Shown in pieces: positions 1-64,000 of a stretch of DNA of 64,000 nt. Made by a program: the position numbers and the translations under genes. The stretch is from positions 3,094 through 67,093 of the forward strand of contig CAZQZO010000007.1 of assembly GCA_964597855.1 (NCBI GenBank), given 5' to 3'. The notes beneath the pieces are model-generated. The model did no database searches. It saw only the letters and a list, made by a program, of their open reading frames with translations, and was not told the DNA's origin. This stretch comes from an uncultured Halobacteriales archaeon. Lineage in GTDB: Archaea; Halobacteriota; Halobacteria; Halobacteriales; Hikarchaeaceae. Position 1 is the first letter of the stretch, and every line of letters starts with the position of its first letter.

Positions 1-617
1 TTTTCATAACCCTTGATATAGAAATAATCTAAACTCGCGCCACCTGCATGGAATACTAGTGGTAATTTTGCATCTTGACAGGCTTCGTATATTCCATCAT
101 ATTTTCTATTTCCAAATGGAGGTTCTGGCCCTCCACAAATCATACAAGCCCCTGCAAATCCCTTTTCACCACCGCATCTATCGATTAGCTCGACAGCCCG
201 TTCTGGATCTTGATATGGCAACACTAGCAGTGCATATATTCCTTCCTTTGGATCTACAACCCGATCTAGCATATAATCTGCATACGCATTGGAAATTAGT
301 TCTGGTCTTTCATCATCCCCACCAAGGCGTGCAAACGCAAGCATCTTTTGTGTAATCACAACTATGGCATCTGCCCCAACAATTTCCATTGCGGTTGGAA
401 TATCTTCCGGTACCATCTGTCCTTTGAGATATCCCACCTCATCGCGTTGTATCCTCCCATACATGTAGTGATCTGGGTATCCTGATGAAGGAAACATCTT
501 ACCCGGTGAACGCTTGAATCTCTGTTTAAACGGATTGTTATCTGGAATATACTCTGCTAGCTCTGGTAAAGATTCCAAATAGTGCGCATCACTATCTACA
601 ATGTAATGGCTAGTCAT
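1..617 (-). CDS. Amidohydrolase-2 family metal-dependent hydrolase/decarboxylase (3' end runs off window)
   Basis: Not in the ORF track; translated by hand from ATG at 617: MTSHYIVDSDAHYLE... (DxDxH metal motif) ...PFGNRKYDGIYEACQDAKLPLVFHAGG; frame stays open to the window edge. Confidence 0.85.
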   Translation of the reverse strand, partial: MTSHYIVDSDAHYLESLPELAEYIPDNNPFKQRFKRSPGKMFPSSGYPDHYMYGRIQRDEVGYLKGQMVPEDIPTAMEIVGADAIVVITQKMLAFARLGGDDERPELISNAYADYMLDRVVDPKEGIYALLVLPYQDPERAVELIDRCGGEKGFAGACMICGGPEPPFGNRKYDGIYEACQDAKLPLVFHAGGASLDYFYIKGYE

Positions 618-754
618 ACTTGTGATAGCGATTGCTCACATAAAAACCGTCCCACTCCCACATCTTCCACAACAATAACACTAATCAGACATCCTTTTCA
701 AGATTCAAGTATATTACTACCACATAATCTGATGGACTGGAGGCTTTATCAAAA

Positions 755-2002
755 ATGAATCCCGGAGATCACGTTCGCGTTTCCCAAAATAATTCTTCGT
801 ATGAAGGAATCTTATTACCTTCCACAAACGACCAGTATCTACTCCTAAAACTATCTGGAGGTTACAATGTTGGGATCTCTTCTAAAGGGGCATCTGTAGA
901 AATTATTAGCCCAAACTCTGCCCAATTTTCTCCCCCTGAAAATAAGTCAGATGATGTCTCAAATATCATATTCGATGAGGACCTTCCTACCATCTCTCTA
1001 ATCACCACAGGAGGGACAATCGCATCCACTATCGACTATCGAACCGGGGCCGTAACTTCTCAGTTCGATGTAACTGATATACTGCGATCTATACCTGATC
1101 TATCTGGTCTCGCCAACTATCGTGGAAAAGTTGTCGCTAATATTTTATCAGAGAATATGACACCATCAATTTGGCAGGATCTCGCAAAAGCAATATTTGA
1201 AGAAATAGAAGCCGGGGTCGACGGTGTCATAGTCATGCATGGCACTGACACAATGCAATACACGGCAGCTGCGATTTCTTTTATGATCTGCACCCCTATA
1301 CCTATAATTTTCACAGGGAGCCAACGCTCTTCTGATCGGCCATCTAGCGATAACCTAGTCAATGTAATTTGCGCGGTCGAAGCCGCAAAATCCGCCTGCG
1401 CTGAAGTTTTAATCTGCATGCACTCAAACGACTCCGATAATCATTGCTCTCTCCACCGAGCAACTAGGGCAAGAAAAAACCACACTTCGAAACGAAGCGC
1501 TTTTGCAACAATAGGAAATCTACCCCTCGGGGAAGTCAATTATGACACTCGCAGCGTTACTTACCGAAGAGATCACGACAAACGTGGAGAATTAAAATCT
1601 TCTCTAAAATCCGATCTAGATTTCAATGTTGAACTGATCAAATATACTCCTGGAATGGATGCTAAACTACTCGACGCCTGTTCAGAGAAGTCTGGCATAG
1701 TAATCGAAGGAACTGGCTTAGGCCACATCCACACAGATTTCATCCCACATCTCTCTTCCCTTATTAAAAATGGAACTCATGTTGTCATGACAAGTCAGTG
1801 TATCGAAGGCCGCGTCTGCTCTCGTGTCTACGACACAGGTAGGGATTTACTGGACATTGGTGTAATTGAAGGTGGGGATATGCTCCCTGGAACTGCAAAG
1901 GTAAAATTAATGTGGGCACTTGCCAATACGGACAACCCATCCGAGTCAATGCAGATCTCATTAGCAGGAGAAATTACAGAACCCTCCCGACCCTGGGATT
2001 AA
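755..2002 (+). CDS. gatD: Glu-tRNA(Gln) amidotransferase subunit D
   Basis: N-terminal GatD domain plus asparaginase motifs TGGTIAS, HGTDT, GSQRSSDRPSSD. Confidence 0.95.
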   Translation: MNPGDHVRVSQNNSSYEGILLPSTNDQYLLLKLSGGYNVGISSKGASVEIISPNSAQFSPPENKSDDVSNIIFDEDLPTISLITTGGTIASTIDYRTGAVTSQFDVTDILRSIPDLSGLANYRGKVVANILSENMTPSIWQDLAKAIFEEIEAGVDGVIVMHGTDTMQYTAAAISFMICTPIPIIFTGSQRSSDRPSSDNLVNVICAVEAAKSACAEVLICMHSNDSDNHCSLHRATRARKNHTSKRSAFATIGNLPLGEVNYDTRSVTYRRDHDKRGELKSSLKSDLDFNVELIKYTPGMDAKLLDACSEKSGIVIEGTGLGHIHTDFIPHLSSLIKNGTHVVMTSQCIEGRVCSRVYDTGRDLLDIGVIEGGDMLPGTAKVKLMWALANTDNPSESMQISLAGEITEPSRPWD

Positions 2003-2013
2003 TTATTTATTTA

Positions 2014-2289
2014 TCACCCTCCACTCATAGGGGGAATAATTGCTAGTTCATCATCATTTTCCAATGCCAATTGTGAAAATTTTTCTCCTCTCATTTCTTC
2101 ACCATTACATAGCACTTGAACATGATTCAATACTCCACCTTGCTCATCCATCACCAATTCTCTTAAATTTGGTATCTGATCGAATAGATCTTCCAGCGCA
2201 TCCTCAATTGTGATCCCACTATCCATTCTTATCTCAATTTCTCTCTCCCCTGCAATCTCTGCAAAATTGGCAAAAAGTTTCCATTTCAT
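2014..2289 (-). CDS. samp1: Ubiquitin-like small archaeal modifier protein (SAMP1/MoaD-like)
   Basis: MKWKLFA N-terminus typical of haloarchaeal SAMP1; beta-grasp size; C-terminal PPMSGG di-glycine. Confidence 0.9.
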   Translation of the reverse strand: MKWKLFANFAEIAGEREIEIRMDSGITIEDALEDLFDQIPNLRELVMDEQGGVLNHVQVLCNGEEMRGEKFSQLALENDDELAIIPPMSGG

Positions 2290-2304
2290 GATGATTCAAT
2301 CTAC

Positions 2305-3030
2305 CTAAAGTAATAAACTCGCATCCAATGCTATTTGGCCCATTTCTTGAATACTATCTCGTATTTTTTTCGGAAATTCTTCCCCCTCAGTTTCGCCCTT
2401 TTTAGACCCTTCTACTAAATTCCCATCCACCGTGAGTATGGAACCTGCTTCTATTCCCAATCTCCTGGCAAGCGTCAAAATAACCGAAGTCTCCATCTCA
2501 ATAGATAGCAATCCCGAATTCTCCCATATTTTTACGTACTCTTCTGTCTCTGCATAATATGCATCATTGGTTACTATGGCACCCACATGGAATTTATGAT
2601 CATGTCGTTTTGCCACATCTACCAAAGCAGAAACAACCTGATAATCCGAAACTGCTGGGTATACTTCTGATTCATACCTTTTTGTCGTTCCTTCTTCTTT
2701 AGCAGCCCCTGTAACTATGATAAATTCCCCAGTTTTAATCCCCCTTTGAAGTGCACCTGTTGTTCCCACTCTGATTATTTTCTTCACTCCAACCTTACAA
2801 AGTTCTTCAACGGCTATCGCAGCAGATGGACAACCAATCCCTGTAGAACAAACGGTCAAACCCTTCCCTTTATAATCTATATTGCAAATTTTGTATTCTC
2901 GATTCTCAGAAATAACTTCATATTCATCTGCCAATGCTGCAATCATCTCCACTCGATTAGGATCACCTGGTAGTAATGCAATTTCATTCAACTCCCCCTC
3001 CCCTACGAGCAAGTGTGGCTGTTTTCCCAT
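2305..3030 (-). CDS. Nucleoside phosphorylase (uridine phosphorylase/PNP family)
   Basis: LPGDPNRV, STGIGCPS, RVGTTG and EMET motifs. Confidence 0.9.
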   Translation of the reverse strand: MGKQPHLLVGEGELNEIALLPGDPNRVEMIAALADEYEVISENREYKICNIDYKGKGLTVCSTGIGCPSAAIAVEELCKVGVKKIIRVGTTGALQRGIKTGEFIIVTGAAKEEGTTKRYESEVYPAVSDYQVVSALVDVAKRHDHKFHVGAIVTNDAYYAETEEYVKIWENSGLLSIEMETSVILTLARRLGIEAGSILTVDGNLVEGSKKGETEGEEFPKKIRDSIQEMGQIALDASLLL

Positions 3031-3040
3031 ATTCTTATTT

Positions 3041-3862
3041 CTATCCTACTACTGAATATAATATCAGGTTATGCATTCCTGGACCAATACCAATCGCAAT
3101 CATCACTATTAACAAAATTCTTGCATACAAAGGCTTTTCTTTTGTATAATCCACAAACAAAAAAACTAGGGCAATCGCCAATACGATCTTAACACATACA
3201 AACAACCAACTCACACCAATAATATTCGCAACGGGGAGTGATGCACCAATGTCTAATATCATTTGGGAAATTGGGGTCTGCTCCTTAAAATTCAATATGT
3301 CAATCCCAATTGCCGTAGATGTCCCATCTAGAGTCTGTCCTATGATAACTAGCAAACCAGTGCTTCCCAACACCTTTGGAATTTCTGCACTTTTTCTTTT
3401 CACCGCCTCCCACACTAAAATAGAAACAACCAATGCAACCACCAACCCCACGATCGACCATGCTGGATTGGTCCACCCCTCTCTGGATAAAACCACCATC
3501 GTAGTGCCAAACCCAATCAATCCACTCCCCATCAGAATTTTTTCTGCAATCTGATCCCTTTTAAGGAGCAAAACCACCGACCAGACACAACCCAATATGA
3601 CAAACGTAGTGATGTACACTGTTGGGTTCCCTAGTAGGAATGAAATACTTTCTAACTTTCCGTATTCTTTCAAACCCATCACACCCACGACACGCAAACC
3701 CGCACCAAATGCCATCCATGGAATCAAAGATATAATGATATCCTCATCGATTCTTATCTCACATTTCCAAAGAACCATTGCAATTATTCCTGCACAAATT
3801 AAGATCCCAATCAGATATGGGGCCGAGGGAATTCCAAAATCTGAAGGAAGGATATCTAACAT
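3041..3862 (-). CDS. DUF63-family integral membrane protein
   Basis: Multiple hydrophobic helices; PWMAFG, QTLDGTST, IGPGMHN motifs resemble archaeal DUF63. Confidence 0.7.
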   Translation of the reverse strand: MLDILPSDFGIPSAPYLIGILICAGIIAMVLWKCEIRIDEDIIISLIPWMAFGAGLRVVGVMGLKEYGKLESISFLLGNPTVYITTFVILGCVWSVVLLLKRDQIAEKILMGSGLIGFGTTMVVLSREGWTNPAWSIVGLVVALVVSILVWEAVKRKSAEIPKVLGSTGLLVIIGQTLDGTSTAIGIDILNFKEQTPISQMILDIGASLPVANIIGVSWLFVCVKIVLAIALVFLFVDYTKEKPLYARILLIVMIAIGIGPGMHNLILYSVVG

Positions 3863-3951
3863 ACCCGTTATTATTTCGGATACCCCAAAGCCATTACGAC
3901 TATGAGAATACCGTCGTGTTTTTGTTCCCCCTGATAATACATCTAATCACA

Positions 3952-5202
3952 ATGGCTTCGTATCACATCGAAACTTATGGATGCACAGCCAATCAAGGAG
4001 AAAGTAAACTAATTGAACAGTTACTTCGCGACGCAGGACATTATAAAGTCGAAAACCCCGAATCCGCAGACGTAGCAATTCTAAACACCTGTACTGTCAT
4101 AGAAAAAACTGAACAAACGATGTTGTCTAGGGCGAAAGAACTAGAATCTCTAGTATCTGATCTAATCGTCACCGGATGTCTCGCACTCGCCCAGCCCGAT
4201 CTCATCCACGAATCTGGGATCGACGCTCGTGTATGTGGATGGGATGAAGTACCTCTGGCCGTTGGAAATGGCGAGTGCCCCACAACTACAAAAGACACGC
4301 TACCCATCATAGATGGTGTAATTGGAATCCTGCCCATCGCCCGCGGATGCATGTCTGATTGTTCTTATTGCATCACAAAAAAAGCAACAGGAAAAATCGA
4401 ATCTCCACCTATCGCAGAAAATGTTTCTAAAGCCCGAAATTTAATAAAAGCCGGAGCAAAAGAAATCCGAGTAACTGGACAGGATACTGGAGTATACGGA
4501 TGGGACCTTGGAGAGCGATTGTTGGATCAGTTACTCGACGAAATTTGTGAACTCCCCGGTGATTTTCGTGTTCGATTAGGAATGGCGAACCCTAAAGGAA
4601 TTCATGGCATTTGCAAATCTCTTGCAAACGTGTTCTCTAAACATGAAAAACTCTATGATTTTATCCATGCACCTGTGCAATCTGGATCCAATACAGTTCT
4701 AGGTCATATGCGACGCCAACACCAAGTAAACGAATTTAGAGACATCGTGTCTATTTTCAATCAACATTTAGATCATTGGACTCTAGCGACGGATTTCATT
4801 GTTGGATTCCCAACCGAAACAACCGAAGATCACCAACAATCACTAAATCTAATACGAGAAGTCCAGCCGGAGCGAATTAATATAACACGATTTTCTAAAC
4901 GCCCCGGTACCGATGCAGCAAAATTAAAAGGTCTTGGGGGGACTCTTAAAAAACAACGTTCATCTGAAATGACACAACTTAAACTCGAAATAACTTCCCA
5001 AGCATACCGATCTATGATTGGAACTCGCCACACTCTTCTTGCGGTTGAACCTGGGATCAATGGCTCTATGAAGTGTAGGGATGAGGCATATCGCCAGGTA
5101 ATAATAAAGGATTTTGAAGATTATGGAATTACCCCAGGAACGTTCATACAGTCGCAGATAGTTTCCTCTGAACACGTTTATGCGTTCGCCGAACCAGTGT
5201 AG
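3952..5202 (+). CDS. Radical-SAM tRNA methylthiotransferase (MiaB-like, e-MtaB type)
   Basis: ETYGC..N and NTC N-terminal UPF0004 domain; CMSDCSYC radical-SAM motif; C-terminal TRAM domain. Start moved to ATG 3952 because the longer ORF overlaps the divergent gene. Confidence 0.9.
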   Translation: MASYHIETYGCTANQGESKLIEQLLRDAGHYKVENPESADVAILNTCTVIEKTEQTMLSRAKELESLVSDLIVTGCLALAQPDLIHESGIDARVCGWDEVPLAVGNGECPTTTKDTLPIIDGVIGILPIARGCMSDCSYCITKKATGKIESPPIAENVSKARNLIKAGAKEIRVTGQDTGVYGWDLGERLLDQLLDEICELPGDFRVRLGMANPKGIHGICKSLANVFSKHEKLYDFIHAPVQSGSNTVLGHMRRQHQVNEFRDIVSIFNQHLDHWTLATDFIVGFPTETTEDHQQSLNLIREVQPERINITRFSKRPGTDAAKLKGLGGTLKKQRSSEMTQLKLEITSQAYRSMIGTRHTLLAVEPGINGSMKCRDEAYRQVIIKDFEDYGITPGTFIQSQIVSSEHVYAFAEPV

Positions 5203-5209
5203 TTTATTT

Positions 5210-6028
5210 TCACTCTTTATAAATTTGTTTTCCCAATTCGTAAAACATATTCCCCACCAGCGATTGTCCCCCATCTGCAACTAGTACTTCTCCTGTGATC
5301 ACCTCAGCCGCAGGAGAACATAGGTATAACACTTGCTGGGCCATTTGTTCCACACTAGCTATTCCTCCCATGGGGATGCTATTTTCCAATCTATTAACTA
5401 TCGATTCATCTCCCAATAAATTATCCCTTACACCTTCTGTCAATACCACTCCTGGACACATGGCATTCACTCTTATGTCGTGCTTTGCCCATTCAAGCGC
5501 TAGTGTCCTTGTCAAGTTGAGAACACCCGCTTTGGCAGCACCAGAATGACCAACATACGGCGCCGCATTCCACGCATAGTTAGCAATTATATTCACAATT
5601 GATCCACCATTCTCCTTTAACAAAGGAAAGCATTTTTTCGAAACTCTAAATGTTCCATCTAGTACTATGTCTACAACCGCCCTCCACCCATTTTCACTAA
5701 GATCTTCTATTGGACAAAAAAAGTTCCCTGCGGCATTGTTCACTAATATGTCCATACTTCCCCATTCCTTCTCCATAAAATTCACCACTTCGTCTACGCT
5801 CGATTTTTCTCTGACATCCATGACTTTCCATAGTATTGATTTCCCTGTTAGTTCCTTCAATTTTTCAGATGCCAATTCTAATCGTTCAGCATTTCTAGAT
5901 GCTATAAAAACATCTGCTCCATGTTCTAAAAAAGATCTTGCAAACCCAAGACCCATCCCCGTTGCACCTCCTGTTATGAACACTTTTTTTTCTTCAAATA
6001 GTTCCTCTTTAAACACACTTTCATTCAT
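5210..6028 (-). CDS. SDR oxidoreductase, 2,4-dienoyl-CoA reductase-like
   Basis: TGGATGMG, NNAAGNF and HSGAAK (His in place of the usual SDR Tyr). Confidence 0.85.
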   Translation of the reverse strand: MNESVFKEELFEEKKVFITGGATGMGLGFARSFLEHGADVFIASRNAERLELASEKLKELTGKSILWKVMDVREKSSVDEVVNFMEKEWGSMDILVNNAAGNFFCPIEDLSENGWRAVVDIVLDGTFRVSKKCFPLLKENGGSIVNIIANYAWNAAPYVGHSGAAKAGVLNLTRTLALEWAKHDIRVNAMCPGVVLTEGVRDNLLGDESIVNRLENSIPMGGIASVEQMAQQVLYLCSPAAEVITGEVLVADGGQSLVGNMFYELGKQIYKE

Positions 6029-6117
6029 GCATATTACCTCTTAATAACAATCTATCCTCTCCTCAGAGATAAAGACTCAGCATGAACGCCATTCAACTCT
6101 TTGCAAAAAATTCCAAT

Positions 6118-6660
6118 CTATCCACTAATCCAAATTGACTTTTCTTCCCCTTTATTTTCGACTCCCTCTTGTTGCGCAAACGCGTCGTGCAGTTTTTGAT
6201 ATGTTTCTAGCATGCCTTCTACAACGATTTTAGTATCACTTAGAATCGGCATAAAATTAGTATCTCCCTCCCACCTTGGAACAATATGTGTATGCATATG
6301 CTCATTAATCGAACCACCGCTTCCCTTTCCCAGATTTAAACCTGTATTGAATCCTTGTGGATTAAATGCAGTTTCTAACGCTTTTAATGCTCTTACTTTT
6401 AGCCGGGAATGGGAAAGTAACATCTCTTCATTCAGTTCTACCGGAGATCCTATATGTTCCTTGGGAATCACCATTACATGCCCCGGATTATATGGATAAT
6501 TATTCAAAACAACATACGTGTATTCATCTTCAGCAATTACTCCCAACTCCCTGTCTTTCCCTTTTTTGTATATTTCGCAAAATACACATTCGTCAGAAAT
6601 TTCTTTCCAATCCTGTCTAGAAACCCACTCCATTCTCCAAGGGGTAAAGATTTGGTCCAT
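6118..6660 (-). CDS. HIT-family hydrolase (Ap4A phosphorylase-like)
   Basis: CVFC, LNNYPYNPGH, HMHTHIVPRW. Confidence 0.92.
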   Translation of the reverse strand: MDQIFTPWRMEWVSRQDWKEISDECVFCEIYKKGKDRELGVIAEDEYTYVVLNNYPYNPGHVMVIPKEHIGSPVELNEEMLLSHSRLKVRALKALETAFNPQGFNTGLNLGKGSGGSINEHMHTHIVPRWEGDTNFMPILSDTKIVVEGMLETYQKLHDAFAQQEGVENKGEEKSIWISG

Positions 6661-6706
6661 GAGTGGCAGTATATCAGAGAAAGCTTTAGTCTATCTCTCC
6701 CCTTTC

Positions 6707-7597
6707 CTATTTCGTTGTTATCTCGCACCCATTCTTTGTCACAATCACTGTGTGCTCAGCCTGACTCACTAGTTTGTTTTTTTGCTCCCTCAAAACAGGA
6801 TACCCTCTAATGATTCTTGCCATTTTTAACCTCTGTAAAGCGATTTTACCTTGTGATTCTTCCACCCACCTCGCAGCAAAAGGAAGCGTCTTATATCTAT
6901 CTTCAATCAGTGCAACAAGTTCTCTTGACCTTCTCCCTCTGATCGAGCGCCTTTGAATTAAAGAAAATATCTCTTCTTTACCACCTTCCGTTACTTTTCC
7001 CCCTCCTTCTGTAGCAAAAGGTTCAATCGCAACGACATCTCCAATTTCTAATCTCACCCCCGTTTCAATAGCGCAGTTAGGGATGTTTGGTCCTATATGT
7101 GCATCGTACTCTCCCACACCATGGCCCGAAAGATTGATTATCGAATTATATCCCATTCTATCAATTTTCGATTCTATTACTTCTCCTATTTTTCCAACAT
7201 TCACCCCTGGCTCTATCAACTCTAACGCAGCTTTTAATGCCTCCTCTGCAGCCTCCACAAGCTTTGGATTCCCCGATAGGTCCACAGTTTTGGCAGCATC
7301 TGCAATCCAACCATCAACATGAACTCCTATATCTAAACAGATCATTTCCTCCCCAAATTTGGTTTTTTCACCCATACCCGGTGTCGAGTGAGAAGCTTCT
7401 TCATTTATACTTATGTTTACTGGAAATGCTGGTTCTCCTCCCATTTCCCGAATTCTATTTTCTGCAAACTCTGCCACTTCCAAATGAGTCACACCCACTT
7501 CAATTCTCTTCACGGTTTCCGAAAGTGTCTCTGCAAGAATTTTCCCCGCAGCACGATGTTTTTCGTATTTTTCAGATTTAAGATCTACTTCTTCCAC
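6707..7597 (-). CDS. map: Type II methionine aminopeptidase
   Basis: FPVNIS..HSTP, DIGVHVDG..AD, GHG, IEPF, Q.EHT metal ligands. Confidence 0.95.
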   Translation of the reverse strand: MEEVDLKSEKYEKHRAAGKILAETLSETVKRIEVGVTHLEVAEFAENRIREMGGEPAFPVNISINEEASHSTPGMGEKTKFGEEMICLDIGVHVDGWIADAAKTVDLSGNPKLVEAAEEALKAALELIEPGVNVGKIGEVIESKIDRMGYNSIINLSGHGVGEYDAHIGPNIPNCAIETGVRLEIGDVVAIEPFATEGGGKVTEGGKEEIFSLIQRRSIRGRRSRELVALIEDRYKTLPFAARWVEESQGKIALQRLKMARIIRGYPVLREQKNKLVSQAEHTVIVTKNGCEITTK

Positions 7598-7636
7598 AAC
7601 CCACTTCCTATATATTTTTCATTATTTCCCGTAAAT

Positions 7637-8020
7637 TTATACTTCGTCTTCACCGACTAAAACAGCATTCACCTGACCGGTTTGCCCGGGTCTAGATGTC
7701 ACCCTAGCCCTTCCTTCACTGGTGTCTATTATTGCACCCTTTGTAATCACATTACGACGGACGTAATTCAAATTAGCTGCATTCGAAACTACATTCTCTA
7801 TGGTAGCTGTCATTGATTTCGTTCCATCAGAAACAGTGACTTTGTCAATCGATAATGCTCTAACTTTTTGTGATTTACTCCTCGAATTGAATATTTGTCT
7901 CCGCGTCTCTCCAATATTGGTATTTGCTGGCAGCCGACCAAGTTCTGATTTTCTCTTTTTCCGGAAAGAACTCAGCCGTCCACCCGTTTTCGTTCTCTTC
8001 GAACGGCCTTGAAACTGCAT
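7637..8020 (-). CDS. rps8e: 30S ribosomal protein eS8
   Basis: GRSKRTKTGG, RRNVITKGAII, VTSRPGQTG.VNAV. Confidence 0.96.
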   Translation of the reverse strand: MQFQGRSKRTKTGGRLSSFRKKRKSELGRLPANTNIGETRRQIFNSRSKSQKVRALSIDKVTVSDGTKSMTATIENVVSNAANLNYVRRNVITKGAIIDTSEGRARVTSRPGQTGQVNAVLVGEDEV

Positions 8021-8184
8021 ACAACAATCGAATCCCGCGATATATTAAAATGAAGCGGTCGGAATTTTCTGACCAATCAACAAAAATACTTACATAATAT
8101 CCACTTGATCTTATTTTACAATCTTCCTTCCTATTTGACATCTGTCCGATATGTTTCTAATGTGTGGCGTACATTGTGTCTTTA

Positions 8185-8982
8185 ATGACTTTCTTTGAAC
8201 TACTTGCCAACCGGATTAATTCTATAGGTAGTATCTTGTGCATAGGTCTCGACCCCGACCCCTCTCGCCTTCCTCCTCACCTCCAAGACGAAGATCTGCC
8301 ACTTTGGAGTTTCAATCGACGCATCATTGATGCGACCCATTCTTACGCAGCCGCATACAAACCAAATGCAGCTTATTATGAACATTCTGATGGGTGGGAT
8401 TCTTTAGTAGAAACAATAGCATATGCCCATGGAAAAGGAGTCCCGGTTATTTTAGATGCAAAAAGAGCAGACATAGGAAACACGGCACACCAGTATGCGA
8501 ACTTACTCGATATGGCGGACGCAATAACTGCAAATCCCTATATGGGTATTGACTCTCTAAGCCCATTTTTATCTAGATCTGATGCAGGCATTTTCATATT
8601 GTGTCGAACCTCCAATCCTGGTGGGTCCGATCTACAAAATCTAAAATTATCTTCTGGAATGCATCTCTATGAACACGTTGCTCTACTTGCAGACAGTTGG
8701 AATGAACGCGGCAACGTCGGTCTCGTAGTTGGCGCGACCAATCCTGATGAATTGCAACGTGTAAGAAACCTCACCCCGAATCTTCCCTTCCTTGTTCCTG
8801 GTATCGGAGCCCAGAAAGGAGATACAGAATCTGCTGCAAAATATTGTTTATCTTCTAGCAACGCAGGACTGGTTAGTGCTTCTAGAAGTATTATTTTTGC
8901 AGGAGAAGGGGACAATTTTGATAAATCCGCCGCAGAAGCAGCAAAACGGGCTAGAAATTCACTAAACCAATTTCTAAAGTAA
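8185..8982 (+). CDS. pyrF: Orotidine-5'-phosphate decarboxylase
   Basis: LCIGLDP, DAKRADIGNT, RTSNP, VVGAT, PGIGAQ; ATG 8185 preferred as start. Confidence 0.95.
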   Translation: MTFFELLANRINSIGSILCIGLDPDPSRLPPHLQDEDLPLWSFNRRIIDATHSYAAAYKPNAAYYEHSDGWDSLVETIAYAHGKGVPVILDAKRADIGNTAHQYANLLDMADAITANPYMGIDSLSPFLSRSDAGIFILCRTSNPGGSDLQNLKLSSGMHLYEHVALLADSWNERGNVGLVVGATNPDELQRVRNLTPNLPFLVPGIGAQKGDTESAAKYCLSSSNAGLVSASRSIIFAGEGDNFDKSAAEAAKRARNSLNQFLK

Positions 8983-8991
8983 CTTCTGCAT

Positions 8992-10194
8992 TCATGAGTA
9001 GTGCATCAATGCGTCCGACTCTTTAACTTCCTTCAGGTTTTTGTAACCTGCCACCCCAATGGTGCTCTCCAATTCTGCAAGTAGATTTCCAATTATTTCA
9101 TAGACTCCCTGCTCCCCAGCAAGTGTTAGTCCATATGCATAGGGGCGACCGATCTGTACCGCTGTTGCTCCTAGTGCCAACGATTTGAATACATCTGCCC
9201 CTGTCCTAACTCCACTATCGAATAAAATTGGAATCTCTCCACCTACTACCTCGGAAATTTTTCCTAGTGCACCAGCGGCGCCAATTGCCCCATCAATCCT
9301 TCTCCCCCCATGCGAAGACACTACTATTCCCTCTACTCCTATGTCCAATGCCATTTTTGCATCTTCTGGATGTAATACCCCTTTCAATACAATTGGGATA
9401 TCTACAACTTCTCTAAGTTTCTCAACACCCTCCCACGTAAGACTAGCATTATACTTATACTTAGATTTTATTAACTGAGTTGTTTTTTTATCAGCAGAGT
9501 CCCAATTATCAACCTCAATTCCTAATGAATCTGCTACTACTGGATCTGAAAGAAATATGGCCTTGGGGGCATCTTTATCCGTGGACCATTCGCTATTCAC
9601 GCTGTAATTGGTCTCCATAGACCTCGGTTGCCATGCACCCCGTTGACCATCTAGCGTGATGAAAATAGCATCATACCCTGCCTTTTCTGCTCTAGATGCA
9701 AAACTTGCTGTAACTTCCCATTCGTTTATCCAGTATAGTTGAAAAAATTTAGTCATATTCCCCATGACTTCTGCAACCATCTCCAGAGGCGTAGAGGACC
9801 AGGTGCTCAATGTTATCGGGACATTTTGTCTACTCGCTGCCCTTGCAGTACCCAACTCTCCATCTTGGTGGTACATCCTCTGGGATCCTATTGGTGCAAG
9901 TATTAATGGAGTTGGAAGTTTCTTCCCAAATAGCTTAATTCCCATATCTATTTTTGAGACATCTCTTAATATTCGAGGAACAATTTGATACCGATCAAGT
10001 TCTCTTCTATTGGAAGCCATTGTTTGTTCTGCTCCCGCACCGCCCGACGTATATTCATATGGCCCTGGACGAAGTTTCTTCTTTGCCTCCTGTTCTAATT
10101 CCTGGAAACCTATTGGAATCGATTTTCCCCCTCCGGAAATTTCTTTCCTTCGTTTTTTATAAAATCCTTCTTTTTCTGAATTAGTATCTTTCAT
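8992..10194 (-). CDS. FMN-dependent alpha-hydroxy acid oxidase (lactate 2-monooxygenase-like)
   Basis: LAPIG, FFQLYW, LKGV, HGGR, DSGVRTG.D..K, GRP motifs. Confidence 0.9.
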   Translation of the reverse strand: MKDTNSEKEGFYKKRRKEISGGGKSIPIGFQELEQEAKKKLRPGPYEYTSGGAGAEQTMASNRRELDRYQIVPRILRDVSKIDMGIKLFGKKLPTPLILAPIGSQRMYHQDGELGTARAASRQNVPITLSTWSSTPLEMVAEVMGNMTKFFQLYWINEWEVTASFASRAEKAGYDAIFITLDGQRGAWQPRSMETNYSVNSEWSTDKDAPKAIFLSDPVVADSLGIEVDNWDSADKKTTQLIKSKYKYNASLTWEGVEKLREVVDIPIVLKGVLHPEDAKMALDIGVEGIVVSSHGGRRIDGAIGAAGALGKISEVVGGEIPILFDSGVRTGADVFKSLALGATAVQIGRPYAYGLTLAGEQGVYEIIGNLLAELESTIGVAGYKNLKEVKESDALMHYS

Positions 10195-10246
10195 TACTAT
10201 TTTTTGTATTTACAACATATATATCCCTCCCTCTCAAAAAGTACTA

Positions 10247-10573
10247 TTGATGAAACCCATTCCAATTTCCAATCGCTATTTGTATTTGATTCTGATTTTC
10301 TTTGCGATGACTTTCGTTATTTTAGCATCTCAACAATCTGTCCAAAACTTAAGTAGATTTATGAATATTGTAGGATTTATTTTCGCTATTTTAGTTTATA
10401 TGGATATGCGATATTTACAAAATCAACACAATGTCACTTTCAACCTAAAAATAATAGGGCGCTCTATCTCTGAACCCCTTCTCCAATCCATCTATTGCAT
10501 CTCGATATTTCTATATGCACCAGTAGTCCTTGCATATGTCATCCACCGAAGAACTATATTAGTCAATAATTAA
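10247..10573 (+). CDS. Hypothetical membrane protein (about 3 TM helices)
   Basis: 108-aa hydrophobic ORF filling the gap before the tRNA-Gly 3' end; no family recognised. Confidence 0.6.
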   Translation: MMKPIPISNRYLYLILIFFAMTFVILASQQSVQNLSRFMNIVGFIFAILVYMDMRYLQNQHNVTFNLKIIGRSISEPLLQSIYCISIFLYAPVVLAYVIHRRTILVNN

Positions 10574-10591
10574 TGGATTTTCCCCTTCCCA

Positions 10592-10662
10592 TGCGAAAGC
10601 CGGGATTCGAACCCGGGTTGCGACCTTGGCAAGGTCACGTGATACCACTACACTACTATCGC
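10592..10662 (-). tRNA. tRNA-Gly(GCC), no intron, CCA not encoded
   Basis: GCGATAG TA GTG..CAC G TGACC TTGCCAA GGTCG CAAC CCGGG TTCGAAT CCCGG CTTTCGC A folds as a cloverleaf. Confidence 0.96.
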
Positions 10663-10688
10663 CAGTAGCAAATGTCAACTTCGTTATA

Positions 10689-10702
10689 CATAAAAGGCTT
10701 AC
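10689..10702 (-). promoter_or_regulatory. Probable BRE/TATA promoter of tRNA-Gly
   Basis: Minus strand reads AAGCCTTTTATG about 28-35 nt upstream of the mature 5' end. Confidence 0.55.
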
Positions 10703-10836
10703 GAACGATACTTCCAATTCTCTCCTCCAATTCTCTCCCGCCCCTTTCTTAAAACAAATTTTATAGTTCTCCAAAACATGACTCAAAATAGCATTTCCGT
10801 GCGACTGCGGCACATGGTGTGCATCAAAGCGCCACC

Positions 10837-10900
10837 CTTATACGGGCTGAGATCTGAAAATATCGCTACAGTCTAGTGGTATGATAACTAAGACGCTGTA
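10837..10900 (+). promoter_or_regulatory. TATA box (CTTATA) and hairpin-forming 5' leader of the ribosomal protein operon
   Basis: CTTATA at 10837-10842; TACAG(10867-71)/CTGTA(10896-900) closes a stem ending at the ATG at 10901. Confidence 0.5.
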
Positions 10901-11731
10901 ATGACTCGAACAGTTCTCGTACCTTCTTCGCTCACCCGGGAAACCGAGGATATGCGAATGGCGACTCTGAAAATAGGCTACATAGCCCGTGCGGCTGCCA
11001 TTTTCAACATAGATCGCATTTGCGTTTTCCCCGATCCCCTGGGTGAAGGCGATTTAGGTATGGAATTTATCAGCACCGTTTTGGGATACGCTGTGACTCC
11101 TCCGTATCTTCGTAAAGAAATATGGGGGCAGCGCCCAGAATTGGCTTATGCTGGAGTCTTACCACCTCTTAGAATCTTACCACAGGCCGGCTCTGGATCA
11201 GAAGATTCAGAGTCGTTAAGACAAGGAATAGTGACCCAGGTCGGACCTGATAATCGCGTTTGGGTAATTTGCGGACTGCAAAACCCAATTTCCCTAACAA
11301 TCCCCACTAATATGGATATTGTAGAGGGACAACGCGTTTCTGTCAGAATATCTTCCGAAAAACCAGTCCGGGCTCGACTACTGACCGATTCTATACCAGG
11401 AATCTTAGTCGAGAACACCGATCTAGAATCTGCATTAGAACGTAATGATGCGGGAGTTAGAATCGCTGCATCCCGGTATGGGAATCCACTCGAAAATAAG
11501 AACCTCGATGATCTTATTACTCGAGTAAATCGGGAGGGAATGACAGTTGCATTTGGGGCCCCCGGCAGGGGTTTGCCAACGATTCTTGGGTTAGACCCCA
11601 TAGAAATACTTGAGCCAGATATCCCTGGCCCCAAGTTCGATTGCTGGCTCAATACAATTCCAAACCAAGGCAGTGAAACGGTGCGAACTGAAGAGGCAAT
11701 GATAGCCTCTCTCGCATTGTTCTCACTCTAA
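10901..11731 (+). CDS. SPOUT RNA methyltransferase (DUF171/C9orf114 family)
   Basis: IGYIARAAAIF, YAVTPPYLRK, GVLPPL, NTIPNQGSETVRTEEA; usual position at the head of the archaeal uL3 operon. Confidence 0.9.
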   Translation: MTRTVLVPSSLTRETEDMRMATLKIGYIARAAAIFNIDRICVFPDPLGEGDLGMEFISTVLGYAVTPPYLRKEIWGQRPELAYAGVLPPLRILPQAGSGSEDSESLRQGIVTQVGPDNRVWVICGLQNPISLTIPTNMDIVEGQRVSVRISSEKPVRARLLTDSIPGILVENTDLESALERNDAGVRIAASRYGNPLENKNLDDLITRVNREGMTVAFGAPGRGLPTILGLDPIEILEPDIPGPKFDCWLNTIPNQGSETVRTEEAMIASLALFSL

Positions 11732-11744
11732 CACACAACCAACC

Positions 11745-12758
11745 ATGCCTAGAACGCATAGACCTCGAAAAGGCTCACTCGCATTTGGCCCCCGAAAACG
11801 CGCGGCGGATCACGTCCCGCGATTTAATTCATGGCCAGAAGGCGACAATGAGCCGAAGCTCCAGGGTTTTGCAGGATATAAAGCCGGAATGACACATATA
11901 GTTGCAACAAATGATCAGCAACATTCTCCTCTTTTTGAAATGGAACAAACATTCCCCGTAACCATTGTTGAAACCCCTCCTATGCATGCTCTTGCCGTTC
12001 GAGCATATGAAAAAACCCCGTATGGACTCTATCCTTTAACCGAAGCATGGGTCGGCGATTATCATGAAACATTGAGCAGGTCTTTATCTCCTCCTAAAAA
12101 ATCCAAATTAGATGAAACGGAGAAAACACTAAGAGAATTATCTGATCAGAATAAAATCGAAGACATACGGATGATAACCCACACTGTTCCATCCTCGATA
12201 TCTGGAATCCCGAAGAAAAAACCAGATTTAATGGAAACAAGAATTGGTGGGGGCTCTATTTCTGAAAGATTGGATTTTGCACTTAATCTCTTACATGATG
12301 GTGGAATCCACAACGTGAGCGATATTTTCTCTGAAGGCGATTACCTTGATGTAACAGGCATCACAAAAGGAAAAGGGACACAAGGACCTGTCAAACGTTG
12401 GGGGGTTCAAAAACGGAAAGGGAAACACTATCGCCAAGGGTTCAAACGACGTATCGGAAATCTCGGACCTTGGAATCCCTCCCGTGTACGATCTACTGTA
12501 CCTCAACAGGGTCAAACCGGTTACCACCAACGCACAGAATATAACAAACGCCTCGTTTCTATCGGAAATGCAGATGAGGCATCTGTATCTGGTGGATTCA
12601 TAGGATATGGAGAAGTTAATGGGCCACATATACTCGTACATGGTTCTCTGCCCGGTCCTCAAAAACGTCTATTGAGATTCCGTCCAGCAATACGACCAAA
12701 TAGGCTTAATTCACCCATTGAAATTCATCACATTTCCAAAGCATCAAATCAAGGATAA
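11745..12758 (+). CDS. rpl3: 50S ribosomal protein uL3
   Basis: PRKGSLAFGPRKRA, GYKAGMTH, TKGKGTQGPVKRWG. Confidence 0.98.
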   Translation: MPRTHRPRKGSLAFGPRKRAADHVPRFNSWPEGDNEPKLQGFAGYKAGMTHIVATNDQQHSPLFEMEQTFPVTIVETPPMHALAVRAYEKTPYGLYPLTEAWVGDYHETLSRSLSPPKKSKLDETEKTLRELSDQNKIEDIRMITHTVPSSISGIPKKKPDLMETRIGGGSISERLDFALNLLHDGGIHNVSDIFSEGDYLDVTGITKGKGTQGPVKRWGVQKRKGKHYRQGFKRRIGNLGPWNPSRVRSTVPQQGQTGYHQRTEYNKRLVSIGNADEASVSGGFIGYGEVNGPHILVHGSLPGPQKRLLRFRPAIRPNRLNSPIEIHHISKASNQG

Positions 12759-12764
12759 TTTACT

Positions 12765-13508
12765 ATGAAAGCTACACTATTCAATCTTAAAGGAACTAAA
12801 GAAGGAACGGTAGATCTTCCCTCAACTTTCAATACCCCTTATCGTCCAGATTTAATTCAAAAAGCTGTAGTAGCCTCTCAAGCAAATCGAAAACAACCTT
12901 ATGGTGCCGATCCATTTGCTGGGAAAAGAACTTCTGCAGTGTCTTTAGGTACTGGACGTGGACTTGCACAGGTTCCCCGATCCAATGGACGAGGAAGAAA
13001 ATCACCAAACACTAACAGTGGCCGAAGATGCCACCCCCCTAAATCTACTAAATCTTATTCTTTAAAAATAAATGACAAAGAACGACGATTAGCAATTCGA
13101 AGCGCCATTGCCGCAACAGCAAATGTAGACCTAGTCCGTTCTAGAGGGCACAACTTCGATGATAAAATTACTTTACCCATTGTGATAACCGATGATCTTT
13201 CCGATTTAACAAAAACGAAAGAAGTCATCGACGTCTTAAACAATATTGGGATCTCTTCTGATCTCGATAGGTCTGCTTCACCAAAAGTCCGTGCAGGACG
13301 AGGAAAAACTAGAGGGAGAAAGTACAAACGTTCTAAATCTATTCTGTTAGTTACTTCTGGAAAAGCACTTTTAGCTGCACAGAATGTCCCCGGAGTGGAT
13401 GCAGTAACAGCTAGTGAAGTTAATACAGAAGATCTAGCACCTGGGACTCATGCTGGGAGATTAACAATATGGACTGAAAGCGCTATCAAAGAGGTGGAAA
13501 ACAAATGA
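12765..13508 (+). CDS. rpl4: 50S ribosomal protein uL4
   Basis: RPDLIQKAV, GTGRG.A.VPR, LAPGTHAGRLT. Confidence 0.98.
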   Translation: MKATLFNLKGTKEGTVDLPSTFNTPYRPDLIQKAVVASQANRKQPYGADPFAGKRTSAVSLGTGRGLAQVPRSNGRGRKSPNTNSGRRCHPPKSTKSYSLKINDKERRLAIRSAIAATANVDLVRSRGHNFDDKITLPIVITDDLSDLTKTKEVIDVLNNIGISSDLDRSASPKVRAGRGKTRGRKYKRSKSILLVTSGKALLAAQNVPGVDAVTASEVNTEDLAPGTHAGRLTIWTESAIKEVENK

Positions 13509-13756
13509 ATGTTTTACTTTACCCTCTCATAACTGAGAAAACAATGGATTCCATCGATTTCGAAAATAAATTAGTATTCATAGTCGATCTTAGTGCTTCT
13601 AAACCTGAAATTAAACAAGCAGTTGAAGCTCAATATGGTGTATCCGTAACTAAAGTAAACACTCAAATAACAATGAAAGGAACCAAAAAAGCAACAGTAC
13701 AATTATCCGCAGAAGACGACGCCCAAGACGTAATATCTAGAGTGGGGGTATTCTAA
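13505..13756 (+). CDS. rpl23: 50S ribosomal protein uL23
   Basis: YPLITEK, KVNT...KKA; operon position. Confidence 0.97.
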
Positions 13757-13757
13757 T

Positions 13758-14495
13758 ATGGGGCGTAGAATTCAAGGACAGAGACGTGGAAGGGCTGGGA
13801 CTTCTGGTAGTTCCACTTTCAAAGCCCCTTCTCATAAATATAAAGCAAATCTTACTCATAAAACTACCCCAACTGATTCTGACACTGTCCAAGGAACTGT
13901 AGTTGACATCGAGCACGATCCTGCAAGAAGTGCCCCTGTCGCACTTGTGGAATTCAACGATGGCGATCGCCGATACGTCCTCGCTCCTGAAGGAATCGCA
14001 GTTGGAGATTCCATCGCAATTGGAATATCTGCAGAAATAAAACCAGGAAATACTTTACCCCTCTCAGAAATACCCGAAGGCCTTCCTGTTTGCAATATAG
14101 AATCTAGACCTGGTGATGGGGGGAAATTCGTCAGATCTAGCGGTGTAAGTGCCACTTTGATCAGTCATGATGTCCATGCCGCAATGGTAAAATTACCCTC
14201 CGGTGAAATCAAACGATTAAACCCTAAATGCCGTGCAACCATTGGTGTCGTAGCGGGAGGGGGACGAACCGAAAAACCATTTGTCAAAGCTGGTAAAAAA
14301 TTCCATAAAATGCGTTCAAGAGGTACGAAATATCCTCGTGTAAGAGGCGTTGCAATGAATGCATGCGATCACCCTTTTGGGGGCGGTGGGAGACAACACC
14401 CTGGCCGTCCAAAAAGTGTCGCAAGAGGTGCCCCTCCTGGACGAAAAGTTGGTGCAATTGCTTCTAGAAGAACTGGCAGAGGTGGTTCTAGATGA
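13758..14495 (+). CDS. rpl2: 50S ribosomal protein uL2
   Basis: [34 protein letters not shown]. Confidence 0.98.
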
Positions 14496-14920
14496 ACAAC
14501 AAGGTAGATTATCTAACTGGCCAAGAAGGAGAATTCACATATCGTGGATACACAACTGAACAGTTACAAGCTCTTAGTATTGATGAGCTAGCAGAATTGC
14601 TCCCTGCAAGAGCCCGAAGAACGCTTAAACGGGGACTTTCAGCAGAGCACGAAAAGTTACGTAAAAAGGCGAGTAAGAGGGATCCCGTATCCACTGCAAG
14701 CCAACCCATACGAACACACGTTCGTGACATGCCCGTTCTACCCGAATTCATCGGATTGACCTTTGCTGTTTACAATGGACAAAGCTTCAAACGCGTGAAA
14801 ATTGAGGAAGACATGCTAGGATATTACCTAGGGGAATTCCAACTAACTCGAAATAGAGTCAAACATGGACAAGCCGGTGTAGGTGCAACCAGATCTTCAA
14901 AATTCGTACCACTTAAATAA
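14492..14920 (+). CDS. rps19: 30S ribosomal protein uS19
   Basis: RTHVRDM, YNGQSF, GYYLGEF. Confidence 0.97.
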
Positions 14921-14924
14921 AATC

Positions 14925-15383
14925 ATGGGAATCAACTATTCAGTACAATCCGATCAAAACACAACTGCTAGGGCAATAATCCGCAACCAACCAATAAGCC
15001 CAAAACACTCCCGAGAAATATCCCGGGCAATTAAAGGAAAAACAACGTCCGATGCTATATCTTATTTAGAAGATGTAATAGCTCTAAAACGGTCTATTCC
15101 CTTCCGAACCCATAATGCTGGAGTAGGGCACCGAAAAGATATAATTGGTTGGGATGCTGGAAGGTATCCTCAAAAAGCCTCTCGTGCATTCTTAAAATTA
15201 TTAACTAACGCCATGGGGAATGCAGACAACAAAGGTCTAGATTCACCCTCTATGAAGATAGTGCATGTTGCAGCGCATAAAGTTGGGGTCCGGCGTGGCA
15301 GAAAACCCAGGGCGTTCGGCCGTGCCACCCCTTGGAACACAACACTAGTAGACGTTGAACTAATTTTGGAGGCTGATTCCTAA
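14925..15383 (+). CDS. rpl22: 50S ribosomal protein uL22
   Basis: ISPKHSREI, GRYPQKA, PRAFGRATP; ATG 14925 preferred as start. Confidence 0.97.
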   Translation: MGINYSVQSDQNTTARAIIRNQPISPKHSREISRAIKGKTTSDAISYLEDVIALKRSIPFRTHNAGVGHRKDIIGWDAGRYPQKASRAFLKLLTNAMGNADNKGLDSPSMKIVHVAAHKVGVRRGRKPRAFGRATPWNTTLVDVELILEADS

Positions 15384-16336
15384 TGGCAGATGAACATCAA
15401 TTCATACAAAAAGGACTGAAAAATTCTCAAATAAATGAGTATCTAGAGTCTACACTTCAACGTGCAGGATATGGGGGCATGGAAATAGCAAAAACTCCCA
15501 TGGGGACTCAAATCGTACTCAAAGCAGAAAAACCTGGGATGGTAATTGGAAAAAGTGGCAAAAAAATACGTGAGATAACCGCAGCTCTCAAAGCCAATTT
15601 CGATCTAGACGATCCCCAAATAGATGTACAAGAGATCAACGAACCCGATCTGAACGCACAAATAGTTGCTGATAGATTGGCCAACGCATTGGAACGTGGC
15701 TGGTATTTCCGAAAAGCGGGCCACACAACAGTAGACCGAATTATGTCCTCAGGAGCACTAGGTGCAGAAATCGTTTTATCCGGAAAAGTTACTGGGGCAC
15801 GTGGCAGAGTTGAAAAATTCAATCGCGGATATATCAAACATAATGGTGAACCTGCCGCAGAAATAGTCGATCGGGGCCAATCCGTGGCAATACTCAAACT
15901 AGGTACTATCGGAGTAAATGTAAAAATCATCCCTCCTGGTGCCCAACTGCCTGACGATTTCAGAATCCTTGACACAATCCCTGGTGAAGAAGAACCAACT
16001 GAATCTGATTCTGGTCCAGAAACCGAGGCAATAGATGATCTATTGGCCCCAACACCCGAATCTACAGAACCTACAGATGATTCTGATCCCGCACCCGCTG
16101 TAGAAGAAATAATAGTGGAAAAAGAGGCACAATCCCCTCCTAAGGAAGAAACCAATCTCAAACTAACAGATCTTCCAGGTGTCGGCCCTTCAAAAGCCCA
16201 AGCACTCGAAGAAGCAGGATTCGATACTATCGAGGCACTACAAGCCGCAGGAGTAACCGATCTCGCTGCAGTTCCAGGAATCAGTGAAAATCTCGCCGAG
16301 AAAATCAAAACGTCTCTTGATAAAGGTGATAATTGA
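15383..16336 (+). CDS. rps3: 30S ribosomal protein uS3 with acidic Pro-rich linker and C-terminal helix-hairpin-helix module
   Basis: KH domain (PGMVIGKSG) and uS3 C-domain to about aa 200; linker; then [12 protein letters not shown]...[15 protein letters not shown]. Confidence 0.97.
16154..16305 (+). repeat. 152-bp perfect direct repeat, copy 1 (HhH module in rps3)
   Basis: AATCTCAAACTAACAGATCTTCC...GAAAATCTCGCCGAGAAAAT, compared base by base with 20270-20421: no mismatch found. Confidence 0.97.
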
Positions 16337-16554
16337 TGGCTTCTCTCCGACCCTCTGAAATTAGAGATATGACCTCTGAAGAAAGGCAATCCGAACTCGA
16401 GAAGTTGTCTACAGAATTATTGAATGCGCGTGCAATACAATTTGCTGGAGGTTCCTCCGACCACCCTGGATTGGCTCGGGAATTACGCCGAACAATAGCT
16501 AGAATCAAAACTATTCAAAAAGAACAAGAAACCACAGATGAGGTCTCCTCATGA
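16336..16554 (+). CDS. rpl29: 50S ribosomal protein uL29
   Basis: LRPSEIRDM...[11 protein letters not shown]; ATG overlaps the rps3 TGA. Confidence 0.96.
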
Positions 16555-16841
16555 TTCAAATACTCCCTGAGAATTTATCACGACACGAGTTGATAGGACT
16601 TGAAGCACAAGTAGCAGCAGCATCAAACCAATCCCACATCGGTATTTCTGGTCGTATCATTGACGAAACGATGAAGACCTTCCAAATTGAGAACCATGAC
16701 CAAACCCAAATGGTACCCAAATCTGGAACCACATTTGAAGTAAAATTACCAGGTGGAGACTATGCAGTAGTTGAGGGAAACCATCTAATTTCTCGCCCGT
16801 CACGCAGGACACAAAAAGCAGGAGGATCAATATGGCACTAA
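16551..16841 (+). CDS. rnp1: RNase P protein subunit Rpp29
   Basis: RHELIGL, G.IIDET; usual position between uL29 and uS17. Confidence 0.92.
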
Positions 16842-17176
16842 AATCAAATGTAATAAAAACTGATGGTGGTAGCTCCAAACAAAACACCAATTCACCCAAG
16901 CCCATTTCTGTTAGAGGCAGTGTGTTGGAGGGAATTGTAGCTTCTACCTCTATGGATAAAACCGTGATAGTCGAACGTGAATATGTTGTATTTATACCAA
17001 AATACGAGAGATATATGAAACGCCGGTCAAGAGTACCTGCCCACGTTCCACAAGGCATAGAACTCGAAGTTGGAGACCAAGTTAAAATAGCCGAAACACG
17101 ACCAATCTCCAAAACCAAGTCACACGTTGTTGTGGAAATAACGAAACGGATTTCAGACAAAGGAGATGGAGTATGA
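16832..17176 (+). CDS. rps17: 30S ribosomal protein uS17
   Basis: [24 protein letters not shown]. Confidence 0.96.
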
Positions 17177-17571
17177 AATCAATTACATCTAGCATCAGTA
17201 GAGGTATACCAAAAGGAGCAAAACTCGTTTGCGCAGACAACACCGGAGCCCGGGAATTAAATTTAATTAGTGTCGCTGGGTACCACGGAACTATCAACAG
17301 ACTCCCGACAGCTGGAATCGGTGATAAAATCACCGTATCCGTCCGTAAAGGATCCCCTGAAATGCGACGTCAAATACTCCAAGCAGTTATCGTCCGGCAA
17401 AAACAATCTTTCAGACGACCCAGTGGCCTCCGTGTCAAATTTGAGGACAATGCCGCAGTATTAATCGATGACATGGGCGAACCCCGTGGAACCGAAATCA
17501 AAGGTCCAATCGCCAGAGAAGTAGCCGAGCGTTTTGGAGGTATAGCCAGTACGGCAACAACTATAATTTAA
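17173..17571 (+). CDS. rpl14: 50S ribosomal protein uL14
   Basis: [24 protein letters not shown]. Confidence 0.98.
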
Positions 17572-17575
17572 AATC

Positions 17576-17929
17576 ATGACAACACAACCTCGTAAACAAA
17601 GAAAACGACAATATAATGCACCATTGCATTTACGACATAAGCAGCTCAACGCAGCTTTGTCTTTGGAGTTACGTGAAAAACACGGTCGAAGAAGCACTCG
17701 TGTCAATACTGGTGATGCAGTTGAAGTCATGCGTGGGGATCTAGCGGGAGAAACAGGTACTGTGTCCCGGGTGGATCTAAAAGCGAAACTAGTTTTCGCA
17801 GACGGAATCACCGCAGAAAAAGGCGATGGAGAAGAATATTTACTCCCTCTAGTTGCTTCCAATCTACGTATCACAAAATTAAACCTTTCTGACACGCTGC
17901 GAAAATCAAAGCTGGAGGAAACATCATGA
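17576..17929 (+). CDS. rpl24: 50S ribosomal protein uL24
   Basis: QPRKQRK, NAPLH.RHK, GD.VEVMRGD KOW motif. Confidence 0.97.
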   Translation: MTTQPRKQRKRQYNAPLHLRHKQLNAALSLELREKHGRRSTRVNTGDAVEVMRGDLAGETGTVSRVDLKAKLVFADGITAEKGDGEEYLLPLVASNLRITKLNLSDTLRKSKLEETS

Positions 17930-18627
17930 CCCGGCATCAAAAACGTCTCTCCGCCCCTGCTTCGTGGCCAGTCGAAAGGAAAACCTCCGTTTATACAGTC
18001 AAAGCTGGAGCAGGACCTCATGGAAATAGTGGAGTTCCTCTACTTATAATAATCCGAGACGTACTTCAGTATGTCACTTCCTCAAAAGAAGCAGATTATG
18101 CCCTAAGAAGCCGATCAATTATGATCAATGGCAGAGTTGTAACTGACCCCAAACGCTCTGTTGGTATGTTTGATATATTGGCCTTCCTAGACCGAGATGA
18201 ATACTACCGTATCTTTCCTGATTCTGGAGGGCGTCTAAATCTAACTCCCATCAGTCCCGAAGCAGCCACTTCGAAACTCAGTAAAATAACTGGAAAATCG
18301 CAACTATCTCCTCAATTAATACAACTAGCTTTGCATAACGGTACTACTCTAACGGTACCAAATCCAACCGAGTATTATGTTGGAGATTCACTTATCACTG
18401 ACAATGAAACCGGAGATATAGCTGCTCACTTCCCCTACAAAGAGGGGGCGTTGGTTACTGTAATTGGTGGATCTCATGCTGGAGAAATTGGCATTTTAAA
18501 AACCATTAGCGTTCGATCTGGGAGCTCTGCAAATGTAGTTGAAGTAAAAACAGACACCAATACCTTCGATACTGTAGAAAAATACATAGTCGTTATCGAC
18601 GAAAAATTCACAGGAGTTGGAAGTTAA
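17926..18627 (+). CDS. rps4e: 30S ribosomal protein eS4
   Basis: [20 protein letters not shown]. Confidence 0.97.
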
Positions 18628-18628
18628 C

Positions 18629-19153
18629 ATGTCCGTACAAAGCACCAACTCTATGCGCGATCCCCGCATCGAAAAAGTAGTTGTACACATGGGTGTGGGT
18701 GAAGCTGGGAAGAAACTCCAGAATGCAGAGGAAATACTCAATGCAATCACTGGACAAACTGGAGTTCAAACCATATCAAAATCTACTATAGCAGACTTTG
18801 GAATCCGAAAAGGTGATCCCATAGGGGCAAAAGTCACTCTCCGAAGCAAAGCAGCAGTTGAGTTTCTCAAACTAGCATTGCCCCATGCAAATATCTCCAA
18901 AAGCTCTTTCGATAATGAGGGAAATTTGAGTTTTGGACTTTCTGAACACATAGTTTTCCCAGATCAAGATTATAATCCTTCTATTGGGCTCTATGGACTT
19001 GATGTAACTGTAGTCCTCAACCGCGCAGGCGCGCGAATAAAACGACGAAGACGTAGATCTAAATCTATCCCAATGTCTCACCGTCTAACTACCGAAGAAT
19101 CGGTAACTTTCATTGAATCAACTTTCAATGTGGAGGTCCAATCTGATGAATAA
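18629..19153 (+). CDS. rpl5: 50S ribosomal protein uL5
   Basis: [25 protein letters not shown]; ATG 18629 preferred as start. Confidence 0.97.
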
Positions 19154-19328
19154 CGAACAAATAGAAGAAATAGAACAAAATCAGGAACCTACAATCGCAA
19201 CTGGTCAAAATCATTCGTGTAGACGTTGCGGACGTAAACAAGGTCTCGTCAGTAAGTACAACATTTGGCTTTGTCGCCAGTGTTTCCGCGAATTAGCAAG
19301 AAATGTGGGGTTTAAAAAATACTCATGA
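19146..19328 (+). CDS. rps14: 30S ribosomal protein uS14 (zinc-binding)
   Basis: CRRCG...LCRQCFRE; ATG 19146 preferred as start. Confidence 0.96.
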
Positions 19329-19717
19329 CAGGAAATGATCCACTATCCGATGCCCTATCTGGGCTAAACAATGCCGAAAATGCTGGGCACCTACAATATA
19401 CAGCAAAACCCGCATCAAAGCTTATTGGTAATGTTTTCGAAGTCTTTCACGACCATGGATACATAGGCCAATTTGAACATATCCAAGATGGAAAATCAGG
19501 ATACTTCGATGTTGAACTAAAAGGAGCCATCAACAAATGCGCCCCAATCAAACCGCGTTATTCTATCGCCCTCTCCAATTTTGAGAAGTGGGAGAAAAGA
19601 TATCTCCCTGCACAAAATTATGGTGCACTAGTTTTGACCACTAGTCAAGGCGTAATGAGTCATTACGAGGCCAGAAAAGCTGGAATTGGAGGCCAGCTCC
19701 TAGCATACATTTATTGA
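19325..19717 (+). CDS. rps8: 30S ribosomal protein uS8
   Basis: [21 protein letters not shown]. Confidence 0.97.
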
Positions 19718-19723
19718 ATAATC

Positions 19724-20260
19724 ATGGAAAAAATAGAAATCAAAATCCCAGAAAACGTAACGGCACAACTAGATCAACTAGATCTATCGGTCGAGGGTCC
19801 AAACGGAAAGGTTTCAAAACGTTTCCAATACCCTGGTCTTCTCCTACACTCAACTGAGAATTCTATAATAATAGAGCGTTCTTCTGAAACTAAGAAAACA
19901 ATCGCTATGACCGGAACCTTTAGAAGTCACATTTTGAACATGTTCCACGGGGTGACCGCAGGCTGGACCTATGAACTTGATATTCTCTATGCTCACTTCC
20001 CTATGCAAGTCAGCGTGAATCAAAGTTCTGTAATAATCGATAACTTCCTTGGAGAGCGACATCCTCGAAAAACCAAAATCCATGGTGAAACAACTGTTTC
20101 AATTGATGGAGAAAAAGTTCTTGTAACTGGCCCTGATATTGAAGCAGTTGGACAAACCGCTGGGTCAATAGAACAATTAACTACTATTAAAGATAAAGAT
20201 CCCCGGGTCTTCCAAGATGGTATTTATATCACAAAAAAACCCGTTAGAGGTGAAGCATAA
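19724..20260 (+). CDS. rpl6: 50S ribosomal protein uL6
   Basis: GPNG, YAHFPM, NFLGE, DPRVFQDGIY. Confidence 0.97.
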   Translation: MEKIEIKIPENVTAQLDQLDLSVEGPNGKVSKRFQYPGLLLHSTENSIIIERSSETKKTIAMTGTFRSHILNMFHGVTAGWTYELDILYAHFPMQVSVNQSSVIIDNFLGERHPRKTKIHGETTVSIDGEKVLVTGPDIEAVGQTAGSIEQLTTIKDKDPRVFQDGIYITKKPVRGEA

Positions 20261-21190
20261 ATGTCTGGTAATCTCAAACTAACAGATCTTCCAGGTGTCG
20301 GCCCTTCAAAAGCCCAAGCACTCGAAGAAGCAGGATTCGATACTATCGAGGCACTACAAGCCGCAGGAGTAACCGATCTCGCTGCAGTTCCAGGAATCAG
20401 TGAAAATCTCGCCGAGAAAATAAAGGAAGCAGTTCAAACATTGGAACAAGAAACCCCCTCTGCAGATCCGCCCTCTGAACCAGTTCCTACTGATTCAAAC
20501 GACGATTTCCTAAGTATAAGTGGAATCACTCCTGCCCGTGCAGATTCTCTCCGTGCAGCTGGATTTAAGACCATAGACGATATCACAAACGCGAGCCAAG
20601 ATGAGCTCTCTTCGATTGAAGGAATAAGCACTGCTTTAGCAGCTAGAATAAAAGCCAGCATAGGTGATATAGATCTTGAAGAAAAAGTAACTCCCCCCAC
20701 GACGCCACCCGTTGAAGACACTCCCGATCCCACCGCAGTTGAACTTCGCCCCCGTGGACATGTTGGAAAACTTCCTGAACTAGGCCCCAAAGACAAACGA
20801 TTATTGGCCCAAAAACAACGCGAAGGAAAACCAACTTTCAATCGCCAAGACGGCCATATGAAAAAAAGACTCACTAAGAATAAACACAAGTCAGTTTGGA
20901 GAAGACCTCGCGGAACGCATTCCAAACAACGACGAAGAAGAGGGGGACACGGAGAGGTTGTTCGAGCTGGGTATCGGACTCCCGTTTCTGTTCGCGGTCT
21001 CCATGCTAGTGGATTTAAAGAGGTTCACGTCCACCGGCCTGAAGATTTATCCGATATCGACCCGGCCATTGAAGCCATCCGTATTGCGGCATCTGTTGGC
21101 AACCGAAAACGAGAACGAATCGAAGATATCGCAGAGGAAAATGGAATCCGCGTCCTTAACCCCTCTTACGAAGAGGTGAGTCTACAATGA
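20261..21190 (+). CDS. rpl32e: 50S ribosomal protein eL32 with two N-terminal helix-hairpin-helix modules
   Basis: HhH modules at about aa 4-55 and 83-131; eL32 core (WRRPRG..SK, GYRTP, RGLHASG, VLN) in the last ~130 aa. Confidence 0.96.
   Translation: MSGNLKLTDLPGVGPSKAQALEEAGFDTIEALQAAGVTDLAAVPGISENLAEKIKEAVQTLEQETPSADPPSEPVPTDSNDDFLSISGITPARADSLRAAGFKTIDDITNASQDELSSIEGISTALAARIKASIGDIDLEEKVTPPTTPPVEDTPDPTAVELRPRGHVGKLPELGPKDKRLLAQKQREGKPTFNRQDGHMKKRLTKNKHKSVWRRPRGTHSKQRRRRGGHGEVVRAGYRTPVSVRGLHASGFKEVHVHRPEDLSDIDPAIEAIRIAASVGNRKRERIEDIAEENGIRVLNPSYEEVSLQ
20270..20421 (+). repeat. 152-bp perfect direct repeat, copy 2 (first HhH module in rpl32e)
   Basis: Identical to 16154-16305; flanks differ immediately (ACC vs GGT before; C vs A after). 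Confidence 0.97.
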
Positions 21191-21636
21191 CAAACCTCAG
21201 TACGCAACGGAGATTGGCATCTGAAGTTCTCAAAGTCGGAAAAAGTAGAGTGTGGCTTGATCCCGAATCCGAAGAACAAATTTCTGAAGCCATAACCCGA
21301 GAGGATATACGCAATTTAATTGATCAAAAAGTGATCAAAACGACCCCTGCAAAAGGAAACTCCCGTGGACGTGCACGAGAACAAAATCAAAAAAGAGCAT
21401 ACGGTCATAGATCTGGCCATGGATCCCGAAAAGGTAGGGCTGGAGCCAGACAAAACCGAAAGAAAAAATGGATGTCTAATATTCGAGCCCAACGAAAGCT
21501 CCTCCGGGAACTAAGAGAAAATGGAACTATCGACCCAACACAATATCGAATAGTCTATCGAAAAGCAACCGGTGGGGAATTCAGAAGTTCCCAACATTTA
21601 GCATCTTATGTGGAAAATAATTATGGAGGAAACTAA
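21187..21636 (+). CDS. rpl19e: 50S ribosomal protein eL19
   Basis: QRRLASEVLKVGKSRVWLDP, G.GSRKG..GAR. Confidence 0.97.
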   Translation: MTNLSTQRRLASEVLKVGKSRVWLDPESEEQISEAITREDIRNLIDQKVIKTTPAKGNSRGRAREQNQKRAYGHRSGHGSRKGRAGARQNRKKKWMSNIRAQRKLLRELRENGTIDPTQYRIVYRKATGGEFRSSQHLASYVENNYGGN

Positions 21637-22190
21637 TGGCTAAAGGCCCCCGCTACAATGTCCCAATGCGCCGAAGGAGAGAAGGCATAACCAATTATCA
21701 CCAACGATTACCGTTGTTGAAATCTGGCACTTCTCGAATGGTCGTACGGGTTAGTAATAAATATATCTCAGTACAGTTAATCAATCTCGGACCTATCGGA
21801 GACGAAACAGTAGTTTCTGTAAGTTCAAAAGACCTTTTGAGTTATGGTTGGAACGCACCTATAAATAACCTCCCTTCCTCATATCTGACAGGTTTCCTTT
21901 TGGGTAAAAAAGCACTCTCCATTGGAATAAAAGAAGCAGTCTTGGATATTGGTTTGCACTCTGGTACTAAAGGCTCAAAAACATTTGCAGCACATAAAGG
22001 TGCAATCGACGCTGGACTTGACAGCCCTCACAGCGAGGTAGCATTTGGTTCTTGGGAACGGATTCGAGGAGAACATATAGCAGAATTTGCAGAAAAAACT
22101 AACAATAAAATTTCTAACGATTTCGATCTAACAACGTTGCCAACCCATTTCGATGAAATCCTTGAAAGCCTTAAGGAGGCATCCCTATGA
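21636..22190 (+). CDS. rpl18: 50S ribosomal protein uL18
   Basis: [24 protein letters not shown]. Confidence 0.97.
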
Positions 22191-22837
22191 CTGATCCAGT
22201 AGAAAACACCTGGGAACCTGTCACAAGGCTTGGGCACATGGTACTAAATGAAGAAATAACTTCAATGGAAGATGCACTCAACTCTGGACTCCCCTTGAAA
22301 GAACCTGAAATAGTCGATCACTTATTACCTGGAATCGAAGACCGAGTTCTCGATATCAATATGGTTCAAAGAATGACCGATTCTGGTAGGCGTGTTAAAT
22401 TCAGGTGTTGCGTTGCAATCGGTGATAAAACTGAATTCATAGGTTATGCAGAAAGCCGAGAAACCCAAGTTGGAGCAGCAATTCAGAAAGCAGTTGCAGC
22501 CGCAAAACTCAATATTATTCAAGTTCCTCACGGTTCTGGATCTTGGGAAAGTAGATCTGCAGATCCTCATTCTCTCGCCATGAAGACTAAAGGAAAATCT
22601 GGCAGCGTTATTGTTGAATTATTCCCTGCTCCTGCTGGACTAGGCCTGGCCGCGGCGCCTACCGTTAAAACCATCTTGGAACTCGCTGGCATCCAAGACG
22701 CTTGGACTAAATCCTACGGTAAAACTAGAACGACAATGAACTTGGCCAAAGCCACTTTCAATGCATTAGACAATGCATCTCAATTCCGCAGCGCTAATAA
22801 TCAACGAGCAACATCTTCCAGACAGGAGGCAAATTAA
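22187..22837 (+). CDS. rps5: 30S ribosomal protein uS5
   Basis: [26 protein letters not shown]. Confidence 0.97.
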
Positions 22838-23301
22838 TGAAAGCCATTGTACAATTACGCGGTGAGGTCAACATAACTTCTCAAACCCGAGATACTCTTA
22901 AAATGCTAAACTTACACCACGTGAACCATTGCGCGTTAATCCCTGAGACCGATACTTATCGTGGCATGATCACCAAAGTACATGATTACGTAGCTTATGG
23001 GGAACCAAGCCTTTCAATCTTGGAGAAGATAATTTCTCGCCGTGCAGAACCACTCAAAGGAGCTGCAACTATAGACGATGCTTGGATTTCTAACAACACA
23101 GAATATGATTCCATAGCCCATCTAACACAAGCTCTTATTTCAGAGGAAACCACACTCCGATCCCAAGGACTTTCCCCCGTACTAAGACTACATCCGCCTC
23201 GCGGAGGTCACCGGGGTATCAAACACCCCACCAAAGAAGGTGGGCAACTTGGAAAACATACCACCGAGGAGATTGATCAACTCCTTAACTCGATGCGATA
23301 A
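22837..23301 (+). CDS. rpl30: 50S ribosomal protein uL30 (long archaeal form)
   Basis: DTLKMLNL, LRLHPPRGG. Confidence 0.97.
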   Translation: MKAIVQLRGEVNITSQTRDTLKMLNLHHVNHCALIPETDTYRGMITKVHDYVAYGEPSLSILEKIISRRAEPLKGAATIDDAWISNNTEYDSIAHLTQALISEETTLRSQGLSPVLRLHPPRGGHRGIKHPTKEGGQLGKHTTEEIDQLLNSMR

Positions 23302-23304
23302 CTC

Positions 23305-23772
23305 ATGACTACTATCAAAAAAAGAAGACAAAGAGGCTCTCGAACCCATGGCGGCGGAACTCACAAAAATCGCCGCGGTGCTGGCAATCGCGGAGGCCGC
23401 GGAAACGCAGGGCGGAATAAACATCATATCCATTTGCACCCCCCTCTAGGAAAGCATGGATTCACTCGTCCAACTAGCACTGAGAAGGGACGCGAAATAT
23501 TTCCTATTAATATCCAGGAATTGGATGAAAAAATCACATCTCTTGTAGATGCAGGAATTGCAGAAAAAACTAAGGAAGGGTTCCGACTAAGTGCTCGAGA
23601 TATGTTTGATAATATTTGTGAATCTGATTCAGTAAAAATTCTTTCTTCAGGCCAAATCAATCATGCCTTTGAGATAACGGCCGACGCCTTTTCACAAAAA
23701 GCTGTGACTCAGATCGAATCTGCTGGGGGAACTGTAATCTACACCGGAAATTCACACACTGAAGAGGAATAA
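23305..23772 (+). CDS. rpl15: 50S ribosomal protein uL15
   Basis: RGSRTHGGG...RGAG.RGGRG.AG, GKHGF. Confidence 0.97.
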   Translation: MTTIKKRRQRGSRTHGGGTHKNRRGAGNRGGRGNAGRNKHHIHLHPPLGKHGFTRPTSTEKGREIFPINIQELDEKITSLVDAGIAEKTKEGFRLSARDMFDNICESDSVKILSSGQINHAFEITADAFSQKAVTQIESAGGTVIYTGNSHTEEE

Positions 23773-23777
23773 CCTTT

Positions 23778-25235
23778 ATGACCTGGAAAGAATCTATAGC
23801 GCCTCTTCTTTCCCGCATTCCCGTAGTTAGGCGTCCGACCAAACATGTCCCCTTCCGGCAAAAAATGCTTTGGACATTGTTAGTCCTAGTGGTTTACTTC
23901 TATTTGACTAATGTCACTCTTTATGGTCTAGGTGGAAATGCCCAAGATATATTTGGACAATTCCGATCCATTCTCGCCGGTGAACAAGGCTCTATACTTC
24001 AACTTGGAATCGGGCCCATCGTCACTGCAAGTATAGTTTTGCAGTTGCTAGCTGGTGCAGATCTTTTAGGTCTGGACACTTCAAATCCCGCCGACCAGGT
24101 TATATATCAAGGACTTCAGAAGTTTTTGGTTATTTTGATGGTCATTCTAACTGGGTTCCCTATGGTATTTGCTGGTGGATTTCTACCCGCTGATCCCTTT
24201 GTAAGTACTCAGTTAGGCGTCAGTCTCAATGCAGTCCGCTGGATAATATTTGCTCAGATTTTCGCAGGTGGAATTTTCATACTCTATATGGATGAAGTTG
24301 TTTCAAAATGGGGTATCGGTTCTGGGGTGGGGCTGTTTATTGTAGCAAGCGTCAGTCAACATCTAGTTGGGGGGATCTTCACACTCGGATCTGATACTCA
24401 ACCTAGTGGACTCATCCCAACTTGGATTGGAATGGCATTAGGAAATATCCAGGTTTCTCCTTTCTTCTCTGGTGGTTTTCAAGAATTAATATTTGGCCAG
24501 GGTCAAATTCTAGCTCTTATTACTACCCTTATCATTTTCGGACTTGTTGTTTATTGTGAGTCTGTCCGAGTCGAAATACCACTGAGCCACTCTAAAGTCA
24601 GAGGTGCAAAAGGCCGTTTCCCTGTAAAGTTGATTTATGCAAGTGTCTTGCCCATGATTCTTGTCCGGGCTGTACAAGCAAATATTCAGTTTTTAGGTAG
24701 AATTCTAGATTCTCAAATGAACAATATGCCTTCTTGGCTCGGTGTTTATTCTTCAAATGAACCTGTCGGCGGATTTTTCTACTATTTGAATCCCATTATG
24801 ACGCCCGGTGATTGGATGTGGTGGTTAGGACAAACCGCAGCAGAGCCCTGGCAAATTCTATTACGCGTTTCAGCTGATCTCTTCATCATGGTGATTGGGG
24901 GTGCAATTTTCGCCATTTTCTGGGTAGAAACCACTAATATGGGCCCCGCGTCAACTGCCCAACAAATTCAACGATCTGGGATGCAAATCCCTGGATTCCG
25001 AAGAAACCCCGCGGTACTGGAAAAAGTCATGCAAAGATACATCCCACTCGTTACTGTAGTCGGAGGCGCACTTGTGGGATTCTTAGCTGTAGGTGCAAAT
25101 ATGTTAGGGACCATCGGAGCAGTCGGAGGAACTGGGCTACTCCTCACCGTTTCTATTGTATATAAGCTATATGAAGAAATAGCGGAAGAACAACTTATGG
25201 AGATGCACCCCATGATGCGTCAAATGTTTGGTTAA
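23778..25235 (+). CDS. secY: Preprotein translocase SecY
   Basis: LGIGPIVTASI, WGIGSG, FPVKLIYAS, IPGFRR, GTGLLLTV. Confidence 0.98.
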   Translation: MTWKESIAPLLSRIPVVRRPTKHVPFRQKMLWTLLVLVVYFYLTNVTLYGLGGNAQDIFGQFRSILAGEQGSILQLGIGPIVTASIVLQLLAGADLLGLDTSNPADQVIYQGLQKFLVILMVILTGFPMVFAGGFLPADPFVSTQLGVSLNAVRWIIFAQIFAGGIFILYMDEVVSKWGIGSGVGLFIVASVSQHLVGGIFTLGSDTQPSGLIPTWIGMALGNIQVSPFFSGGFQELIFGQGQILALITTLIIFGLVVYCESVRVEIPLSHSKVRGAKGRFPVKLIYASVLPMILVRAVQANIQFLGRILDSQMNNMPSWLGVYSSNEPVGGFFYYLNPIMTPGDWMWWLGQTAAEPWQILLRVSADLFIMVIGGAIFAIFWVETTNMGPASTAQQIQRSGMQIPGFRRNPAVLEKVMQRYIPLVTVVGGALVGFLAVGANMLGTIGAVGGTGLLLTVSIVYKLYEEIAEEQLMEMHPMMRQMFG

Positions 25236-25310
25236 TTTTATTCGCTTTCTATCTCCTCAAACCCCATCTCTTCCCGAAACGGTAATGCTACTTAGTTTTG
25301 TATATACAGT

Positions 25311-26267
25311 GTGCATAGAATATCTCTATCAAACACAGAATTTGAAGGAAAAAACAATGCCTATTTATTAGACGATGGGAATGAAACCATTCTCATAGAT
25401 ACTGGTCTATTTTCACCACAAATCCATATGGAATTCCAACAAGAACTATCTAAATATGGCTATTCTATTTCAGACATTGATACCATTCTACTCACTCATT
25501 GGCACGCAGATCACGTTGGCTTGGCAGGGACGATCCAGGAAGAAAGCGGAGCAAAGGTCTACTGTCATGTAAAAGATTCTCCTCTAGTGGAAAAAGATCC
25601 CTCTGCCCTTGCTGAGCTGCTCCACATAGTCGAAAAAAGATTTATAGAGTGGCATGTTCCTCCTGCCAAACTCGACCCCCTCCTCGATGTGCTCAAACTT
25701 GGTCATAAATTAGGGGGGCCACCACCTCGAACAACTGATTTTGATTCCGGTGATCAAATTGAATGTGAAAATTATACTTTTTCAATACTCCATGTCCCTG
25801 GCCATACACTGGGACTTTCCTGTTTTTTACTAAACGAAACCAATATCGCATTTGTAGGAGACGCTGTCCTCCCAGTTTATACTCCGAACATTGGGGGCGC
25901 AGACCTCCGAGTCACTTCTTCACTTTCTCAATTCCGTGATGGTCTTTTGCAGCTTCAAAATCATAATTTAGATATATTCTATCCTGGACATCGACATAAA
26001 ATACTGGCACCAAATCCCCGAATTGATGAGATTCTCCAACACCACCGAAACCGACTCGACCAAATCGTTTCTCTGCTAACCAATCCTACTGATATCTGGA
26101 ACCTTAGTACTCGAATATTCGGCCAACTCGATGGAATTCATGCACTATATGGATCTGGTGAAATATTCGCCCATCTTGAATATTTAGAGTCTATGGATCT
26201 CGTAACTTCATCCGATGGATTGTATTCTCTAACTGCTCCTTCTGTAGATATATCTACTATTTTTTAG
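25311..26267 (+). CDS. Metallo-beta-lactamase-fold hydrolase
   Basis: THWHADH, PGHT, GD, PGH metal motifs. Confidence 0.9.
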   Translation: MHRISLSNTEFEGKNNAYLLDDGNETILIDTGLFSPQIHMEFQQELSKYGYSISDIDTILLTHWHADHVGLAGTIQEESGAKVYCHVKDSPLVEKDPSALAELLHIVEKRFIEWHVPPAKLDPLLDVLKLGHKLGGPPPRTTDFDSGDQIECENYTFSILHVPGHTLGLSCFLLNETNIAFVGDAVLPVYTPNIGGADLRVTSSLSQFRDGLLQLQNHNLDIFYPGHRHKILAPNPRIDEILQHHRNRLDQIVSLLTNPTDIWNLSTRIFGQLDGIHALYGSGEIFAHLEYLESMDLVTSSDGLYSLTAPSVDISTIF

Positions 26268-26667
26268 TTACAGAGCTTCCTCTAATTTCAATCAAATATC
26301 CGTCCGGATCCCTCACTAGAAACATAGATTCACCCCATGGGACTTCCCTTGGTTCTGTTATTAATTTCCCATCCGAATTTTTAATAGCATCTTTTATTCT
26401 TTTATATATTTGACCGATTTCATCTTCAATTGTCACAATATAAACTGAACCGTCCCCCCTGTTCCCATTTCCTGGGGGGTCCAAATTAAATGCCTTCAAA
26501 GCCGTGGGATCAAAATCTACTTGCAGTTTCAATTCACAACTACCTGTTTCGTACGCACAAGTCCCTTTTCCCTTATTTTTCGGTGACAATCCCATCACCC
26601 TCTCATAAAAGTCTCTTGAATTTTCTAGATCACTCACCATCAAATATACTTGGATCAGTTCGGACAT
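26257..26667 (-). CDS. VOC/glyoxalase-family protein
   Basis: VSDLENSRDFY..VMG, PWG, RDPDGYLIE. Confidence 0.88.
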   Translation of the reverse strand: MSELIQVYLMVSDLENSRDFYERVMGLSPKNKGKGTCAYETGSCELKLQVDFDPTALKAFNLDPPGNGNRGDGSVYIVTIEDEIGQIYKRIKDAIKNSDGKLITEPREVPWGESMFLVRDPDGYLIEIRGSSVTKK

Positions 26668-26673
26668 GATTAA

Positions 26674-27138
26674 CTAATCTCTCCTCTCTTTTCTAGAAAA
26701 GAAAATTTCCTTTCCCTCTTGTGATTGGATATTTTCTTTGATCATACTCGAAGATTGCAATCCTTCTCTCTCATAGTTTCCCACCCTAACTACATCGATA
26801 TCTGGAAACCCCGCATCTCTAAGCTGATCTTTTAATGAACCCATGTCAAATTCCTGGTCATGCCCTAAAGTTATAATATTTGGTTTTATCTTCTTTACAC
26901 TATCAAATAAGCTCCCTTCTGATCCTAAAATTGCAGAACTTACCATCTCCATCGATTCTATAACTTCTCTCCTCTCGTTTTCTCCCATGAAGATATTCTT
27001 CCTCTGTTTTATACGCGAATCTCTAGCAATAACCACGTGTAGTTCATCCCCCAACTTAGCACTTTCAGACAAATAATAAATATGTCCCGGATGCAGTACG
27101 TCAAACACACCTTGAGCCATCACTCTTCTCATATCCAC
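26674..27138 (-). CDS. ribL: Archaeal FAD synthase (cytidyltransferase family)
   Basis: GVFDVLHPGH HxGH motif, LG.DQ, SSS.IK. Confidence 0.85.
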   Translation of the reverse strand: MDMRRVMAQGVFDVLHPGHIYYLSESAKLGDELHVVIARDSRIKQRKNIFMGENERREVIESMEMVSSAILGSEGSLFDSVKKIKPNIITLGHDQEFDMGSLKDQLRDAGFPDIDVVRVGNYEREGLQSSSMIKENIQSQEGKEIFFSRKERRD

Positions 27139-27182
27139 TTATAAGGATTGTATGGGGATCAGCATAGCCATTCGTATATTTC

Positions 27183-28151
27183 TCAAGTGATTTCAGCTCC
27201 CCTATTCCTAGGAGCTGCTATAATTATCTCCCCCTTCATTCCAAACCCGTCTAATAACTCCCGGACGACCCCTTCTACATCTTTTCTATATTCCTCACTT
27301 GTCACGCAGTATAATGAAGGTCCCCACGACGATTGTCCCACTCCGAAAATATTGCTACTACTCTTTAATTTTCCCACCACATCGCCAATTGGAGGTCGAT
27401 ATACTCCTCCTTGGTATTTTTCATACCAGATTCCATTAAGACGGTTTATTTCCCCAACTGCAAACCCAAACTCGGCACAGTTTTCATTTCGAATAGCAGG
27501 AATCAAAATTTTATCTATTACCCGATCTATCTCCTTCGTGACATCCGATATAGCTTCCCTAATAACAAAATTTATTAACTTTTTCTCCTCGTTTCCACTA
27601 TACCCCTCTCCAATCTCCAATTTTACAATCACAAAAATCCATTCTTCTGGGATTTTAAGATTAGTTTTAACATTTGGTACTTCCCACTCCGCTTCTCTCC
27701 CCTCACCCGGAAATACCAACGAACTGACTTCTTGCCCTCTGTCAATATTAAACCCCCCTTGCTCAAAAGCTGCCACTCCCACTCCGCTTCTCTCCCCCCG
27801 ACCTAGTTTTGGAGCGCACTCTCGATTTTTCGGTTCTATCCCATATGCCTCTGCAATAGCTGTATACACAGCAAGTGCCAATTGAGTCCCACTTCCCAAC
27901 CCCATATGGGCGGGTATTTTTTCCTTTATTTCAACTTTTGCCCCTCCTACTCCCAATATTTCCACAGCCTTCTGGACATACACTTTAGCACTTTCATCAT
28001 CGCATATGATTCCTTTTTCTGGTTCTGCGGTCAGAACTACTTTCGGGTCTTCGAGACACACTCCTATCCCCCCGTATACGTGTGATTCTTCTAAACACAG
28101 GTTACGAAACCCAAAATGCAGTCGACTACCCGCAACTACCCGAACGGCCAT
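27183..28151 (-). CDS. mptG: Beta-ribofuranosylaminobenzene 5'-phosphate synthase family (GHMP fold)
   Basis: SRLHFGF, HMGLGSGTQL, RGERSGVG..AF..GGF, GQSSWGP. Confidence 0.82.
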   Translation of the reverse strand: MAVRVVAGSRLHFGFRNLCLEESHVYGGIGVCLEDPKVVLTAEPEKGIICDDESAKVYVQKAVEILGVGGAKVEIKEKIPAHMGLGSGTQLALAVYTAIAEAYGIEPKNRECAPKLGRGERSGVGVAAFEQGGFNIDRGQEVSSLVFPGEGREAEWEVPNVKTNLKIPEEWIFVIVKLEIGEGYSGNEEKKLINFVIREAISDVTKEIDRVIDKILIPAIRNENCAEFGFAVGEINRLNGIWYEKYQGGVYRPPIGDVVGKLKSSSNIFGVGQSSWGPSLYCVTSEEYRKDVEGVVRELLDGFGMKGEIIIAAPRNRGAEIT

Positions 28152-28202
28152 ATCTTATCCTCACAACTATCAGGTAAAGGCGTTTCTGCACGATCACGCA
28201 TC

Positions 28203-28209
28203 TTTTAAG
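28203..28209 (+). promoter_or_regulatory. Probable TATA box of ilvD
   Basis: TTTTAAG begins 30 nt upstream of the ATG at 28233. Confidence 0.45.
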
Positions 28210-28232
28210 ACTCTTCGAAACAACTTTCTACC

Positions 28233-29960
28233 ATGATTCGGCCCGGAAAAACCATTGACACTAAAGACGATTCTCTTCCAAGTGCAGATATAACCAAAGG
28301 CCCTGAACGAGCCCCACACCGTTCCATGTTCCGTGCAATGGGGTATGATGATTCCGATCTTTCTTCTCCCATGATCGGAATTGCAAACCCCGCTGCTGAT
28401 ATCACTCCTTGTAATGTGCACCTAGATGAAATCGCTAGAGAGGCAATCGAAGGAATAAAAGAATCTCAATGCATGCCAATCGAATTTGGAACTATAACTG
28501 TTTCAGATGGCATCTCTATGGGAACTGAAGGTATGAAGGCGTCTCTCATTTCTCGTGAAGTCATAGCAGATTCAGTAGAACTAGTTGCTTTCGGCGAACG
28601 ACTAGATGCGCTTGTCACAATAGCTGGCTGTGATAAGAATCTCCCCGGAATGATGATGGCTTCTATTAGAACTGATTTACCTTCAGTATTCGTCTATGGG
28701 GGGACGATACTTCCTGGAAAATATCACGGCGCGGATGTCACCATTCAAGATGTTTTTGAGGGCGTTGGAGCATATGCAGAAGGTGATATTTCCCGAGAGC
28801 AACTAGATGCTTTAGAACATGCAGCTTGTCCCGGAGCTGGTTCTTGTGCTGGAATGTACACTGCCAACACTATGGCCTCTCTGAGCGAGGCGTTAGGCCT
28901 AGCCCCTCTTGGGTCTTCCACTGCCCCTGCAGTCACCGCCGAACGAAGAATAATTGCTAGACAAGCAGGAAAATTAGCTGCCTCTTGCGTTAAAAACCAA
29001 TTACGACCCTCTCATATTCTTTCAAAAAAATCATTTGAAAATGCCATCTCTTTACTAGTTGCAATTGGCGGTTCCACAAACGCAGTATTACATTTACTGG
29101 CCCTCTCTGCAGAAGCAAAAATTCCACTAACCCTCTCTGAATTTGATAATATAAGTAGAAATACACCTCATATATGCAATCTTCGACCCGGGGGGACATT
29201 TGTCATGGCAGATCTCCACCAACAAGGCGGAATTCCTGTCATCGTACGTAGATTAATTGAGGGTGGTCTTTTCGATGGAGATGCAAAAACTGTAACTGGA
29301 AACACAATCTCAGAAGAACTTAGTTCTCTAACGTTGCCCCCCGACGAAGAAATAAATAATCAAGTTATTAGGCCCCTCTCCGACCCCTTACATAAACAAG
29401 GCTCTCTCGCTATTCTCAAAGGCAACCTAGCCCCTGATGGTGCAGTACTAAAGATCACAGGAGATGAAGAATTACAATTTAAGGGTCCTGCACGAGTCTT
29501 TGAATGCGAAGAAGACGCAATGAAGTGGGTCCAAGAAGGAAATATTTCTTCAGGAGATGTTCTTGTAATTAGAAATGAAGGACCTCAAGGAGGCCCTGGA
29601 ATGCGCGAGATGCTCGGCGTTACTGCAGCTGTTGTAGGCCAAGGGCACGAAAGCGATGTGGCATTGATCACAGATGGAAGATTTTCTGGAGCAACCCGAG
29701 GCCCAATGGTTGGACATGTTGCACCCGAAGCATTTTCGGGAGGTCCTATCGCTTCCATATCTGACGGAGATATTATAACTTTAGATATCCCCAATCGAAT
29801 TTTATCCGTCGATCTTTCCGAAAACGAACTACAACAACGAATGAAAAATTGGTCTAGACCTCCTCCAAACTACTCTTCCGGTGTCCTAGCAAAATATGGT
29901 CAAAGTTTCGGATCCGCGGCTTACGGGGCAACTACCAATCCCGCTCTAAATAAACCTTAA
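28233..29960 (+). CDS. ilvD: Dihydroxy-acid dehydratase
   Basis: TPCN, SDG, SRE.IADS, GCDKNLPG, CAGMYTANTM, GGSTN, EGPQGGPGMREM, TDGRFSG. Confidence 0.97.
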   Translation: MIRPGKTIDTKDDSLPSADITKGPERAPHRSMFRAMGYDDSDLSSPMIGIANPAADITPCNVHLDEIAREAIEGIKESQCMPIEFGTITVSDGISMGTEGMKASLISREVIADSVELVAFGERLDALVTIAGCDKNLPGMMMASIRTDLPSVFVYGGTILPGKYHGADVTIQDVFEGVGAYAEGDISREQLDALEHAACPGAGSCAGMYTANTMASLSEALGLAPLGSSTAPAVTAERRIIARQAGKLAASCVKNQLRPSHILSKKSFENAISLLVAIGGSTNAVLHLLALSAEAKIPLTLSEFDNISRNTPHICNLRPGGTFVMADLHQQGGIPVIVRRLIEGGLFDGDAKTVTGNTISEELSSLTLPPDEEINNQVIRPLSDPLHKQGSLAILKGNLAPDGAVLKITGDEELQFKGPARVFECEEDAMKWVQEGNISSGDVLVIRNEGPQGGPGMREMLGVTAAVVGQGHESDVALITDGRFSGATRGPMVGHVAPEAFSGGPIASISDGDIITLDIPNRILSVDLSENELQQRMKNWSRPPPNYSSGVLAKYGQSFGSAAYGATTNPALNKP

Positions 29961-29970
29961 GCCAATCTCT

Positions 29971-30159
29971 CTACTCTGTAGAATATTTTTCTGTTACTAG
30001 TGGTATGATGGATCCTATTACCAATGCCAAACCCACAACCATTAGTATTACTACCACGTTTCTCTCGACTTCCAAAATATTCCCCATTTCTAGAATATTC
30101 CCTAGTATGAACAACGACACTCCCGACGCAAACATTTTTTGCAGACGTTTTGTTTCCAT
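29971..30159 (-). CDS. Small hypothetical 2-TM membrane protein
   Basis: 62-aa ORF with two hydrophobic segments filling the gap after ilvD. Confidence 0.55.
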   Translation of the reverse strand: METKRLQKMFASGVSLFILGNILEMGNILEVERNVVVILMVVGLALVIGSIIPLVTEKYSTE

Positions 30160-30294
30160 ACTATCTGACTCAATTACTAATTATAAAACTTTTTTCACAT
30201 GGTTTTCTATTCGTTTTAAGCCTTCAAATTTTATTAATTCTCTTCTCCACCGCTATTGGATTACTTTATTGGTAGCTATCGCCTATATACAACT

Positions 30295-31080
30295 ATGCAT
30301 CGACGAGGTTTCATATCACTCCTGGTGGCCATATCTGTTTCTGGATGTTCCCAAATCTCAAATCTTCGAGGCGAGAAAGAACAAACCTCTGTAACTGAAA
30401 AAACAAATCCACCGCCATCTAGTAACACTGAAAAAAAAGGCATCATAAGCCGTATTAACCCCTTCAAGAAGGATCCAAAATCCGACCCATTAGTAGACAC
30501 CGATGGAGATGGGATGGTGGATTCTAAAGATTATGCACCCTGGGATCCAAACGTACAAAGAAAGTCAGATGTATCGGATGTCAGTAGTGCCGATCCCCCT
30601 GCAGAATCCCCCCCTGCAGAATCTCCCCCTGCAGAATCCCCTCCAGCAGCAGCACCTCCTGAAGCAGCACCTCCTGCAGCAGCATCACCACCCGAAACTT
30701 TGCCCTCCCTTGAAATAGCAAATTTAGTATCTGCTTTAACTTCTACAAGTGACGTTACTAACAACAAATTGACTAGCTCCAAAGTCGGTGATTCCCTCTT
30801 AATAGCATTCAAATACCGCGCATTGGTTCATCCCTCTGGAAACTACAAAGTCCGAGAACAAGTCACTCTCACCAACAAATCCACATCAACTGAAGTGACA
30901 ACAAAATCTAAAACCTCGGAGGGCACGGGAAAACCTGGAAATGTACAAATCATAGTCCACGCTATCCGTTTCCCAACCACCTCTCTTTCCCCTGGTACCT
31001 ACAACGCAAAAATTTTGCTACGCGATGAAATAGACCTAAAAGTATCTAAGGCTTTAACTGTTGAATTTACCTTGACTTAG
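30295..31080 (+). CDS. Tat-exported lipoprotein with a Ca-binding-like DTDGDG motif, Pro/Ala linker and beta-rich C-terminal domain
   Basis: From ATG 30295: MHRRGFISLLVAISVSGC (RRxF plus lipobox); DTDGDGMVDSKDYAPWDP; PPAES repeats. Confidence 0.8.
   Translation: MHRRGFISLLVAISVSGCSQISNLRGEKEQTSVTEKTNPPPSSNTEKKGIISRINPFKKDPKSDPLVDTDGDGMVDSKDYAPWDPNVQRKSDVSDVSSADPPAESPPAESPPAESPPAAAPPEAAPPAAASPPETLPSLEIANLVSALTSTSDVTNNKLTSSKVGDSLLIAFKYRALVHPSGNYKVREQVTLTNKSTSTEVTTKSKTSEGTGKPGNVQIIVHAIRFPTTSLSPGTYNAKILLRDEIDLKVSKALTVEFTLT
30595..30684 (+). repeat. Six tandem 15-bp coding units (PPAES x3, PPAAA, PPEAA, PPAAA)
   Basis: CCCCCTGCAGAATCY x3, then CCTCCAGCAGCAGCA, CCTCCTGAAGCAGCA, CCTCCTGCAGCAGCA. 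Confidence 0.92.
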
Positions 31081-31125
31081 TCTTCTCAAATTTCTTTTTC
31101 TATCTCTTCTAAACTATAGTTTGAT

Positions 31126-31198
31126 TGGGGCCGCTGAGATTCGAACTCAGGTCCGACGACCCCCAGCCGCCGAGGATACCAAACTACCCCACGGCCCC
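31126..31198 (-). tRNA. tRNA-Pro(GGG), no intron, CCA not encoded
   Basis: GGGGCCG TG GGGTAGTTTGGTATCCTC GGCGG CTGGGGG TCGTC GGAC CTGAG TTCGAAT CTCAG CGGCCCC A. Confidence 0.95.
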
Positions 31199-31223
31199 AT
31201 AGGAAAACCGTAGATCTGGTCGC

Positions 31224-31238
31224 GGTTTAAGCCCTTCG
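31224..31238 (-). promoter_or_regulatory. Probable BRE/TATA promoter of tRNA-Pro
   Basis: Minus strand reads GAAGGGCTTAAACC about 26-40 nt upstream of the mature 5' end. Confidence 0.65.
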
Positions 31239-31250
31239 AATCTCTATCTC

Positions 31251-32135
31251 TCACATCAATACACGTTCTAATTCTACTACCTTTCCCTTCTTTGAATCAA
31301 TTTTTCCAGCGTATTTCCCAAGACAAACGGCAGAACCCTCCTGTGTGTAACATACCACTCGCATACCTTCTGCCAAGATTTCCTTTTTCTCTGCAGAAAT
31401 TATTCCTGGTGCATATACGGGGGCACCATTTGCAACCTGCATGGCAGCTGTTTGTGAAATTATTATTTTTGGTATTCCCTCTAAAATTGACTCTGCTGGA
31501 TGTATTATTTCTCTTATCAACTCTTCATTTCCTTCTTGCTTCCAAATTTCCACCGCATCAACCAATTCGTGCAATTTTGATAGTCCCCCATCATCAAATG
31601 GATAACTTTTCGTGCGCCGAAGATCCCCCATATGCGCCCCTTGTCCTAAAATTAGACCTATATCGTGACATAATTTCCTAATATATGTTCCACTTTCACA
31701 CTCAACTCTAAGGAGTGCCTTTCTCTCTTTGATTTCAAGTAGTTCTATGTCGTATATTTCGCGAACGCGCAATTTTCGCGAAACCGCACTTTTTTTCGGT
31801 GGTTTTTGATAAATTTCTCCCTTAAATTCTTCTAAAATCTGATTTAATTCTGTTTCATTTCTCCCCCCTTCATGCAATTCTAAGACCACTACGTATTCTT
31901 TTTTACCCAGTAGTAATTTTGATAACCGCGTTGCATCCCCTAGTAAGATTGGTAAACACCCTGTGACCTTTGGATCCAATGTCCCCGAATGAGCTGTTTT
32001 CCCAACTTCCACTATCTCTCTAACCCACGCCGAGATTTGGTGGGAAGAAGGACCTGCGGGCTTGTCTATATTTACTACTCCAAATGACATCAGCTCAGAT
32101 ATACTCCTACTTTCAGGTGGTTCTCTAAGCTTCAT
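31251..32135 (-). CDS. cbf5: H/ACA pseudouridine synthase Cbf5 (TruB family, with PUA domain)
   Basis: DKPAGPSSH, HSGTLDPKVTG, YQKPP..SAV, CESGTYIRKLCHDIG. Confidence 0.96.
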   Translation of the reverse strand: MKLREPPESRSISELMSFGVVNIDKPAGPSSHQISAWVREIVEVGKTAHSGTLDPKVTGCLPILLGDATRLSKLLLGKKEYVVVLELHEGGRNETELNQILEEFKGEIYQKPPKKSAVSRKLRVREIYDIELLEIKERKALLRVECESGTYIRKLCHDIGLILGQGAHMGDLRRTKSYPFDDGGLSKLHELVDAVEIWKQEGNEELIREIIHPAESILEGIPKIIISQTAAMQVANGAPVYAPGIISAEKKEILAEGMRVVCYTQEGSAVCLGKYAGKIDSKKGKVVELERVLM

Positions 32136-32661
32136 CACCAAACACCTCGACGAATCGCATTATTCTCTCCACCACTTCATTTGCATCTTCTTCGGATGTA
32201 TCAACTACCAAATCATATATTGATAAATCTGAAAAATCAATACCATAATATTCCTCATAACGATGCTTTTCTGATGCTTCTCTTTCTTTCGTTTCTTTTA
32301 AAATCTGGTCTATTTCTCCACCTTCTCTATTCGCAATTCTCCCCCCTCGTATACCAATTGGTGCATCGAGCCATATCCGTATATCTGCGTTTTCACCTGC
32401 CATCCAACCTGCCAACCGCGATTCTATCACGGCATTATCTTTTACCACTGCAATTTGCTTTATATTTTCATCTAACTCTCTATCTATTGAATCATCATCT
32501 TCTGCAACCTTATTCAATTCCCCCACTGATATCCCGCGATCTTCTGCTATTTTTCTAAAGACCGTTCCTCCACTTATATATTCCAAGCCGAGCATACCTG
32601 CTATTCCTTCTGCAACAGTACTTTTACCACTCCCTGGGGGGCCCGAAACGGTTAACAGCAT
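32125..32661 (-). CDS. cmk: Cytidylate kinase (archaeal type)
   Basis: SGPPGSGKST, SGG.VFR, ESRLAGW. Confidence 0.94.
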   Translation of the reverse strand: MLLTVSGPPGSGKSTVAEGIAGMLGLEYISGGTVFRKIAEDRGISVGELNKVAEDDDSIDRELDENIKQIAVVKDNAVIESRLAGWMAGENADIRIWLDAPIGIRGGRIANREGGEIDQILKETKEREASEKHRYEEYYGIDFSDLSIYDLVVDTSEEDANEVVERIMRFVEVFGDEA

Positions 32662-32700
32662 GTGACTTATTCGACCCTCTTAATTAAAAAGAGATCCCTT

Positions 32701-33600
32701 CTACGTTGGACTCGTTCTGATATTCAACGCTTTTCTAATCACCTGGGTAAATGCCATGGAAGACATGAAGTACCATACGATCCACAATTGAATTGGCCCT
32801 ACCAACCCTTCCGTCCAATCCGCTTCTCCCACAAATGGAACTGTTATTGTAACCTCATTCGCATCTATATTTCCACTTAGTATTTTCCAATATATCCACA
32901 AGAATACTGGTATTGTGAATACCATTATCCACACCATCGGGCGAAATTGCAATTTGAACATTCCCATTTGATCTCCCATTGCTGCCATTTGTTCTTCTCG
33001 CAGTCTTTCCATTTCTTCTTTATCTCCACTCTTTTGGGCTTCTTTTTGCCGCTCTTGCAATTCTTTCATTTCGGATTGATATTCTCCCATTTTTTCCATA
33101 TCCATCAAATTGGCCTGGAGAAGCGTGGAATATAACCCCGTAAATAACGCCAGTATCATTATAACAAGATAAAATGGAAGCACAGCATCCGCCGGACCTA
33201 TCAGTAAATCCACACCTCTTCCAATCACCTCTCTGACTTCTGCAAAAGAATACCCTGCAAACAAACTTATTGCAAAAATAGCAGCAGCTTTGTCCCACTT
33301 CGTCCATTTACCCTCTGTATCTGACGTCGTTTTTGATTTTTTTGCCCTCGGCTGATCAAAATTTTCTATCGCCTGTTTGATCGTGACTGCGTCTGAAACT
33401 TGAAAACCCTTTTCACCCTCTTTTAATATTCCCGTTTCTATGAGCCTTCCCCAATGCCCACTCGTAACTTCTCCTCTCACATCTGCCCAGTCCAATTCCA
33501 CCTTACCATCTCCACTTTTTTCAAGAACAGTTCGAATGGATTCAACTATCCCTGCATCTCTCATTATCAACCCTGCAACTTTCCTTTCAATTCGAGCCAT
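32701..33600 (-). CDS. DUF106 / Oxa1-superfamily membrane protein with N-terminal soluble extension
   Basis: TM1, coiled coil, FRPMVW..VFTIP.F, WYF..S; sits between adk and cmk. Confidence 0.85.
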   Translation of the reverse strand: MARIERKVAGLIMRDAGIVESIRTVLEKSGDGKVELDWADVRGEVTSGHWGRLIETGILKEGEKGFQVSDAVTIKQAIENFDQPRAKKSKTTSDTEGKWTKWDKAAAIFAISLFAGYSFAEVREVIGRGVDLLIGPADAVLPFYLVIMILALFTGLYSTLLQANLMDMEKMGEYQSEMKELQERQKEAQKSGDKEEMERLREEQMAAMGDQMGMFKLQFRPMVWIMVFTIPVFLWIYWKILSGNIDANEVTITVPFVGEADWTEGLVGPIQLWIVWYFMSSMAFTQVIRKALNIRTSPT

Positions 33601-33645
33601 TATCTATTCCTCCCAAATCTTTTGTAAGTAGACATTCTCATTTAT

Positions 33646-34275
33646 TTAATCCTCTTCGAAAATTTTTCTAATGCTTTCCCAAACATCTTCTGGATTATCT
33701 CTACCTTCTATCCTTACAAAACCCTCTCGATTGCTGTAGTATTCCAAAACCGGTTCAGTGTATTCTGAAAATACCCTCAATCGATTCAAAATAGTCTCTT
33801 TCTGATCATCCGATCTCTGTGTTAATTCACTACCACATAAATCACATTTTTCCTTCTGTTTTGGGGGGCGAAATTCAATATGGTAATTTTCACCACAAGA
33901 GGAACAAACACGTCTCCCTGCAAGACGTTTAATCAATTCTTCACTTGCTACATCTAGGTATATAACCTTATCAATCTCGGCAATAGCACTCAAATATTCT
34001 GCCTGTTTCCCATTGCGAGGATATCCATCTAGCACAAACCCGTTCGCCTTCTTTATCTCAACTTCTACAATCTCGTTGACGATCGAATCTGGAACTAATT
34101 CACCCCGGTCGATGAAACTTCCCGGGGTTCCCAATTCCGTTTCCAGATCTCTGTTTATTCTTAACGCGTTACCCGTAGTTATATGTGCAATTCCAAAATT
34201 CTCTGATATCAAGCTCCCCTGAGTGCCTTTCCCTGCTCCAGGTGGCCCAAGAAGCACGATTTTGGGCAGTTTCAT
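33646..34275 (-). CDS. adk: Adenylate kinase (Zn-lid type)
   Basis: GPPGAGKGTQ, LDGYPR, CSSC...CDLC lid. Confidence 0.96.
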   Translation of the reverse strand: MKLPKIVLLGPPGAGKGTQGSLISENFGIAHITTGNALRINRDLETELGTPGSFIDRGELVPDSIVNEIVEVEIKKANGFVLDGYPRNGKQAEYLSAIAEIDKVIYLDVASEELIKRLAGRRVCSSCGENYHIEFRPPKQKEKCDLCGSELTQRSDDQKETILNRLRVFSEYTEPVLEYYSNREGFVRIEGRDNPEDVWESIRKIFEED

Positions 34276-34379
34276 ACTCTTTCATTTCGCGGGAACAGTA
34301 ATATGCTTACAGAAAAGTTTTTCCTGTTTTCAATAACCGAATCTTGAAATATATTGAACAATTCTTCCTATGTTGAGAT

Positions 34380-35132
34380 ATGTCATCTAATTATACATTA
34401 ACTCAAAAAGCAATCGCAGAATTTCTTGGAACCTTTTCCATTTTATTCTTCGGTGTTGGTTCCGTAATAATTGAATTTCTGACAGTCCCCGATTCGGTTG
34501 AATATGGCACCTATGTCCTAAATGGATTAGGCCATGGTGCAATTGGGTGGACTGGAATTGCAATCGCCCACCTATTCGCAGTGGGAATTCCAATCTACCT
34601 CTTCGGACGTGTATCTGGGGCCCATATTAACCCTGCTGTAACAATCGCACTTTGGGTCACAAAAAGAATAGACTCAAAAACAAGTGCTGTTTATATTGTA
34701 TCCCAAATTCTTGGAGCAACCATTGCAGGAATACTTTTCGTGTTAGTTCGCGGAACTGTGGCTGCTACCATCGGTGGTATGGGTGCAACTGCACCTTTCC
34801 CTGGTGTAACCGTAGGGCAGGCATTTTTAGTCGAATTCATCATCACCTTCTTTTTAATGTTCGGTGTTATGGCATTCGCCGTCGATTCACGCGCACCAGA
34901 AAATTTCGCTGGATTCGGAATCGCTTCCATCATCGCCATGGGTGTCTTCGCTACCGGGAATATTTCTGGCGCATCATTCAACCCAGCTAGATCTCTCGGA
35001 CCATATATTGTAAATACTATTTATGGGGGGCCCGATCTTTGGGGAGTAGCTTGGATTTATATCCTTGCACCAACCCTCGGGGCAATCGCAGCAGTATACT
35101 TTTACGATCAAATATTCTTAAACTCTGAGTAG
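34380..35132 (+). CDS. MIP/aquaporin-family channel
   Basis: AEFLGT, SGAHINPAVT, SFNPARS. Confidence 0.95.
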   Translation: MSSNYTLTQKAIAEFLGTFSILFFGVGSVIIEFLTVPDSVEYGTYVLNGLGHGAIGWTGIAIAHLFAVGIPIYLFGRVSGAHINPAVTIALWVTKRIDSKTSAVYIVSQILGATIAGILFVLVRGTVAATIGGMGATAPFPGVTVGQAFLVEFIITFFLMFGVMAFAVDSRAPENFAGFGIASIIAMGVFATGNISGASFNPARSLGPYIVNTIYGGPDLWGVAWIYILAPTLGAIAAVYFYDQIFLNSE

Positions 35133-35136
35133 CTTT

Positions 35137-37458
35137 CTATATCTTTTTCTCTTTAATCGCCCGCCACACAACTTCGTCTGTGATGGGCATATCTATCGAT
35201 TTTACGCCCCATGGCTGTAGAGCATCAATCACTGCATTCACTATAGCAGGAGGGGCAGCAATGGCCCCTGATTCCCCCGCACCTTTTGATCCCAATGGAT
35301 TATGGGGACAAGGAGTGACTGTTGATCCTAGTTCTATATCTGGTATGTGGAATGTCCTTGGAAGTGCATAATCCTGTAATGTCCCTGTAAGTAAGTTCCC
35401 TGCACTGTCGTAAACAGTTCTTTCATACAACGCTTGCCCAATCCCCTGTACAATACCTCCATGTAGCTGTCCTTCTACAAGCAATGGGTTAATTTGCACA
35501 CCACAATCATCAACTGCAATATATCGTTCCAATTTAACTTCACCCGATTCCGCATCAACCTCGACTACTGCAATATGTGTTCCAAAGGAATACGCGTTGC
35601 TTACTGGATCGTACAAAGCTTCGGCTTCCAATCCCATTTCTATCTCTTCTGGGAGGCTTTCTTCTCTATATGCCATCATAGCTATTTCCCCTATTTCTAT
35701 CGATTTATCCTTTGAACCTACTACAAAAAAATCACCATCTTCAAATCCGATATCTTCTACAGGGGCTTCAAAATACCACGACGCAATTTGTTTACTTTTA
35801 TCAATTATTATCTCTGCACATTTGACAAGAGCACTTGCGCCCACTGCAATACTTCTACTGCCAAAAGTCCCTACTCCATGCTCCAATGCATCTGAATCTC
35901 CTTCATACACCTCTATCGAATCCATGGGAATTCCTAATTTATCAGACAAAATTTGACGAAATGCTGTTTTGTGACCTTGGCCATGATCCGCGGTCCCACA
36001 ATACACCTTTACACTCCCATCTATTTCAAATATGATCTTCCCACTCTCCGGAACTGATGGGCCCGTGCCTGTATTTTCCACAAAAGTAGAAAATCCAATT
36101 CCAATATACCTATTCTTCTCCCTCAATTCTTTTTGCAAATTCCTGGTTTTATTATAATCAAGCATTTCTAAAGCCTCGTCGAGAGCCAGTTCATAATTTC
36201 CGCTATCATATGTCATCCCGACTGCAGTTTCATAGGGAAATGCCTCGGAGGGAACTAAATTCACACGTCGGAATTCAACAGGATCCATTCCCATTTCTCT
36301 CGCAGCATGGTCCACAACCCTCTCAACAGCGTATATCGCTTCTGGTCTCCCTGCACCTCTGTATGGACCAACCGGAGCCGTGTTGGTGAAAACCCCCTTG
36401 ACATTCCCATATATTGCCGGAATCTGATAGGCTCCTGATGATAAATGTCTAAAATTAGCTGCGGGCGTTTTTCCCCATACAAGATATGCCCCTATGTCAA
36501 AAACAACTTCAAATTCTACCCCCTTTATCTTTCCATTTTTTTCAACTGCTATTTTTCCCTTGACAAAAAATCCCCTCCCATGGTGGTCTGAATGATGCAC
36601 TTCCGACCTTCTACCTGTCCATTTAACTGGACGTTTCAATTGCATAGAACACCACACAACCAATGGATCTTCCACATACGGCGAACCACCTTTACTACCA
36701 AAACCCCCTCCCACATCTGGTGCAATCACCCGAATACGATCTTCTGACAAACCTAGGGCAACAGATATATTCCTTCTAATACCATGTGGCGTTTGAGTCG
36801 AAGTTCTCACCGTAACTCTACCAGTGTCCTCGCTATACTCTGCAATTACACTTCGAGGTTCCATAGCATCTGGATGAAGTTTTTGATTTATCATATCCAA
36901 TTCAAATATGTAATCTGCATCATCAAATGCCGCCCGCGTACTTTTTTCATCTCCATATTCCCAATCCAGCGCTATGTTGTCCTTCCCTTTCCCTATGTGG
37001 ACTATGGGTGCATCTTCTGCCATTGACGTCCAAACATCGCCACTACTCTCTAATCTCTCATATTTGACCTCAACTACAGAAAGCGCTTCGTGTGCCACGT
37101 ATCGATCATCTGCAATAACAATCGCAATCGGTTCTCCTGTGTATCTCACGGATTCTCGAGCCAGGATAGAAAATTTACTGTCCCTTTGCCCCTCGAATGA
37201 CCCTTTTACGTGAAACATCCCCGGAACTTGATCAATTTCTAAATCTTCACTGGTGTATACTGCTATGACCCCTTCAATCTTTTTCGCCGCTTCTACCTCG
37301 ACTGAAACTATTTTTGCATGCGCATGCTGACTTCTGAGAATTGCAGCATAAGTCAATCCATCCGGCTGAAAATCATCTGTATATTTCCCTTCTCCTTTTA
37401 TAAGAGGGACATCTTCAAATCTTGGTATTTCTGTCCCCGAAACTTTCACGTTTGTCAT
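35137..37458 (-). CDS. Xanthine dehydrogenase-family molybdopterin-binding large subunit (CoxL form II-like)
   Basis: RFED..LIKG.G.YTDD, GGGFGSK, PYRGAGRPEA, GHKTAF.QI, QLHGGIVQGIG, KGAGESG. Confidence 0.92.
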   Translation of the reverse strand: MTNVKVSGTEIPRFEDVPLIKGEGKYTDDFQPDGLTYAAILRSQHAHAKIVSVEVEAAKKIEGVIAVYTSEDLEIDQVPGMFHVKGSFEGQRDSKFSILARESVRYTGEPIAIVIADDRYVAHEALSVVEVKYERLESSGDVWTSMAEDAPIVHIGKGKDNIALDWEYGDEKSTRAAFDDADYIFELDMINQKLHPDAMEPRSVIAEYSEDTGRVTVRTSTQTPHGIRRNISVALGLSEDRIRVIAPDVGGGFGSKGGSPYVEDPLVVWCSMQLKRPVKWTGRRSEVHHSDHHGRGFFVKGKIAVEKNGKIKGVEFEVVFDIGAYLVWGKTPAANFRHLSSGAYQIPAIYGNVKGVFTNTAPVGPYRGAGRPEAIYAVERVVDHAAREMGMDPVEFRRVNLVPSEAFPYETAVGMTYDSGNYELALDEALEMLDYNKTRNLQKELREKNRYIGIGFSTFVENTGTGPSVPESGKIIFEIDGSVKVYCGTADHGQGHKTAFRQILSDKLGIPMDSIEVYEGDSDALEHGVGTFGSRSIAVGASALVKCAEIIIDKSKQIASWYFEAPVEDIGFEDGDFFVVGSKDKSIEIGEIAMMAYREESLPEEIEMGLEAEALYDPVSNAYSFGTHIAVVEVDAESGEVKLERYIAVDDCGVQINPLLVEGQLHGGIVQGIGQALYERTVYDSAGNLLTGTLQDYALPRTFHIPDIELGSTVTPCPHNPLGSKGAGESGAIAAPPAIVNAVIDALQPWGVKSIDMPITDEVVWRAIKEKKI

Positions 37459-37693
37459 TGCCTATAGTTTGTGCCACTCTCAGGTTAAGCGTTACTGGAC
37501 TAGCCCCCTCTCTTTAATAAATAATATTTTATATGGCCTCCGTACTCATAGGGTTCGTCATAGCATGGGACTGAGCTCCGAATCTATACCCATCATCGGC
37601 CACTTTACGCTATGCATTCTTACTTTGAAAATCCATTGAATTCCTCCCCTCCCCTCCGAGAAACCTAAGTCCGACCCAATTCTACCTCCTATC

Positions 37694-38071
37694 ATGCCCA
37701 ATTCTTCAACACTAGACGAGATCCCCCTAGACGATCTCATCGGAACCTGCAGAGCAATTATTGGCGATAATCTTCGCTCTGTAACTTATTTTACAGAATC
37801 TAGCCATACTCAGATCTATTTGCGCTCTGATCTAGACAAAGATGCCGACCTCGCGGGTTTCACAGATCTAGAATCTCGCGGATTGGTTGGCGCACCAATT
37901 GCTTATCGCGGATCCGAGCTAGGAAATTATCTATACACTATACGGGCATTCGAGTTTGGATATCTATTACGTGTATTAAAGAATAATAAAGGTGTCTTCA
38001 TAACAACGGACAATATCACATTACAAGATTTTTCAGAAGCATACTTGGCCATCAAACAAATTTTAGCCTAA
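37694..38071 (+). CDS. Conserved hypothetical protein of haloarchaeal type
   Basis: CRAIIGDNLRSVTYF..YLRSDL..ELG.Y..TIR.FE.GY pattern resembles a haloarchaeal uncharacterised family. Confidence 0.7.
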   Translation: MPNSSTLDEIPLDDLIGTCRAIIGDNLRSVTYFTESSHTQIYLRSDLDKDADLAGFTDLESRGLVGAPIAYRGSELGNYLYTIRAFEFGYLLRVLKNNKGVFITTDNITLQDFSEAYLAIKQILA

Positions 38072-38128
38072 TATTCTCTCCCCGATACCATAGAAAAATT
38101 CATGTCCCACCTTCGCGTCTCGTAATCA

Positions 38129-39355
38129 ATGACTATTGAAACAACTGTCGAACTCGAAGGTCATATCATCGATTCTGGCATCATGCAACGTGCATTCGGA
38201 ATCATCATGGATATGGGTGGGACTTTTCACGTTGAACAGTTCGATGTCGGAACGCATAAAAATGAGACTACCTATTGCCGCATGACCGTCTCTGCAGAGT
38301 CTGAAAAACTTTTATTGCCAATTTTACACGAACTCCATCAAAACGGGGCCGCCATAGCCGAGCCCACTGATGCTACCTTAGAACCTTCTCCCTCTTCAAA
38401 AGTTGTCCCCCGTGGATTTTATAGCACGACTCACCACCCCACCGATATACTCTATGAAGGTGAATGGATCTCTGTAGAAAATATAGAAATGGACACTGCA
38501 ATTGTTGTGGATCCTACTACGAAAACAGCTTCAACCAAAGTACTCACCTCCGTTGATGAAAACGATTTGATAGTTACCGGAGAGGCCGGAATTCGAGTAA
38601 AACCCCCCTCTAGACCTCGAGACTCTTCCAGCGGTCCATTTGGATTTATGCAAGGTGGAGTCTCCTCCGAACGCCCATCCGAATCATTGATCAAGAAAAT
38701 AGCAGAAACTATCAAAGCCACGAAAAAACAAGACGGAAAAATACTCGTGGTCCCTGGACCTGCAGTAATACACTCTGGAGCGGGAGATGACTTGTCACGA
38801 TTAGTACACGAAGGCTATGTTGATATGATCTCTGCTGGGAATGGGTTTGCGGTCCATGACATCGAAAGAAATCTCTATGGCACTTCACTTGGTATGAATA
38901 TAACCACACTTGCACATCCTCGGAAAGGACACAAGCATCACATCTACACGATTTCCGAAATAGTTCGTGCTGGCTCTATCAAAGACGCAGTTGAGCAAAA
39001 AATAATCACTGGAGGAGTCATGTACGAGTGCATAACTAATAATATTCCATATGTTCTTGCCGGATCAATTCGAGATGATGGTCCACTCCCTGATACCATC
39101 ACCGACACAATTAAAGCACAAAATGCAATCAGAGAGCAAACACAAAAAGCCGATTTAGTGCTCATGCTTTCTACTCTATTACATTCTGTAGCTGTTGGAA
39201 ATTGCCTTCCTTCTACCACTCCAACCGTTTGTGTTGATATTAATCCCGCAACCGTCACTCAACTTCTCGATCGTGGTTCGTCCCACGCTGTAGGTGTAGT
39301 CACCGATGTTGGCATGTTCATCCCCCGGCTTGCACAGGCACTCCTAGATGAGTAA
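38129..39355 (+). CDS. TIGR00300-family protein (ArgZ/AgrE C-terminal-like; putative ornithine cyclodeaminase)
   Basis: LEGHIIDS, FYSTT.HPT, MD..IVV, FGFM...VSSE, GPAVIH, GNGFAVHD, LAGSIRDDGPLP, HSVAVGN. Confidence 0.85.
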   Translation: MTIETTVELEGHIIDSGIMQRAFGIIMDMGGTFHVEQFDVGTHKNETTYCRMTVSAESEKLLLPILHELHQNGAAIAEPTDATLEPSPSSKVVPRGFYSTTHHPTDILYEGEWISVENIEMDTAIVVDPTTKTASTKVLTSVDENDLIVTGEAGIRVKPPSRPRDSSSGPFGFMQGGVSSERPSESLIKKIAETIKATKKQDGKILVVPGPAVIHSGAGDDLSRLVHEGYVDMISAGNGFAVHDIERNLYGTSLGMNITTLAHPRKGHKHHIYTISEIVRAGSIKDAVEQKIITGGVMYECITNNIPYVLAGSIRDDGPLPDTITDTIKAQNAIREQTQKADLVLMLSTLLHSVAVGNCLPSTTPTVCVDINPATVTQLLDRGSSHAVGVVTDVGMFIPRLAQALLDE

Positions 39356-39376
39356 TTTCTCTTTTATTCTATTTTC

Positions 39377-40369
39377 TCATTTGGACTCATTTACCCTTTC
39401 ACGAGCCGCAGCAACAACCAACGGAAACGTAATTGTAGCATCTGCATAAACTGTAATGTTTTTTGCATTTTTCTCAAGTTTCCCCCATGATCTAGCTTCA
39501 TCTAATGAAGCCCCTGAAAGGCCCCCTAAATGTTCAGAATCCCCTGTTAGTTGCACGGCATAATCATATGCCCGTGGTGTTAGTAACATCGCCTGCAAAA
39601 TATAGTTTTTTGGTAATCCTCCACCCACTATCATCGCCCCTCTTTTCTTGGCATCGTGTGCTATATCATTGATTTCAGTCATATCTGCAATTGCATCTAA
39701 TGAAAACGATGAAATTTGAGAATACATCCACGCCTGCAATCCTAGCATTGAATCTTGTATCCCTGGACAATATATTGGAATTCCACATTCATAAGCCATC
39801 GCCGCTATACCTCCGTTATCCTTCTTGGCCTCCTCCGAATTAGCACGTCCCAATTCTGCCGTAAATTCCCTAATTGAAATTTTTCTGTCCAAGTTAGGGA
39901 ATATATTGGATCTAAGGTGATTTTCTAATATGGAAAAACCTTCTTGTGGTAAATATACATCGTATATTCTATCTACTCCTTCATCCCTCAATTTTTCATC
40001 ATGTTCTCTAACCTCGTCTTTATTTCCCCATTCCCTCTGAACTGTTGACCCGTGATGATGACTGTGGCCCATCGCTTCTATTGCATCGTGGGTCAGTGTA
40101 GCCCCTGTTGTAACTAACACATCCACATACCCATCCTGTATTAATCCTGTCACTATTTTCCTCATACCTGCCGGTACCATCGCCCCTGCTATACTCAAAA
40201 AATTTGTAACATCTTTTCTTCCTATCATCTCCGTGTATATATCTACAGCTTCAGATAGAGCACTTGCAGCAAAACCCGCATTTGAATATTCTCCCATCAA
40301 TTCGGAAACGGTCATTTTGTTTTTCACATCAATGTGATCTATTGGATTATGCCGAAATTCTTTCACCAT
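39377..40369 (-). CDS. dhs: Deoxyhypusine synthase
   Basis: AGAMVPAG, TTGA.LTHD, GGGLPKNY, GGLSGA..DEARSWGK with active-site Lys. Confidence 0.93.
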   Translation of the reverse strand: MVKEFRHNPIDHIDVKNKMTVSELMGEYSNAGFAASALSEAVDIYTEMIGRKDVTNFLSIAGAMVPAGMRKIVTGLIQDGYVDVLVTTGATLTHDAIEAMGHSHHHGSTVQREWGNKDEVREHDEKLRDEGVDRIYDVYLPQEGFSILENHLRSNIFPNLDRKISIREFTAELGRANSEEAKKDNGGIAAMAYECGIPIYCPGIQDSMLGLQAWMYSQISSFSLDAIADMTEINDIAHDAKKRGAMIVGGGLPKNYILQAMLLTPRAYDYAVQLTGDSEHLGGLSGASLDEARSWGKLEKNAKNITVYADATITFPLVVAAARERVNESK

Positions 40370-40373
40370 GATA

Positions 40374-41141
40374 TTATAACCCTGTAGGGCGGGAGATACA
40401 CGTAGTTTTTATCCCCCACTCTGAAACAATCTCCTCAAGCGAAAAAACACCGAATGTTTCTGTTGCATAATGCCCAGCCAATACCACATTTATGCCCAAT
40501 TCTTTTGCTTCATGGTATATCCGAGCCTTTCCCTCCCCTGTAATGAACACATCTAGTTCTTTTTCAACAGACTCTCCTAGCCAATCTCCTCCTGCCCCTG
40601 TGACAATTCCAATTTTCGTGATCTCCTCTGATCCAAAATTCAATAATTTTACACCCCCGTCTCCTGTATCTAGTTCTCCTGCCAAAAATGATCTTAATCT
40701 CTCTGGAGTATATGGATTCTTTACCTTTCCCATAACCCCAATGAATTCAGTACCCAATCTTCCAAATGGTTCCCTTTCTTCTAATTCTAATATTTTAGCC
40801 AACCCTGCAGCATTTCCAAGTTCTTGATGCGCATCCAATGGCAAATGAGAAACATACAACGATATTTTCGATTCAATAAGGGCTTGTATTCTGTTGTAAT
40901 TTATTCCTGTAATTCTATCGATGTCTCCCCATGTGATGCCATGGTGCACTACCATCATATCTGCCCCGATACTTGCAGCATCCTCTATAGTCTCCATAGA
41001 TGCATCTTCTGCAAAAACAACATGGCCCACTGTTCCATCCCCCGACCCAATCTGAAGACCATTTGCACTAGAATCAATTTCTTCGAATCTTCCCGTACCT
41101 AGAAGTTCATCAAGACGTTCTACGAGCTCTTTCGTTTTCAT
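40374..41141 (-). CDS. Nif3-like dinuclear metal-centre protein
   Basis: NGLQ, VHHG, HLPLD.H, TGE, GHYATE. Confidence 0.93.
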   Translation of the reverse strand: MKTKELVERLDELLGTGRFEEIDSSANGLQIGSGDGTVGHVVFAEDASMETIEDAASIGADMMVVHHGITWGDIDRITGINYNRIQALIESKISLYVSHLPLDAHQELGNAAGLAKILELEEREPFGRLGTEFIGVMGKVKNPYTPERLRSFLAGELDTGDGGVKLLNFGSEEITKIGIVTGAGGDWLGESVEKELDVFITGEGKARIYHEAKELGINVVLAGHYATETFGVFSLEEIVSEWGIKTTCISRPTGL

Positions 41142-41163
41142 TTTATGATTCTAAAGTCCATTC

Positions 41164-42675
41164 CTATCGTAATAATGATTCCCCTGTCATTTCCGACGGT
41201 ATTTCTATTCCTAGTAGATCTAATATCGTCGGAGATATATCGGACAAACCTCCTCCCTTTTTAATCTCTTTTCGAATTAGGTCTCCTTCTAGTCCTATGC
41301 AAACAACTGGCGCAGGATTAAATGTATGACTTGTACGAGGGTCTTTCTCGGTTCCCATTTCCTCTGCATTTCCATGATCTGCAATTACTATGATTTTTGC
41401 TTTCTTTCTCCTAAGAAACTCTATCAATTTACCCAATTCTTGGTCAACTACTTCTACAGATTTAACAGTCGCATCAAATACACCTGTGTGGCCCACCATA
41501 TCTGGATTTGCATAGTTAAGAATCAAGACATTGGGGTTTTTTTCTTCAATAATTTTTATCGCAGCTTCTGTTACTTTTCCTGCGTTCATTTCTGGCTGCT
41601 GATCATAAGTGGGAACCTTTGGACTCGGGATCATTTTTCTAATTTCACCTTCCCACACTTCCTCTCGACCCCCATTCAAAAAATAAGTAACATGAGCATA
41701 TTTTTCAGTTTCTGCAATTCTCAATTGAGTAAGGCCCTTTTTTGATAGTATTTCTCCTATTGTATTCTGGGGCTTCTCCGTGGGGAAAACAACCGGAAAT
41801 TTATAACTTTCATCATAATTTGACATAGTCAGAATGCTTTTCGAAGAATTCTTTTCTGAAAAATATTTTCCTATGGTTTCTTCACACATTAGAGACATTT
41901 GCCGCATACGATCTGCACGGAAATTTGCCATCAGAATAATATCTCCTCTAGTGAAAAAATCACCACTATTTATTACTGTAGGTTTGATAAATTCATCCGT
42001 TTCCCCACGTGTATATGCATCTTCAATAGCAACCATTCCTGATTTAACCCTGTAATTTGATTCCCCCCTCATAATCGCATCGTGAGCTTGTAGAGTCCTT
42101 TCTATATTTCCATCCCTATCCATTGCATAGTATCTCCCTGTAACTGTGGCAATTCTTCCAGTTCCTTTTTTTCCAACTACTTTTTCGAGTCTAGATATGT
42201 ATCCCTTTGAACTCTTTGGCGGTGTATCTCTCCCATCTGTAATCACATGAGTTGCCACCTCTACTCCGCTATCCGATGCCATCTCTATCATTGCATGGAT
42301 GTGTGCGTCATCCGAGTGAACCCCTGCGTCGCTTAATAACCCTATTATGTGGACTCTATTTCCTGTGGATTTTATTTTTTCAATTCCCGATTTTAACACA
42401 TCATTTTGAAAAAAAGACCCATCTTTAATCGCTCTATTAATCTGTGTATGTTCTTGTTCTATAATTCTCCCCGCACCTATTGTCAAGTGACCGACTTTCG
42501 AATTTCCCACTCCTCCTTCTGGGAGGCCAACGGATTCCCCTCCTGTTTCCAGCGTTCCATACTTCTCATTCGCACAAAGGCGATCAAATATAGGGGTGTT
42601 TGCGGCTCTAATTGCATTTCCTTCTTGGCTCTCTGAAATTCCCCACCCGTCTAGGATAATTAAAGCAACGTCCAT
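41164..42675 (-). CDS. gpmI: 2,3-bisphosphoglycerate-independent phosphoglycerate mutase
   Basis: ILDGWG, GNSKVGH (catalytic Ser), TDGRD, GRYYAMDRD, AETEKYAHVT, N.DMVGH, ADHGN; alternative ATG at 42681. Confidence 0.96.
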   Translation of the reverse strand: MDVALIILDGWGISESQEGNAIRAANTPIFDRLCANEKYGTLETGGESVGLPEGGVGNSKVGHLTIGAGRIIEQEHTQINRAIKDGSFFQNDVLKSGIEKIKSTGNRVHIIGLLSDAGVHSDDAHIHAMIEMASDSGVEVATHVITDGRDTPPKSSKGYISRLEKVVGKKGTGRIATVTGRYYAMDRDGNIERTLQAHDAIMRGESNYRVKSGMVAIEDAYTRGETDEFIKPTVINSGDFFTRGDIILMANFRADRMRQMSLMCEETIGKYFSEKNSSKSILTMSNYDESYKFPVVFPTEKPQNTIGEILSKKGLTQLRIAETEKYAHVTYFLNGGREEVWEGEIRKMIPSPKVPTYDQQPEMNAGKVTEAAIKIIEEKNPNVLILNYANPDMVGHTGVFDATVKSVEVVDQELGKLIEFLRRKKAKIIVIADHGNAEEMGTEKDPRTSHTFNPAPVVCIGLEGDLIRKEIKKGGGLSDISPTILDLLGIEIPSEMTGESLLR

Positions 42676-42760
42676 ATACATAACAAATCATGGATGCACA
42701 ACTATTCATCGCTATAAATTGCTATCATGTTTTAATCACCGAAGTATTATCTACCTACAC

Positions 42761-44053
42761 GTGACACTTCCTCCAGACCTCCCGCCCCGATTAAAAACTT
42801 TCCTTAATTCTCTACCTTCTATGGAGTATTATTCTGACAGCACTGACGAATCTGCTTCTTCTATCTGGAACCGTCTGAATCCTCTTCAGGACCAAAATGG
42901 AACGACTATAATCGAGCCTATTGATTCTGATCTTTATATAAAAGAGTTTTCCATTAGCAACGCATCATCCACTGAATCGCCCTTCCCCACACAAAACGCG
43001 GTAGACTCTGGAACGCTTTATGTGCCTTTCACAAATGGAATGTCATTGGCGTATTCTCGTGCAGTCATGGCCGCAGAACCCACTGATAAAAATCTTCATA
43101 ATTCAGATACAGTAACAATGTGCTACCACGCCCCTCACCCACTGGCACCAGATCAATCTGAAACTCTTGAAAGCTTTACCATGACCACGATTCCCGATCT
43201 CCCAGACGAAACTGCACTATATGAAACTGCTTTGTATTTATCCGAAGGGGGCCATGCACTCGAGTGGGTCGATTCCGTAAAAGATATACTAATTTTAGAT
43301 GGTCCAATTTTCCCGGTGGGTTTATTGGCCTGGCATCGCGGAAAACCCAATTTAAAAAATTTACTATTGGAAAATGGTCCTTCTAGACGTGCATTAAAAA
43401 CATATATCGATCTCATTGATTCATTTGTCAAACCCACGGCTGCCCATAGCCAACAAACTCCTCCTTTAATCGGATTTGTAAAAAATCCTCGAGGATCTGC
43501 GATAAAGTCTACATTTGACCACCTACCAAACGAAACGAATTCATTTGTTTGGGGGCATGATTCTTCGTTCTTCAAACAAATATTAAGTGCCCATTCACCT
43601 ACCAAAACACAAAGAGGGACAAAGACACACGATTCCGCTTTAGTCTATACAAATTGGTTCATTTCTAAAGGTAGAATCGCATCACAATTTGAGGAGTTTC
43701 TTATCGATCCGTTTATTGGAATCATGGATCATAAAAACCCTCTTTACGATTTAACATTTTTTATGATCTACGACCCACGATCCGGTGTTGTTTTTCGTGT
43801 AGAATCTCCTTATGCATTTTCTCAGAACCCCCACATCCGTCAAAAAATTGAAAACTTTATATTGAAAGAAATGGCAATCTACAATGGCCCTCCTCGTGCA
43901 ATCAACAAAGCCGACCATCTAGCTCGCATGTCGAATTCCGAAAAAGTAACCCTTGCAAAAATACTAGCCGCTCATTACAACACCCGCATAGATGTAAATT
44001 ACAATTTCATCCGTTGGAGTAGCAGTAGTATGGATCAACTCCAAAATTTGTAA
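42761..44053 (+). CDS. nurA: NurA-family nuclease
   Basis: NAVDSG, LILDGPIFP, GFVKNP, GPPRAINKAD; GTG 42761 chosen because the longer ORF overlaps gpmI. Confidence 0.8.
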   Translation: MTLPPDLPPRLKTFLNSLPSMEYYSDSTDESASSIWNRLNPLQDQNGTTIIEPIDSDLYIKEFSISNASSTESPFPTQNAVDSGTLYVPFTNGMSLAYSRAVMAAEPTDKNLHNSDTVTMCYHAPHPLAPDQSETLESFTMTTIPDLPDETALYETALYLSEGGHALEWVDSVKDILILDGPIFPVGLLAWHRGKPNLKNLLLENGPSRRALKTYIDLIDSFVKPTAAHSQQTPPLIGFVKNPRGSAIKSTFDHLPNETNSFVWGHDSSFFKQILSAHSPTKTQRGTKTHDSALVYTNWFISKGRIASQFEEFLIDPFIGIMDHKNPLYDLTFFMIYDPRSGVVFRVESPYAFSQNPHIRQKIENFILKEMAIYNGPPRAINKADHLARMSNSEKVTLAKILAAHYNTRIDVNYNFIRWSSSSMDQLQNL

Positions 44054-44088
44054 GTATTATATCTCTGAGAAGCATATACTATTATCAG

Positions 44089-45792
44089 ATGGACCTTGAA
44101 TCCCAACTTGATGACACAATAGTAGGCCTTTTGACTTCCACTGATAGTGGACTTTCTATAGGACAAGATCCAAGAACTGCCTCACTTTATGCTCTCATAA
44201 CTTTGGCAGAAAGGGAATCCTTTCGTTTAGGAGAATATCTCTGCATCCCTTTTTTCGATTCCAAAGGAAACTTGGATGAAAATCTTCTCTGTGAAGCCAT
44301 AGAACTTTCCTACCATAACGAGTTCCCTCATGAGTTTGGTACTTATGATACATCAAACCTTTTGGCAGAGGAGTTGATCAATCAAAGCAACAGAATCATC
44401 CAAGAAATTGATTACAATTTTATAGCAAAACTCCTCCCACTTTCCCTCATTCATAATAACAATAGGAAACCTGCCAATAGACTTCCCCAGCCCGCATCTA
44501 GGGTTTATAGGGCCGATGAAAATACAATAAAAATTGGTCTCAATCTTTCTAAAAAATTAGAAGACATTTTCGTTGGACATATATCAAACTCACCTCCTGG
44601 GAGTAAAATTTCTTATCGATTTAAAGATAGAGAGATGGACGTGCCTCTTCTTTTTACCCATGTACTTGTCGCAGGGGGAACTGGATCTGGAAAAACACAA
44701 GCAACCAAAAACATTCTCCGCCAGTGCCTAGGAGATCAAAGGACCTACGAAATCAAAGGATCTCGCAAAAAATTAGCCATTGTCCAATTTGATCCCCAAG
44801 ATGAATATGCCCAAATGTATCATGATGGCGATGATCTGACTGCGGACAACGAAACGTACTACAAAGACAATCAAATTCTATTCAATCAACACAAAGATAC
44901 TCGAGTGTTTGTACCCGACATTAAAGGCACAAAATATCAATCCGAATATCATGAAGCAGAAACAATCCCTTTCAGCATTCCATTTTCTCTTGTAAGAACA
45001 AACCATTGGCTCATTTCCCGCGGCGGTCTCAATGAAAATCAAAGAGCAGGATTAATTAACCATCTGTTACCTGATTTCTTCAACAAAACAAAAGAAGACG
45101 AGTGCACTTATTCCAATTTCTTAGCATTTCTTGATCAAAATAAAGATGATTACATCGAAAACGGTGACATATATCTCGCAACTTTCGGCGCAATCAGACG
45201 AAAAGTAGCAGGCCTTTCCAATGTCTTTTTTGACTCAGGTTCTCCCCCCATCACTGACCTGCTTAATGAGTTTGTTAAACCCGGGCGACTATCTGTAGTT
45301 CCCACTTCTCACATTAATGACCACCGAGATACGACCTTAGCGGTGTTGGCACTTTCTACTTTGTTAATAGATCAAAAAATAACCAGCTCCCCCGACTATG
45401 GACACATCAAAGAAACACCTCTAGTGATCTCCATGGATGAAGCACACAATTTCCTCTCCCAAGGAAGCACCGAGACAGAACAAGAAGACCTTCTCATTCA
45501 GAAATTTATAAATGCGGCAAAACAAGGAAGGAAAGAACTACTCGGGCTTTTTCTAGTCACACAAGACCCCCATGATATAGCCGCTGATATCCTTAGTCAA
45601 ATTAACACTAAAGTCATCTTAAACCTCAGCGAAGATTCCGCCATCCGTTCCTTAAAACTGCCTGATATGTTAAAGTGGAAAGTTCCCAATCTCCCTCGTG
45701 GAAACATGGTTATCCATTCCCCTAGCTATGCCATCCCCACTGAAGTAACCGGACTATCCCACTGTCTAGTCCGTCATAGACGACGAATATAA
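44089..45792 (+). CDS. herA: HerA-family ATPase/translocase with N-terminal barrel domain
   Basis: HVLVAGGTGSGKT (Walker A), MDEAH (Walker B), KQGRK, TQDP. Confidence 0.87.
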   Translation: MDLESQLDDTIVGLLTSTDSGLSIGQDPRTASLYALITLAERESFRLGEYLCIPFFDSKGNLDENLLCEAIELSYHNEFPHEFGTYDTSNLLAEELINQSNRIIQEIDYNFIAKLLPLSLIHNNNRKPANRLPQPASRVYRADENTIKIGLNLSKKLEDIFVGHISNSPPGSKISYRFKDREMDVPLLFTHVLVAGGTGSGKTQATKNILRQCLGDQRTYEIKGSRKKLAIVQFDPQDEYAQMYHDGDDLTADNETYYKDNQILFNQHKDTRVFVPDIKGTKYQSEYHEAETIPFSIPFSLVRTNHWLISRGGLNENQRAGLINHLLPDFFNKTKEDECTYSNFLAFLDQNKDDYIENGDIYLATFGAIRRKVAGLSNVFFDSGSPPITDLLNEFVKPGRLSVVPTSHINDHRDTTLAVLALSTLLIDQKITSSPDYGHIKETPLVISMDEAHNFLSQGSTETEQEDLLIQKFINAAKQGRKELLGLFLVTQDPHDIAADILSQINTKVILNLSEDSAIRSLKLPDMLKWKVPNLPRGNMVIHSPSYAIPTEVTGLSHCLVRHRRRI

Positions 45793-45910
45793 TCAGTACT
45801 ACAAAAAGCCTAACCGATTTATATCTCTTATTACCATTTGTTACTATGACTGTAAGATCTAATCTATCTATATCCCGCCCAGATATTCTTACACAAATAT
45901 AAAAATTCCC

Positions 45911-47848
45911 ATGTCCCAAACCCAACCAAAAGATATCACAGTGATACTCCCTGATGGTGCAAAATTATCAATCCCTCCGGGTTCAACCATTTCGAATGTT
46001 GCATATGGAATAGGCCCCGGTTTAGGAAAAGCCGCTGTTGCAGGAATCATAAACGACGAGCTAGTAGATCTTTACACCCCTGTATCTGACAACGACCAGA
46101 TCTCTATCGTAACTGAAAAATCAGACCAATATCTAACTGTTCTTCGCCATTCTGCTGCCCATATATTTGCACAAGCACTCTCTCGATTATACCCTGATGT
46201 AAATTTGGCGATAGGCCCTCCTATTGACACTGGATTTTACTATGATTTTGATGGAGTCCCGATCACTAAAGAAAATCTCCCCGAAATAGAATCCGAGATG
46301 AAAAAAATCATTAAATCTGATTATGAGATTCTTCGAGTTGATGCTCCTCGAGAGGAGGCAGAAAAATTCTATTCCACTAACTCGTTTAAATTAGATATTC
46401 TCCAAAACGAAGCCGCTGAATCCGAAAATATATCATTTTACACCCAAGATGACTGGAAAGACCTTTGCAAAGGTCCTCATGTGTCTTCTACAGGCAAGGT
46501 GAAAGCCATCCATTTGTTAGACATATCTGCTGCTTATTGGAGAGGTGACTCTAACAATCAAACTCTCACCCGCGTCTACGGAACTGCTTTTAAATCCCAA
46601 TCTGACCTCGAAGAATTCCTCAGCCTCCGCGAACTTGCAAAAGAACGAGACCATCGAAAACTTGGACAAGAACTCGATCTATTTTCTATACCCGAAATAA
46701 CTGGACCTGGACTTCCCCTTTTCCACCCTAATGGGGCCTATGTTCTTAGGGAATTATCTTCATATGTCGATTCTCTAAATATCAACTCTGGGTACGAACC
46801 GACTGAAACGCCCCACTTATTTAAAACAGAACTGTGGAAACGATCAGGCCATTATGATAACTACCAAGATGATATGTTTATCTTCGAAGTTGGTGATGAA
46901 GAATTTGGCCTCAAACCTATGAACTGCCCTGGTCATGCAACCATCTTTAATCAACAAAAAAGAAGTTACCGCGATTTACCGGTTCGATATTTTGAAAATG
47001 GCAAAGTATACCGCAAAGAACAACGTGGTGAATTATCTGGGCTATCTAGATTGTGGGCATTTACCATCGACGATGGGCATCTCTTCATTCGCCCCGATCA
47101 AATCGAAACTGAAGTCAATGGGGTTTTAAATCTAATTCTTGAAGTGCTCAAAACATTCAATCTTGACTTTGAAATTTTCCTCGCAACAAGACCCGAAAAA
47201 TATGAAGGTAGTTTGGAAATATGGGAAAAAGCAGAAACCCAACTCAGATCTGTACTTGACAATTCAGGTCTTGTTTATACGGTAAATGATGGCGATGGTG
47301 CATTTTATGGACCAAAGATAGATTTCGCATTCCAAGACGCTCTTGGAAGATCTTGGGATGGCCCCACCGTCCAACTCGATTTCACTATGCCAGAACGTTT
47401 TGATTTGAGCTATGTTGGTACTGATAATACCGAACACCGCCCCGTGATGATCCACCGGGCGTTATATGGTAGTTATGAGCGATTTTTTATGATTCTAATT
47501 GAACATTTCAATGGAAAATTCCCTCTGTGGTTGGCACCCCAACAAATTCGCATTTTACCCATCACCGATGATAACTTAGACTACGCACAAAAAATAGCCG
47601 CGGAATTATCTCCTTTTAGAGTCTCTGTCGACGATAGAGCATGGACAATTGGGAAGAAAATTCGAGCCGCCCACAACGATAGAATTCCTTATATGGTGAT
47701 TCTTGGGGAAACTGAACAAAAACAAAATTCAATTTCCATTCGCGATCGAAATCAGTCCGAAAAATCTGGAGTAAAATTATCTGATTTCCTAACTCACCTT
47801 ACTAATGAGTACCAGGAAAAGCGGATCGAACCCGATTTCCTACAATAA
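45911..47848 (+). CDS. thrS: Threonine--tRNA ligase, bacterial type
   Basis: TGS domain; HSAAH and DLCKGPH editing motifs; [24 protein letters not shown]. Confidence 0.97.
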
Positions 47849-47901
47849 TTTATTTTTATTCTATTCGAAAATGTTTTCAAGTATGGCGGCGCACAGTTAT
47901 T

Positions 47902-49548
47902 ATGCCGAAAACCGATTCTTCGTCAAATTCTAAGTTTATTTTTGTTACCGGAGGGGTTATGTCAGGATTGGGAAAAGGTGTCACAGCCGCTAGTGTGGGG
48001 CGTTTACTTTCAAATGCTGGTTTCACGATCACTGCCGTTAAAATAGACCCCTATCTTAATGTTGATGCTGGGACGATGAACCCCTATCAACATGGGGAGG
48101 TATATGTACTCAAAGATGGGGCAGAAGTAGATTTAGATTTAGGTAACTACGAGCGTTTTCTTGGAATCGATATGACCAGTGACCATAATATCACCACTGG
48201 TAAAATCTATCAACATGTAATCGAACGTGAAAGAACTGGAGATTATTTAGGGAAAACAGTTCAGATCATCCCTCACATAACTGATGACATCAAACGAAGA
48301 ATTCGACATGTAGCAAAAGGACACGATATTTGTATAGTGGAAGTTGGCGGAACTGTCGGGGATATAGAAAGTATGCCTTTCCTAGAATCCCTCCGACAAC
48401 TTTCCCACGAAGAACCCGAAAATTGTGTTTTGTTCATCCATGTCACTCTGATTCCCCACTCTAAAAATGAAGAGCCAAAAACAAAACCAACTCAACATTC
48501 TGTAAAAGAACTTCGATCAATCGGTATTCAACCCGACTTAATCGTGGGGCGTTCTACTATACCTCTGGATGACGATGTACGTGAAAAAATAGCTCTCTTT
48601 TGCGACGTTCCCACCGAAGCTGTGTTTTCCAATCCAGATCTCGACGATATATACCATCTCCCCATGTCTCTTGAGGCGGAATCCCTTGATGAATATGTCA
48701 TGGAACGATTGAATTTACTCGATAGAGCAGTCCCACTTCCTAACAGGGACATCACTTGGCGCGAGTCCGTAACTGCCCCCAAACAAAATAAAGTCAACAT
48801 AGCACTGGTAGGAAAATATGGGTTAGAAGATGCTTATATTTCTGTATATGAAGCCCTCAAACATGCAGGATTTCCCGATGGTATTGAAGTCAACACTTTC
48901 TGGGTCCATTCCGAAACACTCGACGATGGTGATCTCTCCCCCCTCTCTAAACTAAAACCAGATGGTATTGTTATTCCGGGAGGATTCGGGTCCCGAGGAA
49001 CCCCTGGGAAAATAAATGCAGTTCGTTATGCTAGAGAAACAGGCATTCCATACCTTGGTCTCTGCCTAGGATTTCAATTAGCAGTTGTAGAATATGCCCG
49101 AAACGTTTTGAATCTAAAAGATGCCCACTCTTCTGAGATCCATCCCGAAACCCCGCACCCCGTAATCGATCTACTACCTAATCAACATGATATCGACGAA
49201 TTAGGTGGGACAATGAGACTTGGAGAACTCGAAACACACATTGATAAAAATAGCCTTGCTCATTCTTTGTATGGCGAAAATCATTGCCTCGAGCGCCATC
49301 GCCATCGTTATGAAGTCAATCCTGATTATATAGACTCACTTGAAGGGGCTGGGCTAAAATTCACGGGAAAATCTGGCCCCCGAATGGAAATATTGGAAAT
49401 TCCAGAGCATCCATATTTCTTTGGAACTCAATTTCACCCCGAATTCACTTCGCGCCCAACTCATCCAAGTCCTCCTTTCTTAGGCCTAGTCAAAGCTGCT
49501 TTTTCTCATTCTTCTTCCAACAACAAAAATCCTAAAACCTCGGAGTAA
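47902..49548 (+). CDS. pyrG: CTP synthase
   Basis: [41 protein letters not shown]. Confidence 0.98.
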
Positions 49549-49552
49549 AAAA

Positions 49553-49879
49553 ATGAAAATCATCTTTTTTGGAAGTGGTGGGGATTTATCATCTGCCTTA
49601 TGTGATCAAGGGTTTGAAGTTGAAGAACTGCCCGCACCCGGGGACATTTATACTCCTCCTGCAGATCTAATTCTGGATGCGGACTTGTTAGTTATAACTG
49701 ATACTAGTGATCCTACTGGTATCTTGCTGTGCAGAGAACTCAATCCAGATATCAAAACGATCGTATACTCCCAAGATGAACTATCTGATTTTTTGAGGCC
49801 TCAAATTGACTTCGCATTGGATCCTCGGTTATTTCCCCCTAATTTAATGGTCGAAGAAATATCGAATTTATTTCCCTGA
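49553..49879 (+). CDS. Small conserved hypothetical protein downstream of pyrG
   Basis: 108-aa alpha/beta ORF 4 bp after pyrG; resembles the pyrG-linked small gene of haloarchaea. Confidence 0.7.
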   Translation: MKIIFFGSGGDLSSALCDQGFEVEELPAPGDIYTPPADLILDADLLVITDTSDPTGILLCRELNPDIKTIVYSQDELSDFLRPQIDFALDPRLFPPNLMVEEISNLFP

Positions 49880-49884
49880 TTTTT

Positions 49885-50430
49885 CTATTTTTTCCCCCGA
49901 CGTGCTTGTTCAACAGTATGGCCACAAACAGCCAAAATAATTTTTCCCACTCCCAATTTAACTGCATTTGAACTCCCTGGTAAACAAAATATTGGGGTAT
50001 ATTTTGCTATTCCTGCCATCGACCGACTAGCGATCGAAAGAGGTCCGATCTCTTCATAGGATAACTGCCGAAATAGTTCTCCAAACCCTGGGAGTTCTTT
50101 TTCTATCATTGGTGAAATTGCTTCAACTGTCACGTCATCTGGAGTTGCCCCTGTTCCTCCTGTGGTGATAATTAGATCTATGTCTTCCCTGTCCACTAAA
50201 TTTTTTACATAACTACTAATCTCTTCATAGTCGTCTTTAACAACCGTTTGAACAGCATTTTCATGCCCCGCCGATTCGATCATTTCTGCTATTATTTTCC
50301 CACTCTTATCTGTGCTATCTGATCGTGTTGTCGATACAGTAACAATTGCTATCTTTAACCTATTAAATTCGCCAATATGTCCGCAACTCGGACCCCCTTC
50401 GATTTCGTCAATATGCCCATTATCGTCCAT
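49885..50430 (-). CDS. moaB: Molybdenum cofactor biosynthesis protein MoaB/MogA
   Basis: TVST.R...D.SG, TTGGTG.TPDD.T.EA, PGFGELFR, SR..AG, LPGS. Confidence 0.93.
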   Translation of the reverse strand: MDDNGHIDEIEGGPSCGHIGEFNRLKIAIVTVSTTRSDSTDKSGKIIAEMIESAGHENAVQTVVKDDYEEISSYVKNLVDREDIDLIITTGGTGATPDDVTVEAISPMIEKELPGFGELFRQLSYEEIGPLSIASRSMAGIAKYTPIFCLPGSSNAVKLGVGKIILAVCGHTVEQARRGKK

Positions 50431-50432
50431 TT

Positions 50433-50999
50433 TTATGCCCCTATCTTGTGAAAATCTCTATACATTGCAATTTCTAACCAGGGACATAAATCCAATTGGC
50501 GATAGTGCATCGGATTGAGCTGCATATCCTCATAATCTACCCATAATATTCCTGCTATTTCTTCTGGATCTGGATTCACTTTTGTATCTACTAACGTAGC
50601 CTCCAACACTGTGCAAACCTCCCATTCCAACCCCGCATTCATGTAATAACTTTTATATTCAAACCTATCTGTCACTGTTAAATTTTCGTATTGGCTCGGC
50701 TTGACTCCTAACTCAACCTCTAGACGGTTTTGTGTTGCTTCCACTTGACTTTCATCTGGTTTAGGATGTGATGCAACAGTCCCGTCCCAGTATCCTCCCC
50801 ATAATCTCTTTGATGGACTTCTCTGAGCTAGCATTAATCTCCGCTGCTCATCGAACAGAAGGCATGTAAAAGCGCGATGACGTATACCATCACCCGTGTG
50901 GGCTTCTAATCGATCTACAACCTGTTGTTCCACATCATTCGAATCAACCGCTACAACATTTTGTTTAGCTCCTTGAACTTCATTCTCTTCTCGACTCAT
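50433..50999 (-). CDS. NUDIX-fold, type-1 isopentenyl-diphosphate isomerase-like protein
   Basis: H...G.RHRAF, QR...K.LWGGYWDGTVASHP, EWEVC, PDPEEI. Confidence 0.8.
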   Translation of the reverse strand: MSREENEVQGAKQNVVAVDSNDVEQQVVDRLEAHTGDGIRHRAFTCLLFDEQRRLMLAQRSPSKRLWGGYWDGTVASHPKPDESQVEATQNRLEVELGVKPSQYENLTVTDRFEYKSYYMNAGLEWEVCTVLEATLVDTKVNPDPEEIAGILWVDYEDMQLNPMHYRQLDLCPWLEIAMYRDFHKIGA

Positions 51000-51076
51000 A
51001 TATGCATTAAAGACTACATACTTGATACATTCTTCGAAATCTAAAGGAATTTATCTTTCCCCCCAATTCTAACTAT

Positions 51077-51089
51077 AAAACCTTATGAA
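51077..51089 (+). promoter_or_regulatory. Probable BRE/TATA promoter of carA
   Basis: AAAACCTTATGAA; CTTATG lies 27-32 nt upstream of the ATG at 51114. Confidence 0.5.
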
Positions 51090-51113
51090 GTCTCCTCTCT
51101 TCTCATTACTATA

Positions 51114-52145
51114 ATGGCTGACGCTTTTCTAGCTTTGGAGACTGGAGCTGTAGTAAAAGCACGCTCTAGATCTCCCGGATTGGCACGAGGAGAGCTTGTT
51201 TTCACCACTTCTTATGCAGGATATGAAGAAAGTTTAACGGACCCCTCCTATGAGGAACAAATTCTCACTTTTGCCTATCCATTGATTGGAAATTACGGGG
51301 TAAATCTCAATAGACTTGAATCTAGCAGAATTCACCCCCGTGCAATAATAGCACGACAGCTCACCGATTCGATTTCGGAGTGGCTATCTACAGAATCTAT
51401 CCCTGCGATCGATACACTTGACACCCGAGAACTTGTTATGGCCATCAGAGATCACGGTGCAATGCGGTGTGGAATTTCTTCTGGTAAAGACGCAACACCC
51501 GAATCGGCAATTGAAGAATTAGAACACTGCCCCTCTATGGACGATCACTCTGATATAGGTTCTTTAGTCAGCGTAAAAAAACCAGTTATTCACCCTGGCA
51601 CTGGTCCACATATATGTCTAATCGATTGCGGTGTTAAGAAATCAATTATTGATTCATTTATAAAACGCAATGTACATCTCACGATTCTCCCCTATGACAC
51701 AACCATAGCTACAGTTCGCGAAGCCGACCCGGATCTTCTTTTTATCTCAAATGGTCCTGGAAATCCCGAACACTTTACAGATGCAATTTCACTCGTAAAT
51801 GAGTTCTCTGGAGGTCTCCCCATTGCTGGAATCTGTCTTGGGCAACAGATAATTGCATTAGCCCTCGGAGGGACCACCGAAAAAATGAGATTTGGGCACC
51901 GTGGTGTTAATCAACCCGTTTTAGACCTTCCAACCAACAAAGTGGTAATGACTACTCAAAACCACGGATATACAGTTTCTGATCCTGGAGAACTCATAGT
52001 TTCTCAACTCAATGTTAATGATGATACTATCGAAGGCCTTGCAAACTCTGATCTCTCTATTCTAACACGGCAATACCACCCAGAAGCCCACCCCGGGCCT
52101 CATGACACCCTAAACTTTTTCGATGATGTCCTTTCTCTAATCTAA
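51114..52145 (+). CDS. carA: Carbamoyl-phosphate synthase small subunit
   Basis: GELVFTT...GY.E.LTDPSY, SNGPG.P, GICLGQQ, QYHPE..PGP. Confidence 0.97.
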   Translation: MADAFLALETGAVVKARSRSPGLARGELVFTTSYAGYEESLTDPSYEEQILTFAYPLIGNYGVNLNRLESSRIHPRAIIARQLTDSISEWLSTESIPAIDTLDTRELVMAIRDHGAMRCGISSGKDATPESAIEELEHCPSMDDHSDIGSLVSVKKPVIHPGTGPHICLIDCGVKKSIIDSFIKRNVHLTILPYDTTIATVREADPDLLFISNGPGNPEHFTDAISLVNEFSGGLPIAGICLGQQIIALALGGTTEKMRFGHRGVNQPVLDLPTNKVVMTTQNHGYTVSDPGELIVSQLNVNDDTIEGLANSDLSILTRQYHPEAHPGPHDTLNFFDDVLSLI

Positions 52146-52226
52146 CCAAAACAATTTATCCACGTCTTCTATTCCTATTCATTCGTATCGGTGCCTTTAT
52201 GGGACTTGATTTCCGATATTTGTTAT

Positions 52227-52928
52227 ATGCTTCGGCGGCATTTCATTCAATTTGCTACCGGCTCTCTTGCTCTACTTTCTACCTCTTCGGTTGCAATGGC
52301 TGCAGAGGACTCTTCCTCCGCTCCTCAAACACATATAGTCGCCATGACTGACGATATGATCTATGACCCTGAAGTAATTACCATTGCACCAGGTGATACA
52401 GTACGATGGTTGAATATCGGTAAAATGGGGCATTCTGTATCTGCATATGAAAATGAATTGCCCGAAGGCGCATCCTATTGGGCATCGGGGGATTTTTCCT
52501 CTGAAAGTGAAGCAAGAAGTAAGTATCCCATTGGAGACATTCCTGGTGGGGATTCTTATTCCCACACGTTTGAACTAGAGGGCGAGTATGGCTATTTTTG
52601 CATCCCTCATGAAACTATTCAAATGATTGGAAAAGTAGTAGTCCAAGAAGGAGGGGCATCTATTGCGACTGGTGGTTCTTCAACGGGAGAAACTTCCGAT
52701 CAGTTTGGTAGTAATCTCCCCGGAGGCTCCGTAGGTGGAGCTTTCGCAGCAGTTGGGATTCTGCTAACTGGACTGACTGTATTCCTAGTCTTCGCGAGCG
52801 ATCTATATTCTTTTATCATGGGTGACCCCGAAACTGGACCAAAGAGTGCTAGAATCGCCGTTTTCTTTGCAGGGCTCGCAGGGCTGTTACTATTATTATT
52901 CATGATAGGGACATTGATCTTATCTTGA
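52227..52928 (+). CDS. Tat-exported halocyanin/plastocyanin-like blue copper protein with C-terminal TM hairpin
   Basis: MLRRHF Tat signal from ATG 52227; GHSV and YFCIPHETIQM give H/C/H/M type-1 Cu ligands; two hydrophobic C-terminal helices. Confidence 0.88.
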   Translation: MLRRHFIQFATGSLALLSTSSVAMAAEDSSSAPQTHIVAMTDDMIYDPEVITIAPGDTVRWLNIGKMGHSVSAYENELPEGASYWASGDFSSESEARSKYPIGDIPGGDSYSHTFELEGEYGYFCIPHETIQMIGKVVVQEGGASIATGGSSTGETSDQFGSNLPGGSVGGAFAAVGILLTGLTVFLVFASDLYSFIMGDPETGPKSARIAVFFAGLAGLLLLLFMIGTLILS

Positions 52929-52937
52929 ATTTTATTT

Positions 52938-55900
52938 TCAATCAAGTCCCCATCGAGCCTGTATTTTCTTTCTGTCTCCCACCGCTTCTACGCAATTACT
53001 TTCTCCCTCTGATTTAATTGCCTCTATCGCAGCTTCGGCGCTAGAGCACGTTGAAAAATACGTAATCACTTCCTCCACTGCAATCTCTAATATTCGACGA
53101 TCTCTTGAAATTATTATGTCAATTTCTTTGTTAGCAATAGCCTCCCTCATGCTCTTTTCATCATCAAAATACCTTATTTGGAAGAATTCCTCTAAACTTT
53201 CAATTAGTTCTTTCCCCCGGTCACTTTCTGGATCTGGGAATTCCGCACTATCCAAATCCACTATTGCATTACCCGATATGGGGATCGGTTTCCCTATTGC
53301 AACTTGTGCTTTTGCATATGATTTCCCAAATGAATCTGATGTACTCATTATCTCTCCCGTAGATTTCATTTCAGGCCCAAGGCATGGGTCTACTCCCGGC
53401 AAACGACTAAACGGTAAAACAACTTCTTTCACACTCACTTGCACTGGAATTTGTTCTTTTACTCCCACTTCTTTCAAGGTTTTACCTGACATAACTTTGG
53501 CGGCAACCTTTGCAATAGGGACACCTGTCGCCTTTGATACAAATGGGACAGTTCTCGATGCACGCGGATTGGCTTCCAATACATATATCTCTCCATTTTT
53601 TATGGCGAGTTGTATATTCAACAATCCCACTATTTTCAATGCTTGGGCAATTTTCTCCGTTATTTCTCTCACCTCTCTAAGGGTTTCCTTATCTAGATTT
53701 ACTGGTGGTATCATGCAAGCAGAGTCCCCCGAATGAACCCCTGCTGATTCAACGTGCTCCATTATGCCTCCAATAAGTATTTCTGTTCCATCTGACACGG
53801 CGTCCACATCTAGTTCAATAGCATTTGAGAGAAATTGATCAATTAACACGGCGTTATCTGGACTTACTCTAACCGCTTCTTTTAGATATTTTTTCAATTC
53901 TGTGTCATTTTCTACTATTTGCATGGCTCTTCCTCCCAGTACATATGAGGGGCGCATTAATACTGGATATCCAATCGTGTTGGCAAGTACTAGGGCACCC
54001 TCTTCATCAGTCGCCTTTCCGCCCACCGGTTGAAGTACCTCTAAACTTCCCATAAGGTTGTTGAATCTGTCTCTATCTTCTGCCAAATCTATAGAATCGA
54101 CCGAAGTTCCCATTATCTTGCAATCTATTTCTCTCCGCTCAATTTCTCTTTGAAGCGGTCCTGCAATATTCACCGAGGTTTGTCCTCCAAATTGAAGCAT
54201 TACTCCTTTAGAACCTGTGGCTTCAATCACATCTGCAACTTCTTCTGCAGTGATTGGCTCAAAAAATAACCCATCTGATGTATCATAATCTGTGGAAACA
54301 GTCTCTGGATTGTTGTTGACTACGTGCGTTTCTATTCCCTCCTCTCGTAAAGATTGAATTGCATGAACCGCACAATAATCAAACTCTACACCCTGTCCAA
54401 TCCGAATTGGACCACCTCCCACTACCACTATGCTCTCTGCTTCTTGATTCACTCGAAGTTCTCCTGCAGCAGCATCCCCTTCATATGGTCCACTAAACCA
54501 TTCTGGTTTTCTAGAAGAGTAATAATAAGGCGTGGTCGCTCTAAACTCCCCTGCACATGTGTCAACCTGTTTATATGTTCTACCTGGGACAACTTTTTCT
54601 ATCGAATCAATATCCCACCTTTTTCCTTGCACTTTATTCCATTCTGATTCTACCGGTAACCATGAACTTTGAACATCTGAATACTCCCCGGTTGCTATGG
54701 CTTGAATTTCATGATTTGTAAATCCCATTGTTGCTGTTTCTACAATCGAATTTTCCATTTCCAATTTTGCAGAGTTACTAATCCGGGCATATCTCTCCAC
54801 GTACCACTTATGTATCCCTGTTACTTCTGAAACTTTGTCTATGGAATGTCCTCTATAGAGTGCTTCGAGCATAGCATATAAACGATCAGGAGTTGCTCTT
54901 TTCAAGTACTCTTCTATGAGTTCTTCATCCTCAACAGTATCCCAATCCACGGCAGGCTTGTATTCACTTGATCTCATGGCTTTCATTAATGATTCCTCAA
55001 ATGTTCTTCCAATTGCCATGGTCTCTCCTGTTGACTTCATCGCAGTGGTCAGCTCAAACTCCACTTCTGGGAATTTATTCTTGGGCCATCGGGGTATTTT
55101 AGTAACAATGTAATCTATGGCTGGTTCGAAAGCGGCACTAGTTTCCCCAGTAATTTCATTTTTAATTTCATGTAAACATTTTCCCAATGCCACTTTTGCA
55201 GTAACTCTTGCTATCGGATACCCCGTCGCCTTAGAAGCTAATGCGGACGATCTTGATACTCTTGGATTGACTTCTACAATACGATATTGTCCCTCTTCGG
55301 TTCCATTATCTCTCCAAGCAAATTGAATATTACAACCCCCTTGTACTCCCAACTCTCTAATAATCTCCAAAGCAGAGTTTCGCATCGCCTGATGAGCTAC
55401 ATCCGGTATGACTTGAGACGGGGTTACTACAATAGATTCTCCTGTATGTATCCCCATCGGATCAATGTTTTCCATGTTACAAATAATAATACATGAATCA
55501 GATGCATCACGCATGACTTCATACTCCATTTCAATCCACCCAACCAACGATTCTGTAATCTGAACCTCCGAATTCCGTGACAATTGCAAACCTCTGTGTA
55601 CCCATTCGATAAGAGTGTCCATATCTTCGATAACTCCCGAACCACTCCCCCCTAGCGTATATGCAGTTCTCAAAATAACTGGAAGCCCTCCTACTTTTTC
55701 CACTGCATTTTCTACTTCTTCTAAAGATCTGATTTTCTCTGATTTTGGAACTGGCTGTCCTATTTTTTCCATTCGCGCACCAAACAAATCTCTATCTTCT
55801 GTTGCATAGATAGTATCTAGTGGAGTTCCCATAATCTCAACCCCGTATTTCTCTAATACTCCCCTTTCTGCCAATTCTGCTGTTACATTCAATCCCGTCT

Positions 55901-56168
55901 GTCCCCCCAACCCGGCAATTACTCCGTCAGGACATTCTTTCTTAATAATTTCCTCAATGATCTCTGCAGTAATAGGTTCGATATAGACTTTATCCGCCAT
56001 CTCTGGATCTGTCATAATTGTTGCTGGATTCGAGTTCACCAGGACAACTCTTATTCCTTCCTCTGCCAAAGCACGACAAGCTTGGGCACCCGAATAATCA
56101 AATTCTGCAGCTTGTCCTATCTGGATAGGGCCACTACCTATCAAGAGGACAGTTTTTCCTTTTTTCAT
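52938..56168 (-). CDS. carB: Carbamoyl-phosphate synthase large subunit
   Basis: GSGPIQIGQAAEFDYSG, duplicated ATP-grasp, GVHSGDS, NPRASRTVPF. Confidence 0.98.
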   Translation of the reverse strand: MKKGKTVLLIGSGPIQIGQAAEFDYSGAQACRALAEEGIRVVLVNSNPATIMTDPEMADKVYIEPITAEIIEEIIKKECPDGVIAGLGGQTGLNVTAELAERGVLEKYGVEIMGTPLDTIYATEDRDLFGARMEKIGQPVPKSEKIRSLEEVENAVEKVGGLPVILRTAYTLGGSGSGVIEDMDTLIEWVHRGLQLSRNSEVQITESLVGWIEMEYEVMRDASDSCIIICNMENIDPMGIHTGESIVVTPSQVIPDVAHQAMRNSALEIIRELGVQGGCNIQFAWRDNGTEEGQYRIVEVNPRVSRSSALASKATGYPIARVTAKVALGKCLHEIKNEITGETSAAFEPAIDYIVTKIPRWPKNKFPEVEFELTTAMKSTGETMAIGRTFEESLMKAMRSSEYKPAVDWDTVEDEELIEEYLKRATPDRLYAMLEALYRGHSIDKVSEVTGIHKWYVERYARISNSAKLEMENSIVETATMGFTNHEIQAIATGEYSDVQSSWLPVESEWNKVQGKRWDIDSIEKVVPGRTYKQVDTCAGEFRATTPYYYSSRKPEWFSGPYEGDAAAGELRVNQEAESIVVVGGGPIRIGQGVEFDYCAVHAIQSLREEGIETHVVNNNPETVSTDYDTSDGLFFEPITAEEVADVIEATGSKGVMLQFGGQTSVNIAGPLQREIERREIDCKIMGTSVDSIDLAEDRDRFNNLMGSLEVLQPVGGKATDEEGALVLANTIGYPVLMRPSYVLGGRAMQIVENDTELKKYLKEAVRVSPDNAVLIDQFLSNAIELDVDAVSDGTEILIGGIMEHVESAGVHSGDSACMIPPVNLDKETLREVREITEKIAQALKIVGLLNIQLAIKNGEIYVLEANPRASRTVPFVSKATGVPIAKVAAKVMSGKTLKEVGVKEQIPVQVSVKEVVLPFSRLPGVDPCLGPEMKSTGEIMSTSDSFGKSYAKAQVAIGKPIPISGNAIVDLDSAEFPDPESDRGKELIESLEEFFQIRYFDDEKSMREAIANKEIDIIISRDRRILEIAVEEVITYFSTCSSAEAAIEAIKSEGESNCVEAVGDRKKIQARWGLD

Positions 56169-56237
56169 CTTCCCTGTCCGATTTGGTCCATACTCATTAA
56201 TAAGGTCGACGATATTGAGAGGAGACCTTTATATTCT

Positions 56238-56753
56238 CTAAATGTACTCCTCTGCGTAATCTTCTGGATCCAAATCTCTCTCTGCACGATATTCTTTCAC
56301 AAACTCTGTAATATCAAAAAGTGACATCTGCTTTTCGAAATTGCTCATAGCATTTTTATCATTCGAATGACTCATAGCATGTTCCATTATCTCTATCACT
56401 AATTCTACTACTATCTCATGCAGTCTCCAGGCGTTAAAAGTTGAAATCCAGAGTCCAGAATAGCCAAGATATCCATCTTCACTAGCATCAAAAAAAACTA
56501 CTTCTTCTGAGAAATCTTCCATTACCAACCCCATCAAATGAGTCATTCCAAATTCTCCCCATTTTTCCGAATCTGCAACTTCTATTATTTCTTCAAGTGA
56601 ATTTACTAAAAATTCGGGCAAAAACCGAGTTAATGGATTGATATCTGTTACTACAGCATGCATCTCTCCACATTCGCACTTCAATTCCCTCATCCCCAAA
56701 TCAATCCTATGTGACTCAATTGAGACGCCACAAGGAAGCAAGACCTCATTCAT
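56238..56753 (-). CDS. Conserved hypothetical protein of haloarchaeal type (possible Cys metal site)
   Basis: LPCG..IDLGMRE..CECGEMHAVV pattern; acidic. Confidence 0.75.
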   Translation of the reverse strand: MNEVLLPCGVSIESHRIDLGMRELKCECGEMHAVVTDINPLTRFLPEFLVNSLEEIIEVADSEKWGEFGMTHLMGLVMEDFSEEVVFFDASEDGYLGYSGLWISTFNAWRLHEIVVELVIEIMEHAMSHSNDKNAMSNFEKQMSLFDITEFVKEYRAERDLDPEDYAEEYI

Positions 56754-56765
56754 ATGTATATCTCT

Positions 56766-57182
56766 TCAAGGCCAATTTTCACGTCTATCTTCTCCCATTT
56801 CAACCGTTTCGTGTTCTGTATTTTCTCCAAGTTCCCACCCTGCCTTTTCGGCGGCATCTGAAATATGTAGGTATTCCCATCCCGTCTCTTTTGCCATTTT
56901 TATATCTTCCTCCCCTGTTCCTATCAACACGTGACGATCTGTATCAAAATGATATTTAACACTTTTTAAACTTTCAAATTTCCCTTTAGGCCCTGAAAAA
57001 AAATCCTGCCTGATCCTTTTTTTCCTCGTGTAGTTAGTTACAACATATGTTGGTTCATCTGTGATGACTCCTACATATTTACTCCAAGCACGAGCACCTT
57101 CAAACACCTCTTTAGGAGATGTTAATTCTTTTAAAGCGGATAGTTCGAATGCAAGGGTCATCGTACCTTGGGAATTACTCAT
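56766..57182 (-). CDS. Conserved hypothetical protein of haloarchaeal type
   Basis: MTLAFEL.AL...AR.WS.YVGV...RQDFFSGP...TDRHVLIG...GWEYL. Confidence 0.8.
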   Translation of the reverse strand: MSNSQGTMTLAFELSALKELTSPKEVFEGARAWSKYVGVITDEPTYVVTNYTRKKRIRQDFFSGPKGKFESLKSVKYHFDTDRHVLIGTGEEDIKMAKETGWEYLHISDAAEKAGWELGENTEHETVEMGEDRRENWP

Positions 57183-57231
57183 ATTTGCACTTTGAACAAT
57201 TCAAATTGAAAACACCTTCGATATAGTTCGA

Positions 57232-58467
57232 CTATGTTTTTTTTATAACTATCTTCTCCAAATCAATTTTTTTGTCTAATATGGACATTTCTTGATCAAC
57301 CCGTTCTACTTTCTCCCTTATTATTTTTTTGTATCTACTTTGTGAAGACACATCCCCAATCAAAACTCCTCCAATCAATCTCCCTTGCTTAAATGCCAAA
57401 CGGCGCCATTCATTTCCACCGTATTTTTTTTCAAGAAATTTTTCTCCCTTTGTAGGATGACCAAATGAAATAATTGGATACTCGAAGTGCGTTATGGAGT
57501 ACGATGGAATCCATTCAAATTTCTTGTAGCCATTTCCATTGACCATATTTTCTCCCGCAACCATTCCTTGTTTTTTGGCACTTCCCCACGATCCGTTTTG
57601 CATTTCTTCCCCTATAATAACATCGTGATATCTTGCAATATCTCCTGCAGCATATATCCCCTCGACACCTGTAAACATATGTTCATCTACAACTATCCCA
57701 TTTCTGTATTCTATATCTGTGTTCTGTACTAATTCTATATTGTAGTCTAAACCAACTGCTACTCCTACAAAATCTGCTTCATGTCGTTCTCCGTCTGTTG
57801 TCACTACCGCCTGGACTTTCCCTCTTCTTTCCTCAAAACATTCGATTTCTTTATTAAACACCGGAAGTACATTTCTATCCCTCAGTGATTTATGAATTAT
57901 CTCCCCTCCAATCTTTGAAAGTGCATTTCTCCACCACACATCTCCCCTCATAATATATTTACTGTCGACTCCATGTGCTCCGCAAATGGCGGCCAAATCA
58001 ATCCCCAATAATCCTGCTCCTATGACTGCCCCAAAACTCGCGGTTTCTGCATGATTTCTAATCCCGATCGTGTCTTTCATGGTCCAAAAATGGTGTATAC
58101 CTTCTGCACCACTGTTTGGGACGTTTAACTCCCGCGGAGTTCCACCCGTCGCAACTAATACTTGATCATATTTCTGGTGGCTACCTGTATTCCATTCTAT
58201 AATTTTATTTTCCGAATCAATCCTGGTTACTTGGGCGTTCAACATAATATCAATCCCCCGATTCAGATACCAATCCTCATCGCGAATATCAACTGAATTT
58301 TGATTCAATTTACCCTTTGCAAATTCTTTTAGTAATATTCTATTATACAATGCTTTTCCTTCTTCTGTAAACACGATTACTTCTGATTTGGGATCTCTTT
58401 CTTTAATGACACTAGCAGCCGCGTCACCAGCCACGCCATTTCCCACAATACAATATACTTTTGCCAT
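57232..58467 (-). CDS. FAD/NAD(P) oxidoreductase (ferredoxin/rubredoxin reductase-like)
   Basis: VGNGVAG, ATGGTP, IGAGLLG, YAAGD motifs. Confidence 0.9.
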   Translation of the reverse strand: MAKVYCIVGNGVAGDAAASVIKERDPKSEVIVFTEEGKALYNRILLKEFAKGKLNQNSVDIRDEDWYLNRGIDIMLNAQVTRIDSENKIIEWNTGSHQKYDQVLVATGGTPRELNVPNSGAEGIHHFWTMKDTIGIRNHAETASFGAVIGAGLLGIDLAAICGAHGVDSKYIMRGDVWWRNALSKIGGEIIHKSLRDRNVLPVFNKEIECFEERRGKVQAVVTTDGERHEADFVGVAVGLDYNIELVQNTDIEYRNGIVVDEHMFTGVEGIYAAGDIARYHDVIIGEEMQNGSWGSAKKQGMVAGENMVNGNGYKKFEWIPSYSITHFEYPIISFGHPTKGEKFLEKKYGGNEWRRLAFKQGRLIGGVLIGDVSSQSRYKKIIREKVERVDQEMSILDKKIDLEKIVIKKT

Positions 58468-58478
58468 TTTTCTATATA

Positions 58479-59798
58479 TTATTTATTTCTCCGTTCTACT
58501 ATTAGGGATGCACACGCGTACCCTGCCTCTATTGCTCCATTTAAACTCCTCTCTGGATATTGCGCTTTACTAGCCATGCCCGCATAGTATATCCCTTCTC
58601 CCACTTCTTCAGAAATATCATAAGGGACAATTTTATCCACATACCCCATCTCATATATCGGGGCAGTTAGTGGATTTCTCGAAACTTTAAACCAGTTGAT
58701 TTTTTGCCTATCGAAACCCGGAATCAGTTCTTCAACCCCCTCTACCCAATACTCTTCAATTTCTTCGTCTGTCATTTTCCATATTGATTCTTCAAAATCT
58801 TGAATGTAACTTACCATATAAGTCAAATGCTCTCCTCCATACCTCTCCGGATGTATAAAGTTTGTATGCTCGATGATCGCCCCAAAACGAGATTCATCTG
58901 ATATATTTAACCAATAGGTTTCAGTTATTTTTTCGGAATAACTCATAAGCGCACACACGGCACCTTGAAATTGAATTGGACATTTATATCCTGTAAGATT
59001 CTCTAGAACACTAGGCATAGTGGCCACAATTACTGCATCAACATTTTCTCTCACCTTTCCATTCTTGGTATTAATTACCATTGACTCCACTCTTCCATTT
59101 TCAACAATTATCTCTTCTACAAATGCTCCTGTAATTATGTTTTCTTGTCCGATTTCTCCAATGAGCGTGTCAATAAGTTCAACAAATCCTCCGTTTATAT
59201 ATCCTAAAACTTCTCCTTTTAGAAAATCCCTTTGACCTCTGAATTTTATTCGTCCCAATAACCACGCAGCACTAACTCGATGTTTATGCTCACCAAATTT
59301 TGCCTCTAGTAGCGGTGTGACAAACTTATCAAATATATTGTTTGTTGTATGTTCTCGAACAAAATCTTCCACTGGTGTATGTTCAAAATCTTCCAGATTC
59401 TGATAAGCACCAATTCTAGGAAAAATCCCCCTTGAATCTACCCCCAGTGTAAGAAGTGTCAAACGCATTTTATCATATATAGTCAAATGCGGATATCTCA
59501 ATATTTCCCACGGCGTGTCCAAAGGAAATACCTCTCCATCAATATAATATGCATTTTTCCCAATTTTCCACTCAACTTTATCTCCTATTCCCAATTCCTC
59601 TGCCAACTCCACTATCGTTTCTTCCGATTTTGATAGGTGATGATAAAATTTCTCAATCGAATCTCCTTCCGTATCGTAAGAAGCAGCCAATCCACCTAGC
59701 TCTTCTTCTCCCTCAAATATCCGCACTTGATATCCTTTTTGCTGTAGATAATAAGCAGCGGAAAGACCAGCAAGACCACCTCCTATGATTCCAATCAT
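58479..59798 (-). CDS. FAD-dependent oxidoreductase (amine oxidase/protoporphyrinogen oxidase-like fold)
   Basis: IIGGGLAGL.AAY.L...E...GG dinucleotide-binding motif; YPERSLNG. Confidence 0.85.
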   Translation of the reverse strand: MIGIIGGGLAGLSAAYYLQQKGYQVRIFEGEEELGGLAASYDTEGDSIEKFYHHLSKSEETIVELAEELGIGDKVEWKIGKNAYYIDGEVFPLDTPWEILRYPHLTIYDKMRLTLLTLGVDSRGIFPRIGAYQNLEDFEHTPVEDFVREHTTNNIFDKFVTPLLEAKFGEHKHRVSAAWLLGRIKFRGQRDFLKGEVLGYINGGFVELIDTLIGEIGQENIITGAFVEEIIVENGRVESMVINTKNGKVRENVDAVIVATMPSVLENLTGYKCPIQFQGAVCALMSYSEKITETYWLNISDESRFGAIIEHTNFIHPERYGGEHLTYMVSYIQDFEESIWKMTDEEIEEYWVEGVEELIPGFDRQKINWFKVSRNPLTAPIYEMGYVDKIVPYDISEEVGEGIYYAGMASKAQYPERSLNGAIEAGYACASLIVERRNK

Positions 59799-59888
59799 TA
59801 TTTCTACTTAGTTCTACACCGGAAAGAACTTTTTTGAATCATATTGATACAGCGGTAGGTTTTCATTCCCCTAAGAAATATAGTTTCT

Positions 59889-60770
59889 ATGGTTACTGTC
59901 CGGGCCCCTGCTACTGTAGCAAACCTTGGCAGTGGTTTCGACGTTTTTGGCATCGCACTTAGTCACCCCGCCGATATAATTCATGTTGAACCTGCAGAAG
60001 AAACCACGATAACCGTTACTGGAGCTGGAAGTCAATATATTCCTGTTAATCCAAAAAAGAATACTGCAGGGGTAGTAGCAGAAGCCCTAGATGCCCCCGC
60101 GACGATTACAATTGATAAAGGAATTCGACCAGCTTCTGGACTTGGATCTTCTGCAGCCAGCGCAGCCGGAGCGGCAGTTGCTCTAAACGCTTTATATGAT
60201 AAGGGGCTTTCAAAAGAAGAACTTGTTTGGATGGCCGCAAAAGGAGAAGAAGCTGCATCTGGAGAGGCACACGCGGATAATGTTGCCCCTGCAATTCTTG
60301 GTGGATTCACGATTGTTAGCCAAGATAGGATTACTAACATAGATGCCCATCTCGACATTGTCGTGTGTCTCCCTGAAATTACCATATCTACCCGAAATGC
60401 CCGAGAAGTTTTGCCCAAATCACTTGATCTAGATTCTCATGTTCATACTGTCGGAAGTGCCGCAACGTTAACCGCGGGAATGTTAAAAAGTAACCCCGAA
60501 CTAGTGGGCCATGGATTGGCAGATTCTGTCGTAACTCCTGCTAGGACTAAACTTATAAAAGGATATGAATCAGTCCAAGCCGCAGCCATAGACTCTGGGG
60601 CAGTTGGAGTGACAGTTGGCGGCTCCGGTCCCACTATTCTTGCAATCCCAAAAAAAGGAAAAAGCCGCTCTGTGGCTTCAGCTATGGTGGATGCATTTTT
60701 CTCTCAGGGTATTCAATCTACCGCCTATCAAACTAGAATTGGCAACGGAGTCGAATTATACTTAGATTAA
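59889..60770 (+). CDS. thrB: Homoserine kinase
   Basis: PAT.ANLGSGFD, PASGLGSSAASA, HADNVAP, GGSGPT. Confidence 0.96.
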   Translation: MVTVRAPATVANLGSGFDVFGIALSHPADIIHVEPAEETTITVTGAGSQYIPVNPKKNTAGVVAEALDAPATITIDKGIRPASGLGSSAASAAGAAVALNALYDKGLSKEELVWMAAKGEEAASGEAHADNVAPAILGGFTIVSQDRITNIDAHLDIVVCLPEITISTRNAREVLPKSLDLDSHVHTVGSAATLTAGMLKSNPELVGHGLADSVVTPARTKLIKGYESVQAAAIDSGAVGVTVGGSGPTILAIPKKGKSRSVASAMVDAFFSQGIQSTAYQTRIGNGVELYLD

Positions 60771-60781
60771 AAAGGAGTTAA

Positions 60782-61690
60782 TCAAATACCTCTGCCCTGC
60801 AATTTTTTATCTTCTGGCATGTCTATATTTGCCTCCCCCTTCATCCCTTTCCCTATTCCCGTTGAAATTTGTACCAATTTTTCTTTATTGTCCCAGTTAT
60901 TTACAGCTTCAACAATAGCATTCGCCATTTTCACTGGATCCTCTGCTCCAAATATGCCCGAACCCACAAATATTCCGTCACACCCGTGATGCATCATCAA
61001 CGCAGCATCTGCAGGGGTGGCAATCCCCCCTGCTGCAAAATTTACCACTGGCAATCGGCCCATTTTTGCTGTCTCTTCAACCAATTCTGTCGGTGCTCCT
61101 ATTTTACGAGCATACGCTTCGCATTCTTCATATGATGCATTCCCTAGCTTTCCAATCTTACTTGTAATGGCACGTTGATGTTTCACGGCCTGATTAACAT
61201 CCCCTGTCCCCGCTTCACCCTTTGTTCTTATCATCGCAGCCCCTTCATTTATCCGGCGTAATGCCTCACCAAGATCTCTAGCGCCACACACAAATGGTGT
61301 GGTAAAACCCCGTTTATCAATATGATATTCGCTATCTGCAGGAGTAAGTACCTCTGACTCATCAATCATATCGACCCCGATTGACTCTAAAATTTGAGCC
61401 TCCGCAGTGTGGCCTATTCTCGCTTTTCCCATCACCGGTATTGAAACTTCTTCTATTATCGATTTAACTATTTCAGGATCTGCCATTCGTGCAACACCTC
61501 CTTCTTTTCGAATATCCGAAGGAACCGCTTCCAATGCCATAACTGCCACCGCACCCGCATCTTCTGCTATCCTAGCCTGCTCCGGTTTCACAACATCCAT
61601 TATGACTCCTCCTTTCTGCATACTAGCAAAACCACGTTTTACAAGTTCCGTTCCCTTTCTTAACTTCTCAAACTCAATAGGTACTCCCAT
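60782..61690 (-). CDS. pdxS: Pyridoxal 5'-phosphate synthase lyase subunit
   Basis: [39 protein letters not shown]. Confidence 0.97.
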
Positions 61691-61818
61691 GAACTACATT
61701 TGACGGCAATGCAATTATATCCACTGATATCGGCAATTCTATAACCCAAATATATTTAGTACTCTCACTCCTCCATAATCCTCGTTGAAAGAACCTCAAT
61801 GCAACAGAAATATAATCC

Positions 61819-62484
61819 ATGAATCACTCTCCCCCTCTTAATCCGAACATTTGGTCTCCAATCCCCGCACCCCTCGAACGAATAGCATTTCAGCTCGCTT
61901 GGCCCATCATATTCATAAATTTACTTGGAACTGCATTTGGATTCTGGTATTACCTCCCCCAACTTTCGACCGAACCCTTTTTGATGTGGCCGTTCGTCCC
62001 CGATAGCCCTGTAGCAACTCTTTTTTTCGCTCTTAGCTTGGGGCTTTGGAAATTGGGTAAAAATTCAATTTGGGTCTCATCTATAGCCTTTATTGGGTGC
62101 ATCAAACTTGGTCTATGGACTCCCTATGTTTTACTCATATTTTCTTCTGATTTCTCATACCTCCATCCCTTAATGTACCACTTTCTTTTTTGGAGCCATC
62201 TTGCCATGGCTTTGCAAGCATTTTTAATTTTTAGATACACCACATTTTCATTCATACCCATACTGGTGGGTTTTTCCTGGCATGCTTTCAACGACATGGT
62301 CGATTATTTCATTCCTTTAATTGGATCTCCCCACCACACCTGGCTTCCCTCTGAAATGATTGGAGGGGTCATATATCACACTGGCCCTGCACACCTCATG
62401 GCTGCAGCTGGTGCCATATTATTAACCTGCATTTCTGTTGCCCTTTTACTCATTTCAATATACCCCTTCTCTCAAAAATTATAA
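61819..62484 (+). CDS. DUF1405-family membrane protein
   Basis: INLLGTAFGFWYY, FVPDSP.ATLF, KLGLWT, SHLAM, ND..DY. Confidence 0.8.
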   Translation: MNHSPPLNPNIWSPIPAPLERIAFQLAWPIIFINLLGTAFGFWYYLPQLSTEPFLMWPFVPDSPVATLFFALSLGLWKLGKNSIWVSSIAFIGCIKLGLWTPYVLLIFSSDFSYLHPLMYHFLFWSHLAMALQAFLIFRYTTFSFIPILVGFSWHAFNDMVDYFIPLIGSPHHTWLPSEMIGGVIYHTGPAHLMAAAGAILLTCISVALLLISIYPFSQKL

Positions 62485-63789
62485 TAATATAATCCCTGCT
62501 ATAATCGCCCCCCAGACCGAAGCAATAGCGCCTATTAAAGTCGCCATGAGATTAACACCCTCATTGCTTATCCACCTATCCTCTAAACTAGCTCCTAGGA
62601 CACTGTCACCAATCATTCCTATCACTCCCGCAATTCCAATTACAACTGCACCGCCCAGCCCAACTCCCAAAGTCCAACTAGTCAATAGTCCTATAAAAAA
62701 CGCTCCAACAATCCCTGCCAATGAACCCTGTATTGTCACTCCACCATCCGTTCCAACCTCCACTTTACTAAACGTAGTTATTAACCTGGTATTCTGAAAA
62801 AGAATCCCAATTTCACTTGACAGTGTATCACTCATCGCAGCTGCAATGGCTCCTGCAAAACCGAATATGAATATATATTCACCGATTCCCACCTGTGTAT
62901 TCATCGAAAAACCTATCACGCATATCACCGCAATCACCGTATTTGCCACTACATTTTTTGCCTCTCTTGCACCCTCATTTCCTTCCGCAACACCCATCTC
63001 TAATTTTTCTTTATAATTCCACCGCGAAACTAAACTTCCCACTCCGAAAAAAACAAGCATTATACTAAACCAAGTAAATCCTCCAAAAACAATAACAATA
63101 AGTGAAAATATAATTCCAGTTAGCATACCTGTTATCGACGCCGAACCCACTCTCCAAGAAATATATCCCAATCCTCCTGCGACGCCAATCCCAAGCATCA
63201 ATTGCTGTGGAATAATGTCTAGATAATCAAATGATGGGAGTGATAAAATCCAAAGGACAAGTGCAATAGCCAACATAGACAATGTCCTATTCTTTCCTAC
63301 CCAATCCTTCCGGACTAAAGCTACAAGCAATCCTCCTATGACTGCAAAAAAAACAACCCTCGAGGTTCCAATCTGAATCCCGTTTACCATACTTAAAACT
63401 TGACCGAAGGCTCCCAAAAACCATGCCCCTATCACAAAACCCGTCACCTCTCGTATAGGTGATATATCCCGTACTAACATCACTTTTTCAATAACATAGA
63501 TCCCGCCCACTAGTATTGCTGAGACTACAAATATATTCATGGGCATACCCGCGAATGTTACCAGTAATGTTAGCAAGATCAATCCCATTGAAAACTCAAC
63601 TATTTTTCTTAACCCATTTTCTTTCCCCAAAAACCTAAAAAAAATCCCTCTTCTTGGAACGAAGTTTACTAGAATTATAACTAATGATAGTGGAACTATT
63701 ATCACTATTAGATCCTCCATTATGGACCCTATTAACACCAAAACCGCCAACAACGCAAACATCCACTCCTTTTCAACTCTATCTTGCAC
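62479..63789 (-). CDS. DUF92-family integral membrane protein
   Basis: R...NV.AN, AAAMSDT.SSEIG, GTDGGVT..G, DS.LGA.LE, NE.VN. Confidence 0.88.
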   Translation of the reverse strand: MQDRVEKEWMFALLAVLVLIGSIMEDLIVIIVPLSLVIILVNFVPRRGIFFRFLGKENGLRKIVEFSMGLILLTLLVTFAGMPMNIFVVSAILVGGIYVIEKVMLVRDISPIREVTGFVIGAWFLGAFGQVLSMVNGIQIGTSRVVFFAVIGGLLVALVRKDWVGKNRTLSMLAIALVLWILSLPSFDYLDIIPQQLMLGIGVAGGLGYISWRVGSASITGMLTGIIFSLIVIVFGGFTWFSIMLVFFGVGSLVSRWNYKEKLEMGVAEGNEGAREAKNVVANTVIAVICVIGFSMNTQVGIGEYIFIFGFAGAIAAAMSDTLSSEIGILFQNTRLITTFSKVEVGTDGGVTIQGSLAGIVGAFFIGLLTSWTLGVGLGGAVVIGIAGVIGMIGDSVLGASLEDRWISNEGVNLMATLIGAIASVWGAIIAGIILL

Positions 63790-63869
63790 GTCAAATTATA
63801 CCCTCAGTGATTATTTAATCTTCTTGTCTGAACCGAGGCATTTTCCTCTCTTGGAACCTGATTTTTTGT

Positions 63870-64000
63870 GTGGGACTCTATGATCAGTATCTAAGTTTTC
63901 GGATACGCCGTTTACAGGAAACTGCCCCTAGGCATGTAGTTCTAGTGATAACTGAAAGTGATTTGCTTATTAACCAATCCTATTCAACACTCGAGCAATT
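63870..64000 (+). CDS. cis-prenyltransferase/undecaprenyl-diphosphate synthase-like protein (5' part only)
   Basis: Translated by hand from GTG 63870: MGLYDQYLSFRIRRLQETAPRHVVLVITESDLL..., resembling the haloarchaeal UPP-synthase-like family (P.HV.LV.TE.DLL). Confidence 0.65.
   Translation, partial: MGLYDQYLSFRIRRLQETAPRHVVLVITESDLLINQSYSTLEQ

What the first reader, a model, noticed from the sequence alone, without database searches (positions are those of the whole stretch)
15950..16336. uS3 carries a tethered helix-hairpin-helix domain
Seen: after the uS3 core comes a ~55-aa acidic Pro-rich linker and then a double-HhH module ([21 protein letters not shown]...[14 protein letters not shown]). 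Known: uS3 lines the mRNA entry channel; this HhH fold also occurs in the RadA/Rad51 N-terminus, NusA AR domains and RNAP alpha-CTD and binds nucleic acid or protein. I recall acidic uS3 tails in haloarchaea but not a folded HhH end. Inference: a flexible HhH arm at the mRNA entrance could contact nascent mRNA or RNA polymerase (transcription-translation coupling), or pair with the identical module on eL32.
Basis: partly seen in the sequence, partly recalled or inferred. Interest (0 to 1): 0.68.

Follow-up and report, generated by a model that had tools for sequence, protein, structure and literature searches.

The report
uS3 carries eL32's helix-hairpin-helix module
In this marine archaeon, small-subunit ribosomal protein uS3 ends in a folded helix-hairpin-helix domain on a long flexible tether; the domain is a DNA-identical copy of one on large-subunit protein eL32, kept identical by gene conversion, and what it binds is unknown.

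Summary
The uS3 gene (15383-16336) encodes a core, a 62-residue acidic Pro-rich tether, and a C-terminal (HhH)2 domain (Pfam HHH_5, E 1e-14). The domain model has pLDDT 82 and is closest to the RadA/Rad51 N-terminal domain. DNA and RNA contigs from independent public runs confirm the gene.

The window comes from a Marine Group IV (Hikarchaeia) archaeon. New here:

- The module is a 152-nt exact copy of the first HhH of eL32, 4 kb downstream.
- In five MG-IV genomes the two copies match within a genome (dS about 0). Between genomes they are only 72-78% identical, except in the close relative HikBin1 (93%). This is recurrent gene conversion.
- The fusion is not unique. It occurs in Halococcus (three cultured species), an uncultured Haloferacaceae-labelled clade, and two Thermoplasmatota lineages.
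- Every genome with it also has an HhH-bearing eL32. Most haloarchaea lack it.
- The module is under purifying selection (dN/dS 0.06-0.19).
- In the non-halophiles the module and tether are neutral to basic.

Function is untested. My best inference is a tethered, sequence-independent nucleic-acid-binding or partner-binding arm near the mRNA entrance. No paper describing it was found. Verdict: a real, conserved, undescribed variant of a ribosomal-protein extension, of moderate to high interest.

The parts
15383..16336 (+). uS3 coding sequence, 317 aa plus stop. The stop TGA overlaps the uL29 ATG at 16336.
   Evidence: ORF list; Pfam KH_2, Ribosomal_S3_C and HHH_5; 100% match to database cluster P0001, 96% to P0002.
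15383..15967 (+). uS3 core (aa 1-195): KH domain and S3 C-terminal domain.
   Evidence: Pfam. It is 74-84% identical to haloarchaeal uS3 cores. PDB uS3 chains align to aa 1 to about 207.
15968..16153 (+). Flexible tether (aa 196-257): 62 residues, net charge -19, 10 Pro, predicted disordered.
   Evidence: Composition; pLDDT below 50 over residues 192-258; length and sequence vary between relatives.
16100..16114 (+). Short conserved hydrophobic-acidic motif V-E-E-I-I within the tether. It corresponds to E-A-E-E-[IL]-[IL]-x-E-M near the C-terminus of ordinary haloarchaeal uS3.
   Evidence: Alignments A3/A4; E241 is conserved in at least 90% of 24 sequences, including proteins without the fusion.
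16154..16318 (+). (HhH)2 domain (aa 258-312), of the RadA/Rad51 N-terminal-domain type.
   Evidence: Pfam HHH_5 E 1.2e-14. Tail model pLDDT 82. Foldseek best hit is RadA 1xu4: TM 0.74, rmsd 1.6 A, 46% identity. phmmer against PDB finds Rad51 1pzn (3e-10) and haloarchaeal eL32 (4e-10).
16154..16305 (+). Gene-conversion tract: 152 nt exactly identical to 20270-20421 in eL32.
   Evidence: the repeat finder and alignment. Unitig at about twice the flanking depth with two entries and two exits.
16319..16333 (+). uS3-specific C-terminal end, D-K-G-D-N. Relatives end in KGDN, GGEN or EGEN.
   Evidence: Alignment A4.
20261..21190 (+). eL32 coding sequence (309 aa) with two N-terminal HhH modules. It is the paralogous partner of the uS3 module.
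   Evidence: ORF list; Pfam 2x HHH_5 plus Ribosomal_L32e at aa 190-300. H. marismortui L32e aligns only to aa 80-307.
20270..20434 (+). eL32 HhH module 1, the copy identical to the uS3 module.
   Evidence: tblastn 94.5% over 55 aa; DNA identity.
20498..20662 (+). eL32 HhH module 2. It is the ortholog of the single HhH of Haloarcula marismortui L32e and is only 36% identical to the uS3 module.
   Evidence: tblastn; PDB alignment; module alignment.

Best explanation
**Shown.** uS3 of this Marine Group IV (Hikarchaeia) archaeon is a three-part protein: the universal uS3 core, a disordered acidic Pro-rich tether of about 62 residues, and a folded C-terminal (HhH)2 domain. The domain is a paralog of the N-terminal HhH modules of eL32, which is encoded 4 kb downstream in the same operon. 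In MG-IV genomes recurrent gene conversion keeps it identical to eL32's first module. The fusion is expressed, under purifying selection, and present in several archaeal lineages, always together with an HhH-bearing eL32.

**Inferred.**
- Because uS3 sits on the solvent side of the 30S head at the mRNA entrance (established knowledge), the tether lets the module sweep roughly 100-200 A around that site.
- The module most likely acts as a sequence-independent binder of a nucleic-acid backbone (duplex RNA or DNA), or of a partner it shares with the eL32 modules. That would give the small subunit the same 'fishing-line' arm the large subunit already has.
- Which ligand it binds is not known.
For: **Architecture and reality**
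- establish the domains and fold.
- DNA and RNA contigs confirm the sequence.

**Source organism**
- HikBin1 (Marine Group IV) matches the tail at 90% identity. Other MG-IV MAG contigs end exactly at the repeat.

**Gene conversion**
- In the window, HikBin1 (L009), L001, L005 and L007, the uS3 and eL32-HhH1 copies are 97-100% identical in DNA.
- The same module is 72-78% identical between genomes, or 93% against the close relative HikBin1.
- dS between genomes is 0.27-2.3.
- Tract ends differ from genome to genome.
- HikBin1 carries the same two amino-acid changes in both of its copies.

**Selection**
- dN/dS is 0.06-0.19 for the module.

**Distribution**
- Halococcus dombrowskii and H. morrhuae; H. 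hamelinensis.
- An uncultured GC-70% clade whose cluster-mates are labelled Haloferacaceae or Haloquadratum sp..
- Two Thermoplasmatota lineages.
- All 11 genomes examined that carry the fusion also have eL32 with HhH.

**Nucleic-acid lead**
- The closest characterised relative is the RadA/Rad51 N-terminal domain, which binds dsDNA (PMC1964548).
- The position of RadA's second DNA-binding lysine is K or R in most modules, and the next-but-one Lys is invariant.
- In non-halophilic Thermoplasmatota the tether and module are neutral to basic and end in KKLRK or KKRKR.
Against: - No binding was measured and no complex was predicted.
- The MG-IV module has net charge about -4 to -5 and its tether -19. 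That is unfavourable for nucleic-acid binding at moderate salt.
- RadA's first DNA-binding lysine (K27) is Ala at the equivalent position in this module.
- (HhH)2 domains also serve as protein-protein modules (NusA AR2, XPF/ERCC1, Hef).
- HhH domains usually bind DNA, not RNA.
- Most haloarchaea do without the uS3 module, so it is not essential to this type of ribosome.
- No eL32 chain appeared among the 50 listed Foldseek matches. The eL32 HhH may therefore be unmodelled in solved ribosomes, which would mean there is no structural hint of a docking site. This was not checked directly.
Confidence: 0.6

Rival explanations
1. Protein-protein adaptor. The tethered (HhH)2 domain recruits a protein partner to the mRNA entrance, such as RNA polymerase, Spt4/5, NusA or a translation or quality-control factor. 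Alternatively it pairs with the eL32 module, linking subunits or neighbouring ribosomes. This would work like NusA AR2 or the RNAP alpha-CTD.
For: - Fold and sequence similarity to NusA AR2 (6ib8_C, TM 0.70) and to RNAP alpha-CTD (1iw7_A, E 1.7e-6).
- The Thermoplasmata version also hits Pfam RNA_pol_A_CTD.
- The MG-IV module is net acidic.
- The fusion strictly co-occurs with HhH-bearing eL32.
- Some (HhH)2 domains form homotypic dimers (Hef 1x2i among the fold hits).
Against: - No partner was identified.
- In Halococcus and the GC-70% clade the uS3 and eL32 modules are only 58-69% identical, so sequence identity is not required.
- The closest relatives (RadA N-terminal domains) are DNA binders.
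- The basic C-terminal ends in the Thermoplasmatota versions look like nucleic-acid contacts.
Confidence: 0.25
2. Neutral passenger. The module was copied onto the end of uS3 by ectopic recombination within the operon and persists because a C-terminal appendage on a flexible tail is harmless. Gene conversion, not selection, keeps it intact.
For: - The distribution is patchy, and most haloarchaea lack the module.
- It sits after a pre-existing tail that already ends at the same conserved motif in proteins without the fusion.
- Conversion from a selected eL32 copy could by itself keep the MG-IV copy intact.
Against: - In Halococcus there is no recent conversion (58-69% identity to the genome's own eL32 modules). 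Even so, the uS3 module is conserved between a Halococcus-like metagenome locus (L006) and H. dombrowskii, with dN/dS 0.19.
- The fusion is retained in at least five lineages across two phyla, with an intact reading frame and intact fold determinants.
Confidence: 0.1
3. Assembly artefact. The HhH at the end of uS3 is a chimera produced by mis-joining at a repeat, or by copying the eL32 sequence.
For: - Repeat-induced errors do occur in this lineage. Several MG-IV MAG contigs break at the repeat.
- One public scaffold joins the end of uL6, an N-gap, uS3-tether sequence and eL32, giving a chimeric eL32 model P0128.
Against: - The same architecture appears in many independent assemblies and in cultured Halococcus genomes.
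- The unitig graph and a 4-kb bridging contig fit only the window's arrangement.
- A single 345-nt RNA contig spans tether, HhH and uL29.
- The unique sequence on both sides of the module is orthologous across genomes.
Confidence: 0.02

Closest known systems
N-terminal HhH extension of haloarchaeal eL32 (e.g. Haloarcula marismortui L32e, 241 aa, PDB 1JJ2/1S72; eL32 of 9L94)
   Same: - Same module family: phmmer E about 4e-10 between the uS3 tail and these chains.
- It also sits on a flexible acidic tether attached to a ribosomal protein.
- In the window the uS3 module is DNA-identical to eL32's first module.
   Different: - It is attached to the C-terminus of a small-subunit protein at the mRNA entrance, not the N-terminus of a large-subunit protein.
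- H. marismortui has one module on eL32 and none on uS3.
- The function of the eL32 extension is itself unknown. My searches found no paper on it.
RadA/Rad51/Dmc1 N-terminal (HhH)2 domain
   Same: - Best structural match: TM 0.74, rmsd 1.6 A, 46% identity over 57 columns.
- Best sequence match in PDB: 1pzn, 3e-10.
- G-hydrophobic hairpins are present, and the second-hairpin K/R is partly conserved.
   Different: - There is no recombinase ATPase core.
- The K27 equivalent is not conserved.
- The domain is attached to a ribosomal protein. It resembles the RadA domain but the protein is not a family member.
RNA polymerase alpha C-terminal domain and NusA AR1/AR2 (tethered (HhH)2 modules of the bacterial transcription machinery)
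   Same: - Same fold.
- Same design principle: a small (HhH)2 domain on a long flexible linker that makes long-range DNA or protein contacts.
- NusA AR2 appears in coupled transcription-translation complexes among the fold hits (8y5l, 6x7k).
   Different: - These are bacterial, on RNAP or NusA rather than on the ribosome.
- Sequence similarity is weaker.
- There is no evidence here of any contact with the transcription machinery.
Lineage-specific extensions of ribosomal proteins: acidic uS3 tails of Halobacteria and the Ala/Pro-rich uS3 tail of PDB 9O17 (species not checked)
   Same: - The extension sits at the C-terminus of uS3 and is disordered.
- The conserved E-E-[IL]-[IL]-x-E-M motif is shared with ordinary haloarchaeal tails.
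   Different: Those tails end without a folded domain. Here a folded domain is appended 10-20 residues after the motif.
Concerted evolution of duplicated prokaryotic genes (e.g. tuf genes, rRNA operons; survey in PMC6053082, abstract only read)
   Same: Paralogs within a genome are more alike than orthologs between genomes. dS is about 0 between the copies, and tract ends vary.
   Different: Only a 150-185-nt domain-coding segment is homogenised, and it lies inside two otherwise unrelated essential genes for different ribosomal subunits.

Membership tests
uS3 (ribosomal protein S3, archaeal/eukaryotic type) | KH type-2 domain followed by the Ribosomal_S3_C domain | tested here: met
   Pfam KH_2 E 3.9e-16 and Ribosomal_S3_C E 4.3e-21, both above their cut-offs. 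PDB uS3 chains match at up to 8.5e-75.
uS3 (ribosomal protein S3, archaeal/eukaryotic type) | Position in the S10-spc operon between uL22 and uL29 | tested here: met
   ORF order uL3-uL4-uL23-uL2-uS19-uL22-uS3-uL29 in the window, and the same order in all relatives.
(HhH)2 domain (Pfam HHH_5, PF14520) | Profile match above the gathering score | tested here: met
   54.9 bits against a cut-off of 27, aa 260-312.
(HhH)2 domain (Pfam HHH_5, PF14520) | Two helix-hairpin-helix motifs with G-hydrophobic-G hairpins joined by a connector helix (five helices) | tested here: met
   Hairpins PGVGP and PGIS are present. The model has five helices and pLDDT 82. Foldseek probability is 1.00 to many (HhH)2 domains.
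(HhH)2 domain (Pfam HHH_5, PF14520) | Sequence-independent binding of a nucleic-acid backbone | not testable with these tools
   Only indirect evidence: a conserved K/R-I-K motif and basic ends in the non-halophile versions.
RadA/Rad51 recombinase | RecA-type ATPase core following the N-terminal (HhH)2 domain | tested here: not met
   The protein ends 5 residues after the module, and Pfam finds no ATPase domain. The similarity is to the domain only.
Haloarchaeal eL32 N-terminal HhH module family | Homology to the HhH of eL32 of Halobacteria | tested here: met
   152-nt identity to the window's own eL32. E about 4e-10 to H. marismortui and 9l94 eL32 N-termini.
Gene conversion / concerted evolution | Within-genome paralog identity exceeds between-genome ortholog identity, including at synonymous sites | tested here: met
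   Five MG-IV genomes show 97-100% identity within a genome. Between genomes identity is 72-78%, or 93% against HikBin1, with dS 0.27-2.3.
Gene conversion / concerted evolution | Sharp tract boundaries that differ between lineages, with orthologous unique flanks | tested here: met
   Tracts are 152 nt (window), about 164 nt (L005), 185 nt (L001) and about 156 nt (L007). The flanks (tether, KGDN end, uL29) are orthologous.
NusA AR / RNAP alpha-CTD coupling modules | Demonstrated contact with RNA polymerase or its factors | not testable with these tools
   Only fold-level similarity.

The most novel reading that the evidence does not exclude
The HhH arms on uS3 (small subunit, mRNA entrance) and eL32 (large subunit) together form a ribosome-borne tethering device. 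It would either hold the lead ribosome to the transcribed DNA or RNA polymerase, as an archaeal physical coupling link built into ribosomal proteins. Or it would latch ribosomes or subunits to each other through homotypic HhH pairing. On this reading, selection for matched surfaces is one reason conversion is tolerated in MG-IV.
Probability: 0.12. Interest if true: 0.85.

Novelty: new variant of a known kind. Interest (0 to 1): 0.6.

Why it matters
- **A new appendage at a key site.** uS3 forms part of the mRNA entry channel. A folded, tethered binding domain there would be a new kind of ribosome appendage in archaea.
- **It can be studied in culture.** The same architecture exists in cultured Halococcus species. 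Cryo-EM, cross-linking, deletion and binding assays are therefore possible, not only work on uncultured marine MAGs.
- **It points to a shared function with eL32.** The strict co-occurrence with HhH-bearing eL32 suggests the two share a function. The eL32 extension appears in the deposited sequence of the first Haloarcula 50S structures, and my searches found no paper on its function.
- **A clean case of module-level concerted evolution.** Two unrelated essential genes share a segment kept identical by conversion.
- **A practical warning.** The 150-185-nt repeat breaks or mis-scaffolds MG-IV assemblies inside the ribosomal-protein operon that is used for phylogenomics.

Tried and rejected
1. 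**Assembly chimera.** Rejected on contig, unitig and RNA evidence and on conservation across assemblies.
2. **A feature unique to this genome or to Hikarchaeia.** Rejected. Halococcus, a Haloferacaceae-labelled clade and Thermoplasmatota also have it.
3. **The uS3 fusion always goes with a two-module eL32.**
   - Holds in the Halobacteria and MG-IV genomes I examined.
   - Fails in Thermoplasmatota, where the short eL32 (243 and 203 aa) appears to carry a single module.
   - The reverse also fails. MAG locus L019 has a two-module eL32 but a plain uS3.
4. **P0128 as evidence for a longer conversion tract running from uS3 into eL32.** Rejected. The scaffold has an N-gap at the junction, so it is a scaffolding chimera.
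5. **The three halobacterial fusion clades as one monophyletic group.** Not supported by uS3-core identities. Each clade is closer to uS3 proteins without the fusion. The core is too short to decide between one ancient gain with losses and repeated gains.
6. **Full-length AlphaFold2 model.** The core came out poorly (pLDDT about 50, shallow alignment), so I used it only for the tether and module.
7. **NJ tree script.** Timed out. Replaced by identity tables.
8. **Literature searches.** I searched for L32e or uS3 with helix-hairpin-helix, for haloarchaeal ribosome cryo-EM, and for charge analyses of halophile r-proteins. None described the module.
9. **Further copies of the module in the window.** None beyond the three.

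Full report
**1. The observation**

- The ORF 15383..16336 (+) encodes a 317-aa protein.
- Pfam finds the two uS3 core domains (KH_2, aa 17-89; Ribosomal_S3_C, aa 99-182). It also finds a C-terminal HHH_5 domain at aa 260-312: E 1.2e-14, 54.9 bits against a gathering score of 27.
- Between them lies a 62-residue segment (aa 196-257, nt 15968-16153) with net charge -19 and 10 prolines. AlphaFold2 gives it pLDDT below 50.
- The module (nt 16154-16318) is confidently folded: pLDDT 75-84 in the full-length model and 82 in a tail-only model, with five helices.
- The uS3 stop codon overlaps the uL29 start.
The only correction is that the tether is about 62 residues rather than about 55.

**2. The fold**

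- Foldseek against the PDB puts the module closest to the N-terminal (HhH)2 domain of archaeal RadA and eukaryotic Rad51 (1xu4 and others: TM 0.74, rmsd 1.6 A, 46% identity over 57 columns). UvrC, Hjm, Hef, DisA and NusA AR2 follow.
- By sequence, the best PDB matches are P. furiosus Rad51 (3e-10) and the N-termini of haloarchaeal eL32 chains (Haloarcula marismortui L32e and the eL32 of 9l94, about 4e-10). RNAP alpha-CTD comes next at 1.7e-6.
- No solved uS3 carries such a domain. The longest archaeal uS3 in the PDB (9o17) has only an Ala/Pro-rich tail.

**3. Is it real?**

- The module shares a 152-nt exact repeat with the 5' end of eL32: 16154-16305 equals 20270-20421. An assembly artefact therefore had to be excluded.
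- Four DNA runs from three studies hold the whole 801-nt stretch, and metatranscriptomes hold it too.
- In Logan's contigs the repeat is a 152-nt unitig at about twice the flanking depth. It has two entries (uS3 tether, or the eL32 upstream region) and two exits (uL29, or the eL32 continuation).
- A 4-kb contig bridges from the uL29 side to the start of the second copy.
- One 345-nt RNA contig runs uninterrupted from tether through HhH into uL29, 16084-16428.
- Only the window's arrangement fits all of these.

**4. Whose genome?**

- A scan of GTDB species representatives with the tail finds HikBin1 (Marine Group IV archaeon, WTZQ01000001.1) at 90% identity. It also finds other MG-IV and 'Halobacteriales' marine MAGs.
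- Several of those contigs end exactly at the repeat.
- The window (42% GC) is therefore from the Hikarchaeia/MG-IV lineage. That lineage is the marine sister group of Halobacteria, according to the title and abstract of PMC7599335 listed.

**5. Concerted evolution**

- I retrieved the operon from four more MG-IV genomes: L001, L005, L007 and L009/HikBin1.
- In every one, the uS3 module is 97-100% identical in DNA to the first HhH of the eL32 of the same genome. The matches are 152 nt exact (window), about 164 nt exact (L005), 181 of 185 (L001) and about 156 nt exact (L007).
- The same module is only 72-78% identical between genomes, or 93% against the close relative HikBin1. dS between genomes is 0.27-2.3.
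- HikBin1 differs from the window by two amino-acid changes, and both are present in both of its copies.
- The tract ends differ from genome to genome. The unique flanks (tether, the -KGDN end, uL29) are orthologous.
- This is the signature of recurrent gene conversion between two segments 4 kb apart in one operon.
- The second eL32 module (20498-20662) is only 36% identical to the uS3 module. It is the ortholog of the single HhH of H. marismortui L32e.

**6. Distribution**

- The full-length search shows the fusion in about 25 database clusters, but not in the cultured Halorubrum, Haloferax, Natrinema or Haladaptatus proteins listed. Those have acidic tails only.
- A profile of the C-terminal half recovers the fusion in cultured Halococcus. 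These are H. dombrowskii WP_244703604.1 and H. morrhuae DSM 1307 WP_004054036.1, plus H. hamelinensis.
- A third halobacterial clade (70% GC, metagenomes only) has cluster-mates labelled Haloferacaceae archaeon or 'Haloquadratum sp.' MAG. Its uL3 is no more than 73% identical to any named species.
- An exhaustive search of 1.8 billion cluster representatives, followed by Pfam, adds two distant fusions at 44% and 38% identity. They lie on contigs whose neighbouring proteins are labelled Thermoplasmatota or Thermoplasmata MAGs.
- All 11 genomes examined that carry the uS3 fusion also have an HhH-bearing eL32. The reverse does not hold: L019, and H. marismortui on general knowledge (its eL32 module is shown; its uS3 was not examined here).
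- In Halococcus and the GC-70% clade the uS3 module is only 58-69% identical to the genome's own eL32 modules. Conversion is therefore not ongoing there, yet the module is retained. Between a Halococcus-like locus and H. dombrowskii, dN/dS is 0.19.
- By uS3-core identity the three halobacterial fusion clades are not each other's closest relatives. I cannot decide between one old gain with many losses and repeated seeding from eL32.
  - For one gain: the module always follows the same conserved tail motif, and MG-IV and Halococcus share a -G-[DE]-N end.
  - For repeated gains or episodic conversion: each uS3 module resembles its own genome's eL32 modules more than it resembles other clades' uS3 modules.

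**7. Mechanism**

*Shown:*
- A folded (HhH)2 domain on a disordered tether at the C-terminus of uS3.
- It is transcribed, under purifying selection (dN/dS 0.06-0.19), and paralogous to the eL32 modules.

*From established knowledge:*
- uS3, with uS4 and uS5, lines the mRNA entry channel on the solvent side of the 30S head.
- A 62-residue tether has a contour length of about 220 A.

*Inferred:*
- The module acts as a tethered arm able to reach incoming mRNA, neighbouring ribosomes or the transcription machinery.
- I favour sequence-independent binding to a nucleic-acid backbone, for three reasons:
  - The closest characterised relatives are dsDNA-binding RadA/Rad51 N-terminal domains. Their binding depends on the second hairpin and on K27 and K60 (PMC1964548).
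  - The K60-equivalent position is K or R in most modules, and the following I-K is invariant.
  - The Thermoplasmatota versions, free of halophilic acid bias, have neutral to basic tethers and modules ending in KKLRK or KKRKR.
- Against this:
  - The MG-IV and Halococcus versions are net acidic.
  - The K27 equivalent is Ala.
  - (HhH)2 domains are also used as protein-protein modules.
The identity with eL32 is not evidence for pairing, because conversion explains it.

**8. Novelty**

- The architecture is present in public protein records, annotated simply as '30S ribosomal protein S3'.
- My full-text searches found no description of an HhH domain on uS3 or on L32e/eL32.
- It is a new variant of a known kind, namely a lineage-specific domain accretion on a ribosomal protein. 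Its origin is unusually clear, and it shows module-level concerted evolution between genes for different ribosomal subunits.

Noticed in passing
window 20261-21190: eL32 here has two N-terminal HhH modules (aa 4-58 and 80-134), whereas Haloarcula marismortui L32e has one. Two-module eL32 also occurs in Halococcus, the GC-70% clade and a MAG (L019) whose uS3 has no HhH. The function of this eL32 extension appears undescribed.
   Followed up: partly
window 16100-16114; alignment A3: A short hydrophobic-acidic motif (VEEII here; E-A-E-E-[IL]-[IL]-x-E-M-E in Haloferax, Halorubrum, Natronococcus, Haladaptatus and Halococcus) is conserved near the end of otherwise variable acidic uS3 tails. This holds whether or not an HhH follows. 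It looks like a short linear docking motif.
   Followed up: partly
L020 about 1975 (scaffold LUOE20-1 ... scaffold_6959); protein P0128: A public scaffold joins the end of uL6, an N-gap, uS3-tether sequence, the repeat and eL32. The result is a chimeric 'eL32' beginning MEKEEQSPPTEE..., in a cluster of 31 member sequences. The repeat causes mis-scaffolding inside the ribosomal-protein operon.
   Followed up: yes
L011, L012, L013, L014, L015 (MG-IV and related MAG contigs): Five MAG contigs end in the uS3 tail at or just before the HhH repeat. The repeat therefore fragments MG-IV assemblies within a locus commonly used for phylogenomic markers.
   Followed up: partly
window 11247-11346 (+): Rfam match to the L4-Archaeoglobi ribosomal-protein leader (RF03135, 55.7 bits against a gathering score of 34.5), about 400 nt upstream of the uL3 start at 11745. 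It is a candidate autoregulatory leader of this operon outside Archaeoglobi.
   Followed up: no
L022 8001-8990 and 13443-14174; L024 4734-5639 and 10030-10641: Non-halophilic Thermoplasmatota contigs carry both uS3-HhH and eL32-HhH. Their tethers are Pro/Ala-rich or Lys-rich and their ends are basic (KKLRK, KKRKR). In L024 the first hairpin of the uS3 module is degenerate (no G-x-G), and the module also hits Pfam RNA_pol_A_CTD.
   Followed up: partly
window 10592-10662 (-) and 31125-31199 (-): tRNA-Gly(GCC) and tRNA-Pro(GGG) genes. Nothing unusual was seen.
   Followed up: no
window 1-12000 and 26000-64000: GC skew is strongly negative (-0.13 to -0.39) outside the ribosomal-protein operon and near zero inside it. 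AT skew is about +0.2 inside the operon. This is probably a coding-strand purine bias with most flanking genes on the minus strand. I did not examine it.
   Followed up: no

Follow-up and report, generated by a model that had tools for sequence, protein, structure and literature searches.

The window, a 64-kb stretch of DNA, belongs to a Marine Group IV archaeon (Hikarchaeia) near Ca. Hikarchaeum yamanae. The genes of ribosomal proteins uS3 and eL32 lie in it 4.1 kb apart and in the same orientation, within the main ribosomal-protein operon, at the positions uL22-uS3-uL29 and uL6-eL32-eL19 found in every related locus compared. Both genes were delineated with the ORF list, Pfam and NCBIfam. 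The uS3 gene (rps3; 15383..16336, + strand) encodes 317 residues. It consists of a KH and S3_C core (residues 1 to ~205), an acidic, proline-rich linker (residues ~206–257), a (HhH)2 module and an 8-residue tail (TSLDKGDN). Pfam matches are KH_2, Ribosomal_S3_C and, at residues 260–312, HHH_5 (PF14520; 54.9 bits for a cut-off of 27), and the protein is a full-length match to the equivalog NF003219 (TIGR01008; 335.9 bits, cut-off 147). The eL32 gene (rpl32e; 20261..21190, + strand) encodes 309 residues, arranged as a first (HhH)2 module, a linker, a second (HhH)2 module, another linker and the eL32 core (residues ~165–309). HHH_5 is matched twice (98.9 bits across the two stretches, cut-off 27), followed by Ribosomal_L32e (PF01655) at residues 190–300. 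Ten genes separate the two modules shared by uS3 and eL32 (16336..20260, + strand): uL29, RNase P Rpp29, uS17, uL14, uL24, eS4, uL5, uS14, uS8 and uL6, as given by ORFs and by Pfam labels on the identical contigs L001 and L097. Every member of this uL29-to-uL6 segment is an essential translation gene.

One exact HhH module is indeed common to rps3 and rpl32e, as the first-pass annotation had reported, and both ORFs carry HHH_5, an unambiguous assignment. Copy A (16154..16305, + strand), encoding uS3 residues 258–308, and copy B (20270..20421, + strand), encoding eL32 residues 4–54, are equal at 152 of 152 bases, with a spacing of 4116 nt. The repeat finder lengthens this match to 155 nt with one mismatch. 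A search of the window gives an expectation of 0 matches to the cassette in shuffled sequence, and no third copy was found across the 64 kb at up to 3 mismatches. When both copies are aligned with their flanks, identity falls sharply to background at each edge. In uS3, copy A encodes the (HhH)2 domain at the C-terminus; in eL32, copy B encodes an additional (HhH)2 at the N-terminus, which a diverged second one follows.

This second module of eL32 (DDFLSISGITPARADSLRAAGF...; 20501..20665, + strand) aligns to positions 6–62 of NF009401 and to the N-termini of haloarchaeal eL32 in the PDB. The haloarchaeal eL32 with an N-terminal HhH (NF009401/PRK12766; Haloarcula marismortui L32e, 1JJ2, 1S72) corresponds over its full length to residues 77–308 of the window eL32, the only part aligned to NF009401 (316.2 bits, cut-off 239). 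The second module is thus equivalent to the one HhH that classical haloarchaeal L32e possesses; as it is not converted, it serves as an internal control. The window protein differs from the classical one by the additional N-terminal HhH, which is of another subfamily (~35% protein identity to the ancestral HhH) and is shared with uS3.

Two Gly-rich HhH hairpins, LPGVG and VPGIS, are visible in the sequence of the cassette. In the AF2 model of eL32, both HhH modules have a pLDDT of ~88–91, with helices 15–24, 29–34, 37–41 and 48–64 of the first module at ~88–90, and the linkers 65–79 and 137–151 are below 50. Hairpins and helices agree with the five-helix (HhH)2 fold, in which a connector helix links the two motifs. 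The same helix pattern is predicted in uS3 at pLDDT ~75, next to a linker (residues 200–258) below 50, in a model that is poor overall (mean pLDDT 47, shallow alignment) and is read for its module and linker pattern only. The (HhH)2 modules are thereby modelled as folded beads hung on disordered linkers, C-terminally in uS3 and N-terminally in eL32. Among the PDB chains of H. marismortui eL32 are some that comprise the ordered part only, 142–143 residues (3g4s_Y, 1ffk_V). Together with the AF2 linkers, these short chains are consistent with an HhH part that would be flexible on the 50S subunit.

The two copies were compared in seven genomes from independent assemblies: the window, L006, L013 (HikBin1), L008, L009, L011 and L017. 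Copy identity was read from consensus contigs, all seven being metagenome assemblies of uncultured lineage, and reaches 98–100% over 152–185 nt inside each genome. The match is complete in the window (152/152), L013 (152/152), L008 (164/164) and L011 (175/175), amounts to ~172/175 in L017, and comprises one mismatch over 152 nt in L006 and four over 185 nt in L009. Across genomes the cassette module is 66–95% identical, and the uS3 core DNA 78–94%. The copies are therefore more alike inside a genome than orthologues are across genomes, which is the pattern that the first-pass annotation had predicted for concerted evolution. Both paralogues are equal in every genome at 58 of the 64 variable alignment columns. 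The dS between copies A and B of one genome is 0–0.08, and that between orthologues is 0.24–0.28 among close strains and at least 1 (saturated) between clades.

Tract lengths vary with the lineage (152, 164, 175 and 185 nt), and background identity is reached 1–3 nt past the edge. The edge codons are gene-specific, ATC AAA in uS3 and ATA AAG in eL32, and are kept in the window, L006 and L013. The earlier statement that identity stops at the domain edges holds roughly in the window genome, where the conversion tract approximates the extent of the Pfam HHH_5 domain, but not in the relatives, where the tract runs 12–33 nt further. The control behaves differently from the cassette: the second HhH of eL32 has ~50% DNA identity to the cassette in the same genome and 71–99% between orthologues. 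It clusters by gene, as do the HhH modules of TatC and RpoA'', which lie outside the window and were accordingly compared in HikBin5 rather than in the window genome. A mobile or MITE-like element was considered and rejected: the cassette has no inverted repeats at its ends, occurs as two copies in 64 kb, is in frame and codes for a folded domain, and the old copies on TatC and RpoA'' group by gene.

From these sequence comparisons, it is very probable that recurrent homologous recombination of a non-reciprocal kind preserves the identity of copies A and B, or in other words that intrachromosomal gene conversion makes them evolve in concert. Of the two origins offered by the first-pass annotation, ongoing gene conversion thus appears to be the right mechanism, given the excess of within-genome over between-genome identity in seven genomes and the sharp tract edges. 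A new mutation in either copy would be overwritten or passed to the partner. A crossover between the copies would delete ten essential genes and be purged by selection, so that conversions alone would persist. Conversion would go on because the copies never drift far enough apart to block recombination. No signature of GC-biased conversion was found, the GC3 of the cassette not being above that of the second eL32 HhH or of the gene cores.

The other origin, very recent domain shuffling, is unlikely, as the same junctions are present in lineages whose uS3 core DNA is 78–79% identical; because these junctions are kept, the uS3/eL32 duplication is old and has undergone repeated homogenisation. 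A variant in which each lineage underwent its own very recent domain duplication, instead of continued conversion of one old duplicate, finds some encouragement in the promiscuity of HhH2, of which TatC and RpoA'' carry the same subfamily in Marine Group IV, and in the number of HhH copies in L32e, which ranges from 1 to 4 among haloarchaea. It is nevertheless very unlikely. Gene order is the same throughout the seven genomes, and in all of them the module occupies the same two places, next to linkers and junction codons that are orthologous, so that swapping the resident copy in place seven times would be gene conversion under another name. Moreover, the 1–4 differences left unerased between the copies in some genomes represent intermediate states.

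The architecture of uS3-HhH and HhH-eL32 is also present in two high-GC haloarchaeal lineages (L093/L094 and L095) and in Thermoplasmatota-type MAGs (L024, L043). There, the uS3 and eL32 copies are 74–81% identical in DNA, or about 45–50% in protein. Function therefore needs no identity of the copies, and the earlier suggestion that identity points to a shared binding partner or a subunit-bridging role does not follow. The encoded domain itself is under purifying selection, with a cassette dN/dS of ~0.06–0.15 for most pairs and ~0.4 in the closest pair, and hence has some function. This constraint (dN/dS ~0.1), and the occurrence of the module on four gene-expression or export machines in Marine Group IV, could be taken to mean that selection holds the copies identical, either because one partner needs the same tag on both subunits or through a DNA or mRNA element such as an RNA structure or a binding site. 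Such an explanation is highly improbable: about 38 synonymous sites are equal within a genome yet saturated across genomes, which selection on the protein cannot achieve; a nucleotide-level element should be conserved across genomes, and the cassette is not; and the lineages of same architecture tolerate 45–60% amino-acid divergence between the tags. A search for an RNA element in the cassette gave no Rfam match, and its folding was no better than that of shuffled sequences (z = −0.98). Since other lineages of the same architecture carry diverged copies, identity is probably a by-product of conversion rather than a functional requirement.

The first-pass annotation had cautioned that an assembler could have homogenised near-identical copies. 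An artefact of this kind, in which merely similar copies were homogenised by a short-read assembler or polisher, or a contig mis-join made a fusion, is hardly credible. Admittedly, the 152-nt repeat is near read length, six contigs end in it (L001, L014, L029, L030, L044 and L081), and chimeric joins exist in public data, with P0121-type ORFs on 12 contigs and P0126 on scaffold L106, which has a 10-N gap. P0126 was also considered as a conversion tract reaching into the uS3 linker, and was rejected as a scaffold join over the 10 Ns. Yet breaks and random joins are the product of an exact repeat, not of near-identical copies. Assembly graphs break at exactly k in the repeat, as seen from the 77-nt end shared by L029 and L030 and the 55-nt overlap of L081 and L014, and single-base differences survive, the assemblers having kept apart copies with 1 (L006) and 4 (L009) differences. 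The identity recurs in seven genomes with cassettes 5–34% different, obtained by different groups and assemblers. The exact 152-nt cassette of the window is reproduced in its correct, unique context in eight other assemblies, from different samples and assemblers: in uS3 in five (L001–L005), in eL32 in L096 and L098, and in both on scaffold L097. As L093–L095, L024 and L043 share the gene architecture with diverged copies, neither fusion is a mis-join.

In addition to gene conversion, unequal crossing-over between the direct repeats might have genuinely produced some of the public chimeric junctions (uL6-cassette-uL29 and uS3 linker-cassette-eL32). The 4.1-kb segment would then have been duplicated in tandem or excised as a circle, or a polyploid cell would have lost it from one of its chromosome copies. 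The uL6-cassette-uL29 junction occurs on 12 contigs from at least six samples, the flank on one side exceeding 1 kb in some of them (L102–L104), and direct repeats that convert can cross over too. This addition is rather doubtful. Reads of 100–150 nt do not span the repeat, and this path is present in de Bruijn graphs as a cycle. Contig L100 is such a cycle contig, its 4235 nt being 4116 + 119 nt, exactly the period plus k. The sole deletion-type contig is a scaffold join over Ns, and the deletion would be lethal by itself.

In practice, short-read assemblies of Marine Group IV are broken or mis-joined in the ribosomal-protein operon by this repeat, and chimeric 'proteins' have entered public databases as a result, such as 'L32e' ORFs of 63–67 residues and a uS3-linker/eL32 hybrid. 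A database search with the 58-residue cassette alone returned five short fragments only, all assembler chimeras. The HhH parts of uS3 and eL32 violate orthology and should therefore be trimmed in ribosomal-protein phylogenomics of these lineages.

In prokaryotes, interlocus gene conversion has been documented to sustain concerted evolution over long periods in tufA/tufB and in methanogen mtrA, mtmB/C and mtbB/C (PMC6053082). The uS3/eL32 case resembles these in that paralogues are closer within a genome than orthologues across genomes, synteny points to an old duplication, persistence is deep, and the genes are core and highly expressed. It differs in that whole paralogous genes are homogenised there (PMC6053082), whereas here conversion concerns one 152–185-nt domain module of the otherwise unrelated uS3 and eL32, in the same operon; outside the tract, both evolve as normal orthologues. 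The 26 genes of that survey include no ribosomal-protein domain. In polyploid Haloferax volcanii, which belongs to the sister class of Hikarchaeia, gene conversion works with high efficiency, and differences of a single nucleotide can set it off (PMC8223754). By analogy, this process is a plausible enzymology for the uS3/eL32 homogenisation. Conversion in Haloferax equalises chromosome copies intermolecularly with tracts of 600 bp to >5 kb (PMC8223754), unlike that at uS3/eL32, which would be ectopic, between two sites of one chromosome, and confined by 152–185 nt of homology.

The first-pass annotation had regarded the cassette as a candidate for an undescribed system. It is instead a known process, concerted evolution, at a new locus; uS3/eL32 as an example appears to be undescribed. 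A literature search on HhH with L32e, eL32 or haloarchaeal ribosomal-protein extensions found nothing relevant, and neither HhH nor gene conversion is mentioned in the paper on Hikarchaeia. The locus offers an unusually clean natural case of two non-paralogous essential genes evolving in concert at the scale of a domain, with built-in controls in the non-converted sister domain 80 nt away and in the TatC and RpoA'' copies. Homogenisation persists in uncultured archaea across a clade of family rank. The locus indicates that homologous recombination is active in a marine archaeon with a streamlined genome, and it sets a bound of ~150 nt on the homology that is enough for sites 4.1 kb apart.

The best matches of the cassette among solved structures are the N-terminal domain of RadA/Rad51, the alpha-CTD of bacterial RNA polymerase, NusA AR1/AR2 and the C-terminus of UvrC. 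Each of these is a small module of five helices, tethered by a flexible linker, and binds the DNA backbone or another (HhH)2. The ribosomal modules resemble them by sequence and fold alone. The cassette module is net acidic (about −4), which is unexpected for a simple DNA binder outside halophiles. Most likely, it would be a flexibly tethered unit of the ribosome surface that binds a nucleic-acid backbone or a protein partner.

In Hikarchaeia, one (HhH)2 subfamily is found, on flexible linkers, at the C-termini of RNA polymerase A'' and uS3, at the N-terminus of eL32 and at the cytoplasmic N-terminus of TatC, and thus on four machines that work one after another. Protein uS3 is on the mRNA-entry side of the 30S subunit, and eL32 is on the 50S. 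The tags on RpoA'', uS3, eL32 and TatC could conceivably form a common docking system, binding the nucleoid, one shared partner or each other, although this is improbable. Precedents for (HhH)2 pairing are NusA-AR2 with alpha-CTD and ERCC1 with XPF. If docking occurred, transcription, translation and Tat export would be physically linked in a marine archaeon with a streamlined genome of 1.2 Mb, and conversion between uS3 and eL32 would be tolerated or favoured as keeping the tags of both subunits co-adapted.

An exhaustive search of representative proteins with the cassette retrieved 582 proteins, mostly multi-HhH, and Pfam analysis of nine of these indicates that HhH2 is promiscuous, occurring in IleRS, TPR/zinc-ribbon proteins, DUF4013 proteins and uS3. 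As a separate observation, HhH2 tags recur on uS3, eL32, RNA polymerase A'', TatC and IleRS in marine and halophilic archaea.

The uS3 (rps3) gene of the window (15383-16336) encodes a 317-residue protein with KH_2 and Ribosomal_S3_C domains (NF003219, 336 bits) and a C-terminal HHH_5 domain at residues 260-312. The eL32 (rpl32e) gene (20261-21190) encodes 309 residues, with a Ribosomal_L32e domain (NF009401, 316 bits) and two HHH_5 domains. The 3' end of the former (copy A, 16154-16305) and the 5' end of the latter (copy B, 20270-20421) carry a cassette encoding an (HhH)2 module, with 152 of 152 bases matching. At either edge, identity takes only a few bases to drop to background. The alignment of NF009401, which models haloarchaeal eL32, is limited to residues 77-308. 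It is therefore the second eL32 module (HhH no. 2, 20501-20665) that corresponds to the HhH of classical haloarchaeal eL32, and the N-terminal one, which uS3 shares, comes in addition. No third copy of the cassette was found in the 64-kb window with up to three mismatches allowed, none being expected by chance.

The window has a G+C content of about 42%, and its uS3 core shares about 80% identity with those of Halobacteria, all close matches being marine metagenomic. When species-representative genomes were scanned, the cassette matched "Marine Group IV archaeon HikBin1" with a protein identity of 96%, as well as other Marine Group IV (MG-IV) metagenome-assembled genomes (MAGs). The organism matches Ca. 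Hikarchaeum yamanae, whose streamlined genomes are described as about 1.2 Mb in size with a GC content of about 41% (PMC7599335).

The first-pass annotation had offered recent domain shuffling or gene conversion as the cause of the identity, and had proposed to examine whether the copies cluster by genome or by gene. The operon was collected from related genomes by exact-protein look-ups and a genome scan, and seven genomes were compared, including the window. The uS3 and eL32 copies did not differ in the window and L013 (HikBin1), both with a tract of 152 nt, nor in L008 (HikBin5 species, 164 nt) and L011 (175 nt). One mismatch was found in L006 (152 nt), four in L009 (185 nt), and about three, at the edge, in L017 (175 nt). 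Between genomes, the module was only 66-95% identical at the DNA level, tracking the uS3 core (78-94%). At 58 of the 64 variable alignment columns, the two paralogues shared their base in every genome. The dS calculated according to Nei-Gojobori was 0-0.08 between paralogues, and 0.24-0.28 between orthologues of close strains, with saturation across clades. With a dN/dS of about 0.06-0.15 in most pairs, this pattern indicates that the cassette is a constrained protein domain homogenised at the DNA level. The codons flanking the tract were gene-specific and kept across genomes; in the window, L006 and L013, for instance, uS3 has ATC AAA where eL32 has ATA AAG. The cassette copies thus group by genome and their flanks by gene, as expected from gene conversion.

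Other HhH modules served as controls. HhH no. 2 of eL32, which follows the tract at a distance of about 80 nt, was about 50% identical to the cassette in the same genome and 71-99% identical across genomes. The modules of the Tat translocase subunit TatC and the RNA polymerase subunit RpoA'', of the same subfamily as the cassette, grouped by gene and are thus not converted. By these sequence comparisons, all three modules evolve like ordinary orthologues.

Selection on the protein cannot hold the copies identical, as it has no means of fixing synonymous sites within a genome while these saturate across genomes. Nor is a nucleotide-level element responsible, since it would be conserved across genomes, which the cassette is not; the cassette had no Rfam match and its predicted RNA fold was not unusual. 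Repeated independent duplication of the module, lineage by lineage, would require the resident module to be swapped in place with identical junctions every time, which is conversion under another name. Recent shuffling is unlikely, the junctions being the same across lineages, and it is the gene conversion option that was borne out, through the identity within genomes, synonymous sites included, and the saturation across clades.

Interlocus gene conversion between the uS3 and eL32 copies very probably underlies their concerted evolution. The copies are direct repeats spaced by 4116 nt in one operon, with ten essential genes, uL29 to uL6, in between. As a crossover would delete these genes, only non-crossover outcomes are presumed to persist. 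Gene conversion is efficient in the sister class of Hikarchaeia (PMC8223754). The eL32 ATG directly follows the TAA of uL6, so that the conversion tract begins just 9 nt past the eL32 start codon. At the junctions between 12758 and 23305, most neighbouring genes of the operon meet or overlap within 1-4 nt, as in the TGATG of the uS3/uL29 junction (16334-16338), an arrangement that implies translational coupling. A match to the L4-Archaeoglobi ribosomal-protein leader (Rfam RF03135, 55.7 bits for a gathering score of 34.5) lies at 11247-11346 (+), upstream of uL3, the first gene of the operon.

As far as sequence can tell, the process is interlocus gene conversion with concerted evolution, a known kind of process, all the defining features that sequence can reveal being present. 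The undescribed system initially suspected is instead a known phenomenon at a new locus. In prokaryotes, whole genes are known to evolve in concert over long periods (PMC6053082). The present case differs from those described by its substrate, a single domain-sized module in two non-paralogous essential genes for proteins of different ribosomal subunits. Homogenisation spans a whole family-level clade, whereas the remainder of both genes evolves normally. No prior description of the homogenisation of this cassette was found in the searchable literature.

The possibility had been raised that an assembler had homogenised near-identical copies. This is refuted by the differences of 1 base (L006) and 4 bases (L009) between copies that survived assembly, and by the recurrence of the exact cassette of the window elsewhere. 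Five assemblies from different samples (L001-L005) have it in uS3, L096 and L098 have it in eL32, and L097 has it in both genes, each time between flanks that are unique on either side. Judging from these assemblies, the identity is real and not an artefact.

The repeat does have practical effects on the assembly, annotation and phylogenomics of MG-IV. Contigs break within it at exactly the assembler k-mer length: the HikBin5 contigs L029 and L030 have the same terminal 77 nt, and the overlap between L081 and L014 is 55 nt. L030 (4124 nt) and L044 (4129 nt) consist of the inter-repeat segment alone, and L100 is a graph cycle of 4235 nt (4116 + 119) with a terminal overlap of 119 nt. The ribosomal protein operon used in binning and phylogenomics is consequently fragmented. 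The MG-IV contig L001 also ends inside the cassette, and the affected MAGs include the published HikBin4 and HikBin5. Chimeric ORFs of 63-67 residues, in which the eL32 start (MSDN) and the cassette are followed by the uS3 tail, were found between uL6 and uL29 in 12 contigs. In a second type (P0126, L106:1976-2961), a uS3-linker/eL32 hybrid spans a scaffold join over 10 Ns. The most plausible source of these ORFs is the path that an assembler takes across the exact repeat; less probably, some of the junctions are real products of unequal crossover. ORFs of both types have entered public databases, the short ones as "L32e" (L100-L105; P0121, P0123-P0125).

The identity had been taken to fit a shared binding partner or a subunit-bridging role. 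A uS3-HhH together with a two-HhH eL32 also occurs in two uncultured high-GC haloarchaeal lineages, L093/L094 (70% GC; L093:7001-8002 and 12024-12986) and L095 (67% GC; 3487-4584 and 8762-9715), where the DNA identity of the uS3 copy with each eL32 copy is just 74-81%. In an ungapped comparison over 150 nt, the uS3 module of L095 was most similar (80.7%) to the second eL32 HhH, a hint that the copying there was an independent or an older event. Both proteins also carry HhH modules in the Thermoplasmatota-type MAGs L024 and L043, and probably L033, where the copies are about 45-50% identical at the protein level. The uS3 C-terminal and eL32 N-terminal HhH2 were located at L022:522-1499, L024:6149-7186 and 11355-12326, and L043:2156-3040 and 7359-8195, and in L033; these four MAGs are labelled Thermoplasmatales, Thermoplasmatota or Methanobacteriota. 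Since the same architecture exists with diverged copies, the identity in Hikarchaeia is probably a by-product of ongoing conversion. It is no evidence of a shared partner, and a functional need for it is unlikely. In L024, the uS3 module is nearly identical in its N-terminal half, a stretch of 20 residues, to the Hikarchaeia cassette protein, which may reflect module transfer among marine archaeal groups or strong constraint. Among the sampled loci of Halobacteria, those including the uS3 region came from both cultured strains and MAGs (L021, L023, L026, L027, L031, L036, L037 and L046); in none was an HhH found downstream of the uS3 core.

The cassette encodes a canonical (HhH)2 domain. In the AF2 models, each eL32 module is a five-helix unit predicted with confidence (pLDDT of about 88-91), and low-confidence linkers separate the two. 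The uS3 module (pLDDT of about 75) comes after a linker of some 55 residues that is disordered, acidic and Pro-rich. The nearest sequences of solved structures are haloarchaeal eL32 N-termini, the Rad51/RadA N-terminal domain, the RNA polymerase alpha-CTD, UvrC and the NusA AR repeats. The H. marismortui L32e chains in the PDB comprise 240-241 residues, or 142-143 for the ordered part, lengths consistent with an HhH that is mobile on the 50S subunit. Our best guess from sequence and models is that the ribosomal cassette forms a flexibly tethered module that, at the surface of the ribosome, would touch either another protein or the backbone of a nucleic acid.

Pfam confirmed HhH2 of the cassette subfamily at the cytoplasmic N-terminus of MG-IV TatC (L015:6998-7939, L016:7001-7939) and at the C-terminus of MG-IV RpoA'' (L018:5720-7189, L019:3573-5021, L020:5720-7177); neither gene is present in the window. 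The DNA identity of these modules with the uS3/eL32 cassette is 56-76%, higher than that of HhH no. 2 of eL32, so a single module family has reached four machines, in transcription, translation and export. That the four tags serve a common docking function in Hikarchaeia seems very doubtful. The HhH copy number of eL32 is evolutionarily labile: Halobacteriales MAGs commonly encode forms of 411-497 residues that apparently contain tandem arrays of three or four HhH2 (P0131-P0134, P0139, P0141, P0147, P0154, P0166, P0172, P0194 and P0210). One more translation component is so tagged, namely isoleucyl-tRNA-synthetase-like proteins (P0248, P0287 and P0293; tRNA-synt_1 and Anticodon_1) with two or three C-terminal HhH2, of which P0248 and P0287 terminate in a DUF835 domain.
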